In this document: piece after piece, positions 1 to 64,000 of the stretch
Layout of the letters: every line of letters begins with the position of its first letter
Position numbering within the stretch: the stretch's first letter is position 1
Source of the DNA: Obrimoposthia wandeli
Taxonomy: Eukaryota
NCBI GenBank assembly: GCA_977020255.1
Contig: CDROCS010001869.1
Coordinates: forward strand, 186,001-250,000
Reading direction: 5' to 3'
DNA length: 64,000 bases
Notes under the pieces: model-generated
Databases searched by the model: none
What the model was told of the DNA's origin: nothing
What the model saw: the letters and a program-made list of their open reading frames with translations, nothing else
Made by a program: the position numbers and the translations under genes

Positions 1-3000
1 AAATTTTAATTTAAGAAGTTTTTAAATAAAATATTAAAGTACCAAACACATCTATAGTAATCAATCAATTACGCTATGTGAAAATTAAGGTCAAAGTTCA
101 ATCTTATCAGTAAAGGATTGTATTACGTAATAATACACACACTATTATATGTGAAAATTTAGTTCAAAGTTCACTCTTATCAGTTAAGGAATGTATTACG
201 CTATGTGAAAACAATTTTGTTAAAAAAAATTAAAAGGTCCTGATAAAATAAAAATACTTGTAATTTCAAAAATAATATTACTTTTTAATTCAAATTTGTG
301 CCAAATTAATTGTTAGTTTTTGTTAAAGTTGAATAAATTTTAATTTAACGAGTTTTTTTTTTTAAAATAAAATATTAAAGTTTTATTATTTAAAATAAAT
401 AATTAACAAAAAAAAGTAATATACTTAAAATACTTTACTAATATTTTTAAAAATTTATATTTAAATTTACGCAACTTTTTTAATTAATTTTAATAATGTA
501 AATAAAGAATTTGTTTAATAAAATTAAGAAGCATTATAAAAAAAAACCACAATTATGTGATCAAGAAAAGTTGTTTAACATATAAATGAATTATCATATT
601 ATATTAATAAGAATTTGTTAAAAATTTAAAATAATAAAAAAAATAATATTTTGTGAGGATTAGTATCCTTATTAACGTCATCAGTTACACTTTCAGCCAT
701 TCATACCATCAAATATAGTGTTGTTTTCTATTAATCTTGCTGTAACTTAGTCATTCTAACTTTTAACATAACTCAGTATCACTGCTTCTTACAGTTGCTT
801 ACTTGTTATTAATCTAACTGTAACTTAACATAACTTTTATTTATACAGAAACTCTATTTTAATTTACTTGTTGTCTAAATTACACTCCCATTCAATCATA
901 CTCTGACACTCTTATTTTTTAATTACTTACATTGTCACTCATTCACACTTGCAGTTTTACATTCACTTGCTAAGACTCTTACTTGTATTTGAATTCACTT
1001 GCATTCATACTTGCATTCATTTACATTCATTCTAAGTAGCATTCAAATTCATTAATATTTTTCTAATTTTCATTCATACCGTCAAACTTAGTGTTGTTTT
1101 CTATTAATATCGCTGTAACTTAGTCATTCTAACTTTTAACATAATTCAGTATCACTGCTTCTTATAGCTGCTTACTTGTTATTAATCTAACTGTCACTTA
1201 ATATAACTTTATTCATACGAAAACTCTATTTTAATTTACTTATAGTCTAAATTATACTCACATTCAATTATTCTCTCGACATTATTATTTTTTAAAATTA
1301 CATTCACTTGCTAAGACTCTTACTTGCATTTGCATTCATTTGCATTCATACTTGCATTCATTTACATTCATCCTAACTCTCATTTATTTAAACTAGCATT
1401 CAATTCATTAATATTTTTACTAATTTTCATTCATACTTATACTTGCCATTCCTACTTGCAATCGTTCTCTTTCTTACTTGTACTTGTAGCTACATTCATT
1501 CATACTTGCATTCATTTACATTCATTGTTAATTGTACTTGCTTTATTTGCATTTACACTTGTATTAATTCATACAATCGATAATTAATTAATTTTATTTG
1601 TTATCACAAGATATTTTTAATATTTTAGAAAGTCGAATAATAAATAGAAATACTAAGTTGATAATCGAATATGTACATAATTTTATTTATTTACATATAA
1701 AACAATATAATTAAAGATTTGGTATTCTAATTTATAAACAGAACTTTCAGTAACTTTGAATATCATGTGTTTGCAAATTAAGTTTCAATATTCGATACAA
1801 ATAGAATACATGTATAAAATTAAATTTTGCAGTTTTAAAAATAAAATGTTTTAAGAATATTTTCGAATATATAAAGTGGAAATTAGATAATATTAATACT
1901 CAAAATATATAAATATTTCTTTAGCCATGTTCTTTAAAAATAAAGAATTCAAATTTATCAGATTAAAAAAAAATCTATGAGGGAAGGTTATCAAAAAAAA
2001 TAAGGAATGTTATCAAATGAGATGAGGAATTTTTAATGATTTATGTGTATATGTGAATGAATTTTTGATCTTTGTATCATATGAAAATAACAATATGTGA
2101 AAATAAAAATAACATGTGAAAATTCACATTTAATTATTATAATTTCATCAGATTGTTACATCTCTTCATTGATTGATAGTATTAATTTAATAATTAGCTA
2201 GCTAGTAAATTATTTTAGATTATTCTTTTTTAAATTTGCTTTAATATTTAAAATAATAATATTTTCGACATGATTTAAGTTATAAATTACAAGTATAAAA
2301 GTGTGTAATTTAAAAATTAATAAATATTTAACATGTGTAACTAAGAGTGTAATAAATATGTTTTTGTTAAAATATAAATTAGTTAAAATACATCAATGGT
2401 GACAATTTATGACGTAAATTTAAATATTTATTTAAAAAGAAATATTATTAAAATATTTAAAGTATATTACATTTTTTTTGTTTAATATTTATTTTAAATA
2501 ATGTTATTTTAATATTTTGTTAAAAAAACCCGTTAAATTACAATTTATTTAACTTTAACAAAAACTAACAAATTAATTTGGCACAAATTTTTATTAAAAA
2601 ATATAATTATTTTTGAAATTACAAGTATTTTTATTTTATCAGGACCTTTTAATTTTATTTAACAAAATTGTTTTCACATAGCGTAATACATTCCTTAACT
2701 GATAAGAGAGAACTTTGACCAAAATTTTCACATAGTGTAATTGATTGATTACTATAGATGTGTTTGGTACTTTAATATTTTATTTAAAAACCTGTTAAAT
2801 TAAAATTTGTTTAACTTTAATAAAATCTAACAACTTATAATTGGCACAAATTTAAATAAAAAAAAATTATTAAAAAAAAAAAAATTACAAGTATTTTTAT
2901 TTTTCATCAAGATCTCTTTATTTTATAAAACAAAATTGTTTATTTACATTAATAAAATTAATAAAAAATTTGCGTAAATTTAAATATTTATTAAAAATAA

Positions 3001-3165
3001 ATAATGTTACTTTAATATTTTATTTTTAAAAATTCATTAAATTAAAATTTGTTTAACTTTAACAAAAAAACTAACAAAATTATGTGGTACAAATTTAAAT
3101 TTAAACATATTTTTATTTTTTGAAAATTACAAGTATTTTAATTTTTTTCATCAGGACCTTTTAAA
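1..3165. repeat. Long inverted repeat: arms ~1-530 and ~2390-3165
   Basis: e.g. 19-60 GTTTTTAAATAAAATATTAAAGTACCAAACACATCTATAGT is the reverse complement of ~2751-2791; 190-330 pairs with 2560-2710. The right arm contains ~250-bp tandem units. Confidence 0.85.
680..1580. repeat. CATT/CTTG-rich tandem array (Polinton internal repeat), with a ~370-bp duplication (715-1000 vs 1085-1330)
   Basis: Repeated CATTCATACTTGCATTCATTTACATTC motifs; reverse complement of the array at 58890-60200. Confidence 0.85.
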
Positions 3166-3267
3166 GTATGCATGACCTTAAGGGTAAGGTTGAACTCAAT
3201 TTTCATAGACAAATACAACCATGTAATAAAATTATCATGTTTGTTTCAAATCAAACCCTTTACTTGT

Positions 3268-3700
3268 GGACGACCATAACATTTTTACATGATTAAACTC
3301 ACAATATTTTGACAAACACAACCAGGTACTTAAAACTTTGAAATTCCAACTTTTCTTAACCCTTCATCTATGGTCCACCACACCTTTATGGATGAATTCG
3401 CCTTCTAAAAATGATTCCAATCATGTACTAAAACCTTGATATTTTAAACTTGATTTTGTTTTTAGCCCAACCCTTTCCTCTATGGACGACACAACCCTTA
3501 AGATGTGATAGACAACCATAGTTGACCTTAATTATACCTTCAAATCTTCAAGTCATAACTGAGCCCAACCCTTTCATATATGGACGACCACAACCCTTTA
3601 GATGTGTTGGTCAACTATAGATCGTCATGACCATACCTTCAAACCTTCAAGTTGAAACTGAGTCCGACCCTTTCATCTATGGACGACCACAACCCCTTAT
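3268..3700. repeat. Subterminal ~100-bp tandem units with TATGGACGACCACAACCC core (about 5 copies)
   Basis: Core seen at ~3268, 3369, 3481, 3580, 3678. Confidence 0.8.
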
Positions 3701-5091
3701 GGTGTGACACCCTCATGGCGAGGCAACATATACCCTTATGGTGTGACACCCTTTAACATTGTGTGCGCACACAGGGCGGTCAAGTGATCTAGACTCCATC
3801 CTTCTACATACTTACAAAGAATTTCAAATGAATGTATGTACTGATTGGGTGGAAAGTTTGATCGAGGAATAATATTATTAAGCCAAATGGGAGGAGAAAA
3901 TGATGGCATATTACTGATGATCTTTAAAAGAGTGTAATAAAGTTAAAACTAGTCGAAAATCTAAATAATATTCATTTAAAATATCTTTTTCATTTTAATA
4001 CGTGCTTAATAAAGAGTTTAATCAATGTCCTGCATTGTTTGTTGTTCAAATTTTATTCATAAATATATACAATTAAAAAAAAGAACAAAAAGCTGTATCA
4101 AATGAACCTAATACACTCAACAAAATTTAGTAAAGTAGTTACTGAAATTAACTAAATGACATTGAATCTCAGTGTTACAATTATTTTTCCAATTACGTTG
4201 AATATTAAAGACATTAATAAAATTAGTCCATCACACCAAAGTAAAATTGAATTGTTCCTCTGCAGTTGTATTTCAACCTCTTCGTAAAACTATTATAAGA
4301 GGATATTATATTTTCCATGTAAAATACTTTAATAATATTTAAAATAATTATAGAATTATGGTCACAAGCATCTACATACTAATATTAGTCTATAGTACAG
4401 AAATAAGTATAACCGATTTTTGTCACTTGAAAGATTAATCAGTTAGCCAACAAATAAATATGGTACTTTCTTAAGCACACAACCAAGTCAACACACACAG
4501 CTTCATGCTTTGATTCCTAAGCATACATACATACATAATCATGCATGCATACATACATACACGGTCTTGTGAATTAATTAGTATAGATTTTGAGTTAAAC
4601 CCTCGTTAAAAGTATAAATACAAGCTAAAATATTAGATAGCTTAATATTTTATGTTATTGTTGACTAATATTAAGATTTTACCAGACGTTTTACCCAAAT
4701 TTCGTGGTTGAGCCAATTAATAATCACATTAGTGTGCTAAATTTAGGCAAATATATGGATTTTCGTAATGGCAAATAAATTAATATTTGGAATAAATTTT
4801 CATTTGTCTTATGGAAAAATCTATTAACATGAGTTAGTTAAATATGTTCACGATTTGACTTTGGCTAATATTGATTGTCAAGATTCTATAATGGAAAGGA
4901 AAGTAATCGTTACAAAATTCGAAATGGGGATTATGATAGTTTTAATTTTCATCACAGTAATTGAACAGTAAATCCAAACTCATTTAGTTAATTTCCCCAA
5001 CCGATTAATTAAATGTTGATGAGTGCACTGATATTGACGTTAATATAAAGATTTATATAAACAATAACGTAAAAGACTCATTTATCTCCAG

Positions 5092-5490
5092 GAGAAATTG
5101 AAATAGACGAAGACGTTTCAAAGGAGAATATCGATATGTATGTGGAGAAGAATATCCAAAGCACGAGTCATAGGAACAGTTATACTACCCACCATCACAA
5201 TGAGCAGGAAATCAATGACTTTAAGAAGCTGAAACGGCTATCATACTTCGTTCTGGGTATGTTCCAGTTCTGGACATTCTTTCGCCTAAATATGCTGCTG
5301 GCCATGCGGACTCCTCTCTTTGCGGTTCTTCGGAGTTTGGGTCCCGTTATTGCAATCCTGATGGCGGCACTGTTATTCCTCTTCGAGACCAACCGCTCCC
5401 ATGAGTTCATGTACAGTGGCTCCAACACCTCCATGGTCTCAGGCAAATGGGCGTCGTTCATATTCTTCACATTTGTGTCCAATAAGTCAG
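5092..5490 (+). CDS. ABCA: ABCA exon (NBD1-TMD2 linker and TM7)
   Basis: CCAG|GA acceptor, CAG|GTTATA donor; [18 protein letters not shown]...[14 protein letters not shown]; phase 1-1. Confidence 0.85.
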
Positions 5491-8400
5491 GTTATATGAA
5501 AACACTGAGGGTTGGCCAGCAAAAAAAGCAAATAAGAGTTTAAAACGCCTGAACATTTTAATTCCCCTTTGTCGGGGTCTAATTTTTAAAAAGTTTCATT
5601 TTTAAAAATTTATGTTAATCTCAATTAAAAATACATTTATTACCAATTTTAAAGAATTTTAAAATGAGTTAAAAGCTCTTTTTTTTAAAAATTGATTTTC
5701 AGTTAAACCTTAAACAATATTTGGGGTCATTTGTTAAAAATATTTTAAACTAAATATGATTATTAAAATATAATATATTATAAATTGATTTTTTTGTAGT
5801 ATTTAGTCAAATATGTTACAATTCATTATATTTTTACATAATTTTTTAAAAGTTCATTTCTTCTACGTTATTATTTGACACTATTTTTAATGGTCTTGGC
5901 TCTCACTATCTGATTCAGTTATGAATCGAAGAATTTCTATCATTAATTCAGACAATTTTATTTATGGGTGTGGATATTATTACAGCTTAGCGGTAGATTG
6001 GCGTTGACAAATTTGTATGCAACGACAAAAATGTAATAACTAAGTTATATTAAATAATTTTTTATTTTTTAGGAAAACATTTTTGATAAAAAATTTGTTT
6101 AAATTAAATATTTTTGTAAAATAGCATTTTAAATATTTTAAAAGAATTTCAAATTACGGAAAGGAAAATTGAATTCTAACAAGCTGCTCTACTTGATTCC
6201 TGTCAATCCATGTTGTACAAAAATATGATTTTGTAAAGAAATAAAATGATAAAAAATAGCTTGCAATAAATTATATTTTATCTAATTGATCTTATTTTTC
6301 TTAATTTCAGAGTTGATTAAACATCTCTAAAAAAATTAAATACAAATTTAATACAATTCAATCTGAATGTCTAGTAATCCATTTTTGGTAAGCTAAACTT
6401 GATTAGAAATTATTTTCAATCTTGCTAAAAAATTAACGTTTTAATTATTTTTAATTATAACCTAATGCCGTCGATTACAAAGCTGATAAACCAGAGTTGT
6501 ACTGAAATACATCGAGATATGAGTCAAAAGGTCAAGACAGTCTTCAGTAGCAAGGTAGGTGTGCAAGAAAGTGTTACTCCAATAACAACAGATTAAAATA
6601 AATTATCACAACAATCCATGTGCTTTGAGACGATTTTGTCATTATGCAAAAGATGATGACGATCTTTATGAGATTCAGTCTGCAATTAAAATCGATTACT
6701 CAAAAAAATTACTGGAAAAATAATTTTTAGATTTTTAAAAAAAATATTTAAAGGTTTTAGACCCTTGAAGGTCTGACCAAACTCAGACCAAGCCTATTAT
6801 ATATAACTTTGAAAAGTAGAAAAATAATGTTTTGAAGGCTTTAAATCCTTGAAGGTTAACTTTGAAAGAATCACCTCAAAGGACAATCTCAAAGAACTAC
6901 CTTTAAGAGTGACTTGACCTCAAGGTGACCTTAGCGTCAGGATGTCACAGATGAGTCATCGATAAGTTATCGATGAGTAATATATTTTTACCACAAAGAC
7001 ATTACTTATCCGGGGAGGGGTCTTTGTGTCAGAAGTCACGCATCCACCTATTCTGCTGTAGTCAACTCGGTCTTCGGGATCGTACCTTTTCGTTTCCATT
7101 AAAACAATTTATTTAAAAAACAAAATTAGGTAAGTTATTGCCCATACACTTTAGGCAACAGCTTTAGCAAATAGGAAACCTAGCAAAGTTGCAACTATTA
7201 AGCACCAATAAATCCTCCTTTTTGACGTAATACTATTTTTCTTCGACCAGAACCACTTTTTGTATTAACAATATCAAGTAATACTTTCTTGTGTTTAGTA
7301 ACTTTCAGTTTATGTTTTCCGAGATTGACTTTTCCTTTAACTATATTAAATAGAATTTCTATCAATTTATCAATAACAAAAGGTGAAAATGATTTAAGAA
7401 TTTGAGTTTTATGATAACTATGAGCCTATGAAAGCGTTTGAAAGTAAGGAAAAACGTTTTTCATTAATATTTAAATTGAAAATACATATATTGTTTATAG
7501 TCGTTTAAGAAAATGGGTTAGAACCTCCCTTTTGTTTTCCTTTTTTTATCAATTTATTGCAATTCTTTGTCTTTTTAACACACCATATTGACTTTTAATT
7601 TTTTTTTCCTATTTTATGTTTTTTAACATTCAATCAGCATTTTGCATTCTTCGTAAACACTGTTTTTATTAATTTCTTTACTTGTTTAGCTATAATATCA
7701 TCATCAGGTTTTCAATTAATATTAACATAATTAGGCATATCAACTTTTATAAATTCATTTTTAATAAAAATGTAACTTTGTTTGTGTTTAAATACCATAC
7801 AGTTGTCAAAAATATCAGTTCTTATTCTCAATTCATCAGGAAATGACTGTGTAAAATCAAGAAACAAGTAATAACGAGGATTTTTATTTGAATCTTGAAA
7901 TGAATTTATCAAATATTGCCTGTTATGAGGAAATGCTTGACGTGAAATATAGTCAATAACAGTTTGATCATGCGGATTCTTAAAAAACAAGTAATATACG
8001 TTAAATTACCGCCTTGATAAAATAGGTTTTGACTATTGAAAATTACAGTAACATAGTTGTGTCTATTCATTGAATCTTGTAAAGTCACTGATGTAGTTAT
8101 AATTGAAATTGAGTCAAAAGAAATAAAAGAAAGTGGTATTTTAATAGGTATTATTCAAGGTGAGAACAAGATATTTTACCACAAGCAAAACATATGTTTG
8201 ATGCACATTAAAAGTTATTTTTACTGCTATTACTTAAATTAATTCACTTCACAGACTTACCATCAAAATTGCATGACATAAAATTGTTCAGATGTTTCTG
8301 TTACGAATTCCGATAGTATCTAAGTTTGACAGTAGTTCATGGCAACTTTTCTTCTATCCTTGAAACATTTCCAGACAGAATTGAAAATTACATATACATT

Positions 8401-11400
8401 GATATTATAAGTGAAATGAATCTTAAAAAATGCCAGCATTGGAAAGCGGCCATCCATTATATGTGAAGTAGAAGATTCATATGTTAGTTTTAATTATGAA
8501 AATATTGTAACCTAAAAAATTACCTTGAAGATAGAGCACAGTTAGGTGGTCCAAGTACCATAAATATCCAATTGATACAAACAACAATTGAAGAAGATAC
8601 TGTTAAAAGTTCTCGTTTATAGTTAACAGCTTTGTTGTTGATATTTTAGAGTACCTCATCAATAATTATAATCGAATATTTTAAGTTGATCAAGTTTAGA
8701 TTAAGGAAAATTGTTTTCGACGAATATACCATAGTTAGCCAATTCATCAACGAGCTTGACGGAGATGAATGATGTCTTTTCTGATGAGAAGATAATGAGA
8801 AGATCGAACAGTATAGGACAAATAAAAGTTAGCAAACATAAAATACATTTTTAGCAAGGAAAAGCAGTGTTAAAAATACTTCAATTTGTTTATGCAAAAC
8901 GAGTCTGTTAACTTTTCGATTCTTATAACTTTGAAAGTTACATTTTGAATTTTCATCAGATTGAAACTGCATTTCGTTTAAGTGCCCAGGATCTTCCAAA
9001 GTAACCAATACATATTATTAAACAGCGTGTGCAATTCTTTAGTTTTTAGAGTTTTATGTATCTAACCTAACAGGTTGTTTGTATTAAATTTCAATCCCAA
9101 TTGTCTAAATATGCAATTTATGGTCATATTATATTATAAGTTTAATTACTTTCTGAGAAATATTTCCACTAACGTTTCATTATCCTCAGACTTGGAAAGT
9201 TTGGAACAATCAGTGTGATTAAAGTCGTCGATAACACCGGAATTTAATATCCTGTTTCGCTGACGTCAATTTAGTTGTTGAACAGTTAATTAGTTTATTT
9301 GCCTCACAATTCTACTGGCAAACTTCAGAAATATTTCCCGCTAAGCTTGCTTTTAGACTCTAAGCTTTATGATAAAAATACAAATGGTATTATAGCAATA
9401 ATAAAACTGTGGGTTGTGATATATTTTAATGTTTACTTATGATTTCTGTGTTGTTACATTACATACACACGTATGTGTTTATACAAAGCCTCTTCTACTC
9501 ATTTTTGCCTATGTTACATGTATTTAATTTATGTTAATTCGCTGACGGTTAATTCGCAATTTTCCACTTTAAAATCCTCAACATATTTATATTGCAAGGA
9601 TATTTGATTTAATTGATTTTTAAAATTCCGTTACAACCAGAACCCGAATTCTTAGCCATCTTTAAGCATCTCCGTGCTGAGGAATACCTTTTCGTTGCTC
9701 ATAATTAGGTATTTTGGAAAATGTTGAGACTATTGACGAAACTGCTTTTGTAAATGAAGTTGTAATTTTTCCAGTGTCCAACCAGTGTCCTGTCAGGCAG
9801 TCGAATTTCTCAACTTCTATATGATACAAGTAGGATTTAATCGAGGATTATCATTTGTCTCTAAGATGACATGTAACCAGACTGTCAAAATAAGAAACAG
9901 GTCACCCGTGAATCGTTTTTACAAGTGCTACTTAATGAGTCTAAATACATATATTAACGATTCTGGATTAAATATGTGTTGAGTTTTATATTGACTTATA
10001 AAAGACTGTTCCATCTAATTCACCACGTTTTCCAGGCCCTGAAGGTTGATAAATAACGCAGAGTGCACTGTATATATATATATATATATATGTAAAATAT
10101 AGACTTGTTGATTATAAAAATTAATAAACGCTACTTCATTATATACGCACTAGTAGTAAAAGCTTATCAAACATAATTAAAAATACATAATCAATTTGCA
10201 TTATGTATAAATAACTAAATAATCACCTGTACAGGAATTAATGTCAAACCCGCTTATTCCAAAAAAAAATTCCGGTCCTTGAGTCAATCAATTATATGCA
10301 AACATATATTTTAAATCCACATTCGTTTGAGTGACGTCAGCGTATAAAAAAATCGCAATTGAGTCATATTTTTGTTCATCGTTTAACATATGAAAAAAGA
10401 AAATTTTAACCCTCAATAAGTGACTTAAAAGTATTGTGTAATTTTTTTTTTATAATCTGAGGATTACATAATTTATCAATATCCAAATGGATTTAATTTT
10501 TTCCCATTGGTTGAAATAAAATTAAGGTAATTCAATCGTACTGTATTTCGAATTAAAATGTACAGTCTCTTTTTCAGATAAGCTAAAGTCATCGAAATTG
10601 GAGTTTGGTGCCGATATGCTGTGCATTAAAAAGTTGTACGGTTCACGGTTTGTCTACATTACTGAGTCAGATACCATCAGTCCGTTGTTTGGAGGAGTCT
10701 TCATGAAGATCTTTTCATGGGTAAGTCTTTGTCAATCTCCAACACATACACCCACAGTGACTGTGGTGCTTAAATGTGCAATGTGAATCGAACGGACTCC
10801 TCTGGTAAACGTTATTTCGTTTTTTACTCAAATCTTTCGTAAAAGTGACAAGTGACACATGACTAGATTTGTAATTTCCCTTATTTCATTTAATTTTAAT
10901 TTTTAAAAAATAAGAAGAAGCCCATCTCAATGTCAAATAATCAACAATCTCTTTAATTGTGTGAATAGTGAATGTAAAGAAAGTTTTGTAACTAAATTTA
11001 CAGTTACTTTGGTTCAAGATGGCTGGCCTAATTTACACAATCTACCCGTATTCATTAGATAAATATTTATTTGTTCCCAAAAGAAAGCTGGTGAATAATG
11101 TGCCAAAACTATAGCACAAGAAATTGATTTCTGTGAATATAACTATGATTGTTAAGTAAGTTAATTTGATAAGGCTAATGCAATTTATTCAAAAAACTAT
11201 TATAAGCTGTCATTGTCAATTAAAATAATGATTTTTTATATTTTGTTACACAATATGTTACGATAAAATAAATGTTTTTCGAAGTTTTTTGTACCCAATA
11301 TTAAAATTTCTCGGCTTTAATGTGGTATAAAGATTATTATTATACATGTTAATGGCCAACAGATATTATTTCAGAAAGTTGAGTTTTTTTAAATAAATGT

Positions 11401-14400
11401 GGAAGAAAAATAATTATTTTTTAAATTTCATCACTATTGTTATTGTTCAAAATGTTTTTCTATATCACAAAATAAATATATTTTAATATCAAACTAATAT
11501 GTTCTATTTTTATATTTAGTATACTTAACTATTATACAAATCATTTACTTTTTTATTTCCGATTTTAAGGTGCATTTAATGTTCTATAATTTTATTTGTA
11601 TCTTCATTTTAAAATTCTTTGAATATTGTATTACTATTATTATTTTCTATGAATAGATATAGAAGTTCATCTTTATTTACAGGAAGTTTAAGGAAAAGTA
11701 TTACTTTCCCCTCCACTTTGTACCTTTTCTTACACTTTTCACATAATACAAACAATGAAACGTATGGTTTACTATCATTCTATATTAATGCAGTCTAGTA
11801 AACAATTTGTTCACACATTGTATCATATTTTTGTCATTTTTCATTATCTTTAATAATGTTTTCAAAAGAACGCTTCATTTTTAATATTTCAAAAAATTTT
11901 GTTTGATTTAAATTTGATTTGAATTCATATATATTATAGAATGATGTTTAAATCACATGTTTATTTGTTTTTTAATGCGAAAAGTGTAAGTATAGTCCGC
12001 AGATCGTTCCCACGTGGTATTTTAGTTTTTGTGGCTTCATCGGGTTAATTATTTTAATAATATCCTCAGCAGAACTTTTGATTTCTTGTAATTGTAAAAG
12101 ATAATTTTCATACTCAGATTTATATGAAAGCTCTCTCAGATTAATATGTCCTTCCAGTTTCAGGAAAATATTCATTCACCAACTTCGCTTTCTGGAATAT
12201 CTCTGAGTCATTATTATGTATCATTATAATTTTCATATCACCTTAAAGCTGAGAAATTAAAGAAACTTTGAAAAAACGGACTTTTATCAGAACATCTTTT
12301 GTTATGAAATGTAAAATTTCAATATTTTAATATACAGTGACTCTGACTATAAACAACTGTGCCTAATATAAAAGTAAAGAGATATCCAACAAAATAATTT
12401 AACTAGAAATTGTGTGCAGTTTATTTTGTAATAGTATCTTTGGTTTGTGTTCCAGAACTCAAAGATGGGCTACGACCTATCGTTTGCGTACTTCGACAAA
12501 AAAGACCTGGACTTGGTCATAATGATGCAAACAATGCTCCAAAATTGTCTGATGAACCGGGTACTGGTACCAGTCCCTTTGCAGACCAAGATACGTTTCC
12601 TATGCATATTCGATACCTGGCCCATCGACTGGGTTAACAGTGCTCATCCCTCCTTCACTATGACTAGTGCGTTTGTATATTTGATGGCTCTCAGCCTCGC
12701 CTTCAGCATCATGAACATCGTCATGTCCGGCGACGTCGTCAGAGACCGAATGGTGGGCAACAATTAAGGCTGTGACATCTTATTCCTTCTAAAAAACTTG
12801 TATGCGATAAAAGTGATAAAAATCTTGAGATTGAATTTCTTTCGAGTAGATGTTACGTACTAATCATATATAAGTAAAGTGTACTTTCTAACTAGTGGGC
12901 TCAGAACCCGCGACCCTTCACCCTCTTCCTGATTCATGGGCTATTGAATTAGAAAGTACACATTTTTGGAGATTGGAGGTTCAAGTTCAAATGTTGATAT
13001 TTAACCCCTGTCTGCAAAAATGAAACTTTCTAACTCTACAGGTCATGAAACTTTACACTACTGTTAGAGTTTCAAAAAATATCGTATTATATCATTAATA
13101 CATTTTATGTTAACCTGTTTCTTTATACGAATTTGAATTCACTCTACTATTAAAAGTGCTGGTTGATATATTTGACATTTAGACAAAGAATCTGGACCAA
13201 ATGACGCTTTACGGTCTAAAATACATGTCTTACTGGGGAGCACATTTCATATTGCATCAGCTTCATTTTATGATGATCATGTGCGTCGTCATTGCAGCCA
13301 TGTACTTGGTGGATGTAAGTTCACTTTTCTGAATTCTCAGATAGAGACAATAGAATAAACCTAAACATTTATATTTATCAGAAAACAATCATTAAAACCT
13401 CAACAATAAAAATTGTATATTTAATCATACGCTAAAATTTAAAACATGAATGATTTATTAATCAAAAGCTATTCCTATTTTCCGTTATTCTTCGTAGTAT
13501 TTTCTGAATAGTAAAGTCTTCGGCTGCTTCCTTAAAATTTCAACATTGTTACAGTTTTTATATATTTATTGGTGGATTGTTGTACAAATTGGGAACATTA
13601 ATTTAAAATATCCCATCACTCTGATTGTTATTTGAGAATTTCAAGAAGATCATTTAAATGTTTGGGCTTTTGTGTGGGAATACCTTTTTGATAATGAACA
13701 AGATCTTGAATTCAACTCTGACATTGACCAGTAGCCAATAAAGCTTCATTAGATATTTAGTCGTTCTTGAACATTTCTTTCATTTGAATATTACTCTGAT
13801 CAACATTTTTGCAACCGATGTAATTGATAAGCTAGAATGTTAAATCAAGCCTTGATGTAATAATCGCATGCATTAGCATTGTAGTTATCTTAGTAGTAAG
13901 GTATTTTCTCATTAGATAAATCTTATATTTAATAAAAATAAAATTTTCAAAATTATATGGTAAATTTCACATGATATTCTATAGACATTTTCTTTCTTTT
14001 TTATTTGAATTTGCTAATTGATTAATATATGAGTAGTTTTATTATTTATTTCGAATTATATTATGTTATTTGAATTTTATCATTACAAAAACAATTTAAA
14101 ACATAAATCACATAAAAAGAACAACATTATTTACTACATTAATTTTGTTATAGTGCATCTAGGTTGAATTTTAACAATATTTATTAGTTACACATTATAT
14201 TTTTTATTTTGTCAATACATGATAAAATTATTTTAATTTTTACAGAAAATACAAGATTTTTACAAATTAAATTATATTTTCTTTAATATATTTAAGAATT
14301 CATTTACTCACAATTATATTTAATAAGTAATTTTTTTTAATATGAATATATGTAATTTAACGTTTTTCTAGCGTTTCTTTTATCTAATTACAGACTTATT

Positions 14401-17400
14401 TTGAACTCACATGAAAAGGTTTTAGAGAAGTGTAATGTTTTACCATTGTCTATTTATATCCCAAATTTCAATTAATTCTGAGCGTCTAAGTTAGTAGCTT
14501 TTCTTTTTGCCTTTTAGTAGAGGAAGTGAGAACTAGTGGCCACCCCTAGCGATAACTCAAAAACGCACTATAGTACATCCATATTATAAGGTCATTGTCA
14601 AAAGTAGGTCACCTTTAGTTATAGTACACATATTTTGAGGGTCAAATTCATAAGTAGCTCATTGTGTGTTATAGTATGTATGTTTAGACCAATTTTGGTC
14701 TAAATTTATATTTTATTTAAACGCATCAATTTTTAAGCGCGCAAATTTAAAAACGTACTTTAATACGCTTATTTTTCAAGATCATTATTAGTGAAGGTCA
14801 ATTTTTGTTATAGTGCACATGATTTAATAGTCGAGGTCACATTTTAATATATTTACATGATAAAATACACTAGATAGAATCAAATAAAAGTTTGGCATAT
14901 AGTTACAATCTATTAAGTTAGGACATTCGTTACATCAGTTTGTTGAGAGTTTTATCGTATTATTATATTTTGAACAAAAATGTATTTCCTTATACAACAC
15001 ATTCAATTTGCAACTTTTCCCATTATCTAAAAATAGAACAACACAGCTTAGTGCTGGAATCTAGATATGTATGTTGGTAAAGATGATCAAAGAGATGCAC
15101 CATTACGTGAATTTAGGTGAAAAGTCATCGACGACATTTTTTTCGTATTTTACTTGGAACGAAATTAGCAGATAAAAATAAATCTACATTAATAACTCTC
15201 TCTATTAGCAAAAAAAATCTGGTTCCACAAAGGGAAGAAGCAACTTTGCAATGCTAAAATGTCGGAAAACTCGTAAATATAATGCAATGAGCATTTAGAA
15301 ACTATGTACAGAAATGTTTTAAATAATATTAATATAATTTGTGTTTTTTCATATACTTAAGTGTTTTTATTTAAAAGTATAAATGTGTCCAATGAACGCA
15401 TTATTTTCATGTGCAATATTTAATTTTTTAACATATATTTAACAATTTGTTGTCTTTACAAATTTGAATATTTATCTTAAGAACTTAAGCGCGTAATAAT
15501 TATATTTTAGTGATTGTGTAAAAGGGCTGGAAAATCCAAGTCAAACTTAATTTGAGTTTCTTTGTACATTTTTAGTAATTATATAATTTCAGAATTATCT
15601 TTACTGCGTATTGGATTATCTGTACATATTTGGGATTATCTTTCTTCTGGCATCAATAGATACAATTTTGGCGGTATACTGTGTCAGTTTTGCTTTCAAA
15701 GATATAATATCAGCCGAGATTTCATTCAGTTTTTCAATTATGGTAAGCATCACCTGAATGTCCGTTGGTGAATAGATTATAAAGTATCTACCCAAAAGGA
15801 GTCGAGTTTTCCTTTATTGTTAAACAAAATCTTTATTTACATATAGTTTTTGTTGTAAATATATCTTAATAAAACCGAAATTTGATATTATTTAAATAAT
15901 GTCATATTAAAGAGGAAAATGCATTGTCCAACACTTTTTATTCAAATTTAAGAAACGAACATTTTAAGTTTATAACTTTGATTTTTTAAATGTATTTTTA
16001 AAAGCAAAATTAATTTAAAGGTTATAAAAAATAAATATAGTCGATTTTTGGTAGATGGAACTAATTAAAACTACCCCTTGAAAATTGAAAAAAATCCAAA
16101 TCTATCTTTATTATTTGCATGACAATTTTTTTTAAATGTGTATATTTTTTATTATCGAACTTAAGATGTATTATTTTATAAAAAAGCAATGTTAACAAAA
16201 GTAGTTATATTTCACAAAGTCTTGCCAATTTACTCGTAGTTGAATTAAAAAAAAGTTAATATGTACATATGAAACATCCATGATAAAAGAATTTTTAAGA
16301 AAGGGAACATGCAGCGATTAAATAATTAAAATAGTTTAGTTAACAAAAAATGACATTTGTCCCCGAGAAAATAATTTGTTTACTTCGAATATATTGTGAA
16401 ACCAGGATGTAATGGTCTGAACTCGTATATATTTCTGAAAATCTGTTATGCAGATTTTAAGTATATTCCTCAGAATAAAGGTATTTGGAGTTCTAAGAAA
16501 GTTTCGTAGTGTTAGAGGTTTTTCATGAAAAATCTTCACAATTTTGGCAGCTGACATTTTAACATGCATTTTTTTCTATTTTATGAATGCAGTTTGACTT
16601 GATTTTGCATTCATTTTTTAATTATAAATTGTGTTTCTTTTCCCTTTCAGTTTATAAATGCCATTTCTTATTTTAAACTTTTTTAAAAGTATTTCTAGTT
16701 ATCTTTTCAATTCTGCTTTACATGGTATTTAAATTTTCGGGCAGTAAATGTTCAAAATTGAATTTTTTTCTCTTTTTAAACATACAAATTATATTTGGTA
16801 TTATAAAAATTGTAACATTAGGGTTATTGAATATTTTTGTTGATAAGTAAAACAATATAAAGTTTAGAGGATATTCCGTTATTGATTTGTAAAATTGGAT
16901 TTTTCTCTAATATTTTTTTGTAATTTAATTAATTGTACTCATACAATTTTGACTCTATAGGTCATTTTTATAATCTGCACATTTTATTTTTTCGTGAACT
17001 ATAGTTTATATTTATGGAAGAATATATAAATGTTCATCCAGCTTCTATAACAATTAATTCGGTACATTCTTGATATTTGTTTTCATTTAGGTTCCAATGT
17101 TTCTAATGTCCATTTTGGTTTTCTGTCCTTTACACATTATCGGTACTCTACACATAATATTCTTATCGATATTTCCATTCCTGAATCCCTGGATAACGAT
17201 GATGATGATAGACTTTGTGAGTGTTGACATGTGCTTATTTGAGGGACTTCTGAGTTTGTGGTAAAATTTCCCGACTTTTCCCTTAAAAAAATATTTGGTT
17301 TGAGAAAACTGAAATAATAAAAAGTCAAAACTCAATATTCTAAACAAAAACTAAAAGAAAACTAAATTCTTTCACATGATAAATTTAAACAATTCAATAT

Positions 17401-20400
17401 TTTTTGCTTTTATTTTCTTCAATCAAAACTTGCAAACAATCTTTGATCTAAATAAATATTTTTATTCGGTCAACTTTGTTGTTTTTATGTAAGAAATTTT
17501 GGAATTTATGCAAAATATTAGAAAGTTAGTTTAATTATATAGCACATAAATGTATTACTTATAAATACAAGAAGTAAATTTTACATAAGAAATATTAAAA
17601 AAGTTAATTAATATACTGGTTGACTCTGTCTGACTAGTAAAACATTTTCGGTGGGTTCGAACTTTACAGTAATTATTCACCTATAAGGGGTCCCACCTAT
17701 AAGGGTGTCCGGTCACCGAAAATTTCACGCTTCACCTATAAGGGTGCCCGGTGACATCTATAAGTGATTCATCTATAAGTGATTCGGTGTCGGTCTCTCT
17801 CAAAAACATGTTTTAATGAATACCCTTACAGGTGAATAATTACTGTAATCGAAGCAGTTGGACTGGCCTTTTTTCGAAATTCTTCAATCTCATTATTAGA
17901 ATATTGAAAACACTACGTATATTTTATTTATATCGTTTATACAAACAAAAAACTATAATATTTGTTAAAACTCAATTAATTTGAATTTGAAATTAGTTTA
18001 CATGCATTTATTTTAGCCATATTTATATTAAACTTGTTTTAGTAAAACCTAAGCAACAGCCGACAGTTTATCATCAATAAAGCTATTTCCTCGGAGATTG
18101 ATATTTCAATACAGATTTGCAGCAAGTTTGGTTCATGTACATTTTAATGCTTTGAAATGGTCTGTAATATTTAGGATTTAAATTTGACACTCATATATAT
18201 ATACATAGAACAAACATTAACGTATTACCAAGTAAATAAATATTTTAAATTGTAATTTTGAAGGGAAATACACAATAAAATTAAAAATATTAAGCTTTTA
18301 CTGTATTGTTTCAAACAATATATTTTTAGACCGAATTTAATAGAACAGTGGTTTCAAACCCTAGTGGAATACTAGGTGGATGTACTATAAAATTAAGTGA
18401 TATGATTATAATAACTAATTTCTCCGTATTCACTGTTTTAATACTGTATCATAACACGATCAATTTCCAATTGTTGGGTACAGAGTTATACATAAGCGCA
18501 AGCCGTGTAAAATGGTTGTATTTTTAGATCATTGGTTTCAGTAAACGGTATTTATATGAAAGATTCAATCAGATAAATTCGATTTTCTAACGTTTTTTGT
18601 ACGTTTAAACATTTTTATTTCCACATTACAGAGGACAAGAAGATTGAATCACTATTTGTACAATTCCTTCAAAATTGTCCGGGTTATGCCATTTTCCGAG
18701 ATGATCAAGTTTGAACCGGTTTTCAACTCCATTGTCGTAGTATGTCATTAGTTTATTTTACCATCTTACCATGATCTTCCTAGGCTTTTATACTGTATTA
18801 TATGTTTCTATAAATTTAATTATTTCTCATATAAGTATGTTTCAAAGTCTCGTCACCTAGAAAATAGATTATAACTTTTTAAATATACGATCAAATCTTT
18901 TTAAAAAATCTCAAAAGTCATTTATTGTTGTTGGATGAAAAATTGAATAATACTGAAATGAGGAAAGAGCAAATGGAGTAGTAGGACAAGAGGTCTGTCA
19001 AGACGTATAACTATGGCAACTTCTCAACACCTGAATAAGAACGCGTTGATTTCCTCTCTTTGGAGTTAGCTGCTCAGATAAAATCAGTACTTGATGTCGG
19101 GATTGGCCAAGATCATTGTACGGTGTTGCGGAGGCTTCTCTAAATGGGCAAAATGTATTTAGACAATAAGTTAAATGAAAAACTAAAGTAATTATGACTT
19201 GATATTTCAATAGAGTTAATCGCGTTGCACTCAAACAACAACTTTCTTAGTCAATGCAAAACAATTGATGAAGTGTGGGTTTATGGGGACATTCATGGAT
19301 CATTTGAAAATAAGAGTAGGAAATGAGACGCTGATGAACCTTTGCCTTCTGTTATGTCAGTGTTTCTTGATCGGGACCCACGAGTAAGCAATAGTAGTAA
19401 TGTTGCAAAATTTTGTCACATATCTTATATTATTTCAACATATTTAAAAAATTAAAAAAACATTTTTAGAGTTTACAATGTTACGTTACACCAATTTTTT
19501 ATAGAAATCATAACTATTATAATATTTTAATATTATTTTATTGTAATATTGTTGTATTATTGTTTTAATATTAACTTGTATTGATTTATAATTTCAAAAT
19601 ACTAATCCATGAAATATAATTAAATTAGAAAGAAAGACATTTTTAATGAATTTCCCATACAAGTTTTCTGCTTTATTTGACACATGGAGTGAAAATAATC
19701 ATTGTTCGTTGTGAATTAAATATTTTCTGCTTACAAAATCATTGAAATGAATTTAAGTCGTATAACTAAAGTACGTTCCTTTGTAAATTTGACACATTGT
19801 TTAATCAATGAAAGTAATATAAATAAAACCTGCAAATAATACATATATATCTGCTTATATACACTTGATTTTATCAAAAAAATAGACACAGAAGAACAAT
19901 TACATGAACCTTTCAATCTAACATTAGGTATGTCTGATAAACCGTCAGGTTTATGTGTCAAATGTTCATTATCTAAAGATATTAATTGGGAAAGTTACGA
20001 AAATATAGACGAAGAACGTTAAGCAGCAAAATTGCCTCTATAACATTATACATTAAAAAACCCTGCAACCTACAATAACATGTTTTCAAATTTACGTTTA
20101 CATAAAAAAATATCTTGTAAATATAAGTCTTAAATAATTTATTTGAAACTTCATCTGCTATTTTGGAAATAATCTATTTTTTACATTTTTTCTCAATTTA
20201 GCACAGCATCCACATCATTCTGCTGAGTTTCATATTCATTAGCTACAACACGTACATATTCGTATTCAAGACCAAACTTGAGCACCAGACCCTCACGGAA
20301 CTGATGAGAAAGCGGAAATTAAACGCTCAGTCTGTGTCTATTTCCGCCACTATAGAAGGTACGACGTTCTTCTTTAAATTTTCCGCGCTTCAATTATTAT

Positions 20401-23400
20401 GGACGTGGCAAAGGTAACCCACAAATAATTTTATGCTAGAAATCAAAATACAGCACGAGAAATTATATTTGACGTACTTGAAGCTGATATATTCTATCGG
20501 GTGAACAAATTTGTGCAAGATTCCATAAGAAGTTTAATCCCATAAACCAAAATTAAACATGATAGACCCAAAAGTAAAGAGTTAGGATCAAGTACAACTT
20601 CGATAGTAAATACAAATTGAGCAAAATATTTTGTTCATATAAATATATACATAATTAATAGAGATTTTATGTGATCACGATTTTCTACTATAAGCTTTTT
20701 CATTTACCTTTTAAATTTGAATCACTTCACTTGAAACTTCACTTTATATAGCTTCTGTAGGTAGATTTAAATGAATAATACTGCATTTCGTTTTGGTTTC
20801 TAATAGATTCCATTGTTGTAAACCTAAACCAAATATGTCAGCATGTCGGCAAGAAATATTCGAATCTCCTATTAAATAATTTACCTGACCTTCGCGAATT
20901 ATTAAAGATTATCTAGATATCGGCATTTGCATCCGTAATATCATTATATTATCTTCAGTATCTATCTCCGATATAGAAATTTGACAAATTTGTAGAACCA
21001 GCATTCCAGCATCATGTGTCACTGGCCTAATAGTGGACTTGATATTTGGGTGTTGTATCCGATGCTTCCTTTTGAAGATAATATGGTAAATTGTGGTATA
21101 CAAAAATAACAGTCATCGTGGAGACTTCTCTGTCCGGATCAAATTGGCACAAATACGTGCAGGAATAAGTTTCCTTTAGCCATCCTGTAGCATTTATGAT
21201 GAGTACAATTATTTTCCTGGTAAATAAGTAGGATTTTAAAATATTTCCGATAAGCTTCTCATCTAGTAGTATAAATAGTAGTATAAAGTGTCCGTTCGAG
21301 CTAAAAATAATAGGTTACCACAAGTATTTGAAAATTGACATGTCGATCAAAATAAGGCAACAAAAAATGCTAGTTTTAATGGACTCAGATTTAAGTTTGA
21401 TCTTAGATGGTTTTCTTTGAAAATACCAATTGCTTATAGTACGTCTGAAAGTCTAAAAGTTATAAGACCAACGTGTCCCTTAAAGCACATCAGCCATACA
21501 AAGCTCCTCGATCTGAATTTGGATAATCATCTATATAAAATGTACAAAAATATAACTATTTTGTAATTTACATTGCACCGAAATTATTCATTGAACGATC
21601 TTTAAACAGCTTTGAATATAACGAAGATACTTGAAAATTATTTACATTCAAAATGAAAATATCAATTAATTTTGGAAATTATAACAATTACTTTAATCAT
21701 TTTTAATAGATTTTTGCGCTTGAGTTCTTATTATATTTTTGATTTAATATAATGTCTAAAAACAAAATTAGCATGACAACGTAGATGAAGATGGTTTACC
21801 GGCAGCTTAGGTAAATATATCTGCGCAAGCAGATCTCGAAAAATCAAAATAAAGGCTTCACACAAGTCTTTGAAAAACGAAACGAAACAACCAATCAAAG
21901 CCATTAACTACTCAACTGAAGTTAGGATATATACATTTCTAGTCATTATTTTTGAAAGCAATGCTGACAAATATCAAAATCAAAAAACAGGCACCTAAGA
22001 AGACTCGGATGCAAGTTGGAAATCATGTTTTAAATCAAGCCAGCCAAACTAAGAAGACTACGGAGAGTTGCAAGGATCTTGCCAAACAACTCTTCGGTGA
22101 CTTATAAATGTAAAAGAAAATAAATCGCTCAAAATCAAGAAAGGAAACATTTTCTCACATTATCATTATTGCAAGATATGCCTCATAAAAATTCTATTGA
22201 AAATTGTTTAAATGAAATAATATTAAAATCAAAGTTTGACAGATTTTTTGACAATTAATTTAAAGGGCCCTTTATAATATAAACTCTACGAATAAGCATT
22301 TCAAATATTCAATCCCTCCCATTAAATTGTTTTTAGATTTTAGAAAATTTTAAGTTTGTTTGTATTTTTTTATTGTTATTTTTGTAAACCAGTTTTCTAA
22401 TAAAATATTTATTATTTTTAAAATGTAGCTATACTTATTAATGGAAAAACGTAGTGTTGTTCACTAAAAATTTAAACTTTTGGGGGCCCGTGAATTTTGT
22501 TTTTCAGATTTCGGGAGCCGTATTAGGAAAAGGTTTGAGAAGCAGTGCTTTATATTACTGGTAATATTTCTTTTTTCTAATGTAATTGAACATTATACAC
22601 CAACATAATAACAACGAAAACAAAACTTTACGACAAAGCTAATAATAGCATTTTATGCCCGAAAAATGTTTTTATTAGATTGTTTCATTTTTGTACCTAT
22701 ATTGATATAATTATGAAATATTCCAATTCAGATTTCGTCAGAAATGCTAACACTGATCTTATTAATAATCGAACTCTTGTTGAAGATCTAACGAAAGAAA
22801 ACAAGGATGTAAGCTTTGAATTTCTAAATCAACATTTCTGGAGACAATTTGGCTAACGAATGGCATTGTTTTTATATTAATTTATTTTAGTAACTCTTTT
22901 TTGTTGATAATCAGTATTGGCAACATAATTAAACAAACACTATTTTTGCCGGCATTTGGTCGAAGGTAGCAGGAGAAAAGAGCAGTAATTGACAGTTTTG
23001 GAGAGTTGCATGAAAATACAGACGAAATTATATCTAACTGGAAGACAATAGTGTAAGGGTACTGACTAACCTAGAAATAGCCAAGATCTTAACTCTCTTG
23101 AAAATCTTAGGGCAGATAGAAATAAAACGTTGAAAATATGAAAATATAGCAAAAAACAGCAGCTCATATCTAGAATAAATTATTATTGAAATCACGACGT
23201 TGTTATCCAGTAACCGCTTAGCTAATTTATCGAATCAATGCCCCGTAGAAAGCAAGCAGCATAAATAAATAAAACAGTAATTGCAGAAAACTTATTTATT
23301 ATAGTACAATAAATAATTATTGTTATTAAAATTAATTAATTGAAACAATTACTTAAAGGCAAACTATTATTTGTCCGAACATTTTTAAATGCAATTTACT

Positions 23401-26400
23401 TTTTTTAATTTTAAAATAAACACATTACTGAAAATTATCACTACAACATAAACTTATTTAAGAAACTCCAAAGACTTTTTGGATGTATTTCATCAATATA
23501 AATCAAACATGTTCTTTAATAAAATATTTTTCAATTAAAATTTATAAAATAATTAATTTTTGCTCAAAAATCTTCATATAAATTTAAACACTTTATAAGC
23601 ATTTTTCTTTAAATATTATAATTGGACATTAAAATTATCATGAAACTGCTTTAAATTAAATCAGATGTCATGTTGGGTGAGATGATATCGGCTATGCAGT
23701 TTAATGAAGTTCAATGACTCCTAACATTTTGAGGTTCAACGTGAAAGATTGACTGGAATAGAGCAGGAAAACAACTAATAAATTGCAGCAGAATAAGGGG
23801 AAATATGTGTACTACACTGTGCAGATAGATAAAATCGATAATACACTCTGGTGGAGGCTTTTCAAACCAGTTGACAGAACCAGTAATTCGAAGAGGAAGT
23901 GTGTTTTATTCTATGATCATTCTCTCTGCGTGTTAGGTGAAAAACATCACATCTGTGGCATGTGACCTCACAAAGATCTACCACACCCTAAAGAGTCTGG
24001 TTCCACGCAAGATGGAGGCCACGGTTGCCATTAACAACATCAGTCTGATCATCAACAAGGGAGAGGTTTTCGGGTTGCTGGGACCCAGCGGAGCTGGCAA
24101 GACGACAACCGTCAACTGCATCAGTCAGCTGGAGCAACCAACTTCCGGAAAGGTAGACAAATAACGCTGCGCATTCCTTACAGCTCATCCATGTGACCAA
24201 ATTGTGCAAAATTGCTTAATTTTATAATATTATTTTATTTGCAAATACTGTAAACTATCAGAAAACTTTAAAAAACGAGTAAGAAAAGTAACAGATCATA
24301 TAATAAACATAACTTCTTACTCGTTTTTTAAAACAAATTTGTAATAAATTCCTTTTAAAGCACTCGAAATATTATTTACTAATTTTAAAAATCGAAACAT
24401 GAAACTTTTCAAAAATTAAATATTACTTGACATAAAAGTGGAAGACTAAAACAAATAAAATAATCTATTATGTCGATATTTAAATAAAAAATATATAACA
24501 GTAGCTTAATGTTACAAAACAGTGTCAATTTAATAAAATTTATTATATTTGAGTATTATTCATTCAAATGAACTATAATAATTTTGCTTTAAAACACGTG
24601 TCCTCCATAGACCGTAGGGTAATATTTTATTTCAAATTCTAAAATGATGTGAAATAATCTTTTAAATTATATGACATTTTTTTACAAATCAGTTTTGAAA
24701 TTCTTATTTAGTGCAATTAAGATGTGCAATAAGTATTTTTCTCTTTCTATCTGTTTCATACCTATATCAAATTTACAATGTTATACTTCATATCTTCAGA
24801 GACAAATGTTGTGTGAGGTTTAATTTGAGTAATAATGTAATTTGAACTATTATAAACTATTCAATAACACTATAAGGTCATATTACAACCTTATTTATTA
24901 GTGATCATCTAATGATAGATAATTGTTCTCATTTTCGTTTACAAAAACTAGCATAATAAGTGAACTACAAAAGAAACTAAATATTTTTTTAAATAATCAT
25001 CGAGATACTATAGAATAAATTCATAAAACTAATGATTATCATTCGGATTTAATACAGATTAAAGTTAAAGTTTGATACAATGAATAAAATGAACTTCGAT
25101 AAAAATATGCAACATACCGTATTTATCTGTATCAATAGGTATCCGTATAACTCAAGTATGTATTATCCTATTATAATGCAAACATTGTGGATTATAAAAT
25201 GTTAGTATTCGTAATTATGTTGTAATCATAATATTTTATGTCCAATTTATTGTTTCTACATTTTAGAATCGCAGGGTTTTCCAGTTTTCCTTCTCAAATT
25301 GTTCATCCCTATCAATTTACCCACTATATCTTTATGAGTTTCGCTTTTAAATGTAATCGCTCTATATCTACTCACTAATCGTTTGACATGTAATTCAGCC
25401 ATGACTATCGATTATATTTCATAATTAATGATGGTTTTCAAAATCAAAATTTAAATTCACATCTATATTAGTTTTCATGAATGAAATTTTGGATATGCAT
25501 TTTTCATTTATTACGCATTTATTAAATTTCTATGGTATGTAGAACCATTTTATATTGAAACTGTATTTAAAATTTGGTATGGATGGGAATCAAAATGGAT
25601 CATTTTTATGAATATAAATTAGATCACACAACAGTGGAAGCATTTAGGAATATAAGTATAGCGTTTGGTGAAGGTTCTGCTAATGAAAGAACCTCTCAAA
25701 TATGGCTTGAAAAGTTCGAGTTTGGCGTCACTGACTTAGAAGACCAAGTAGATTGTTAAGCTCTTATTACTATAGATAAAAATGACCTGAATGCTAAATC
25801 AAATTCTTATAGTTTCTATGCATCTGTCTACAATGAATAATGTATTGACACTAATTACAACAATTCGTGTTCCTTATAAACCAAAGGTACAACTCACATA
25901 ATCCATAAAATATGATTGACTGACACCACACCAGACACTCGCACACATTGATATACGTGTGCAATAAATAAAAAAACATTTAAATCTATAATAGAAATGT
26001 TAGCCTCTTATTGTTGGCTCATTCAAATTACTTCAAATCTATTGCTGATTAAGCAAATTTATTTAATCGGCAATCAATTATCAACAAATTCTGAGAATTT
26101 TTAAAAAAATGTGTGCCGAAATTCCATAATGTTCTGATAAATTGTTGCTAGTTTCAAACTGGGCTCCCTAAATGACAGCGAATGGCGGGCTGTGCCCAGG
26201 TTTTTGTGTACGATCAGCCCAAGGAGCAGTTTGTGTCGGGTCAATGTGCTTTGGCTACGAACATGATCGGGCTCTGTCCACAGACCAATCCTATCTGGCC
26301 CAATCTCACTGTTCGTGAGCACCTGCTCGTCTATGCAGCTCTTCGCAGCATCCCACGCTCTTTACGAAACAGCCACGCTGCCACGTGAGTGTGTGTGAGA

Positions 26401-29400
26401 TACTTATTGGATGAATAAGTTATTTTAAGATCTAACGTTGGGTTCAGTTTAAGTTGATAACCGGGCCCACCCAAACACTAGTTAAATTTTGAAACAAAGT
26501 GAAGCTCACTTATTTAGGGTCGTACAAAGGTTATGATAGGCACGGGATCAGATAATTTTTCAAGTCCTCAAGTACTTGACAAATCTGTTTAGTTTTCTGA
26601 TTTTTTTTCAATGTTTTTTCTTTTATTAGTTTCTTTATGTAACTGTTATTGATACTTGAAAATATTTAATTGACTAATGAATTCAAGCATTTCGATTATT
26701 ATTAAAATAACATTAATTTTGAAAATAGGACGACCTAAGTTTTGTAAGCCTATTTCACTGGGCTCCTCTGGCCACTCCTCCTATTTGATTTGCGCATATC
26801 ACATGATGGATTATATTTAAAACCATTTTTAAATGTTTATTTACTGATTTTTCTATTTTTGTATTTAAATTGATAAATTACTGCCACATACAAAATTCAC
26901 CCTGATCAACAATAGCGCCCTGAATTATTAATATGGCTTTAACAATATTTATATTGTTTTTTTCTTTGTGAATATATATTAAATATAATGGATTTTCTTA
27001 CACATTTTCTGTAATTACCCATTCTCAGGCGTTTGATATTTATATTTCAATTCTTGATTTTCTTATTCCAGGCTCATAAATATGGTGAATCTGAAGAGAT
27101 ACACCAATACATATTCTTCATCTCTTTCTGGTGGCTGTAAAAGACGGGTGAGAAATATTTTGAAAGTTCGCTGATTTTTAACAGTTTGTTTCGATTCAGA
27201 TAAACGTTAAAAACTTAATTTATTGCCAACTCAAAATTTTACTGTCAGATAAAAAATCAATATGACAAATATTTTGAATGGAAGATAAATATAATATTTG
27301 TAAATAACAGTCACTACTAAAATGTATTTTTATTATATTAATACAGCTTATTCAAGTTTAGTAATCCTATTAGGGAAAATTTCCTCATATTTATTGAAAA
27401 TTAAAAATAATTTTATCAAATATTTAAATTTGTGAAAATTTAAATGGCTATAAAATTATATAGCAAATATATTTTCAGCATTCAACATTATTAAACGGTT
27501 ATTATTATTTTTTAAAACTAAGTACATATCATTATAGTTTTTTTCTCCTATAACTAATTTATTTAATTAAATATCGGACATTTTTGAAAATGTTTAATAA
27601 TCACTATGAAACGAAAGACGAATTAATGCGTACGTTTTAAGATCTTGCATGTCATTTGAATATTGAAATTCAGTCGAAAATTTCAACACTTAATGAAACT
27701 ATTACTGATAGATATTTAGATATACTCACGACTAATGAAAATATATAATATCGACGTAATTCTTAATATTTGTTGTATTAATATATTTAATATTATCTGA
27801 TTTTTTTCGTCGAATTTTTAAATTATTTTTGGGTTATAAATAGTATTTCTAATATTCTAAAATTCCTACAATACTAAGGGAAATATCAAACATTAGAATC
27901 AAAATTATAAAATTAATGATTCTTATGCAATATATGTTAAATTTAATTGTATATAACAAGAAAAATTATTAAATGTTTTCCAAAAAAACAATTTTAATGT
28001 TTTATTCATTGATTTTACTTTAAGTAACAGTTCATTTAAAATAAAATGCTATACTTAATAGTTTTAAAATAATTGTACTTACTTTATAATATTTAATACG
28101 AAAGGCTTCCAATCTGAATGCTCGGAATTGAATAATATTTGATATACAGATAGATGATTAAATATCAACGTAACCAAAGGCTTTTCTGCGCTGCTCAAAT
28201 AGGCATATTTTTATACAAGCGAAACGAACCAAAATTTGTATATTTAATATATTTATAATATTGATATCTTTAAAAATCTATAATCTATAAAAATCGTCGT
28301 CTTCTATCTCAGTCCAATCAATAATGCAGAAAGCACTTTTTGATCGAAAATAGTCTTCAGGTAATAAAAAGATTTTGGAAAGTTTTGCTTCTACGTCGTG
28401 TGTCTTCTCTAGTTCCGCTAACTTCGCGAGGGTTGGTTCAGGGTCTACTATGGTTAAGAACTTCTTTATAATCGTGGTCTTCTTTTGACTTGATGGATTT
28501 CAGATATTTAAATTCTTGATTTCTCAAAATTTTGATATTAATCTTAAATGAAAAACTGGCCTATTTAAATTTATTTTACTGATCGTTTAATTAATTTACA
28601 TTCAATGCTTTATTACTGATCGTTAAATTACTTTAATGATGGTTTAATTTATTTTACTGACAAATAAATGAAATTACAAATAAATGTTTAAAATATGTAT
28701 TGCATAATTAAATAACTGATCAATATATATTATACTGATATAAATTAAAAATAATACTGTTCATTTAATTAAAATACTAACCGCAAAAAGCATTGCCAAT
28801 CATTATATACATATTGAAACAGAATATTTAGTTGTAACAATCAATTATTAAGTACGATCGATTACGAAAGCATGAAATACTTGTACTTCAAATAGATGCC
28901 ATTGTTGCAAAGAGTTAAGTGAGTCAGTTTGCCGTTTAAAAAGATTCAAATATTTTACTAACTTTTTCAACTAATCCCGCTTTGTTAATAAAGGTTCTCT
29001 AAACATCGGAATTTCGTAATTTGTATCCGTACTATTATTTTCCATGATAATTTCTTCAGTATATATTTAATTAAATCATGATAAAAATATTATAAATTCG
29101 TTTTCTAAAAAAGATCATAATTCAAACGATGGGATATTACAATAATTTTAGTCCAAATCAGAAAACATTTCATGCTGTGGTTTATTATTTGACTGAAAAT
29201 GTATTTTTAAGATCTAACGTTGGGTTCAGTTTAAGTTGATGCTGTGGTTTATTATTTGACTGAAAATGTATTTTTACATATTATTTAAGTAACCAGTTAT
29301 ATATTGTTACATAAATAGCAATTAAGTATGTAATTAAAATTTAATATTGTTGTTGAAATACATTATTAGTGTCTTTATATCGAATTTAGTATACATTGCG

Positions 29401-32400
29401 TAATAGAAAATTCACATCAAAAAAATGTATGGTTGTCATAACAATTTTTGTCACAAATTTTCTTCATGCTAAAAATAGCTTATTTTTCAATTTAAAAATT
29501 ATTAAGCCATAAATTAAAAATTATATTTGTAAAATATTTGTAAATAAAACATTATTGAAACAATAAAGTTAAAAAATTATATTATAATAAAGAATACTTT
29601 GACATTTTATTGGTACTAACATTATCAATTGTATCATAAACGGCGACTGTTTCAATATAACCAAAACTTTGAAAGAAAGAATTGATACTTGAAAAATTGA
29701 ATAAAATGTAACTGAAATTACAACAAAATAAAACGGTAACGAAATTCAACGTTCTGTTAAAGATGATCACTACGCAATTGTCGTCGACTCTTTTCTTTTG
29801 TTCACAGAATAGCTCACATTGAGTGTGAAGTTTGCTTCAAAACAATTAGCAGCTGCATTTCCTTGAAGAATTTTAGACACTGGCGCGTTGACATTCTCAT
29901 ATGTGCGCGATATTTGCGCACTATAGTAGATCGATAACCGCGATAAAAAGCTGTTCATTTATGCCGTTTGTGTATTGCCTCGTGGCAGCTGAAGCACACC
30001 TGAAATGGGCACTTTGCAATGCATATATTTTGTATAAATTCAGACACAGCACACCCACATTTTGCTGACTGCATACGTGCCATGAGTCGATAGAAGTAGT
30101 TTTATGTCTAATTTCTTGTCTCCATCGGATCTGCAACGCATTTATACCTCGAACTGACGCACCAGACGGCGGCGTTTATTAAACTACTTTTCATGAGCCA
30201 CCTTAATTGTCCTTGCTTACTGACTCTGTTTATTCTAGAGTGTGAAAAACATTTCCTTTGGTTGGAGAATATATCAGTTGAGGCTAGCATGTTCAGATGC
30301 ACCGTGCAAATTAAAATACAGGCCATGATAGTTAATAAAAATTAAGGGAGATTTTGTGATCACATTTCAAAATTTGAACTTCAAGATTGACAGTTTGTTT
30401 CGCTTCATTCGTATTTGCATCTAATATATGCTGAATAATCAAAAATTAAACGACAAATTTTTTTAAAAGAGAGAATTTATATACTTATCTAGATTTAGCA
30501 GTAGTTCCAAAAGACTGCACCCTCATATGTCTCGTTCTTTTTTGTCGTGCACCTCGTTCAGAAAATAGTAATACAATCTATGTCATATCGTCAGGCTTCT
30601 TATGTCATCGTCCGCGGTAATGGAGTGGATCACATTAAAATAGAGAATTCTTGTAGGCAGCCAAGTGGTCACTCGATACACAACAACTTCAAAGTATAAT
30701 TTATATTAGATAATTTCCATAAAAATGCAATTGTACATTATAATATACTCGTACCTACGCTCCTCGTACAATATATATACCATAATATTCTACTTTCGTA
30801 TTGCATCATAATGATCTCCATAACAATTTCGAAGGTGAATCTCAGAAAATGTATTTGGGAAAACAAAATTTGACCTGAGCTGCATAATATTGCAGTTATC
30901 ACTGGCCATCAGCATGACTGGGCATCCCGACTTGGTGCTGCTTGACGAGCCTTCTTGTGGCGTGGATCCGAAGTCCCGACGTAATTTGTGGTAAGGAATT
31001 AGATTAAGGTGGCTAAGAACAAATAAGAGCTTAGTTGGAACCATCCAAAGAAAACATTTTGGCCATTCGGTATATTTAAAAACCAATCTTTTTTCAAAAA
31101 TGTTCTTTGTGTATGTGTATTACTTTTATTCAAAAGTACGAAAAACAATTCGGCATAAAATAAAAACTTCTTTACACGAATAGAAAGATAGGTTTTATTG
31201 AATAAATACCATTTGCCCTAAAATCTCATTAGTAACACGCGCGTTATCTATGACACTGAAAATATACACTTAATTTAATTTAGATATTTATTTAATCAAA
31301 ATTTATCTAACAAATCAGTAATGTGTTATTAATCACTTTATTTAAATCAATTATAATTTTTATTAGATTATTTTCAAAAGTTTCTGTAATTTCAATCAAC
31401 GCATCATTTGATGTAAATTCATTGGGCACTAAATTCTGGGTTTATTTAGTGAAAATATGACGTCTAGAAGACATTCATTCTTCTCCTTTCCATTTAGTTT
31501 CCATTATTTATTGAATGAAAGATACAATAAGGTTTTTTTGTTGCACCAAATGGCTTTACCAAGCCCCATTTCATTAACTTTTACTATAACAGCTTTAGGA
31601 AATTATTATTATTGGCATCAAAGATTATTGACAAATACTTCTTGATATTATGTTGAAAGAAATTGAAAGTATTTTACCACTTACTTAGTTCAAGTCTAAT
31701 ATGCACTTTTACTGTGTCTTTATATCATCTAGCAGCCGTAGCCGGATAAAATGTGAAGTTCAAACAAATTCCAAAATTATAGTAAATTTAAAATATAAAA
31801 TTGTTCAGATGCGTGTTCTTTTTATTTCCCATTTATGCTGCTTGGAAACAAAAGCAACTATGTAAAAGTTGAAAGGCTAATACTTACGTAGTCATACAGT
31901 TACAGTCATTTATTTGGATTTAATTATATCTATCTAAAGTAAGTTATTTTGAATTTAAACTTGTAAGAAATCGTTTTCAATACTAACAACATAGAAAGCT
32001 GACAGAGACTATCTTTATTAAGTTCAGTAAATTGGAAACAGACAAACAGATTATTTGATTATATAAGTTTATAATATTAAACATAATCAATAGACAGTTT
32101 AAAACAAAAAGATAATTAATTTATGAGCAGAAATGACCATATGAATATAATATTAATTTCATTTATATATGAATAAATAAATGTTAACCCTGTAAATATA
32201 AATGTTTTTTTATATTTCACCTTTTTCGGTGAATTATTAAAAGTCAGTAAATATTTTTAGTGATTGCAATTTTAAAATTGCTAATCAGTTCAGAAATAAT
32301 CCCCATGATTTTATAAATTTAAAAAACGATAAAATTTTAACTTATTTAATGCTAAATTGTTAGCATTGGTCGATTAGAAATTAAATTCCCGCTTTTATTT

Positions 32401-35400
32401 TAAGAACTTCTTATTGAAGAAATGCCAAGAAAAAGTTCATTAAAACGGAGATTATTCACTCTTTCACCCATCATAAATGCAAAAGTTTGCCTTAAATATG
32501 ATTTATATTCAAAGATATTCTGAGGAATCAAAAGTTTAAATTATATGTTGTACTTTATATATTCTATATGACTCCTAGAAAAATTGAATCTAGAAAAATC
32601 TTATAAATATAATTATAATAATCATTTCGATATGTAGTCTTCACTGATGTTAGGAAACAAAATAGATTACATTGCTTATTATCTTATCTTAAATATTATG
32701 TATTAGGCTAATATTCAAGATAAACTTAATTATAAAACATTTTGTCAATTGTTACAAAATATTAATACAGATTAATGGTTATACATCTATATTTTAATAG
32801 TTTTGTCTAAAATCCCACAAACCCAAATGAAGTTTTAACAGAGAACCATAATTTGTGTCGCATCTATTTTGAGTAATTGAAAAAAGTTATTATAAATTCG
32901 TTTGTTTTTTAGAATGTTACTTGGAAAATATATTATATCAAACATTGACGAATTTTATATATAGAACAATTTGTGTATAGCAACAATTCAGTTTTCATCC
33001 CACTTCGCTGCACAGCTTTCCCAGAATTCATGTCGTTTGTCAAAATTATTTTTATTCACTGGTGGATTAAATGGTTTATACTTTAGTATTTTTTCGAAGT
33101 ATGCGTTGATTGCTTAATTATGTTAAGTTCGATTCTGTGGATAATCAAAGTGCTGATAAATAAGGGTAACTCTCAATTGCTGTTTTAACTTACGTTACAT
33201 TGTCCTAGGTGATGATGCTTTTTAAACTATTTTCCCATTATTATAGTTATTAAATTTACTTACTATATTATTGGTCGGTTTTCTTCTTCGGTGCTCGTAT
33301 CAAAATAAGACCGTTTTAGTCATAATATTACCATACAATAAGAACTCGTTTATCTATGTTGTAGTGTGTCACGTGACTCAAAATCTGAGAAATTTCAAAA
33401 TATACAATATTGATATATTAAAACAAACAGAAATTATTTTAAGTGTCATTGAAATATAATTAGTCTTAAGAACCGTCCAACACATTGCAAATTACCTTGT
33501 ATATTTATTTTTATAAAAAATTTAAAAAAATATATCGAGAAATAAATGACAAAAACTTTGAAAGAATATATGAAATAATAATGATGTTTAAAAGTGGAAT
33601 GACTAAATCATCGATTACAAATGAAAATTGTTAATCTGAATGTACAGTGAAACCTCGATTATCGGATACCTTATTTTAGCGGTCACCTCGTATTAACAGA
33701 TACAAATGGCCAGGCTATGAAATTATCCACCATTTTACATAGGAGTAACCGGAAGCCACAATTATCGATTTAACGAAGAAGTTTAATTTATTTTCAGAAG
33801 CACAAGATTTAAAATATTCAACTTTATTAAAAATTTTGATTGCTGGTAATGAAAAATTGAAACAAAGTAAAATTATCCAGAATTTTAAACATTTCTAATT
33901 GTATTTTAATAAAGTATCAATCGTATCAATAAAATAGATTTTCTATCATTAAACCATTCTCATTGACGCTCTACTAATTTATGTAAGCAATTTTGAGCGT
34001 GCTTTTCATTTACATATACTATTTTTTGAAGACTTCAAATTGTGGGGTAGGGAAAGTAATTTAATACTATTTAGTGGTACACGAAGATTAGAAGTTTGGA
34101 ACCCCTGATCAATATTTTGGGATTTCTTGTCTTATTTTATTACCACCTGTGATTACGTAATATTCATTATAGCGTTTCCAAATACCCGCGCCCGGGAAAT
34201 CTGCATTTTCACCTTTATCTTCGAGACTTGAGTAAGGACCTAACCTATAACCACAAGACTAGGAAGCTGAGATCCAACCTGTCCGATTATTATCCGTACG
34301 GTATTTCGGAAAGGTCATTTATTTGTCCAGGATTGTTGGTCTAAGCCTAACCAGTAAATGTTGGAAAGGGAAGTTATATTGATTGGTCTAACCGGTTCTT
34401 AAAGCATCCCACAACACCATACACTAGGTTTTGAAAATAACCTGATACATATTACTCAACTCCATGCACAGCATAAAATTTCTTCAGACATAACTGAGTC
34501 CAGATAAGCAACTAAGACTACTAAATCCTTTCGCTAAAGAATTCACGTTGGGGTTACCAGACAAGGATTCCAAAGACAGCTTTAAGAAGACTATCCTTTA
34601 CGAATATATGATCATGTTTTGATAGAATTGAACCACTCATCAATCATAAAACAGAAAACTCTTCAAACATAATACAACATGGATTTGACTTAACATTTAA
34701 TGAGATCAATAAAAATTATTTAAAGCCTCAAATGCAACTTTTAGTTATCATTATTCATGTACATATATTATATCACTAATAAACTGTTTGAATTTCTTAA
34801 CTTTTGTTCTTTTTACTGCCTAATCCTATATAAATATATGATTCATTTTCAAGAAATTTCCTAAAATGTGGATGTTTCAATTAACCGGTGGCCAGATTAA
34901 GCAGATTTCATTGTAAATCCCATTATTTATCTTATACAGTTTTAATCTATTAATAAACATTTTTAGAAGTTCCTTTATGTAACATTCTACGAAATTTTTC
35001 GTCTGATACATTTGCACACGACCAATTTCGAAAGCTGACTAAATCATTAGAATCAAATTAAATTCGGAAATGTCATTTTGAAAGTAACCCAAATGAATAT
35101 GCAGATTCGTCTTTATCAACTCTCAAAAGAAATATTGCTTACATGAACTTGTAATACCAGTAATATTGACTGCCCCTCTTTCTCGCTCTATTATGTGCAG
35201 GGACACCATCAGCAATTCCATCCACAACAGTAACAAGGGTGCACTGATAACCACGCAGTTCATGGAGGAGTGTGAGGCCCTCTGCAACCGTCTGGGCATC
35301 ATCGTCAACGGCAGAATCATGTGAGTCATTTTCAGTTACTTTAATAATAATCCAAAAATACATTTAATAAAGCAGTGTCCCAGTCTAGGAGGAAAATGCA

Positions 35401-38400
35401 GAATGTGCCAATTCTTCTCTCAATGTACTGCTATTGATGTTGTACTCGTTGTGCTGTTCGACAATGGCTTGATACATTCCCTAGGCGCTGGCTTGAATGG
35501 CCAACCAGATCACCAGATATTACCCCATTTCTTCTTGTGGGGAGTTCTTGAAAATGCTATTTTTGTTTCTAAGTCACGATCTATTGATGGACTGAACCAA
35601 AGTATTTTGCGTGAAGACGATCAAATTTCAGAAGATACTTATAGGAAATTATGTCAGAGAATTGTTAGTAGATTTAGAAATTGGGTTGAGGTTAACGACA
35701 ATCATTTTGAACATTTGTCAAAATATGTATTAATTAAGATTTTCAATCGAACTACATTACATGTGTCTCTTTATGTTATAAACAAGATTTATCGTTGCAT
35801 TTATGACAAGAATACTTTGTTGATGCTCGGTAATTTGAAAAATAACAATTACCAGGTTTGATATGTACTTTTCTATTTTTCGAAATTTCTTGCTTCATCC
35901 CATATTGTGAAAAATATGATTTTAGTTGTCTCTAAACCCTTGTAGTGTTAAATCTTTCATCATATTTTCACGCAAGGGAATGAACAGCCAATTTTGATCA
36001 CCAAGCGAATATAAAATGTAGGATTTCAAAAGGCTGACATCGAAGGAATAATATTACAAGCGGATATGGGGTTTCTTTTTCATATGCACGGATAATTTTC
36101 TATCCTTTAATTCATTACATATAATACTCATTTATTTTAGTCGTAATCTTCTATTATTATAAGTCTTTTATATAGTCTTGCGTAGTTTATTTCTCAGTTT
36201 TGAAGTAATGATGACATAAAAAATAATTCTTTCTTACCAATTTTCCGTTTTCAAAGATTGTGTTCTTTTTAGCTCTTTTTTGTGCTTGTTTTCTCTTTTG
36301 TTAGCATTAATTGTGCTTTAGTAAGTTAACCTTTTTCTAACAAATCTATTTATATATTATGATATACAAAAAATACACCTAAATAAATGTTTGAATAATT
36401 TTATGATAAGGCTTTGTCAGTTTTAGAATTGTTTCTTGAGCTAATCTTTTTGCAATACTTTCGTGATTGTTTTTACAAGTTTTGGCTTTTGATACATATA
36501 TGATGTCCCGGGACTATAAACCCGTATAATTGTCTTTCGACCGTTTTTCAATGGCGTACAATAATTTCTTAAATTTGATAAAGAAAATCAAAAAAATATT
36601 TCCCTTGGAATGATTAAATACGACTTTTCAAGAAACAGCATTGATAGACAAGTTACTTTTAGAAAAAGATCCAATATCTGTCAGACTAATTTTATCAGCT
36701 CCTATTCACACTAAAACTCGATGTTTATAAAAATATTTGATTTTACCGCGTTTTCTGTTATTATTAATAACAGTAAATAATCAAAAATTGTTGTAGTTTA
36801 TTGTTATTGAGTCATATTGTCAAACTAATTCTATCAATATATTTGATTTTTTAGAAAATAATTTATACAAGAATAGTTATAAAATTACTTTGTAAAACAG
36901 ACTTTTAACTGATTATTTTATAATAAAAATGAAGTAAGAGTTTTATAAACTGTATTTTGGAAAATATAACTTGCAGTAATGGTTATCTTATATAACTACT
37001 TATTTGAATTTGATTGTTTTCCATAAATAAAAAGTATAAATTAAACTATATAGCAATCTAAATGCATTTATTTCAAATTTAATTTGTCAACAATTCTACC
37101 GCTGAAAATTGGCAACCTTCGACACGATAAGAAATAAAAATAATATCTCAGAATCAACTCACAAGGAAACATTTCGCACGGTCATAAAAATAACTCAGTG
37201 AAATTTTAGTATATTATAAACATAATATATTGCAATATTAAAAATGTATTTTTAGCTGCTATTTATTTATAATAAAAAGTTATATGTATTAAATTTTTAT
37301 AAAATAAATTTTATTATTTGGTTTAATTGAAATAATTTAAATCCAAAAATTTAAACGCACAAGTTGAAATAGTGTTATGAATTTTAAAATCCGATAGGAA
37401 TTTGGTAAAGTTTTATTTTAAACCAATAACAATTTAATATTTTATTAAATTAATTTTTATTGGTATTTATTTATATATATTTAAACATATTTAAACACAT
37501 TTATAAATTTATCACATAAATATTTCTTTCGATAACTTTTTATATACTGAAAACCAGCAGATAATGAAATTACTTTTATATGTAGAATTCATTTCATAAT
37601 TTTTATACAAATTGCAAACTCCTAATTTTTATGACATGTAAAGTACGGTTTCCTTTTCAGGTTGTTCAGTGAATCTTGATACTTGATTCTTATTCCATAG
37701 AATTCCATAGAATATACAATTTAAATTATGTTGAGATAAAATCTACCAAATATGTCATCTAAAACACAAGAGGCCAACTGCTCTCTTTGATTTCAGGTGT
37801 ATCGGGTCACCGCAGGAGCTCAAGTCCAAGTTCGGTCGCGGCATCTCAGTGGAGATAAAGTTGTCACCAAGCCAAAATCCAGATGTCGGGATCTCCAATA
37901 AGGCAGATATCACACAGTTCCTGTTGCAGCACTACCCCAAACTGCTTACCGTGGAGCACTTTGGCGAAAGGATCACCTATCGCATACCCAAGTCGCCCAC
38001 AGTTACTTTTGGGGAGGTCTTTGAGGTCATTCACGCAGGTGAGCTAAGTGCAATCAAACCTATCTATATATAATTGATGGACTATTAAGGATTATTACGT
38101 AAAATATTTGATGTTTATCAATTTCCGACAGTGTGCCATTAACTTATGAAATTGACTATTAAATTTAAAAAAAGTTGAAAATCCAAAATGTGTCAAACCA
38201 CATCGATTTTAATACATTCACGACTTTAAAAATATATTTCGTAGTTAAAGAATTCCATCTCGATCTATAATTTCGTAATAACCTACTGAGTTCTTTAAAA
38301 AAATCAACCCATAGGGTTAGACTCATTTGTGGTTTCAACAAAACTATGTATCACAGATATTATCAATTTCAATGTACAATTTGTACAAATACGTTTACAT

Positions 38401-41400
38401 TCCATGGCGCTAACAATTTAACTACATTTACACATAATAAATTTTTACTTAAAAAACATGATTTTCATTTTCTTATATACAAAAATAAAAGAGGTTTTAT
38501 GCTTATGTTTATAAATACGTATGTGGTTGTTTTAGGAAATATATTTGAAAAAAATATGAAACTTAAATTTGTATTCAAACAGAGAAATGAAATTTCCATG
38601 ATTTTTACTGTATACTTTATAAATAATTTCTTATAACAAATAAATCTAAAAATGAAATGAATTTTATTACGATAATTTATCGAAAACTTGAAATTCTTTT
38701 CGATTGGTATAATCTTTACAATCAATAACGTTCTTGTCAATAAAGTAAATCTATAAATAAATCTATTAAAATTAAATTAAATCAAAATTTCAACTTACCC
38801 AAAAATCACTTACAAGGGCTGCCAATAATTAATAAACAGCCTCATTTATATTGAACATAATGTAAAATAAGAGAAAAAACTTACGTGAATAAAATGTTTG
38901 TTGCTAAACTTCTGCAACGTAGTATATTTTAAAATATAAATTATTTAATGTTATTTTAGATTTAAATTTTTTTTTTAAGTTTATTTTTATTTAAAATATT
39001 TATTTTTAGATAAAACACTTTACATAATTTAAATCCATATAACTTTTAGATTTTAAAAGTGTAAATAGTTTTTAAAAATTATTTTTTAGTTTATTGTTTT
39101 ATGTAATTTAATATGAACACAAAAAATATTTTCTTAATTTATAAATTTGTTGAAAGATTTTATTGAAATTAATATTTACAGTCAATATAAATGTAACTTT
39201 TATAAAAAGTAACAAACAAAGTCGTTTAAATTCATCAAATTTATTGATAAACTTGATGATACAACCATAAAGGACATAAAGAAGCACAATTAATAGTTAA
39301 TAGATTTTGTATACGAGTTTTATTATAGAATACATGGTGTTTCTCTTGAGTTTCCACATGTCTGATGAGTGCCGATGGATAATAAATTGCTAGAGGGTCG
39401 AATATGTGTACACTATCACGTCTCACGAATAACGCAATCCAGTGTTCACCAGGTAAGTTACTCGTATGAGTATTTACAACATATCCCTCGGGTTTTAGAA
39501 TCGGTATTTTGTCTATAGGAAACACTCCTTTCAATTTCTGTTCCAGTAATTCAATTCTCACAGTTTTAACCTGTTTAGTACTAAATTAATAAGTTAAATA
39601 TTAATATACACTTAATTCATTCTAAAATTGCACGTTTGGCCTTAGTTACTTGAATTTCAGTATCGAAAACTCCGTAAATTAAAATGTTTGACGGATGTTC
39701 TAATTCCATGAAAAACTTTATGTCAAGTCTTAGATTACCTTGTCTCGGTAATTGATATTGATGTGGAATGAAATGTGAAAAATGGATAACGTTCCTTAAA
39801 ATTTGTCATAATTAAATAAACTCATCAGGTAATTTAAATTAACTGACTTTAACTCAAATTGTCAACTAATTTCTGACTAATTAAAATTAATATAAATTAT
39901 GTGGTAATTTATATTCTATATAGATTTTAAATTACCACCTCATTAAAACAAATTTGAATTTAATAATGTACAATTTTCCCGTCTATATGAACAAACCGAA
40001 TTTTGATTTTCCAAACCGACATTATGAGCCATCAATACTGATGGTTCAACTCTCACACGTCTAACTTTCATTTTAGCATCTAGAAATTTATATTTTACGA
40101 TGAGTAGCACCTCTTTTTAGAGACAAGTTTGAATTTGCAATAATTCATTTTATATCAACATTTATACATGTTCTTCAAGAAAATCTGATCAAATTAAACC
40201 GATAAACTCAAATTCTTGAGATTTTGTAATCCATCCTTTCTGTACATCACCATCGGCGTCTTAACCAATTGTATATAATAAAAAACTTTTTTATCTTTGT
40301 TATAATTAAGCATACATTCAATCAAAGCCTTGTGAGCATAATAACCATTTCCTCTTTCAATACGAGTATTATTCAAGGGAATTTGCACATCTTTAAAAAG
40401 TGTATGGAAAAAAAATTTAAAGATTCGAATTTATCTTCTTCGTCCAAGTCAATATAATTGTTAGTTCCATTATGTTTTAAAACTTTAATTTTCAAAAATA
40501 ATAGAAAATCATTCAAATCTAAATATTCCGTTTCACTTGATTATATAGTAAACTCGATAGTATTGATATTACTACTTTAATATTATTCACATGGTAAATT
40601 TTCTCAAAATATCCATTTTCTATAGCAATTTGAGGTAGTGGACAACACAGTTCAGATTTTGCACGTGTCATTTCTTACTCAAATATAATTTTTATTTTCT
40701 GCGTTTGTTTGTACTACCACTTCCTTTTTGTTCCTCTTTAATTTGACCTGTAGTTATGGTGGTCGTTTTCGACTTTCCTTTATTGCAGTTATTAGTTAAG
40801 TAGCAGCTTTTGTTGCTTCAGGTAACAAATCTAGACCCTCACTAATCGCATTTGATTTCAATTGACTCAAAATTAGTTTATCATTCACCAATACATTTGT
40901 AAGTGTTTTTGCATCAATTCGTCCTAAACATGATAGTATAGGAAAAGCGATTCGCTCCAACTAATTTGATGAATGCTTGGTCGTGTATGATGGTTGGTTT
41001 GGTGGATGGTTTTGAGTTAATGTTGAAGTTGTATTGCTGTGTGTTGTGTTTAAAAATTATTTGTGCTGGTGACAGGTTGTCTTCTTTGTGTAGAGTGTTT
41101 CTGATTCCTGGTAGTGTTTTATGTAGGGTGTCTACACAATTGTTATTGCTGTTTGAGAAAGCGAGGCTTTCTATTTTTCTCCTGTATAGGCGCTCAGTTT
41201 TGCCGTTGGATTGAGCATTTTGTGCGGTTGTTGTGCTTTCTTTAATGCTATATTGTTGGCACATGGTATTTTAAAATTTTGAACTCGAATTGGCGTCCTC
41301 TATCTGATATTATCTTTGCCGGATATCTGTAGTCTGTGAACGATTCTCTTTGTAATGTATGAGTGATTGTGTTAATGTCAAATGCGTGTATGGGTACGGC

Positions 41401-44400
41401 ATCTAGCCAGTTGGTATGATTGTAAATTATGGTCATTAGGTATTTGTCCTTCTGGTTGGTTGGTAGTGGACCTACATTGTTGATATGTATTGTTTGGAAT
41501 GGATGTTTTGCTTTAATGTGGAGTTGTTTGATTTGTGTGTGTTTTTGTGTTTTGTTTAGATTACATTGTTTGCATTGTTTGATGAATGTTTGGATATGTT
41601 TTCGCATGCACGGTCAAACGTAATTTTGTTTGATTATATCGAATGTACCATTGTTACCAGAGTGGTGATTGTTGTGATGATGTTCTATACATTTTCTTAG
41701 TGTATTGGTAGAATTAATATTTTGATTTCGGGATTGGTTGTGTAGTACCATATTTAATTTTGTTTTGTTAATTTGAAATTATTGTGTCTGAACAGTTTCC
41801 TGTTGTTTGTGTTTGGTTTCTTCCTCATTGAATGGAGGATCGAATGTTATGGTGTTGGTATGTTTAATTCGTGATTGAGTGTCTGCGAATATGTATGCGT
41901 TGCCCGAGGTGTGTTTGATTGTGCAGTTAAATTGTGAGATGTAATTTATTTGTCTGATTTGGCGGGGTGAGGGTGTTTTCATGGTGATGATGTGTAGACG
42001 CGGTTTGTGATCTGTGTATAATGTGAATGTGTTGCCTTCTAAGTATGTCTCGAAATGTTTGATGGCGTCATATATAGCTAATTGTTCCTGTCAAAAGTAG
42101 AATATTTTATTTAGTGTTTTTTATTTTTTTTTAGAAGAATGCGTTGATGTGGGAGAGGATTTTGTTAATTGGTTTAGTACTGCTCTTATGGCATGATTCG
42201 ATGTATCTGTGGTGAGAGATAGTGGAGCGTTTGGAATTAGAAAGTGTAATGTGTTGAGTCTGTAATTGCTTGTTTTGCTGTTTTGAAGGGAGTTATATCG
42301 GTGTTTGTAAATGTGATTTTTGGTTGCTTGGGTTCGTTTTTTTTATCAATTCGGATAGAGGTGCTAGTATTTCTGCACACTTTAAAGTTCCCCATACCTA
42401 AAACGCTTCTGATTTCTTTGACTGTGATTGGTGTTGGCATATTGTTTATGGTTGTTGGTTTGGTTTGTAAAGATCTTATTTGATTGTGCGATATGTAGCT
42501 AGGAATTCTATGTGTGTTTGATAGTATAGGCATTTTTTGTTGTTGATTTAGAGATTGTGGTTGTCGAGTATGTTTTTGACGTGTTTTATATCTTTGGTGG
42601 GTTCTGCGTGATTGTTGCTTCCTATTAATATGTCGCCAATATATGTTACTATGTTATTTATTTTGTTGAATAGTTGATCCATAAAACGGTGGAAGGTTGC
42701 CACTGAGCTTTTAGACCAAAATAAATTTTAATATATTCGAAAAGGCCAAAAGTCGTGATTATTGCGTTTTTGTTGATATCTTCTATGTGCATATGAATGT
42801 TGTGATAGGCGGATAACAGATCAATTTTACTGAAGTAATCCTTTGGTGATATCTCTTATGAGTGGATGTGGGTAAGAGTCTGGTGTTGTTATTGCGTTTA
42901 ACATTATATAGTATCTGCAACATCTCCATGTTTTTTGTTGTTGAATTATGAGAGCTGATGACCATGGTGAGTTGGTTTTTTGTATAATGTCTTGTTTTTC
43001 TAACTCAGTGAATGTTTGTTTTGCGACTGCTAATTTTTTTATTGGGAGTTGTCTTACTTTGGTGTGACATGGTCTCCCATTTGTTATGATTTCGTGTGTA
43101 GTTGTGTTTTTGTCTATGTGTGCAATGTTGGTTTGATAGTTTGTTTGATTGTTCGGGAATATAAGGGTTTTATTTTTGCAACCTATTAGTATGTTGTAGT
43201 GTACTAGAAATCGAAACCTTGTATTGCTTGTTGGACTTTGACGACTGTGAAAATCCATTTGAATGGTTTTTTGTTTATTGTTATTACTATCTGATATACT
43301 GCATGATTTTTAAGTTTAATCATATTTTTAAAAAGTTTATAAGCATTTTATTAATACATACAACAATAATGAATTAAAAATGGACACAGAAAAAGCTATA
43401 TACATCATGTTTGAACGATAAAGCTGAATGGATTTTTCAAAATCAATTTTACATTTAAGATCTTTATGGACAAGTGCTTAAACAATTTTCCTAACATGAT
43501 CACGACTATCTTCATTAAAGCTAGTAAAGTATTGAACTCCATTTATTGTTCCACTTATAATTTGCTCAACCGTATCATCAACTAATTTATAGTGTTTATC
43601 CATTTTTATATATTATCAAATTTTAATTGTTTATACTATGAAATTGTACATTTTTTACTCTCCGTTCGATCACACGTCGACATACTGGACATGAACGCAA
43701 CATTCTGGAACATGATATACATGTATTAACATGTTCGCAAGGAAGAAATACTACTTCAATATTAGTATTTAAACATACTACACATTCAGATTAATTTAAA
43801 AAGTATGAAAGTATATTTATATATTGTTTTTCAAGTTTTATTTCTAAATAAGATAAATCATAATTCATTTCATAAGTTGTTTTATATTCTACATATCGCA
43901 TCATTTGATATTTTAAAACATAATTTATTCTATCTTTAGTGAAAAACTGTTTCAAATATTTGATTTATATCCATCAACATATCAGATTTCTCTATAGTTA
44001 AAGGATATTCAATAATACAATCTGTTTCGATTTTCAACATCATCACCATCATTAACTAAAACGTCATTAACAGTCATATAATGAATTATATAATTAACAA
44101 GCAATTTCAAAAATTAAATTTCATGTATTTGTTCATAAGAAACTTTCAAGAAAAACACATTAGACTCTATTGACAATGATAATAAAAATCTTTAATACCA
44201 TGAATAAACACCTTTACACTAGCAAATACATTAACACATATGTGATCAACCTTTACAATTCTGAATGCAGGACATAATTCAATTTCAAATATACAATTTC
44301 TTCTTTCCATGTTCACCGATATTTTATACAAATTAACCTTCTTGTTGATATTTACTAAGATACTTAGAGTATGAATATGTTCAATTTCTATATTTTTTAC

Positions 44401-47265
44401 ATGTTAAATTGGTTGTTTGCAATCCATAATCCTACATGAACCTATAATAATAATAATAATAATAATTGTAATACCTGTTGGAAATATAACTATAGTATAT
44501 TCCCTTAACTTTTCAACATATTGTATAGGTTTCTTTGATCGAAAGAGTAAGTGACTAACACTTCCCTTAACTTTACCTTTATAATTTATATTGCTTATTT
44601 TCATTTCATGTAATAATAGTGTTGATGATGTCACAGACTTATATAGTTTTGTATTATCCAATGATAATCAATAACCAATCAGATTCAAGTAGTCAACTAT
44701 AACTAACAAAATATTTAAGTTTACTGTCATTATTATTTTTCATGTTCAATTTACAAAAACAAATTTTGAAGAGCGACGATAGAAAGAAGAATGGAATTTT
44801 AAATAATCAGCGATTAAAACTCAAAAGCACAATCCATATAGATTCTGATGATACAGAATCAGAAGATATTTTTAAGTGAAAATTTCATCATGATGCCCGT
44901 AATCTATGGATTTTACTACAATGTTATGCTAACAAAATTCAAAATTGATTACGTAATATCAAGATTTCACAGTACGGTTATAAATCATCTTAATACTTTT
45001 TCAAAGGTATGAAATTGGATATAATGTTTTTTTAAATTTAGTGTTTTCATTATAGCTAATGAAAATTCATTCCCGGAATCTATGAATTCTATGAAGAAGA
45101 GATTCCCAAATGCAAAAATTGGACATTATTTATTCAAATACAAGTTCAAAGTTGATAAGCTCGGAAAAACCGAAGCCTATATCGAAAATTACAGAAGGAA
45201 ACGTGAAAGTTTAATAAATATTGACTGTCTTTATTATCTTTTACTATAAACAAAAGGATTTTTAAATATTCCTTGTCACCGGTGCTGCCCGGTCATGCAG
45301 GGCCTTTCTCTTAGGAGGCTCCGAAAGGGAGAATTTGGTAATTTTTTAAATCTATAAGTTTCAAATACACGTAAAACACTTTAAAACATATAAAAAATGC
45401 AAAATTTAAAATTTGTAACATCAAAGCTAAAATTCTTGTATAAACCGCGAAATTTAAAAATTCAGTCTCTAAATCGTGCATTCGGGAATTTGCAGTAAAA
45501 TGTCATTTTGGAATCATTTAGTGTGGTTTGAGTGATTTTTGTGTGTTTTTGAGGAATTTGTAGTAGAATAGAGTGTTGGAACGGGAATGATGGAATTAAG
45601 AGCACAGCGTACCACCCCGGAGGCCTTTGTTCCGAAATTCCCGTACCGACACTATGCATCAATTTCTTTTAAATATCAAAATCGAGTGGCATGAAATGTA
45701 GATTAGGCCGTAACAATGGATATTAAGTAAATGGATTTTGTTTTGAATACTTTCCAATCAGTCTTTAAAAATTGATTCAATGAAACAACTTTGATTGTTA
45801 TATTTATCACACTGTCGGTGTACTGATATTGTCATTTGTGAATAAAATAAGATAATAGATATTCAATGGGAAATGGCATAAATTAAATTAAAATATGTTT
45901 TGTTTAAATTGTAAGTTGCGGTTAAATTTTGATAATTTCTCTCGCTTCTTTTCTAGCGACTCAATGGTGAATTTTTTTCATAGAATTTTCAAGTAATTAT
46001 AAGGAATATATAATTCTATTCAATTTCTAAACTCGCCAGAAATTATTTTTCTACTTTATAATTATAGACACATCAATTTATTGATTGCACTTTTAATTTT
46101 CGTGACTCAGCTTTTTATTTTGAATGTTTTAGTTTCAATTAGAAATATTTCATCATCAGCAGGCTAAATTAACGAAAATTTTTGTTGTTATTTTTGAAAC
46201 AAATTCTTAATTATTCATTATAATCGTGTCATTGTACTTTACTTTCTTTTACATTAAAATAACATTTAAGTTTGTTCAAATATCTAAATTTAAGTATCAA
46301 ATAATATTGTACTTTTAAAAAGTTTCTATTATAATTTAAATTTGCAAATGTTCTGTTTTATAACTATGAAGTCCTTAGAGATAATGAATAACAACACAAA
46401 ATTAAAGTGATTTTAATATATTTCCCATTGATCCACTCATTTACAATATTTGTGCTGGGATTAACGTACTTTGAACCAATGAATGTGATGGGCCAATCAA
46501 TTGATGAACACTATTTAGCTACTATTTTTGTTACAAATTGTTTCGTTATTTAAGGCTATTCAACATAAGCACAGTTTAAGATTTGATGGATGGTATAAAT
46601 AAGTCAAATCATGTAATATGTCATGCGTAATTAAAAGAAAATGAATAGATAAAAACGGTAGGTACATTGCACATACATATCAAATTGATTTTTATTCTCT
46701 CATAGTTAGTTTGAATGCATATAATACAAAGAAATTAAATTTATTCATGCATTTTCGGATATAACTTCACATAAGTTATTTTGTCATTTTAGGGTTGGAA
46801 TTTACTGAATTTGCAATTTGAGTTGTGGAAGTTGAAAATCTCAAATTTCAAATAAAACTAAAATTCGTAGAAATAATAAGAACAATTATGCTAGAAAAGG
46901 AAATCCACTATGTACAAATTTGGTTGTATACATACATTATACAGGGAAAAAACTGGGAAATGTTCTGTAAAAGAAAACTTCACACAATTATTATTGTTCG
47001 TAAAATTTATCTTGGAATTTTATTGTTTTTTTATTTTAGAATCTAAATGTAATCTCACTCAGTTCTTTATGAATTAAATCATATTCCTTAAGTCCATACC
47101 CTGTCGTTACACTATGTTTACGTTTTAGCTAAAGAAAAGTTTCCAGTTGAAGACTACGCCGTCAGTCAACCAACTTTGGAGCAGGTATACTTCGATTTTG
47201 CAAAATTCCAGACCAAGGATGACCTCAAATATGACGTCGAAATCAACTGGAAATACAAGTCCTGA
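5092..47265 (+). CDS. ABCA: ABCA-subfamily ABC transporter, C-terminal half (16 exons; 5' half lies upstream of the window)
   Basis: All 16 exons have AG/GT boundaries and compatible phases. Spliced protein shows TM7-12, Walker [11 protein letters not shown]-loop CPQ, signature LSGGCKRR, Walker B/D-loop [32 protein letters not shown] and the ABCA C-terminal [24 protein letters not shown] at 47373. Confidence 0.95.
7151..7464 (-). pseudogene. Polinton basic core-type protein (QKGGF motif)
   Basis: [87 protein letters not shown], one nonsense codon and a frameshift. Resembles the small basic Polinton protein encoded downstream of the ATPase. Confidence 0.7.
7510..7745 (-). pseudogene. Second, more decayed QKGG-motif basic protein
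   Basis: Lys-rich frameshifted frame ending [10 protein letters not shown], between the ATPase and the clearer paralog. Confidence 0.35.
7712..8078 (-). pseudogene. Polinton packaging ATPase (FtsK/A32-like), C-terminal fragment
   Basis: [18 protein letters not shown] and [20 protein letters not shown]...[25 protein letters not shown] match Polinton ATPase motifs (H+NxSVIxxxQNLF; LFKNPRD; PYGYLxxD; RLRTxIF). Confidence 0.85.
8300..10070 (-). mobile_element. Degraded pogo/Tigger-like DNA transposon remnant
   Basis: TA-CAGTGCACTCTGCGTTAT terminus at 10070 next to a (TA)n run; weak [16 protein letters not shown]-terminus near 9700; left boundary uncertain. Confidence 0.35.
10578..10720 (+). CDS. 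ABCA: ABCA exon (extracellular domain 2)
   Basis: TTTTCAG|AT...TGG|GTAAGT; phase 1-0, open frame. Confidence 0.85.
12456..12752 (+). CDS. ABCA: ABCA exon (ECD2 and TM8, ends VVRDRM)
   Basis: TTCCAG|AAC...ATG|GTGGGC; 99 codons; VRDR matches ABCA V(K/R)ER. Confidence 0.9.
13183..13314 (+). CDS. ABCA: ABCA exon ([24 protein letters not shown]9)
   Basis: TTTAG|ACA...GAT|GTAAGT; 44 codons; matches the AKHLQxxxG...YW motif. Confidence 0.9.
15593..15742 (+). CDS. ABCA: ABCA exon (TM10 region)
   Basis: TTTCAG|AAT...ATG|GTAAGC; 50 hydrophobic codons, YCVSFAF resembles ABCA YxxSFxF. Confidence 0.85.
17091..17216 (+). CDS. ABCA: ABCA exon (TM11 region)
   Basis: TTTAG|GTT...TTT|GTGAGT; 42 codons, phase 0-0. 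Confidence 0.8.
17667..17845. mobile_element. MITE, Tc1/mariner-pogo type
   Basis: 23-bp TIRs CAGTAATTATTCACCT(A/G)TAAGGG with one mismatch, TA on both flanks, internal CACCTATAAGGG repeats. Confidence 0.9.
18632..18739 (+). CDS. ABCA: ABCA exon (loop before TM12)
   Basis: TTACAG|AGG...GTA|GTATGT; 36 codons, phase 0-0. Confidence 0.7.
20202..20358 (+). CDS. ABCA: ABCA exon (TM12 and linker)
   Basis: TTTAG|CAC...GAAG|GTACGA; phase 0-1, GC-rich open frame. Confidence 0.8.
20880..21260 (-). mobile_element. Chapaev3-like (CMC) transposase remnant
   Basis: LHVFVPI*...HDDCYFC and [15 protein letters not shown] match the FxVPMxWRE..HxxDCYFC / YPNxPSAIRPVPH motifs. Confidence 0.6.
22732..22808 (+). 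CDS. ABCA: ABCA exon (pre-NBD2 linker)
   Basis: TTCAG|AT...GAT|GTAAGC; phase 1-0, only one open frame. Confidence 0.75.
23937..24152 (+). CDS. ABCA: ABCA exon (NBD2 Walker A)
   Basis: [16 protein letters not shown]; TTAG|GTG...AAG|GTAGAC. Confidence 0.95.
25574..25759 (+). mobile_element. Mariner transposase N-terminal HTH remnant
   Basis: [47 protein letters not shown] matches the mariner HTH consensus. Confidence 0.85.
26200..26384 (+). CDS. ABCA: ABCA exon (NBD2 Q-loop)
   Basis: [20 protein letters not shown]; CCCAG|GTT...AC|GTGAGT. Confidence 0.95.
27072..27147 (+). CDS. ABCA: ABCA exon (ABC signature LSGGCKRR)
   Basis: TTCCAG|G...CGG|GTGAGA; phase 2-0. Confidence 0.95.
29770..30330 (-). 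mobile_element. Degraded DNA-transposon-like coding remnant, family unresolved
   Basis: GC-elevated frameshifted frames with a Cys/His-rich end ([19 protein letters not shown]), reminiscent of piggyBac-type C-terminal domains. Confidence 0.3.
30896..30990 (+). CDS. ABCA: ABCA exon (Walker B and D-loop)
   Basis: [31 protein letters not shown]; TGCAG|TTA...TG|GTAAGG. Confidence 0.95.
33645..33720 (+). mobile_element. Tigger/pogo-type TIR remnant
   Basis: TA-CAGTGAAACCTCGATTATCGGATACC; partner end not found. Confidence 0.5.
34190..34620 (-). mobile_element. CR1/L2-like LINE 3' fragment
   Basis: EFFSERI...GCFKNRLDQ resembles the CR1 ORF2 C-terminus FFSxRV...FKxRLD, followed by a GC-richer 3' UTR. 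Confidence 0.5.
35201..35320 (+). CDS. ABCA: ABCA exon (H-loop region, His replaced by Gln)
   Basis: [22 protein letters not shown]; TGCAG|G...AT|GTGAGT. Confidence 0.95.
35500..35945 (+). mobile_element. Tc1/mariner transposase C-terminal remnant
   Basis: [23 protein letters not shown]...[11 protein letters not shown] matches DFFLWGxLK...GxHFEHL. Confidence 0.8.
37797..38038 (+). CDS. ABCA: ABCA exon (regulatory R2 domain)
   Basis: [15 protein letters not shown]; TTTCAG|G...CAG|GTGAGC. Confidence 0.95.
39241..39620 (-). pseudogene. Polinton adenain-type cysteine protease with a 35-nt intron (39615-39581) whose donor reads TTAAGT
   Basis: Spliced [25 protein letters not shown]...[16 protein letters not shown]...IFDPL...[13 protein letters not shown] keeps catalytic H, D, Q and C; exon 2 is open. 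Confidence 0.9.
39617..40671 (-). pseudogene. Polinton major capsid protein, frameshifted
   Basis: [30 protein letters not shown] and GNLRLDIKF...[15 protein letters not shown] align with the intact capsid at 62773-63999; the TGA stop overlaps the protease ATG. Confidence 0.9.
40690..40910 (-). pseudogene. 3' part of a small gene upstream of the capsid (amphipathic/basic)
   Basis: [31 protein letters not shown] then a Lys/Arg-rich tail; identity rests mainly on position. Confidence 0.3.
40914..43260 (-). mobile_element. Ty3/Gypsy pol remnant (RT, RNase H, integrase), no LTRs seen
   Basis: [79 protein letters not shown]. Confidence 0.9.
43320..43603 (-). pseudogene. Unknown small ORF with one nonsense codon (probably Polinton accessory)
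   Basis: [57 protein letters not shown]...; no recognisable family. Confidence 0.35.
43623..43935 (-). pseudogene. RING-finger (IAP/Mdm2-like C3HC4) protein
   Basis: [40 protein letters not shown]; one in-frame stop just upstream of the RING; missed by the ORF track because there is no Met. Confidence 0.85.
44167..44604 (-). pseudogene. TATA-binding-protein-like gene with a 33-nt intron (44474-44442) and one nonsense codon
   Basis: Spliced: ...[19 protein letters not shown]...[13 protein letters not shown]...[15 protein letters not shown], matching the two TBP repeats (IFxSGKxVxTGAK; YEPELFPGL). Confidence 0.7.
44880..45170 (+). mobile_element. Possible MULE transposase remnant
   Basis: MMPVIYGF and [12 protein letters not shown] resemble MULE PxVYALL and AxKxxFPxAxIxGC. 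Confidence 0.35.
47129..47265 (+). CDS. ABCA: ABCA terminal exon with stop codon
   Basis: TTTTAG|CT; [25 protein letters not shown]...KS*. Confidence 0.95.
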
Positions 47266-47999
47266 GAACTAAGAACAGATTCAACTGTTTACATATTAGT
47301 AGGAATTACATAAGTATGAAATTAATATTGATATTGATATTTTCCCGAGCGAAGCTGTATTAAACCAGCAGTAATAAAGAAAATTGTGTATTTTATCATT
47401 TCTGTTTTATGGTAATTTCCTGACAGTGAAGCTTTACGAATTTGTCATATTAACACAAGAAGTCTGTGTAGTGTCATTTGACACAAAATTAATTCTAAAT
47501 AGTCAACGTTTTTGTATTAAATTAATTTATTGTAATGTTTTGAGACTTTTATTAAAAATACATCAGTTTTGTAATTCTGTAAATTTTGTAGATAATTATA
47601 CAAATCTGGCAAATATATTTATGATTTGTCTAAAAGCGCAGGTTGCTGTCAATTGACGTAATTGAATTTTGCTAATTTTTTAATATAAATTTATGTTGTC
47701 TAAGTCAATAATCATCTAGAAACACAGACACAAATGACTCGTTTAAAATATGAAAAGTTCAGTTTTTTCAAACTAGACAATTTGCAAAAGTTACGTTCCA
47801 ACACATTGTTTACCAATAAAATATATACACTTTCTACAAACACACAATTTGTACTTTGCTCATACATATAGTCGTATTTTTTTTTCAATATTTTGATTAC
47901 AAATTCTTTTAAGTGCTTAGTTAACTCATGTTTCTAGGTTTGGTTTATTTACGATAATTAGCTGGTTAAAGCATAATTTCATAAGATAAAACATCAACA

Positions 48000-48720
48000 T
48001 TTATTAATAATAATTTCTATAACATTAGACATCCTTCGGTAATCTTCCATATGGGTTTTAAACTTCCATCATGTTTGGTCATGAATCCTTGAATCATGAT
48101 GAAGAGGGTCCATTTTCCATTTTTCATATCCTTTTCAACATTACAATAATTTGCAAAAATACGTTCATCAGCTCTCATCAATATACAATTTCTATGGATT
48201 TTATATCGAATATCCAATTTCTGCATGAGTTCATTCAATTGTTTAATTCAATTCAGTTGCATGTTCAGAGTCTTTGGTCTCAAAGCTATAATCTTGGCGA
48301 AGTTCTGCAAACAATTAAAGTATACATTTTCTTCTGCTGATTCGACTAGCAGTTTTCTATTGAAATATAATCCATACTGTTTTTTTACCAGTCATACCTA
48401 GAATATTGTATAATACTTATAGTAGCCAACGCCGATATCCAGTTTTTGTAGACGTCATCCGAAACGTCGAGTTCAAATTTCCATCTCTTCTTACAGCCAT
48501 ATCTTGAATCGGTCTACGAGTATAATCTATTTTGAACATAGTAGTGTCTCACATCTAGAACAATTTTTGTAACCTCTACCTTCTCAGTGAATATAGATCA
48601 ATGATTGTATAATTATCTGTATAATTCATGCGATTACATCTTAAGCAAAAGTTGGTTCTTTCTATTTTATCACTGAAGATGTCGCATTCTTCTGATTCCA
48701 GACTCGATTCTAATGATCCC
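48000..48720 (-). mobile_element. Possible degraded non-LTR retrotransposon ORF2 tail
   Basis: Weak: KRWKFELDVSDDVYKNW resembles the WxxDL...W stretch of L1/Tx1 ORF2; many stops. Confidence 0.25.
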
Positions 48721-49226
48721 GATTTTATGTTTGGCTGGTGATTTCTTTTAATAAAGTGTTTTTCAAAAAGTTTGAAGTACTTATAATATTATATCATCAA
48801 TAGCAATAAAATAAAACAAAATAAACGCTATTATAACATATGAATCGATGATAAGTAGAACTACTGTTTCAATTTGAGTAAAAGATAATTAATATGAGTA
48901 TTGATTAATTACCTGTGTAAACCGTAATGTACTTATGAGACTCCATTAGCTATTTTTGGAAAAAATATATCAGTGAAGATAAAAGGCATCGACTACAGGT
49001 ATTATTTATGATTAAATGTTTTTCTAAACATTTATCCCATAATAATTTGTACTACAAACGTTTTAAATATTTTCAATATAAAATTTACATATTTAAATAA
49101 TATTAGACCTGATAAATAAGGGTGCCTTTGAGATAAGTTTTAATGACGTTAATATACAAAGGCAAAGTAAAGAAATATAATATAATATTTGTGAAAGATA
49201 AGTGGGACGTTGGAAAACGTCCTTTT

Positions 49227-51754
49227 TTAAGCATGGGATTTTAACGAGTTCTTTGGTCTTTCTTTTCGTTTCCGCTTACTTCTCCTAATCCAAGTGGGAT
49301 TCATCTCACTCGTCCATCTATTCCACACATGACTAATGAACTCTTGTATTCTACACCACCGATGCCTGAGTTTTCCGCTCCCTGTTGACGCTGTCTCATT
49401 CCCCAAACTTTCTTCTCTTCCACTCACCATGAAATATTTTGGTCTTAACCGTAATTCTTCATTGCTATCTGCTGACTGAAAAGTGATTGCTCGAGAGTTC
49501 ACAGCTCCTCAACTTCAACGGATACCGTCATCAGCTCTTCATCACTTAGGTCAGCATTCATCAACACCATCCCAATAGCTTTATTAGCGCTCCTGATCAA
49601 ACTTTCAAACACTCCCCCAAAATGTGGCGCGATTTGTGGGTTAAATATCCAACGAATCTCTTCTCGTTCCAATTGCTTTCTCATTCTGTAATCGCAATTC
49701 AAATTTCACTTGTTACGTTAGCTGTCCCTTGAAGGTTTGTGCCATTGTCGGAAATAATCAAATGCGGCCTATCCCGTCTTCCCATAAATCTCTTTAAAGC
49801 CCTTATAAACTCGTCCGACTCTAAATTTCAAGCCATCTCTAGAGGTACCGCCCGTGTTTGTAAGCATGTAAACAAACATAAATATCGTTGGTTTCGAACA
49901 CAATGTGGCAATAACCACTTAGTCTCATTTTCCTTTGATTTCGAAATCATCGTAAATAACCCTTGTCTATATGATCATCTATCACTCGGCTATATTCCAT
50001 CTTTAATTGAGGGTCACGTGCAAATTTCCGAATCAAACTCTCCATTCGACTTTTTATCATCTCTTTACTTTTGCGTAACTCTTCTTTCACCGGTTTCCAC
50101 GGTATCCTCACCTGATACTTGTCGCCGTCATACACAATCGTGTGTTTCGTTTTCTGGATCAGTCTTTCATATTCGATTGACATTATCGTTTCATTCATAC
50201 ATTCCTCAATAGCCCAAAACCTTTGCAGCATCTTGTTTAATTGTTCGTCTTGTGCCAGATACGTTCTTGCGAAATCTGTTGTATTTCCTCCACTACCATC
50301 TATCATTCCCATACACGTCCAACCCAGCGGTGTCAACCAAGCCACCGGATCTCCATCTCTTCCAGCAACTTCTCTAATCACTCGATGCGCTCTCATGCAA
50401 TCTGCATCTATCAAGACATCAATGTTTTGCAATTTCCGACCTCTTTTTTGGAATTGTATATTCCTGAGATGTGGCCATCTTCCTGCTATTTTATCCCACT
50501 TGTATACTGTCAAGTCGCCAGTTGCGCTATTTACGGTTAGAGCATCTAATATTAAATTTTCTTTACTATCCACACTTTTAACCTGCACTTTCATTGATGT
50601 AGCTCTTATCTCTTGCACCTTCCCTCCAACAACTTCTACTGGAACTATATATTCTGGTCTCTCTAATCTCAATGCCTTTGCTATTCAGTTGTTGGCATAA
50701 CTCGTTGTGCTAGCATCATCTAATAGTGCGTTTACCGACACTGTCTTTCTTCGATTTTTCAGAATGACAGGCACTGTTCGCAATGTTATCATTTGATCTG
50801 GCCTCTTTTTAATCTTACGCGTTACATATGTCTCCTGCATCTTTCCATTATCTTTCGAATCTCTGTGGACTAAATAATGGTGTTTTGTTCTGCAACCAGT
50901 TGCATTGCAAAGCTTCTTCATCTTACATTCGTTTGCGCGATGTCCTCTATTTAGACAATTGAAACATAATACATGCTGTCTCACTAAATGCCATCTAATT
51001 CAACGCTAAGCTCTTAAATAGCTCACATTGACTTAGATAATGTTTCTCCCCACACTTAAGACAACTAATTATCCGCTCCTGGGTTCCTCGCAATGTGTTA
51101 GTAAGATACGTAACTCTTCCTCTTTCTACTCCAGTCCTTCCGACTCCTTGTGATACATCAGCTGCCTTCTGCAAATAACCGGCCTCCTGTCGAGCCCATT
51201 TTGCTAACGTTTCCATATCTTCTTCTTCCTTACACGTATGAATGTGCCTTCCACAACTGATTTTAGATACATCCGGCATTAATTTCAACACTTTATGGAA
51301 CAACATTCCATTTTTTAATTCTTCTTCCTTCTTCATCTCTTTCAATTTGACTATTGTCGTTTCCACAAACTCTGCATACTTCTCTTACATAAAGTCACTG
51401 CTGCAACTGCAGCTGGATCTTCTGTGTAACCGCATCAAAAAGCTCCTTAAGCCGCCAATTTCCAAAGCGAATCGTCCTACGACCAAGGAGCCTGACAGTG
51501 AGATTGCCTCTCGTCGGGCCGTCCAAATCTGTCCAACAAAAAAAACTCACATAAACCACTTTCCACTATGACTATTTATACTCTTTTACAAACACACAAC
51601 CTCACACAATATGTCCATAAAAATGTCACATTCAACATATATTAACTAGTTAATGTGGGCTCTTAACTAGTCACCAACGTGCAACTCCACCCGCATAGGC
51701 GAACTACCAGCTACAATCAGGCAGTTGACAACCGGGCCACTTGACGTCAGAACA
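49227..51754 (-). mobile_element. BEL/Pao LTR retrotransposon, internally deleted and rearranged
   Basis: Gag knuckles CFNCLNRGHRANEC/CNATGCRTKHHYLVH, protease ALLDDASTTSY, LQRFWAIEE, integrase CLFTCLQTRAV, ISDNGTN, APHFGGVFESLIRS, HVWNRW; candidate 5' LTR start TGTT at 51754 with TATAAATA near 51575. Confidence 0.9.
51387..51531 (+). other. 145-bp inverted copy of the host exon at 54906-55050
   Basis: 6 substitutions in 145 nt by manual alignment. Confidence 0.95.
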
Positions 51755-51899
51755 ATGAAATTATAAAGGAATATTAATCGTCATGGAATTCTCTATTAGT
51801 CTGTATCGAAAAGATAGATACTTAGAAGGTAAAAATATGTTTAGATTTTCGATTATTAAACGAAGTTACCTAATATTGATGAAATTTTGAATAGCCTTG

Positions 51900-53040
51900 G
51901 AAGTGCGATATATTTTTTATACATTAAATAATTATTTCTTATGGATCTCATGCAATGTTTCTTCATGAGATTGGATAAAGTATTACAAGGACGGGTTACT
52001 TACAGTTTGTTTTTTACTAATCATTTTAGGCACTATTTATACGGAAAAAGATTTACCTTTAGAACAGATCACAAGGAAATAACATTTATTATTAAAATCA
52101 AGAAGCCAATAACTGCACAACTCCTGATATTGATAAATTATTTAAGTAGTTTTTCAATGTAGAATTATAATATCGGAAAGAAGAAAGTCCCATAAATGCG
52201 GATATTAATAATCTTCAACGTGTTTACAATGTCAGGCAATTCATCTAGATTCAAATGAATCTGATGTGAAAAAAGAATAGAGGCTTTAGTAGTAGAAAAT
52301 GGAGTTGAACAATGGCAACGAGATAGTGACGAAATTATTCAAATAAAGATTAGAATCTGTGAAGGATTGCATAATTTTGAGAAGGAAAATGGTATAGCAA
52401 AGACTAAAGAGCGTAAATAATAACAGAAAACAGTAAAAATGATTTTTTGTGTTGAAATATTATAAAGATGTATGTCATGCAGAAAAATACAGCAATAATT
52501 AGAAGACCATTTCAAAAAGAAAAAATATGAAATTCAATAAAACATGTAACGATAAGCTGGGAAAGTTGTCAAATTAGAAAGCATGTACAGTCAAACTAAG
52601 AACAAATCTAAAATATTATTATTTTTGAATCGATTGTTAATTTTTTTTGTGGGCCACTTCTTTTTACTGTTCAAAAATATAAATATATGTAATAGGTATT
52701 ATAGACCAGGCCATAAAATACTTAGTATTGTCAGCAATATGCTCGCAAGATGAAAACACAGTTGTAAATATTAGTAAAAATTAATGGATTCTTAAATACG
52801 TTGCATCTATAATAACAATTACTGACAAATAAGTTTAAAATATAATAAGTCTTAAAATTGAACTGAATTATTATCTGAAATTCAGTATATGCTTAATTTT
52901 ACATATGATACTACAAAAATTAGAGAAAGGACAGGTGAGAAAAAGATATGTTTGAAAATGAAAAAAAAATTGTAAATATAAAGTGAAAGATCAAGTTCTT
53001 TTAAAGAGAGGGATAAGCGAGATGGCTAAAATAAAATATA
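51900..53040 (+). mobile_element. Ty3/Gypsy RNase H-integrase remnant
   Basis: HFRHYLYGKRFTFRTDHK...KKPITAQ; decayed integrase with RQDENTV..WILKY, same family as 56770-57786. Confidence 0.8.
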
Positions 53041-53959
53041 ATTATATTAATTGACTGAATTATCACATGATATCCTCAGTCGAAGGTCAAGGACGAAGGA
53101 ACTATATGTGTGTGTTTTGTTTCAACATAAATTGGTGTTACGGATGTATTATATATATATGTATATAGACATGAAGCCAACCTAATAGATGCATTCAACA
53201 TTTCTAATGTGTTTGAATTGATGCATTTTAGTGTTAATACAGTGAGATGTATCAACTCCAGGCCCAGATGGAAATATGAAAATTGCCATATTGGACGGAC
53301 CGACATTTTAAAATGATTATTAAGCAGATGAAACACACTCGATTATATACTAAGAACTAATAAATAGAACAACAAATAAAATTACTCTCAGTAAGACAAA
53401 TTTATCGTTTAAATGTTTTTTTCCTATTAAACTATCATTGCTTTTTAATTATGTGAAATTAAAAATAAAACTTTTACTTAAAATAAGTATTCAATTTTTT
53501 TCAATTTTTAGTTACTTTTTGTCGTCTATAAGATTCTTGATCGAGGAATTCACCAAAATATCTATATAATTTGACGCATATAACAAATGCACCAGCTTGG
53601 GCCAGAAGTAAATTCCACAAATTTCATCTGTTTTGTCAACGGACTTGTTTTCGTGCATATCATCACTGTTGCTGAGGTTCGACCAGTTACCTACAAACTT
53701 ACAACCGATGTAATTAGGGATACTTCAAGCACTGGGAAGTTGGATTTAGTTTCTGCAAAGGCATTTATGACATGAGCTCTTTCTTTTTCACCAGTAGTGA
53801 TTCTACCTGCACCCACCGAATCTGAACCCAACCGATAATATTTTCCCATTGTACTTGAACACGAACCCAAACTTTTGCGTGTTCGCGGCGTTATGTGTTG
53901 TTATTATTTTGATCTATATTGTGGTAAGGGATCCATTGACGATGAACGGTTTAATCTAT

Positions 53960-54340
53960 TATCTGGATGGTGGCACATCTCATAATATTGGATTTCAAGC
54001 TATTGGAGCAGTACTTGGAAATAATCCGATTAAGAGCCCATTAGAAGCAACGAACGAAGTGAAGAAACAGAAAAGAGGTGCTTATGATTACAGGTTTGAC
54101 ACGACCCAGGAAATTCTCATCGTAAAATTGTTCGACAATAAATGTTTGATTGTTGGAATTACTTGTCACACAATTGAATCAATTGGTTAAGTGTAATGAG
54201 GCCAGCGGGTCATTTTCGTCAACCTAGTTTATCATAACGTTACAATGCCTTGACAAGATTGATTGATTGACAAGTAAATATTCGACATCAATTTGTGGAA
54301 AGAAGTGGTGGTGACCATTGCTCCTTTATATTATTGGCAT
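53960..54340 (+). mobile_element. piggyBac (PGBD3-like) transposase remnant
   Basis: KKQKRGAYDYRFD...IVKLFDNK and GKKWW*PL match piggyBac RGSxDY...WxDN and RGKKWWWPL. Confidence 0.75.
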
Positions 54341-54583
54341 GGCAGCAGTGACGTACTTACAGACCAAGGACATTTTGCTGCAAATACAGCATTACATTGC
54401 CTATGAGCTGTTAAAGTGCAGGTATTCATTGATATACATTTTAGAAGTGATAAAGTTTGTCTGAGATATTTTGAGTAAATGTTCCAAATAAAATTAGCCT
54501 TTATTACATAAATAAAACAGAACTTTGTTAATTTATAAAATATATGAATACATCTGGATATGTTTTTCTGTTGTGAAACTTTG

Positions 54584-55071
54584 TCAGGACGACAGCGGTT
54601 GCTGCTTCTTTTTCATTCTCTTCTTCTTGTTGTCCTTCTTGGTCTTCTTGATAGGCTCAGAGGATCCTGTTTCTGCCACCGCCGCCTTCGATGTCGTCTT
54701 CCTAGCGAAGAAGGGTACTGGATTTCGGTGGCTAGTGGAGGGTTTATCTTGGTGATCACTGGGCCTCCCCAGCACTGGAATGGAGAAGGAGATCACATCC
54801 TCGGGGAGAGCAGTGAAAGTGGCCACACCATTGCCAGATGAAGGCTGAGGTCTGAGTAGCGCGGCAGATGAATGACTGCTGATACTGAACCGGGCTGTGC
54901 TCGTCCAGATTTGGACAGCCCGACGAGAGGCACTCTCACTGTCAGGCTCCTTGGCCGGAGGACGATTCGCTTTGGAAATTGGCGGCTTAAGGAGCTTTTT
55001 GATGCGGTTACGCAGAAGATCCAGCTGCAGTTGCAGCAGTGACTTTGTGTGATCACTGATGTCGCTGGCGT
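54584..55071 (-). CDS. Terminal exon of an unidentified host gene (basic, low-complexity tail); 5' end in the gap
   Basis: GC-rich open frame of ~160 codons ending ...KKKRMKKKQQPLSS*; composition like the ABCA exons. Confidence 0.7.
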
Positions 55072-55685
55072 NNNNNNNNNNNNNNNNNNNNNNNNNNNNN
55101 NNNNNNNNNNNNNNNNNNNNNNNNNNNNNNNNNNNNNNNNNNNNNNNNNNNNNNNNNNNNNNNNNNNNNNNNNNNNNNNNNNNNNNNNNNNNNNNNNNNN
55201 NNNNNNNNNNNNNNNNNNNNNNNNNNNNNNNNNNNNNNNNNNNNNNNNNNNNNNNNNNNNNNNNNNNNNNNNNNNNNNNNNNNNNNNNNNNNNNNNNNNN
55301 NNNNNNNNNNNNNNNNNNNNNNNNNNNNNNNNNNNNNNNNNNNNNNNNNNNNNNNNNNNNNNNNNNNNNNNNNNNNNNNNNNNNNNNNNNNNNNNNNNNN
55401 NNNNNNNNNNNNNNNNNNNNNNNNNNNNNNNNNNNNNNNNNNNNNNNNNNNNNNNNNNNNNNNNNNNNNNNNNNNNNNNNNNNNNNNNNNNNNNNNNNNN
55501 NNNNNNNNNNNNNNNNNNNNNNNNNNNNNNNNNNNNNNNNNNNNNNNNNNNNNNNNNNNNNNNNNNNNNNNNNNNNNNNNNNNNNNNNNNNNNNNNNNNN
55601 NNNNNNNNNNNNNNNNNNNNNNNNNNNNNNNNNNNNNNNNNNNNNNNNNNNNNNNNNNNNNNNNNNNNNNNNNNNNNNNNNNNNN
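55072..55685. other. Assembly gap (614 N)
   Basis: Run of n. Confidence 1.
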
Positions 55686-55842
55686 CTGGTAGCAGCAGTA
55701 CTCAAGCAACTTAGCAATGGTCACACTAAGACCAATGGCACCCCCAATACAAATAAATGCACTGAGGATCATAGGAAATGCCACAGGTGTTGGTGTGATT
55801 GTCTGGGGCAATATGGGTGTGCTGAGCACACTCCGGCTAGCT
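55686..55842 (-). CDS. Exon with one predicted transmembrane helix, probably the same gene as 54584-55071
   Basis: LPQTITPTPVAFPMILSAFICIGGAIGLSVTIAKLLEYCCYQ; acceptor uncertain (GAGCAG near 55843). Confidence 0.55.
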
Positions 55843-56769
55843 GCTCACATTATCAAAGCGATTTCTAAAAATCTCAATTATAATTTGGGTAAAATATATC
55901 AAACTAAGAAAAAACAAAATATGTGATTATACATTTTATTTAGAGAAACTTTAATAATTTTATTTCCTCACATAACGTAATAATATACTAATATAAAATT
56001 GTCATTTTATTAATATACTTTAACTGTTTTAATTATGTTGCATCCTATGAAGAAACTAAATGTAGAAAGTAACATGATTGTCTAGTCCTTCAAATAACCT
56101 TCGAGAATAAAGGGTAAAATTAAAATTTATGTTTTAAAAAAATTAATTATGGGACCTTAAAAGTCTTAAGAATATGTATTCAAGCTAATAAAAGTGTGGG
56201 GGAAAAGGCCATGGAAGAAACATAATTGAGAGAAGCGAATTACTTCAAGTAAAGTTCGAAGATTAAAATCTGTGAAATTAACAGACACTGTGAAATTCAG
56301 ACCAGAATCGATCGAGGACAATTGGTGAGGAGATTGATTTGTTACCGGGCTTTTGACAAATAGGTATAAAAAGCGCGATCCATACAAATTTAGAGGACAA
56401 TTTTTCAGACAATATACGAGAAAAGAGCTAGCAAACAGAGTTTGAAAGAACGCAGAGACAATCGGAAGGATAAAGAGAACTCAAATCTAATCAAGCATTG
56501 AGACGCTGATTAGAAGACCATACTAGTCGTTTCCATTAATTAAATGACTTTTCAAAATTCAATATTCAATTATTATTATTTACAATATTTAAACAAATTT
56601 TGAGAAACTTCCACTTTGTATATTCTAGCCCACATCCATTATAATATTTAATTAAAATGTCATGTGAATAACTTTTATATATTTAAATTTTAGTTATCAA
56701 AAATTACATTCTTCTCAACCTCCTTATTCCCCCTCTTTTTTAAAATGTTTGATCTTTTCCACATTCCGT

Positions 56770-57786
56770 ATAATTTGCTTTTTTTCGATAATTTAGTAAG
56801 GTCCTTCGTAACGGTCTTCATCTTTGTTTTGAACTTCTTTCTTAACCCAGACATATTCACCTATCTGAAATGTGATCCGAGTCTCTTCTTCCTTTTCGTG
56901 GCTCCCCTCCTTTAATCTGTCTCTTATTTTAAGTCGATCTGTATCATTATCATTGAACCATTTTAATCTATAAATTTTTTTTCCAAAAACTATATCTGCC
57001 GGGCTGACTCCTATTGTCTTTTGTTTCGTTGTGTTAACCGTAAATTCCACCTCCGGTAATATCTCTGCCCAACTTGTTAAGTTCCTTTCTTTCATACTCT
57101 TATCGTCCTCGACTGTCTTTCTACCATTCCGTTTGTATTGTGGTGATACAGGTTTGAGAAAATTAAATTGATACCTTTTTCTTTCATCGGATCTCTTACT
57201 TTCTTTGCCTCAAAACATTTTCCGCAGTCAACGTAAATCTCCCTTTGTGCCAAATTTAAGAATCCAACTTTTTAGTATCGTTTCTATAACTGTATCTTCG
57301 TCTTGTCGTTTGATAGCTGTTAGCACTATATATTTGCTATGGTGGTCTATCATTGCCATAATATATTTTTATATTTTTTACTGTCTCTTTCTGCGGACCA
57401 CAAATGTCTATGTATATTTTTTCAAACAATTTTTCGACCAACTTGTGGTCATTTTTATCGTTTTTTGTTGTTCTGGTTGTCATTGTTTTTGTCAGCTGGC
57501 ATTCTGAAATTATCACTTTTACTGTCTTCTTACATTCTTCCATTTCAAATTTATCTTTTATGTATTCAGATACCTTTTCTGCTCCTGCATGACATAGTAG
57601 TCTGTGTGTTTGCGTGATAAATTATCTTCTCTTTTCTTTCATGACCCATTCTTTTCTTCCTTCCTTGGTCTGACATCGGGGTGTCACCGCCAGTATTTTG
57701 GTTTTTATCTTTTCGGTTTTAGCTTCTTTGTGTGTTGTTAAATATTTGGTACAAGTTCTTCTTGACATAATGTCGGCATTACTATG
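56770..57786 (-). mobile_element. Ty3/Gypsy integrase remnant, truncated by the Polinton terminus
   Basis: FEKIYIDICGP, MIDHHSKYIVL, RQDEDTV..WILKFG, NGMVERQ, GVSPADIVFG, RYEGPY. Confidence 0.9.
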
Positions 57787-57793
57787 AGTAGGT

Positions 57794-58000
57794 AGAAGGA
57801 TGGAGTCTAGACCACTTGACCCCACCCCCTAAAGGGTGTCACACCATAAGGATGTCTTGCCACACCATAAGGGTATATGTTGCCTCACCTATGGTGAGGC
57901 AACATATACCCTTATGGTGTGGCAAGACACCATTATGGTGTGACACCCTTTAGGGGGAGGGGGAGGGAGGGGGGTCAAGTGATCTAGTCTCCACCCTTCT
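57794..58000. repeat. Terminal palindrome with ~100-bp arms and a 3-nt loop (57890-57892)
   Basis: Innermost 37 bp perfectly complementary, a further 25 bp perfect after a short mismatch, outer 25-30 bp with 3 mismatches after a G-rich bulge. Confidence 0.97.
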
Positions 58001-58296
58001 TTGATATACCACTATGGTCGTCCATAATTCAAAAGGTCAAGTGATCTAGTCTCCACCCTTCTTTGATATACCACTATGGTCGTCCATAATTCAAAGGGTC
58101 AAGTGATCTAGTCTCCACCCTTCTATTGGCTAACCACTAAAGGGTTGTGGTCGTCCATAATTCAAAGGGTCAAGTGGTCTAGTCTCCACCCTTATTTGAT
58201 ATACCACTATGATCGTCCATAATTCAAAAGGTCAAGTGATCTAGTCTCCACCCTTCTTTGATATACCACTATGGTCGTCCATAAATCAAAGGGTCA
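57973..58296 (+). repeat. 62-bp tandem array, 5 units
   Basis: GGTCAAGTGATCTAGTCTCCACCCTTCTTTGATATACCACTATGGTCGTCCATAATTCAAAA; unit starts spaced 62, 62, 71, 62, 62. Confidence 0.97.
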
Positions 58297-58384
58297 AGGT
58301 CAGTTTTGACTTGAAACTTTGAAGGTATAATTAAGGTCATGTGAAAGTGCACACTTAAAAGTTAAGGAATGTATGACGTAATCA

Positions 58385-58630
58385 TACACACACTATTCTA
58401 TGTGAAAATCAAGGCTAAAGTTCACTCTTATCAGTTAAGAAATGTGGTTTTTAACACACACACACTATTCTATGTGAAAATCAAGGCTAAAGTTCACTCT
58501 TATCAGTTAAGGAATGTGGTTTTTAACACACACACACTATTCTATGTGAAAATTTAGACTAAAGTTCACTCTTATCAGTTAAGGAATGTATTACGTAATC
58601 ATACACACACTATTCTATGTGAAAATTTAG
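58385..58630 (+). repeat. 72-bp tandem array, ~3.3 units
   Basis: CACACTATTCTATGTGAAAAT...AAAGTTCACTCTTATCAGTTAAGGAATGT; spacing 72, 72, 73. Confidence 0.95.
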
Positions 58631-58889
58631 ATCAAAATTTTTTTTCCTAGGCTTATACATTTATAGAATTATGATAAAATTTCTTTAAATAACTTCAATT
58701 ATATATTAAAATAAAAAATAAAATAAGAAAGAAGTCAGAGAATAATACAAAATTAAACACATTTATTATGTAATTTCATAATATAATCTTCAAACTTAAG
58801 TGAATAACATTTACAAAGTAAGAAAGTTCATTCTTTATACATTCTTTTCGTTTCAACGACTAAGTTACAACGGAATTAATAGAAAAAGG

Positions 58890-60200
58890 AAAAAAAAAAC
58901 AACAACACTAAGTTTAACGCTATGAATGAAAATTAGTAAAAATATTAATTTATTTGAATATTTGAATGAGAGTTTGAATAAATGAGAGTTAGAATGAATG
59001 TAAATGAATAAAATTATGCATGCAAGTATGAATGTAATTTACAAGTAAGAGTCTTAGCAAGTGAATGTAATTTTAAAATAAGAGTGTCGATAGTTTGATT
59101 GAATACAAGTATAATTTAGACTATAAGTAAATTAAAATAGAGTTTTCGTTGAATAAATTATAGTTAGATTGAATGCAAATGAATACAAGTATGAAAACAA
59201 GTATGAATGCTAGTATGAATGTCAATACAAGTAAGTGTCTTAACAAGTGAATGTAATTTAAAAATAAGAGTGTCGATAGTTTGATTGAATACAAGTGTAA
59301 TTTAGACTATAAGTAAATTAAAATAGAGTTTTCGTTGAATAAATTATAGTTAGATTGAATACAAGTATGAATGCAAGTGAATGCTAGTATGAATGTCAAT
59401 ACAAGTAAGTGTCTTAACAAGTGAATGTAATTTAAAAAATAAGAGTGTCGATAGTTTGATTTAATGCAAGTGTAATTTATACTATAAGTAAATTAAAATA
59501 GAGTTTTCGTTGAATAAATTATAGTTAGATTGAATGCAAAGAATGCAAGTATGAAAACAAGTATGAATGCTAGTATGAATGTCAATACAAGTAATTGTCT
59601 TAACAAGTGAATGTAATTTAAAAAAATAAGAGTATCGATAGTTTGATTTAATGCAAGTGTAATTTAGTCTATAAGTAAATTAAAATAGAGTTTTCGTTGA
59701 ATAAATTATAGTTAGATTGAATGTAAATGAATACAAGTATGAATGCAAGTGAATGCAAATACTAGTAAGTCTTAGCAAGTGAATGTTATTTTAAAAAAAA
59801 ATAATAATAAGATATCGAGAGTTTGATTGAATGCGAGTGTAATTTAGACAATAAATAAATTAAAATAGATTTTTCATCATGTTGAGTTACAGTTAGACTA
59901 ATAACAAGTAAGCAACTATAGGAAGCAGTGATATTGAAGTATGTTAAAAATTAGAACGACTAAGTTATGGCAAGATTAATAGAAAACAACACCAAATTTG
60001 ACAGTATGAATGAAAATTAGTAAAATATTAATGTATTTGAATGTAATTGAAAGATAGTTTGAATAAATTACAGATAGATTGAATGTAAATGAATGCAAGT
60101 ATGATTGAATGCAGGGTCAAGTACAAGTAAGAAAGAATACGCAATATGCAAGTACGAATGTCAATTATGAATGAAAATTAGTAAATATATTAATGAATTT
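58890..60200 (+). repeat. GAATGCAAGT-rich array with ~180-bp higher-order units (about 4 units, 59060-59830)
   Basis: AAGTGAATGTAATTTAAAATAAGAGTGTCGATAGTTTGATT recurs about every 175-185 bp. Confidence 0.92.
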
Positions 60201-61169
60201 GAATAATTAAAATGTCTTATCTCGTTTGATAAAATTCCTTAATTGAAATATTTTAAAATAATTAGTTAAATTTAAATTCTTTATTTTTAAATAACTTGAT
60301 TATACAATTATATTCGTAAATATAATTGAAATTATCATTATTCGTTTCTCTTTATAACTATTCGAAACTGTTTTTATATATACAAATTTTGTAAATTAGT
60401 TCAACAAACAATTTTTTTAATTACTTGATATTTTTGCCATTGTATTATTAATATAATATGAATATTCAATTTATTTCTTCAAAAATTCATTTTATATGTT
60501 AAATAATATTTCTTTACCACATTATTGTGGTTTTTATCAAGTGATTTTAACCTTAAACTATAAAAATATTTTAATTATAAAGTTAGTATCTGTACCGCGT
60601 CCACTGCATATAACATAAATTTCAAATATAAAGTACTATTAAGTTTATTATTTCAAATAGTAAATGTTTTTTCGAGTTATTTAATTTTGTTTACTAGACA
60701 TTCGAAAATTGACTTGTAAACATAATATTTTTTTTTGTTTGTTGCATATTTTCAGTTTAATATGTTGTAAGTTATTTGAACTTGTGTACTTGTACAAAAT
60801 TTATAGATATTTCAATAATTAAAAGCGATATAAAAGTTAATTATCAAATAATAAATAAAAAATAGTTAAATTAAATCTAATTTATGATATTACAATGCTA
60901 AATTCTTCTTTAAAACCAATGTTTAACATGAAATACTTAAAATCAATGGTTTTTTTTTTTTAAAAGTAACTTTATTTAAAACGTATAGGTATATGATTGA
61001 TATAATACAATACTAAACTAATGTAAATTTCAGTTATGAGTTGTTCAACTATGAATATTTTTAACTTATTTCTTGATTTTTACAACATTTCGAATAGTTT
61101 ACTTAATAATCATAATATTAATGATTTGTACATTTATCACTTACTGAATACGATTGGTTATATTATAAT

Positions 61170-62131
61170 TCAATAGTTTCCTCAAATGGGATGTAATTAC
61201 TGAGCATAGAGAGTGTGTCAGTAAATATACCCCTTTTTTAAATGAATTGCAGTATCATGGAATAGATTTTACTGTTAAATTAACTGCGATATCAAGATTT
61301 GAACATCTTAATAACTTGAGTATTAATGTATTCAAATATAATACTGATATCCCAGTTAATGTAACAGATGAAGAAATTTTTAAAAATCCTTTTGTAGATT
61401 TAATTTATAGGAGCAAAAATGAGGGGACTCAGGTCAACTTAATTTTGCTCGAACATAATAAAAAATTCCATTATGCTGCAATTCCCAATGCAGATGACTT
61501 GGTAGCAGTGTTATTAGGAAAACAGAGTATTTGTCTCGATCAACCGAGTTATATAGGTCAAATGGTTTTAGACATTTCTAAACTCAGAATGTATGAGCTT
61601 CAATACATAGAATTGGAGAAATACCGACAAGAATTTAATTGTGAGATCAAAATCGCGGCTGGAGACACTGGCTCTTTCTTTTTAGAATGTAGGAATGTTA
61701 GTTTAAATAATCAATTATTACCAGCAATGTTTAGGGACAACTTACTAGATACCCATAAATATCCCGCAAACCATCTTCTACACTCTATGAGTTTAAAGGA
61801 CATTATCGGGAAATTTAAGGATGAAAGCGAGGGACAGGTTTCGTATGATGATTGTATTTTCCTACGCCCTAAATGCTACAGTTTATATGCATCTAATAAT
61901 ACATGTTCAATGAGAGCAAAGGGTGTGGGAAGAAACAATCTTACACATGAGGCCTACCGGAAAGTTTATGATACTGGGTGTATTGAAAGCGTTGAGCAAA
62001 CTAGATTTATTTCAAGAGCCCATCAACTGTATTCCCATAAATCAACCAAAATCGCTTTGAGTAGTAATGACGACAAGCGCTTTTGGGTAGAAAAGAACGC
62101 TAGCCTGGCTTATGGACACTTCAGAATTTAA
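61170..62131 (+). pseudogene. polB: Protein-primed family B DNA polymerase, 5'-truncated and internally deleted
   Basis: VSKY..LQYHGIDFTVKL..ISRFEHLNNLSINVF..VNLILL..HY (N-terminal region) is fused to LVAV..DQPSYIGQMVLDISKLRMY, GDTGS, GKFKDE, LRPKCYS, RAKGV, LSSNDDKR, LAYGHF (C-terminal region). Confidence 0.92.
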
Positions 62132-62392
62132 ACGGTTTTCATTTTTTGATTTTTTTAGTTTAGTTTTTTAATATTTTAGATCCCTATGGCACCTCGACTC
62201 TAACTTATTTGTTATTTCAATACTTTTTTAGGATGGACCTTATCTTTGCTGACATATCTCATTGTGATGTTGTGATTAATAAATGTATTAAAAAAAATTG
62301 TCTTATGTCTTTTATTATTTTACCCTTATATTTTTAGAGATTTAAAAAATAATTTAAAATAAAACATTAAAAATATTTATTTTTATAACACA

Positions 62393-62771
62393 CTAATCGT
62401 TTTGCAACGATAACCATAAAATACATAAATGTCCACAGTTTCTCGTCGCAGGATCCTGATATTGTATCTTGTTGTAAAATACTCTTCTTCGTCCTTTTTG
62501 AATAGTCGAAACAAGTTAGTGTGGATAATACATTGCAAGTGGATCAAATACATGTATTGTCCACTCTAACATAAATAGCTATCCAATGTTCTCCTGGTAA
62601 ATTCGAAGTATGAGTATTGATAATGTAACCTCCAGATTGAAAAAATGGAATCATATCAATAGGATAAACTCCATTGAATTTATCACCCAGGACCTTCTCT
62701 GCTGATTCTTTTACTTGTTTTGAACTAAATAAAAATTAATAAATATAAATTTAAAATATGTCTTACTCCAT
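62393..62771 (-). pseudogene. Adenain-type protease with a canonical 42-nt intron (62766-62725); one frameshift and one nonsense codon
   Basis: ATGGA|GTAAGA...TTTAG|T gives MDSKQVKESAEKVLGDKFNGVYPID...[16 protein letters not shown]; later HVFDPL and YQDPATRNCGHLC; not in the ORF track. Confidence 0.9.
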
Positions 62772-62772
62772 T

Positions 62773-63999
62773 CTATAATATGACAGTTCTGTTTTTATTG
62801 ATTTGTATTTCCGAATCAAATACTCCGTAAATAAGCACCGTAGTAGGATTTGTTAAAGCTGCATTGAACTTAATTTCTAGTCGTAAATTTCCATCCTTTG
62901 GTAGTTGGCATTGGTTTATATCAAAGTCTGGTGTCAAAACAAATGTGAAGAACGGGCAGCTGTTTTTAAAGTCAGTGAAATAAATACCATTGTTTATATT
63001 TTTATCTAGTTGACCCAAATTTCGAATAATAGATTGGGTATAAGCCAAAGCATAAGCGTTACCTTCGAAATCTGTTTTATATGTTTCACGATAATCAGTA
63101 TTTCTTGAAAGTGTCACTGAACCAACATTAAGATTGTCAAATTGAGTTGCATCTGTCGTATAATTTCCTTGAAACTTTGCAGTTTTTTGAAAAGAAATTA
63201 AAATGAATTTCGGTAATCTTACATCACCAAAAATTTGATCCTTATTAAAAGCTTGTGTACCCGTACCTAAAGAATAAGATATAAGTTTAGTTTCTCTAAT
63301 AGGATAACAAGCATTGTTTTTTTCCATTCCTATATTATGTGCCATTAAAACTGATTGCTCGGTTTTAACTCTTCGAACATACAATTTTGCATCCAAAATA
63401 TCAAGTCTAGGTTTTAGAATGTCCGTGCTTATCAAAGAAAAATTCCATTTATTACGTTTCAAACGAAGATGTACATTAACACCGGGAATTAAATATTTCG
63501 GTTGTTCAAAGAAATTCAATCTCAAAGACCCACACATTTCGTAAGCTTTAGAACCTGCAATCCATTCTTTGCGAGTTGCATCAGTTTTATCATAACCAAT
63601 GGTTGCCAAATTAGTATTTTGAGTATCAGTACTATAATTCAAAAGACTTTCAATCAAAGCTTTATGAGCATAGGAAGAAGTTTTACCTTCAATTTTGACA
63701 TTATTAAGAGTAACAATGGCATCATTAAATAAAGAATTAAATAGGTAATTTACAGGTGTTACATCGGCATTTTCATCTAAATTAGTACCATCCCGATTTA
63801 ATACTTTTATTTGAACATAAAGCAAAGTATCATTCAAATCTAAATACTCGCTATTGGAACCATTAATATTAAATTCTAAATCGGTTAAAGTGGTTCCTGA
63901 AACTGAGTTAACAAGGAATATTTCTTCAAAGGAAGCATTATCTACAACTACTTGTGGAAGCGGTTTATCAAAAATACATAATTCAGTTTTGGCGCAACT
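62773..63999 (-). CDS. Polinton/adintovirus major capsid protein (double jelly-roll), open frame, 5' end just beyond the window
   Basis: Frame is open from 63999 (SCAKTELCIFDKPLPQ...EYLDLNDT), through [14 protein letters not shown] and GNLRLEIKF, to the TAG at 62773; 408 codons plus stop in the window. Confidence 0.95.
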   Translation of the reverse strand, partial: SCAKTELCIFDKPLPQVVVDNASFEEIFLVNSVSGTTLTDLEFNINGSNSEYLDLNDTLLYVQIKVLNRDGTNLDENADVTPVNYLFNSLFNDAIVTLNNVKIEGKTSSYAHKALIESLLNYSTDTQNTNLATIGYDKTDATRKEWIAGSKAYEMCGSLRLNFFEQPKYLIPGVNVHLRLKRNKWNFSLISTDILKPRLDILDAKLYVRRVKTEQSVLMAHNIGMEKNNACYPIRETKLISYSLGTGTQAFNKDQIFGDVRLPKFILISFQKTAKFQGNYTTDATQFDNLNVGSVTLSRNTDYRETYKTDFEGNAYALAYTQSIIRNLGQLDKNINNGIYFTDFKNSCPFFTFVLTPDFDINQCQLPKDGNLRLEIKFNAALTNPTTVLIYGVFDSEIQINKNRTVIL

Positions 64000-64000
64000 C

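Follow-up and report, generated by a model that had tools for sequence, protein, structure and literature searches.

The reading frame resembling the TATA-binding protein (TBP) in a decayed Polinton-derived gene cluster of Obrimoposthia wandeli raises the question whether a mobile element of this kind has a TBP gene of its own, whether that gene is interrupted by an intron of only 33 nt and what its product might do for the element. The window, i.e. the whole stretch of DNA analysed, comprises 64,000 nucleotides (positions 186,001 to 250,000 of contig CDROCS010001869.1), and its relevant features are compiled in Table 1. The TBP-like gene is a real Polinton gene with a TBP fold, of which the genome contains many copies.

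Table 1. Features of the TBP-like gene and its surroundings in the window (positions count from the first letter of the window).
Feature	Position	Strand	Basis
TBP-like gene, ATG at 44604 to stop TAG at 44169-44167	44167..44604	-	sequence reading
Exon 1: from the ATG at 44604 to the Gly of the F-x-x-G turn, covering most of the reduced N-terminal lobe	44475..44604	-	
33-nt GT..AG stretch of ATT repeats, phase 1 in the Gly codon	44442..44474	-	site comparison across lineages
Exon 2: end of the N-lobe and C-terminal TBP repeat, closing at the early TAG at 44169-44167	44167..44441	-	
In-frame TAA breaking the window copy	44404..44406	-	
Probable host-type promoter of the TBP-like gene (presumed function)	44639..44680	-	sequence
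BIR-RING (IAP) gene remnant, most of the BIR part deleted at ~44053	43626..44110	-	
Small unnamed gene remnant, neighbour of the TBP-like gene in relatives (20/81 outside loci)	44881..45111	+	
Decayed gypsy-type retrotransposon piece	40960..43286	-	
Fragments of a small core-protein gene and a putative major capsid gene, both from the same Polinton copy	39623..40960	-	
Adenovirus-type cysteine protease remnant (Peptidase_C5 weak)	39253..39582	-	

The first-pass annotation had described the window copy as a frame with an in-frame GT..AG stretch of 33 nt and a single nonsense codon, and both were confirmed; its shorthand for the letters of the stretch requires amendment in the interior, where CA stands after GTATTA, ahead of the ATT run. 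By local composition, the chance of finding both a GT and an AG where they are needed is ~0.2%. The TAA is spanned by a contig of sequencing run X3 with zero differences, this run possibly deriving from the same sample as the assembly. In exon 2 several motif positions conserved elsewhere have drifted, and 12 residues lie between the IHG motif and the stop, compared with a median of 24 in the 19 loci measured. The C-terminal half matches the Pfam TBP family weakly (E 0.0014, 16.7-18.9 bits, under the cut-off of 22.9). With X at the position of the stop, the window protein obtained none of seven candidates in the database search and no sequence match in the PDB, the copy being too decayed. Its DNA identity to the 19 nearest fetched copies is 80-86%, and dN/dS against three relatives amounts to 0.37-0.45 (83-87 codons), as expected after the death of the gene. 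The gene copy in the window is thus a fossil, dead and presumably without a product. Its length of 134 aa, which had been taken to indicate a minimal factor, is a product of decay because the early stop truncates the frame; the proteins of the family mostly measure 140-160 aa, about 145-155 aa.

In the assembly (1.35 Gb, AT-rich and, judging by its TBP and actin genes, animal-like) the window protein, again with X at the stop, found at least 151 matches among 150 scored candidates, and a TBP profile search added at least 150 further rows, ten of which were host TBP genes. The element copies form at least five lineages, A to E. The window copy belongs to lineage A, an old lineage; lineage B is young, its copies being mostly 94-99% identical. 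All four lineage-B elements traced from end to end measure 14.8-15.3 kb and have inverted termini of ~550-620 nt, in which a ~170-nt palindrome is contained, as well as exact 6-bp target duplications. Full-length Polintons carrying the gene between the same terminal inverted repeats, which the first-pass annotation had proposed to look for, are thus present in this genome.

The gene order in lineage B is small unnamed gene, TBP-like gene, BIR-RING gene, ATPase gene, small genes, integrase gene, putative minor and major capsid genes, protease gene and polymerase-like ORF, and clusters of the same kind also hold the copies of lineages A, C, D and E. Pfam matches in the relatives comprise the rve integrase (47 bits), Pox_A32 (29.2 bits) and a weak Peptidase_C5 (E 0.005). 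The ORF of at least 808 aa beside one terminus, which by its position and known motifs may correspond to the protein-primed family B polymerase of Polintons, has homologues in outside loci and matches only Endonuclease_7 in Pfam. The ORFs of ~410 and ~390 aa may encode the double jelly-roll major and single jelly-roll minor capsid proteins, as judged from their size, expected place and known motifs; they are conserved in outside loci and have no Pfam or PDB sequence match. Among 25 loci of this genome picked by their ATPase, the TBP gene was detected within 1.5 kb in 7, the flank being too short to call an absence.

In the window, the IAP remnant, the capsid remnant and the protease match the intact relatives in strand and order. 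The gypsy-type piece occupies the place of the ATPase, integrase and minor capsid genes of the relatives (~3.5 kb absent from the window copy), and of the trio of integrase, ATPase and protease the protease alone survives. The capsid remnant, without a Pfam or PDB match, is presumed to be such from its size, its position and the Polinton gene order. For the decayed window copy, neither terminal inverted repeats nor target duplications were found. The TBP-like gene is not an unrelated insert in the cluster, since the relatives share the gene order.

The fold was modelled on P0004, a natural intronless frame of lineage E (144 aa, ~42% identical to the window copy). Its AF2 model, calculated with 37 database homologues, reached a pLDDT of 94.5 and a pTM of 0.83. 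All Foldseek PDB rows listed with E<=0.001 were TBP chains or TBP complexes (best E 8.7e-10), and VIA aligned 144 of 144 residues with TBP over both lobes (Z 13.6, rmsd 2.5), the next unrelated row having a Z of 6.8. Viral TBP-like proteins rank next after TBP. Intact relatives obtain 63.8 and 52.1 bits against the Pfam TBP family (PF00352), over the cut-off of 22.9. A natural open frame of lineage B, translated across the insert and folded as a single sequence, was uninformative (pLDDT 33). According to the model, the family has the TBP fold; the resemblance to TBP proposed earlier is therefore supported by the fold of a natural intronless relative, the window copy itself staying under the Pfam cut-off. 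In three sub-lineage pairs dN/dS is 0.11-0.13, and purifying selection acts between the sub-lineages.

In the P0004 model the C-lobe is complete and the strands of the N-lobe are kept, helix 1 of the N-lobe is missing and helix 2 is represented by a helical turn of three residues. The N-lobe spacings are 35 vs 47 and 31 vs 43 residues in the host TBPs, and the helix-2 linker comprises 18 residues with three K/R, compared with 31 residues and eight K/R. The stirrup glutamates, mapped as C.L3.2 (E94) and C.L3.4 (E96) via the YEPELFP alignment to solved TBPs, are nearly invariant, E94 being found in 123 of 127 aligned proteins (D in the other four) and E96 in 127 of 127. The same applies to the phenylalanines F98 (127/127), F114 (126/127) and F39 (121/121 non-gap). 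The N-lobe stirrup Phe falls into a gap in the one profile alignment seen, and the conserved F20 (97/116) could substitute for it.

The contact of TBP with TFIIB is a textbook, DNA-dependent pairing. A TFIIB-like gene was not detected in the elements, neither by pieces of the host TFIIB and BRF (0/17 loci) nor by Pfam among nine unassigned ORFs, and the TFIIB profile obtained just 12 matches in the genome, in a search that a very divergent gene could escape. In the host TFIIB gene, one exon encodes part of the protein only. According to the accessible text of PMC7221094, the C-lobe glutamates bind TFIIB and the basic patch of the N-lobe serves TFIIA, TAF1, Brf and Mot1/BTAF1.

Outside this genome, a search with a single query obtained 43 matching proteins; for the profile search the best 120 of 510 hits were listed, and the remainder may include cellular TBPs. 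A Polinton core gene is present in 39 of 81 outside loci, and in 19 of the 25 that measure at least 4 kb, contrary to the case in which the homologues would never be linked to Polintons. The gene consequently does not mark an adintovirus lineage of its own, as had been suggested, and recurs across a wide Polinton group. A recent capture of a host TBP is ruled out by the long branch to the host TBPs and by homologues of 50-60% identity in unrelated metagenomes. The match on viral contig L073 was rejected as a member of the mini-TBP family; this contig is of giant-virus type and encodes a canonical TBP of 182 aa.

Within 10-70 nt upstream of the ATG the motif ATAAACA occurs before the ATPase gene in 24 of 32 cases, the small core gene in 11 of 13, the major capsid gene in 10 of 14 and the minor capsid gene in 7 of 10, with shuffled means of 0.3-0.9 (0.1-0.9 when the integrase and other small-gene upstreams are included); the upstream sets include related sequences, so that these counts are not independent and are inflated. 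It is weak or absent before the integrase gene (4/16) and one small gene (3/9), and the IAP gene is preceded by it in 1 of 2 cases. In reversed orientation the motif was not found before any of the ATPase, small core, major and minor capsid genes, and in one element a total of 9.9 kb contains 14 sense and 0 antisense copies. The copies cluster ~31-47 nt before the ATG, and several of them overlap the coding sequence of the gene upstream.

The upstream regions of the TBP gene itself lack the box (0/50). They contain TATATA[AT] in 11 of 50 cases vs 4.2 after shuffling; by eye, TATATA and ATTGG were seen in lineages B and C, and altogether three of the five lineages have ATTGG boxes. The window copy conforms to this, having TATATAA at 44645-44639, ATTGG (reverse CCAAT) at 44679-44675 and 44662-44658, and no ATAAACA box. 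In TBP the N-lobe reads the 3' half of the TATA box. This half is where the ATAAACA box departs from the canonical TATA, and the lobe that reads it is the remodelled one.

Based on these observations we consider it likely that the mini-TBP activates the late genes of its own element by binding to their (T)ATAAACA box. The proposal that it redirects or competes with host transcription initiation was not supported in this form, since the box stands before the element's own morphogenesis genes, which points to late-gene activation instead. A related scenario nevertheless deserves consideration, namely a decoy that binds host TATA boxes or soaks up TFIIB and BRF and thereby damps host transcription, the box then being read by host factors such as the host TBP or a Forkhead protein. 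The kept TFIIB-contacting glutamates and the lost co-activator surfaces would equally fit a dominant-negative protein, ATAAACA agrees with the Forkhead consensus as well, and the scans of viral contigs provided no TBP-less Polintons that could have served as a control for the box. Enhancer-type Forkhead sites are usually orientation-free. The strict orientation of the box contrasts with this, and its clustering ~31-47 nt before the ATG is what a core promoter would show; the box is furthermore missing from the TBP gene itself, and a general transcription poison would presumably be costly for elements present at hundreds of germ-line copies. Taking both sides into account, such a decoy seems unlikely, though it is the strongest of the competing explanations.

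It is considerably less probable that the TBP fold is re-used for a DNA task outside transcription, for instance the bending of the terminal hairpin repeats in replication or packaging: the palindrome in the termini and the TBP-like folds of replication initiators (weak VIA rows, Z 5.8-6.8) would be in line with it, whereas the almost invariant TFIIB-contacting glutamates and the TATA-like box marking the late genes argue against it. Activation of the element's own late genes thus is the preferred reading.

Concerning the 33-nt stretch, 96 loci of the genome were examined and 89 of them placed, locus L013 being counted as lineage A by its sequence. An insert is present at the identical nucleotide of the Gly codon in 76 of the 89 loci; the 13 loci without it belong to lineage E, and in them the F and C codons are separated by exactly 12 nt. 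The inserts of lineages A to D are unrelated in sequence. Those of A consist of ATT repeats and measure 15-51 nt, and the ranges for B, C and D are 33-45, 38-40 and 36-38 nt, respectively. Both GT and AG are found in 67 of the 76 inserts, and 36 of the 76 have a length that is not a multiple of 3. Among the loci picked by their exon-2 match alone, 28 of 42 inserts are frame-breaking and 38 of 42 have GT and AG. A single in-frame insert length accounts for 6 of 10 inserts in lineage C and for 14 of 33 in lineage B, and of the 14 in-frame inserts of lineage B 13 contain a stop. In lineage D the frame is shifted by 14 of 15 inserts, while dN/dS is 0.11.

Outside this genome, the loci are contiguous across the site in 70 of 81 cases by pattern and in 7 more by alignment; of the remainder, three do not cover the site and one is the giant-virus TBP. 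At this site, none of the host TBP genes seen is interrupted by an intron. Most inserts measure 33-41 nt, below the lengths of the three measured host introns (43, 47 and 48 nt); a survey of host actin and tubulin loci yielded no further short intron that passed the filter. For each of the ATPase, integrase and major capsid genes, at least one lineage-B copy has an uninterrupted frame, and the putative micro-intron in the TBP gene is the only intron seen in the element. Contigs of four sequencing runs, all of one sample, contain no exon-exon joint; the runs behave as DNA and carry no evidence on expression. For the young family, the in-gene indels listed from DNA contigs lie at 885, 905 and 907, inside the insert (880-915 of locus L034), apart from one further indel in the last three codons.

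The comparison of loci, with the same site filled in four lineages and empty in a fifth, agrees with the intron reading of the first-pass annotation. From the sequences, the 33-nt stretch most likely is a real, very short spliceosomal intron that was probably gained within the elements of this host, at an AG|GT site. The exon-2 tree (88 rows, 87 columns) left out five own loci that escaped extraction and 15 of 80 metagenome loci that were unextracted, had stops or were duplicates; it shows A, B and E as a polytomy, has an unreliable root and may be compatible with one as well as with several gains. That the insert arose by microsatellite expansion or as a short insertion during decay, or is translated into 11 additional residues, would suit the ATT repeat of lineage A with its flanking 4-nt direct repeat and the window insert, which is in frame and without a stop, and yet is very improbable in view of the unrelated GT..AG-ended sequences at the identical nucleotide in lineages B, C and D, the frame-shifting inserts of lineage D under its low dN/dS and the position of the young-family indels.

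With the intron and the late-gene role combined, the following course of events can be envisaged. The TBP-like gene would be expressed early from its host-type TATATA/CCAAT promoter, and in lineages A to D the transcript would be spliced by the host spliceosome. The mini-TBP would then mark the element's own packaging and capsid promoters, its reduced N-lobe presumably reading the non-canonical 3' half of the box. The intact C-lobe, with both TFIIB-contacting glutamates and both Phe, may dock the host TFIIB, and RNA polymerase II of the host is predicted to be brought with it to the packaging and capsid genes. Lacking helix 1 and most of the basic helix 2, the N-lobe might escape TFIIA, TAF1, Mot1/BTAF1 and NC2. 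In its most far-reaching version, which we regard as rather doubtful, a single protein would constitute the entire early-to-late switch, with a private TATAAACA box, a borrowed TFIIB and no eviction by Mot1/NC2; if this were true, the splicing efficiency of the micro-intron, which in four lineages would be shorter than the short introns usual in this host, would gate the whole virion programme.

The timing of capsid gene expression in animal Polintons, and even the formation of particles, is an open question. A conserved mini-TBP and a corresponding box upstream of the morphogenesis genes offer a direct and cheap test. The protein moreover represents a natural deletion experiment, i.e. a saddle of 145 aa in which the TFIIB surface is kept and the regulator surface dropped. 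Judging from the site comparison, a gene of mobile, intact Polintons, which are usually described as intron-free, most likely relies on host splicing.

The mini-TBP shares with cellular TBPs (PF00352; eukaryotic TBP/TRF and archaeal TBP) the two-lobed saddle fold, the YEPELFP stirrup with both glutamates and three of the four DNA-wedging Phe positions. It differs from them in its length (about 145-155 aa vs a core of ~180 aa), in the absence of helix 1 and of most of the basic helix 2 from the N-lobe, and at the stirrup Phe, a gap in the one profile alignment seen. From the TBPs of the host it is separated by a long branch and by the intron site, which is empty in the host TBP genes seen.

A viral TBP fold is also known from giant viruses and herpesviruses (Nucleocytoviricota, ASFV B263R, BcRF1/UL87), most of which have full or enlarged lobes, in contrast to the reduced N-lobe of the mini-TBP. 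In herpesviruses BcRF1/UL87 activates late genes from a non-canonical TATA. The accessible text of PMC7221094 states that the regulatory surface of the N-lobe is not conserved in viral TBPs and that most of these vary at the TFIIB-contacting glutamates and come with their own TFIIB. Unlike in most viral TBPs, both glutamates persist in the mini-TBP family, whose 15-kb elements gave no TFIIB in the searches described above.

No paper describing the mini-TBP family was found in the literature search, for which subscription papers, Repbase and preprint supplements were outside reach. In the accessible parts of PMC8502044 and its preprint, 'TBP' appears in the legend of Fig. 5 for MELD viruses from non-animal datasets, and the part of the supplement of PMC8502044 covered gave no TBP hit; a term search of PMC3671162 and bioRxiv 10.64898/2026.10.13.758929 detected no mention of TBP.

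With Polintons/Mavericks (adintoviruses, Eupolintoviridae) the elements described here share terminal inverted repeats starting with AG, 6-bp target duplications, the integrase, packaging ATPase and protease genes, polymerase-like and capsid-sized genes and the IAP cargo; the TBP-like gene and its probable intron are additional. The accessible text of PMC8097293 reports no introns in intact vertebrate Mavericks, and that of PMC12166617 describes introner-derived introns in dinoflagellate eupolintoviruses. New here is the conserved, very likely genuine micro-intron that the mini-TBP gene of a Polinton carries in this genome.

The young, complete Polintons of the host genome (lineage B) carry a palindrome of approximately 170 nt at the start of each terminal repeat (L022:1760-1933 and L154:6277-6449 in two of the loci fetched for comparison). 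Because of this palindrome, the ends of the young element could fold as long hairpins if they became single-stranded. In the same loci the lineage-B element interrupts the TBP-like gene of an older element of the lineage-C type (L022:1935-2021, L154:5976-6230), and such nesting of one Polinton within another was observed repeatedly among the fetched loci.

Further Polinton pieces were detected in the window (see table). In the second, better preserved piece a polymerase-like C-terminus (61490-62128, plus strand) faces a protease and a capsid-like gene encoded on the minus strand. Exons of an ABCA-like host transporter gene adjoin the Polinton fragments, which possibly sit within an intron of that gene.

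The small gene located beside the TBP-like gene in Polinton relatives is conserved in 20 of the 81 homologous loci outside the O. wandeli genome, and it gave no match in Pfam. Its further remnant in the window adjoins a retrotransposon-like stretch (49200-51600), which, judged by eye from its open reading frames, looks like a decayed BEL/Pao-type element.

Features located in the window and in a fetched locus
Feature	Position	Strand	Remarks
Third Polinton fragment	window 7001-8064	-	ATPase, small core gene, integrase start
Exons of host ABCA-like transporter gene	window 35097-38070	+	weak R1_ABCA1 match
Further remnant of small gene	window 48020-48190		neighbour of TBP-like gene
Second Polinton piece	window 61490-63999		better preserved; continues past window end
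Small gene beside TBP-like gene	L022:952-1332 and relatives		

The host itself encodes at least five TBP-like genes, among them two arranged head-to-head and two that are divergent and intronless, as well as several BRF/TFIIB-like copies (L041-L050, L174-L183). Furthermore, the own-genome matches comprised many weak actin-family and short tubulin-family rows, which by length and coverage look like bacterial MreB/FtsA and FtsZ, respectively, and suggest that the assembly may include bacterial contigs.

Follow-up and report, generated by a model that had tools for sequence, protein, structure and literature searches.

A long hairpin at the end of a Polinton/Maverick element, probably left by template switching during replication

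Introduction

Why should a Polinton end in a long hairpin? The question is raised by position 57787 of a 64,000-nt stretch of genomic DNA (the window), where a Polinton/Maverick element begins with some 200 nt that fold back on themselves. Replication of Polintons by protein priming is captured in the racket model, as restated in the available text of PMC4196379; how the elements restart replication after leaving the chromosome, when the terminal protein has necessarily been removed, is described as unresolved in the portion seen of PMC11161782. AAV2, as described in the accessible part of PMC11575299, primes from a terminal hairpin, its Rep protein nicks a resolution site, and flip and flop ends occur. 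An initial annotation of the locus offered two answers: the family uses hairpin self-priming or a nicking step, or the palindrome is a fossil of fold-back during replication. The reading that we prefer, and to which we give a probability of roughly two in three, lies close to the latter: the hairpin is a by-product of replication, the product of a template switch, carried by a subset of copies of an ordinary protein-primed Polinton family.

Results

A broken Polinton inserted in a degraded retrotransposon

The element at 57787 is a non-autonomous Polinton/Maverick copy. The junction and the genes that follow are these:

56800..57786 (reverse strand): degraded Ty3/gypsy-like pol (RNase H end, zinc-binding and integrase-like stretches), the target of the insertion
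57781..57786 (forward): the six bases left of the element, a candidate target-site duplication
57787..57793 (forward): element terminus AGTAGG(T), unpaired in the hairpin
61175..62131 (forward): remnant of the protein-primed polymerase (pPolB), in which a piece of the vOTU region is joined directly to the C-terminal 210 residues
62396..62750 (reverse): remnant of an adenain-like maturation protease, in two frames
62773..64000 (reverse): capsid gene, reaching the end of the window at 64000

The broken frames of the pol region, which we take to be of gypsy type from its motifs, reach the junction and are cut off at 57786. To the right, about 2.5 kb of repeats lead to the polymerase remnant, then the protease remnant and the capsid gene; the opposite end of the element is beyond the window. 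The polymerase remnant shares 57% identity over its last 211 residues with a 1304-aa relative, of whose protein about 620 residues (~477-1095) have no counterpart here: the gene is internally deleted, and no terminal-protein domain is detectable upstream of it. The protease was recognized by tblastn and by weak Peptidase_C5 matches in relatives. The capsid protein, with 280 homologs, scores 0.97-0.98 in the Atlas comparison to double-jelly-roll clusters of arthropods, nematodes and echinoderms, 15-22% of whose members carry PF21738. There was no Pfam or PDB sequence match to the capsid, and Pfam named none of the four window proteins tested.

The terminus carries one mismatch to the Maverick end motif, 5'-(AGT)2 (PMC8097293, in the part available). 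Its position was examined further with contigs from four public runs (X1-X4) of one sample, possibly the source of the assembly, aligned to 57400-58040 at 80% likeness. Contigs with loose ends just before 57787 and unlike flanks (agreement ~0.4) number 41, 142, 98 and 32 in the four runs. One contig of low, single-locus-like depth matches the flank junction itself (57625-57809) with no other letters and one gap. The remnants of capsid, protease and pPolB, the AGTAGG end and the many unlike flanks that join at 57787 bear out the Polinton identity and the terminus first proposed for this locus.

Polinton-like fragments lie outside both copies in the window: an ATPase (58%) at 7775-8073, a protease (47%) at 39253-39585 and a TATA-binding-protein (TBP)-like fragment (36%) at 44176-44598, all on the reverse strand and all compared with the genes of relatives. 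The window also holds a small MITE-like element at ~17664-17850, with inverted ends of ~26 nt and internal CACCTATAAG-type repeats, and a 145-nt inverted pair of 96% identity (51387-51531 and 54906-55050) adjoining a 614-base assembly gap (N run 55072-55685). Coding sequence at 41001-43300 and 49900-51400 is strongly skewed, broken and retrotransposon-like; Pfam named neither of the two ORFs tested there.

Anatomy of the hairpin

The stretch 57787-58000 folds as one hairpin with a predicted energy of -101 kcal/mol, against -31.7 +/- 4.0 for 200 shuffled sequences (z = -17.5), none of which equalled it. The hairpin proper spans 57794-58000 (~207 nt), and 90 of the 96 bases of the outer arm are paired. 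Its parts are as follows:

57794..57889 (forward): outer arm; a 28-nt terminal block and a short C tract, followed by two complete short repeats with CACACCATAA and part of a third
57890..57892 (forward): loop TAT, in the sense of the repeat unit of the inner arm and inverted relative to the outer arm
57893..58000 (reverse): inner arm; repeats the outer arm in inverted form, with a G tract that is longer and with no complement to the first 7 nt

At the core is a perfect stem of 37 bp (57853-57889 with 57893-57929) around the TAT. The second-longest perfect stem anywhere in the window is 12 bp, and the longest across 40 block-shuffled windows is 13 bp. From base to apex the stem consists of the 28-nt block with three mismatches, the unequal C/G tract, 25 perfect pairs, two mismatches and the 37 perfect pairs. 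The arms are thus unequal, 96 nt outside and 108 nt inside, and differ by six substitutions and one 12-nt gap in the C/G tract; in this copy, none of the six is compensated. Three of them separate the outer and inner copies of the terminal block; on the strand with the 3' end, two of these three form G-T wobbles. Because pairing begins at 57794, positions 57787-57793 are free, and the predicted fold leaves the final 7 nt of the bottom strand without partners. The initial annotation had taken the first ~214 nt as self-complementary, with arms of ~100 bp and 37 perfect pairs around the TAT; hairpin and core hold, the outermost seven bases fall outside the stem, and the arms are not of one length.

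Each arm contains TTATGGTGTG twice, at 57912 and 57933 on the forward strand and at 57840 and 57861 on the reverse, just as had been described. If these are to be called iterons, the term would be only a label for direct repeats that happen to be present in the arms. The short repeats have structure of their own: they contain the internal dyad GGTGT-C-ACACC, and each CCATA motif is enclosed by a short stem. Twelve Rfam matches, to generic microRNA and small-RNA hairpin models, all fell under the gathering score and were rejected.

The window contains a second copy of the family, here copy B:

2413..3812 (reverse): end of copy B, non-coding, with the same terminal block, short repeats arranged head-to-tail, 99-bp repeats and no hairpin

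This end does not fold (z = +0.27; 118 of 200 shuffles were as good), which upholds the caution voiced at the outset that the copy ending at 3812 keeps only the outer arm. Its terminus, AGTATG, has two mismatches to (AGT)2, and its short repeats follow one another head-to-tail at a spacing of 39 bp. Copy B looks like a non-coding derivative of the family. There is no ORF of 120 aa in 1-3812, where about 2 kb lie between the inner parts of a pair of long inverted repeats (1-471 against 2413-2808, 89-93% identical); the other end of the copy lies to the left of the window.

Comparison with copy B gives the loop a direction. Read from the terminus, the apex is CCTCACC-TAT-GGTGAGG; read from inside, it is CCTCACC-ATA-GG, and the unit of copy B is CCTCGCC-ATG-AGG. 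The reading from inside matches the unit of copy B, and therefore the TAT loop belongs to the inner arm.

The array that follows the hairpin

Three sets of repeats occupy the region between hairpin and genes:

57972..58298 (forward): array of five units of 62/71 bp (62-bp period, 5.1 copies), each unit an inverted terminal block plus part of the 99-bp subterminal repeat
58329..58660 (forward): 72-bp repeats, common to the long inverted repeats of the second element (~74-200, 2682-2735)
58855..60204 (forward): subterminal repeats of ~186 bp, common to 698-1524 of the second element

In each array unit the first half is an inverted copy of the terminal 28-nt block, the sequence that also makes up the inner arm's distal end. 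The other half corresponds to the subterminal 99-bp repeat seen in copy B. It had been proposed that the sequence of the outer arm seeds the 62-bp array. The terminal block is indeed inside the units, in the form of the inverted copy from the inner arm, and it is joined there to a second half of different origin. Altogether this copy contains six terminal blocks, five of them inverted. Of the four further array units, three agree exactly with the inner block; the terminal block of copy B differs by one change from the outer block and by two from the inner block. The array is entered and left through GGGTCAAG, and microhomologies occur at both presumed switch points as well. The inverted stretch stops 6-7 nt short of the terminus, at a place where array unit 3 and the 99-bp repeat share a CTA motif.

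Is the hairpin shared by other copies?

Over the terminal block, summed contig depth exceeds that in the flank next to it by a factor of 1300-5400, a figure that is not a copy number; the family is therefore large. Many of its ends are built like that of copy B. At the apex (57888-57889), the contigs with loose ends that continue in tandem number 20, 30, 37 and 17 in the four runs. Joints that step back from 57921 to 57888, by one 39-bp head-to-tail unit, occur in nine contigs of X2 and also in X1, X3 and X4. At the C/G-tract spacer of the present copy, depth is 2-16% of that over the terminal block. The family as a whole does not have the hairpin: many sister ends are without it.

It is probably common to other loci nonetheless, and not unique to this copy. 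Among the 32 contigs listed of some 46,000, three cross the apex (57831-57915, 57841-57921 and 57843-57911), requiring 10, 9 and 4 edits as against 30, 24 and 22 for the best stretch in copy B. These contigs, from X1 and X4, carry differences of their own and have only 19-29 letters on the inner side, short of the 31-letter bridging rule. None of the listed pieces spans the whole hairpin.

Inverted joints with other apexes were also seen. One contig, in X2 only, passes from 57851 to 57933 with seven letters between, and most alternative-apex joints occur in X2 alone; a joint from 57897 to 57981, in one contig each of X1, X2 and X3, resembles the hairpin minus most of its inner arm. A joint from 57889 to 57937 was considered as a shorter hairpin and was not counted, for a head-to-tail end can align to the inner arm through the dyad of the repeat. 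Similarly, A>C at 57891 (50-62% of summed depth) was rejected as a loop variant, being probably contributed by head-to-tail units. The variant rows listed contain no T>A at 57890 or 57892; contigs this short leave flip and flop unreadable, as the 37-bp perfect arms make both orientations look alike.

Relatives and their polymerase

A search of metagenomes returned 55 loci, and five partial contigs with 53-58% capsid identity were scanned for ORFs. These relatives are ~57% identical in protein, and the ends of their elements lie outside the captured contigs: no terminus was recognized in the 19 of 55 loci examined (each at least 3400 nt), and the terminal hairpin region found no match among the 55 beyond stretches of 18-20 nt or one AT-rich stretch of 73 nt further in. 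Viral contigs gave no stretch with the terminal-block pattern and, in capsid searches, no relative.

What the relatives do supply is the gene set. They encode an rve integrase, an A32-like ATPase, a protease and pPolB, with integrase and ATPase both present in L001, L003, L004 and L008. No HUH/Rep family was found in 50 of the 59 ORFs (at least 110 aa) scanned in the five partial contigs. The SF3 helicase family PF00910 matches all four ATPase ORFs weakly, three of them above the cut-off; Pox_A32 comes first each time, and the Atlas groups these proteins with A32.

The N-terminus of the L001 polymerase was modelled from 28 sequences (pLDDT 83). A VIA structure search with the model picked out little-finger domains of the Y family (Z 8.2-8.4; 93-102 residues at rmsd 2.4-4.1) together with OTU domains, for which Z reaches 6.2; the Z values of both folds are middling. 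Serines followed by glycine stand in the expected loop, before the last strand. Foldseek against the PDB gave no match at E <= 0.001, whereas the wide VIA search did match. A pair of little-finger-like and OTU domains in a Polinton polymerase has been equated with terminal protein plus vOTU (PMC11161782, in the portion seen). With order and both folds matching in the model, the L001 polymerase appears to have retained this layout, and on this basis the clade seems to have kept protein priming.

All three long pPolB frames of relatives contain an insert matching Endonuclease_7 (PF02945), at E values of 2.5e-5 to 2.4e-4 and with one of the three above the curated cut-off. The frames are L001:9125-12568, L004:10212-14123 and L012:2818-6489, and PF02945 was found in 8 of 26 homologs as well. 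The endonuclease VII fold is known from junction resolvases.

Several other features of these contigs deserve record. A TATA-binding-protein-like ORF (PF00352, E 4e-12 to 2e-18) lies upstream of the ATPase at L004:2393-2866, L001:2160-2618 and L003:382-726, and ORFs for a ubiquitin-conjugating enzyme, a dual-specificity phosphatase and a RING protein stand beside the core genes at L004:225-722, L008:919-1260 and L003:1665-2168. Non-coding, AT-rich imperfect hairpins that are not tied to a terminus occur at L004:794-957 (two adjacent, 90 and 74 nt) and L033:35-100 (66 nt). At L015:1-72 and 5867-5939, inverted repeats of ~72 nt (81%) occupy the contig ends; ATPase, integrase and capsid lie between them, with no polymerase ORF.

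Discussion

How the hairpin may have formed

We propose the following sequence of events. A polymerase copying inward from the terminus would leave its template after ~100 nt, in a repeat unit that is self-complementary, anneal by 2-4 bases to the opposite (displaced) strand and copy back toward the end; it would then return to its template inside a 99-bp repeat, at the short shared CTA motif. The polymerase would most simply be the strand-displacing pPolB of the element, and a host polymerase would leave the same sequence. Later slippage at the shared GGGTCAAG could amplify this joint to give the 62/71-bp array, so that hairpin and array alike would be explained by two switches followed by slippage. 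Further switches might preserve the perfect 37-bp core as the stem base drifts: because the inner block is identical to three of four array units and the outer block differs at three sites, the perfect core and drifted base are as repeated local correction would leave them. As the outermost bases would remain untouched, the ends would still be primable by terminal protein and open to integration, and the hairpin could then be copied passively to some other loci.

Published counterparts, within the text available of the sources, are these: inversion of the spacer is a reported mark of intermolecular template switching at quasi-palindromes (PMC8604942); for the pPolB of phi29, a switch onto the displaced strand, which is the alternative template in strand-displacement synthesis, has been proposed in vitro (PMC4176320); and subgenomic phi29 DNA in vivo has been linked to template switching (PMC4974454, citing Murthy 1998). 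At the present locus the idea that the palindrome is a fossil of fold-back gains from the inverted loop, the microhomologies at both switches, the several apexes and the tandem sister copies. Copy B is unfolded, the tandem continuation at the apex is what sister ends display, and inverted joints at different apexes are expected of a recurrent accident. Several observations pull the other way. Two of the three terminal-block mismatches are G-T wobbles on one strand, the one with the 3' end. The apex is probably common to several loci, and a maintained element would also give shared, long-lived palindromes; furthermore, the 37-bp perfect core has survived, and long palindromes tend to be deleted. 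The loop may also have been inverted at a later time, when the arms recombined, the centre turned over or the hairpin was transferred.

Other explanations

That a sub-lineage uses the hairpin as a self-priming origin, with an endonuclease VII/HNH-type domain in pPolB in place of an HUH Rep to nick or resolve it, would fit a long and stable hairpin at the end of the element, an apex that is probably common to several loci, and two mismatches that become G-T wobbles on the strand bearing the 3' end; all three long pPolB frames of relatives have the Endonuclease_7 match, and there is a precedent in virophages as well as Polinton-like viruses (PLVs) of protists (bioRxiv 10.64898/2026.07.28.741278, in the part accessible). 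Yet the fold leaves seven 3' nucleotides unpaired, and their removal would sacrifice the end from which many insertions start; many ends show no hairpin; and the modelled folds suggest that terminal protein and vOTU are kept in a relative. The palindromes of the preprint, moreover, occur in all complete copies of a subtype and mostly with non-pPolB genes, and HNH-type inserts are reported from other Polinton polymerases too, in a paper whose available text has neither 'hairpin' nor 'palindrom' (10.1101/2023.08.22.554363). We consider this origin improbable. Applied to the family as a whole, as the initial annotation had it, self-priming or nicking runs against the many ends without a hairpin, the unpaired terminal 7 nt, the lack of HUH/Rep in 50 of 59 ORFs of relatives and the retained terminal-protein and vOTU layout. 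A fuller form of the proposal, just as doubtful, is that an animal pPolB Polinton sub-lineage with a maintained hairpin of ~100 bp replicates by hairpin priming, or in this way rescues ends that lack terminal protein after excision, the endonuclease VII-like domain of pPolB resolving the junction. Were it true, that domain would gain its first function, and protein-primed and hairpin-primed replicons would be bridged.

An accident could also have been put to use. Defective copies may now be favoured in the manner of defective-interfering genomes, the extra terminal blocks and short repeats serving as putative binding or re-initiation sites that compete for helper polymerase, integrase and packaging proteins. 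The polymerase of this copy is deleted, its terminal block is present six times (five inverted), and array-type sequence is abundant in all four runs, both in depth bins and as loose ends at 57985 and 58016. Against this, copy B, likewise non-coding, lacks both the hairpin and this array, contig depth is not copy number, and binding or competition is putative; we regard such an advantage as unlikely. An assembly or library fold-back artefact of a single sample would fit the fact that no listed contig spans the whole hairpin and that the three contigs across the apex fall below the 31-letter rule, as well as the restriction of most alternative-apex joints to X2 and the derivation of all four runs from one sample, possibly the assembly's source. 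A fold-back chimera, however, would be an exact copy, whereas six substitutions and a 12-nt gap separate the arms; the inner block agrees with the array rather than with the outer arm, the contigs across the apex in X1 and X4 carry their own differences, and a contig of single-locus depth supports the flank junction at 57625-57809. An artefact is accordingly very improbable. Template switching in a subset of copies stays our preferred reading.

Comparison with known systems

Among the nearest systems are the Polinton/Maverick and adintovirus-like elements, which combine pPolB, rve integrase, A32-like ATPase, protease and double-jelly-roll capsid (PMC8097293 and PMC11161782, as far as available). 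The present copy shares with them its capsid, its protease and pPolB remnants, an (AGT)2-like end and, probably, long, repeat-rich inverted ends, and its relatives have the full gene set and the terminal-protein/vOTU polymerase of the known group; the best viral fold match is a protein of a Drosophila-associated adintovirus. It differs in its deleted polymerase and in the inverted duplication of its first ~100 nt. The main text of the vertebrate Polinton survey, in the part available, contains neither 'hairpin' nor 'palindrom' (PMC8097293), and the accessible portion of PMC11296320 has nothing on Polinton hairpins. Our literature search found no report of a terminal hairpin in an animal pPolB Polinton, with the qualification that the supplements of the preprint on Halocafeteria seosinensis may list pPolB elements with palindromes. 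What is new here is a long terminal hairpin in a polymerase-type Polinton of a probably animal genome; base composition and the relatives suggest an invertebrate host.

That preprint (10.64898/2026.07.28.741278, cited from the text available) describes palindromes adjoining the target-site duplications; every complete copy in five subtypes (four of virophages, one of PLVs) has them, mostly alongside non-pPolB genes. Two explanations are put forward there: hairpin priming, for which parvoviruses and poxviruses serve as the analogy, or an accident. The idea of hairpin priming put forward for the present locus is therefore already in print for related elements. In both cases a palindrome lies inside the terminal repeat by the host junction. 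There it measures 52 nt in the subtype drawn and is found in every complete copy of the five subtypes; here it is ~207 nt, imperfect, set 7 nt inside the end and present at some ends only, and the element and its relatives carry pPolB, in contrast to the mostly non-pPolB replication genes of the protist elements. A genome so rich in ends, of which some fold and others do not, amounts to a natural experiment on hairpin priming.

The inverted terminal repeat of AAV2 (PMC11575299, in part) is likewise a terminal palindrome of similar size with short direct repeats in its stem. It differs in having what the present end does not: a paired 3' end, a T-shape and a place at every end. No Rep was detected in the 50 ORFs of relatives scanned, and the element, for its part, is of the double-jelly-roll/integrase/pPolB type. 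By the features tested, this end is no parvoviral origin. HUH genes among small relatives are reported for Mriyavirus-like groups (10.64898/2026.06.19.733378, as far as accessible).

A further likeness is to the products of template switching (PMC8604942, PMC4176320 and PMC4974454, within the portions seen), with which the hairpin shares two proposed switches at microhomology, perfected arms, an inverted loop and the likely involvement of a strand-displacing, protein-primed polymerase. It departs from them in the length of the inverted stretch (~100 nt), in being fixed in a chromosomal copy and in having seeded a tandem array. On this likelier reading the locus would be a legible record of polymerase template switching at the end of a Polinton, one in which the birth of subterminal repeat arrays can be followed.

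Follow-up and report, generated by a model that had tools for sequence, protein, structure and literature searches.

Polinton remains in the window

The 64-kb stretch analysed here (the window), part of a 1.35-Gb assembly, contains the remains of Polinton insertions, in two of which a major capsid gene is followed by a protease gene whose first five coding bases are set apart from the remainder by a short interruption (Table 1). In the family-A copy this interruption is 42 nt long, begins with GTAAGA, ends with TTTAG and has a G+C content of 9.5%, and when it is read through the third codon is an in-frame TAA; the sequence features given for this copy in a preliminary description are as stated there. 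For the family-B copy the same description holds with respect to the 35-nt length, the position, the phase and the terminal TTTAG, but the stretch opens with TT and is without the canonical donor that prevails in its family. Both window copies are decayed Polinton insertions, and because both are frameshifted further downstream in the protease they are insufficient as the sole evidence for an intron. The two LTR-retrotransposon-like pol frames in the window we take to be gypsy-like and BEL/Pao-like.

Table 1. Positions of Polinton and other features in the 64-kb window
Feature	Position	Strand	Remarks
Protease coding exon 1, family A (start codon plus two bases)	62767..62771	-	Start codon 62771-62769; one base past the capsid stop; same layout in 4,056 family-A places
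Predicted 42-nt phase-2 GT-AG micro-intron, family A	62725..62766	-	In-frame stop on read-through
Adenain-like protease exon 2, family A	62393..62724	-	Frameshifted after about 59 codons
Major capsid protein gene, continuous 408-codon frame	62773..64000	-	Start just outside the window edge
3' part of protein-primed PolB, remains, same family-A copy	61175..62128	+	
Protease coding exon 1, family B	39616..39620	-	Start codon 39620-39618, overlapped by the capsid stop
35-nt phase-2 interruption, family B	39581..39615	-	Decayed copy, donor TT; GT in 29/31 sampled family-B copies
Protease exon 2, family B	39241..39580	-	Frameshift near the 3' end
Major capsid gene, family B, broken remains	39617..40406	-	
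Decayed TBP-like gene, family-B-type element	44176..44619	-	
Predicted micro-intron in TBP-like gene, 33 nt, GT-AG, phase 1	44442..44474	-	Position common to families A, B, C and D
Third Polinton remnant (ATPase and neighbouring gene)	7198-8154	-	Within an intron of an ABCA-like host gene
Decayed LTR-retrotransposon-like pol frame	40914-43258	-	Between family-B capsid and TBP-like remains
Decayed LTR-retrotransposon-like pol frame	49947-51336	-	

The element carrying the split protease is a Polinton. Neighbouring stretches and other copies give the gene order TBP-like gene, ATPase, small gene, integrase, minor capsid, small gene, major capsid and protease, with all element genes adjoining or overlapping and PolB on either strand. 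Pfam profiles match both PolB pieces of one family-C copy (PF03175, E 3e-10 and 2e-14), the integrase (PF00665, E 2e-13), the packaging ATPase (PF04665 Pox_A32, 27.6 bits against a cut-off of 22.8) and the TBP-like gene (PF00352); no Pfam match was obtained with the protease, capsid and PolB fragments of the window itself. The inverted repeats of one family-C copy are about 450 bp long and lie 15.6 kb apart, with ends AGT...ACT and identical 6-bp flanks, an arrangement that fits the Maverick definition in the part of PMC8097293 cited here. Long inverted repeats are also present in one family-D copy, and a distant inverted match was found in 7 of the 12 stretches examined.

Language-model features place the protease at 0.97 to Atlas clusters with 14-16% Peptidase_C5 and at 0.94 to one with 62%, and its profile matches to adenain and ASFV S273R in the PDB are weak (E 0.011-0.17). 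The assignment of the major capsid gene is less firm than that of the protease: the features lie at 0.97-0.98 to clusters with 15-22% PF21738 with a recognition value of 2150, which is under the tool's mark, and the putative gene has the position and size that fit a double jelly-roll capsid and no Pfam match. A 342-355-codon frame between integrase and capsid, also with no Pfam match, is presumably the minor capsid gene, named by its position and likeness.

The family-C copy L190 (L190:2565-3566) carries a BIR (inhibitor-of-apoptosis) domain fused to half a TBP in one continuous frame, which there replaces the TBP-like gene, and non-LTR retroelement frames lie within PolB of two family-A copies (L064:1700-10000, L067:4000-6300). 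In families C and D (L084-L110) a short upstream frame begins 5-7 bases past the capsid stop, and in family C it ends at, or overlaps, the protease start, both as judged by eye.

The protease interruption within the genome and beyond it

The Polinton load of this genome is very high, with more than 22,000 first-look candidates, of which 150 were scored and 30 loci kept in each of three protein searches of the assembly, with fetched stretches added. The sampled copies are the best exon-2 matches to the three queries; six duplicate places were dropped from the 120 rows to leave 114 copies (47 of family A, 31 of B, 30 of C and 6 of D), a 1-nt shift being allowed in the scoring of three family-A copies that have an indel where exon 2 begins. 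The four families differ substantially, with exon-2 identities of 52-56% among A, B and C/D and of 75% between C and D; within a family the copies are near-identical, so that the sample represents about six independent lineages and not 114. ATG, GT and AG are each kept in 110 of the 114 copies and all three together in 102, and an uninterrupted protease start, which would have spoken against the intron proposed in the preliminary description, was found in none of the 120 rows.

The interruption is mostly 42 nt long in family A, 35-42 nt in B, 39 nt in C and 40 nt in D, and some of the lengths encountered (37, 38, 40 and 43 nt) cannot be divided by three. Its interior had been said to differ between copies in length and sequence, and this is borne out by pairwise comparison of representatives, 17 of 21 pairs aligning no better than shuffles. 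All seven representatives have an in-frame stop on read-through and YTRAY-like pentamers, which are common in AT-rich DNA, and the donors are mostly GTAAG, like those of many host introns. Exon 2 is without a Met in 30/30 family-C and 8/8 family-D rows (two of the latter being duplicates). Because of this, and because several of the lengths are not multiples of three, splicing appears to be the only simple route to the protease protein. A fusion of capsid and protease through this donor was also considered and is ruled out, the capsid stop preceding the donor in every lineage.

Genome-wide, copies with the exact motif number 4,056 for family A, 2,026 for C/D and 352 for B, at least about 6,400 in all. 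The family-A figure comprises places with a gap of 30-56 bases between the flanks, and none had a gap of 0-26; in 100 listed among these 4,056, inspected by eye, GT is present in 98 and AG in 100. Precise loss of the intron was not found among the short-gap matches in C/D (16, against 2,026 exon-2 starts) or in B (5, against 352), all of which are partial deletions or chance ATGs. Five family-B places (L213-L217) share one internal deletion of the intron in which the acceptor is gone, indicating that this broken form has itself multiplied.

Outside this genome, a metagenome scan yielded 14 loci. The same phase-2 interruption is present behind a homologous capsid gene in contigs L115 (38 nt), L120 and L121 (both 43 nt). 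In L116 and L117 the protease has an uninterrupted Met that precedes by two codons the residue with which exon 2 begins; the splice register is thereby fixed, and removal of the intron from the interrupted genes yields the frame and register of the intronless homologues L116, L117 and P0001. The more distant loci L122-L125 are likewise uninterrupted, a protease start is lacking in L118 and L119, and L126-L128 are distant or spurious. IMG/VR contributed four protease relatives only, all distant (33% identity), and no capsid relative was found there. Word-index protein searches returned one relative each and a profile search 5,922 protease relatives at E 0.001 or better; the best 33 of these, judged by eye from protein only, include four with a hydrophobic N-terminal extension (P0124, P0125, P0126 and P0132), four with a late start and 25 starting near the expected position. 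The extensions look like read-through of an AT-rich intron. The presence of such an intron would account for the wrong or truncated N-termini of 8 of these best 33 database relatives. ORF callers would truncate or mis-start the protease, in line with the earlier expectation that ORF-based annotation would truncate or miss it, and filters for an 'intact ORF' would count such elements as dead.

Trees were built without L128, L111-L114 and L126-L127, which are spurious or distant. The 52-row protease tree has a starred 19-row clade (96/83) that unites 7/7 of the rows with a DNA-verified intron, four with an inferred intron, five of unknown state and three intronless rows (L116, L117 and P0130); the 33 rows outside it carry the label intronless, which for 31 of them comes from predicted starts alone. 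The intronless L116 and L117 nest among intron-bearers in an unstarred grouping (90/88), and a clade of intron-bearers alone is not rejected by the 13-row capsid tree (p-AU 0.39). A single gain of the intron near the base of the sub-clade would be the simplest reading. The proposal that the intron is ancestral is to be narrowed: it is old, being common to four families and three metagenome contigs, but ancestral for the sub-clade only, with the intronless L116 and L117 lying in or beside that sub-clade.

The protease is not the only gene of the element with predicted introns, and those given here need not be all. In the TBP-like gene (L063:4437-5165, L206:3978-4505 and the window copy in Table 1) families A, B, C and D share the position of a phase-1 GT-AG stretch 29-39 nt long, present in seven of eight places and absent from one decayed place. 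Three introns are predicted in the family-A PolB leader, where exon lengths keep the frame in four of five copies although the length of the second exon ranges from 526 to 619 nt, and a further intron interrupts the PolB core in families C and D, family A being continuous there. Among the copies examined, the least decayed show unbroken frames for capsid, minor capsid, integrase and ATPase. Because of the further introns predicted in the TBP-like and PolB genes, this lineage would seem to consist of intron-bearing Polintons and not to be a one-off.

In L201:4600-5400 (-) and its sister copies the family-A leader introns measure 47, 74-77 and 43-51 nt, and four exons seem to encode a long N-terminal extension of the protein that is acidic and Ser/Ala-rich. 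Internal repeats have enlarged the PolB-core intron to 335 nt in one family-C copy (L191:3660-4000) and to 456 nt in another (L207:3660-4120); the intron is shorter in family D.

Host introns were predicted by aligning one myosin reference, with splicing allowed for, to 13 stretches of sequence at 12 myosin-head loci (14 contigs matched, one near-duplicate and one fragmentary locus being omitted). Of the resulting 124 introns, among which some of the long predictions are likely wrong, 30 are 36-61 nt and 15 are 36-45 nt, and many lie at positions common to paralogues. As predicted from these alignments, the Polinton protease intron falls in the ordinary small intron class of the host, and its placement in the preliminary description in a size class different from that of host introns finds no support.

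The assembly also holds many bacterial oxidase genes, and a COX1 found in several nuclear-sized contigs gives a sensible protein only when AAA is translated as Asn and ATA as Ile (table 9); a contig with such a nuclear-embedded COX1 also bears a family-C copy. Together with the divergence of this COX1, the code makes a rhabditophoran flatworm the likely host and an echinoderm a less likely one, an assignment that depends on nuclear-embedded copies in an assembly that contains the bacterial genes and also a second animal-type COX1, presumably mollusc-like, on a 27-kb contig. A search for sequencing runs that contain this DNA gave four, all of one study, and no run listed as RNA.

Proposed expression of a split protease gene

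From the comparison of sequences we consider it very probable that the protease gene of a Polinton sub-clade is interrupted by a real, spliced GT-AG micro-intron. Host RNA polymerase II would transcribe the gene in the nucleus and the host spliceosome would excise the micro-intron as an ordinary host-type microintron, joining the start codon to exon 2, so that the protease would be made from spliced RNA only, unspliced RNA giving a frame of just two codons. Selection on the protease while the element actively replicates would hold the splice sites. Two reasons may explain why the intron is kept: these sites join the start codon to the remainder of the gene, and an element that replicates as DNA, having no routine reverse-transcription step, is without a regular route to precise loss; a 5' intron may also raise expression modestly. 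That a virion-maturation gene holds a conserved intron would imply that the lineage has long been expressed through the host nucleus and spliceosome during active replication.

The same intron could also serve regulation, if capsid and protease were carried on one RNA and splicing set the timing and amount of the maturation protease by way of re-initiation. In every lineage, as judged by eye, the protease start falls somewhere from 4 bases ahead of the end of the capsid stop to 31 bases past it, and the donor follows that end by 1-36 bases; this donor distance is inside the range in which, by the 50-55-nt rule, a junction triggers no nonsense-mediated decay. Such regulation is also consistent with the stop reached by read-through in every representative and with the continuity of the capsid, minor capsid, integrase and ATPase frames. 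However, as all genes adjoin or overlap, the tight spacing may be plain compaction, the in-frame stop is an automatic consequence of a phase-2 GTAA donor, and the intronless L116 and L117 show equally tight capsid-protease spacing; we think a regulatory role unlikely. With regard to possible competition from a poly(A) site, the motifs AATAAA or ATTAAA occur near the junction in five of the seven intron-bearing representatives and in the intronless L116, at varying places and twice within capsid codons.

A wider form of this proposal makes host splicing a switch in the life cycle, in which the polymerase, TBP-like and protease genes bear introns that the capsid genes lack, and the protease intron gates output from a capsid-protease RNA. 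We offer it tentatively and doubt that it is correct. Adenovirus late genes are expressed via splicing, and the switch, if true, would amount to a miniature adenovirus-style splicing control in a group thought ancestral to adenoviruses.

Introns might also benefit the element by helping its transcripts to evade host surveillance of intronless RNA, or by aiding their export, and so have allowed it to reach thousands of copies. According to the part of PMC8770142 cited here, the repression that HUSH exerts on long intronless transgenes in human cells is counteracted by introns, and the Polinton introns share the size class and donor type of host introns in an element whose exact-motif copies number at least about 6,400. 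Yet the long frames for capsid, integrase and ATPase have no intron, and protection of this kind is in our view quite improbable.

It is highly improbable that there is no intron at all and that the AT-rich stretch is an intergenic spacer, with the protease starting at an internal Met or at a non-AUG codon. A Met is present in exon 2 at residue 26 in family A and at residue 24 in most family-B copies, but families C and D have none; moreover, ATG, GT and AG hold a fixed register while the interior between them varies in length and sequence, and the Met of intronless relatives sits exactly where splicing would place it. Spliced-leader trans-splicing, with the AG as its acceptor and the leader supplying the AUG to free the protease from a polycistronic RNA, can hardly be credited: with one base preceding the first full codon of exon 2 in every lineage an AUG-final leader, the form known from flatworms, would be out of frame, besides which the conserved upstream ATG and GT would be left unexplained. 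In its favour are the presence of an AUG in flatworm leaders, as stated in the passage of PMC9851317 cited here, and a host that is likely a flatworm.

Relation to introns in known elements

Excision of a host-type micro-intron from the protease transcript, the reading that we prefer, would set this lineage apart from the Polintons of the following accounts. In the passages cited here, intact vertebrate Mavericks/Polintons are reported without introns (PMC8097293), nematode Polintons have intronless core genes, with introns in cargo genes only (bioRxiv 10.1101/2022.07.12.499685), and endogenous viruses of this kind are stated to be intron-free, on which ground a large survey used prokaryotic gene callers (PMC10120064). 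The premise of the preliminary description, that Polinton genes are generally annotated as intronless, accords with what these three sources say of the core genes. Group I introns are known from PLVs, as described in the part of PMC12220804 cited. In the main texts of the papers examined we found no conserved spliceosomal intron in a Polinton protease, and an earlier record of introns in one or another Polinton family may exist. Polinton-associated introns are known, and the one described here is very likely a genuine and old micro-intron of host type in a core gene of an intron-bearing sub-clade. With a protease intron present or absent in close relatives, and a PolB intron present or absent between families of one genome, these elements offer a testable case of intron gain or loss in a DNA-replicating element.

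In its family assignment the protease resembles adenain (Peptidase_C5), as judged by language-model features and weak profile matches, although adenain has 204 residues against about 112 for the Polinton protease here; no micro-intron is known to split the coding sequence of adenain. The element as a whole matches animal Mavericks/Polintons (eupolintoviruses, adintoviruses), as portrayed in the accounts cited above, in having a protein-primed PolB, an rve integrase, an A32-like ATPase, putative major and minor capsid genes, an adenain-like protease behind the capsid gene, inverted repeats starting with AGT and a 6-bp target duplication. It differs in that the core genes of those elements are intronless, whereas here an intron in a core gene is common to families and samples, PolB carries further introns and a TBP-like gene is present.

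Closer parallels for the intron itself come from two other systems. The introners of dinoflagellate eupolintoviral elements, as presented in the portion of PMC12166617 cited, are likewise introns of spliceosomal type inside Polinton-like elements, and about a quarter of these introns lie in coding regions, but they are mobile, copy-specific, mostly recent and mostly inserted after integration, whereas the intron described here is fixed in thousands of copies and across lineages that are about 50% identical, with a diverged interior. The microintrons of flatworms share with it a length peak near 37 nt, consensus-like splice sites, enrichment at the 5' end and clustering, as set out in the sections of PMC6530080 cited; those are known from host genes, and here the same kind of intron would reside in a virus-like element.
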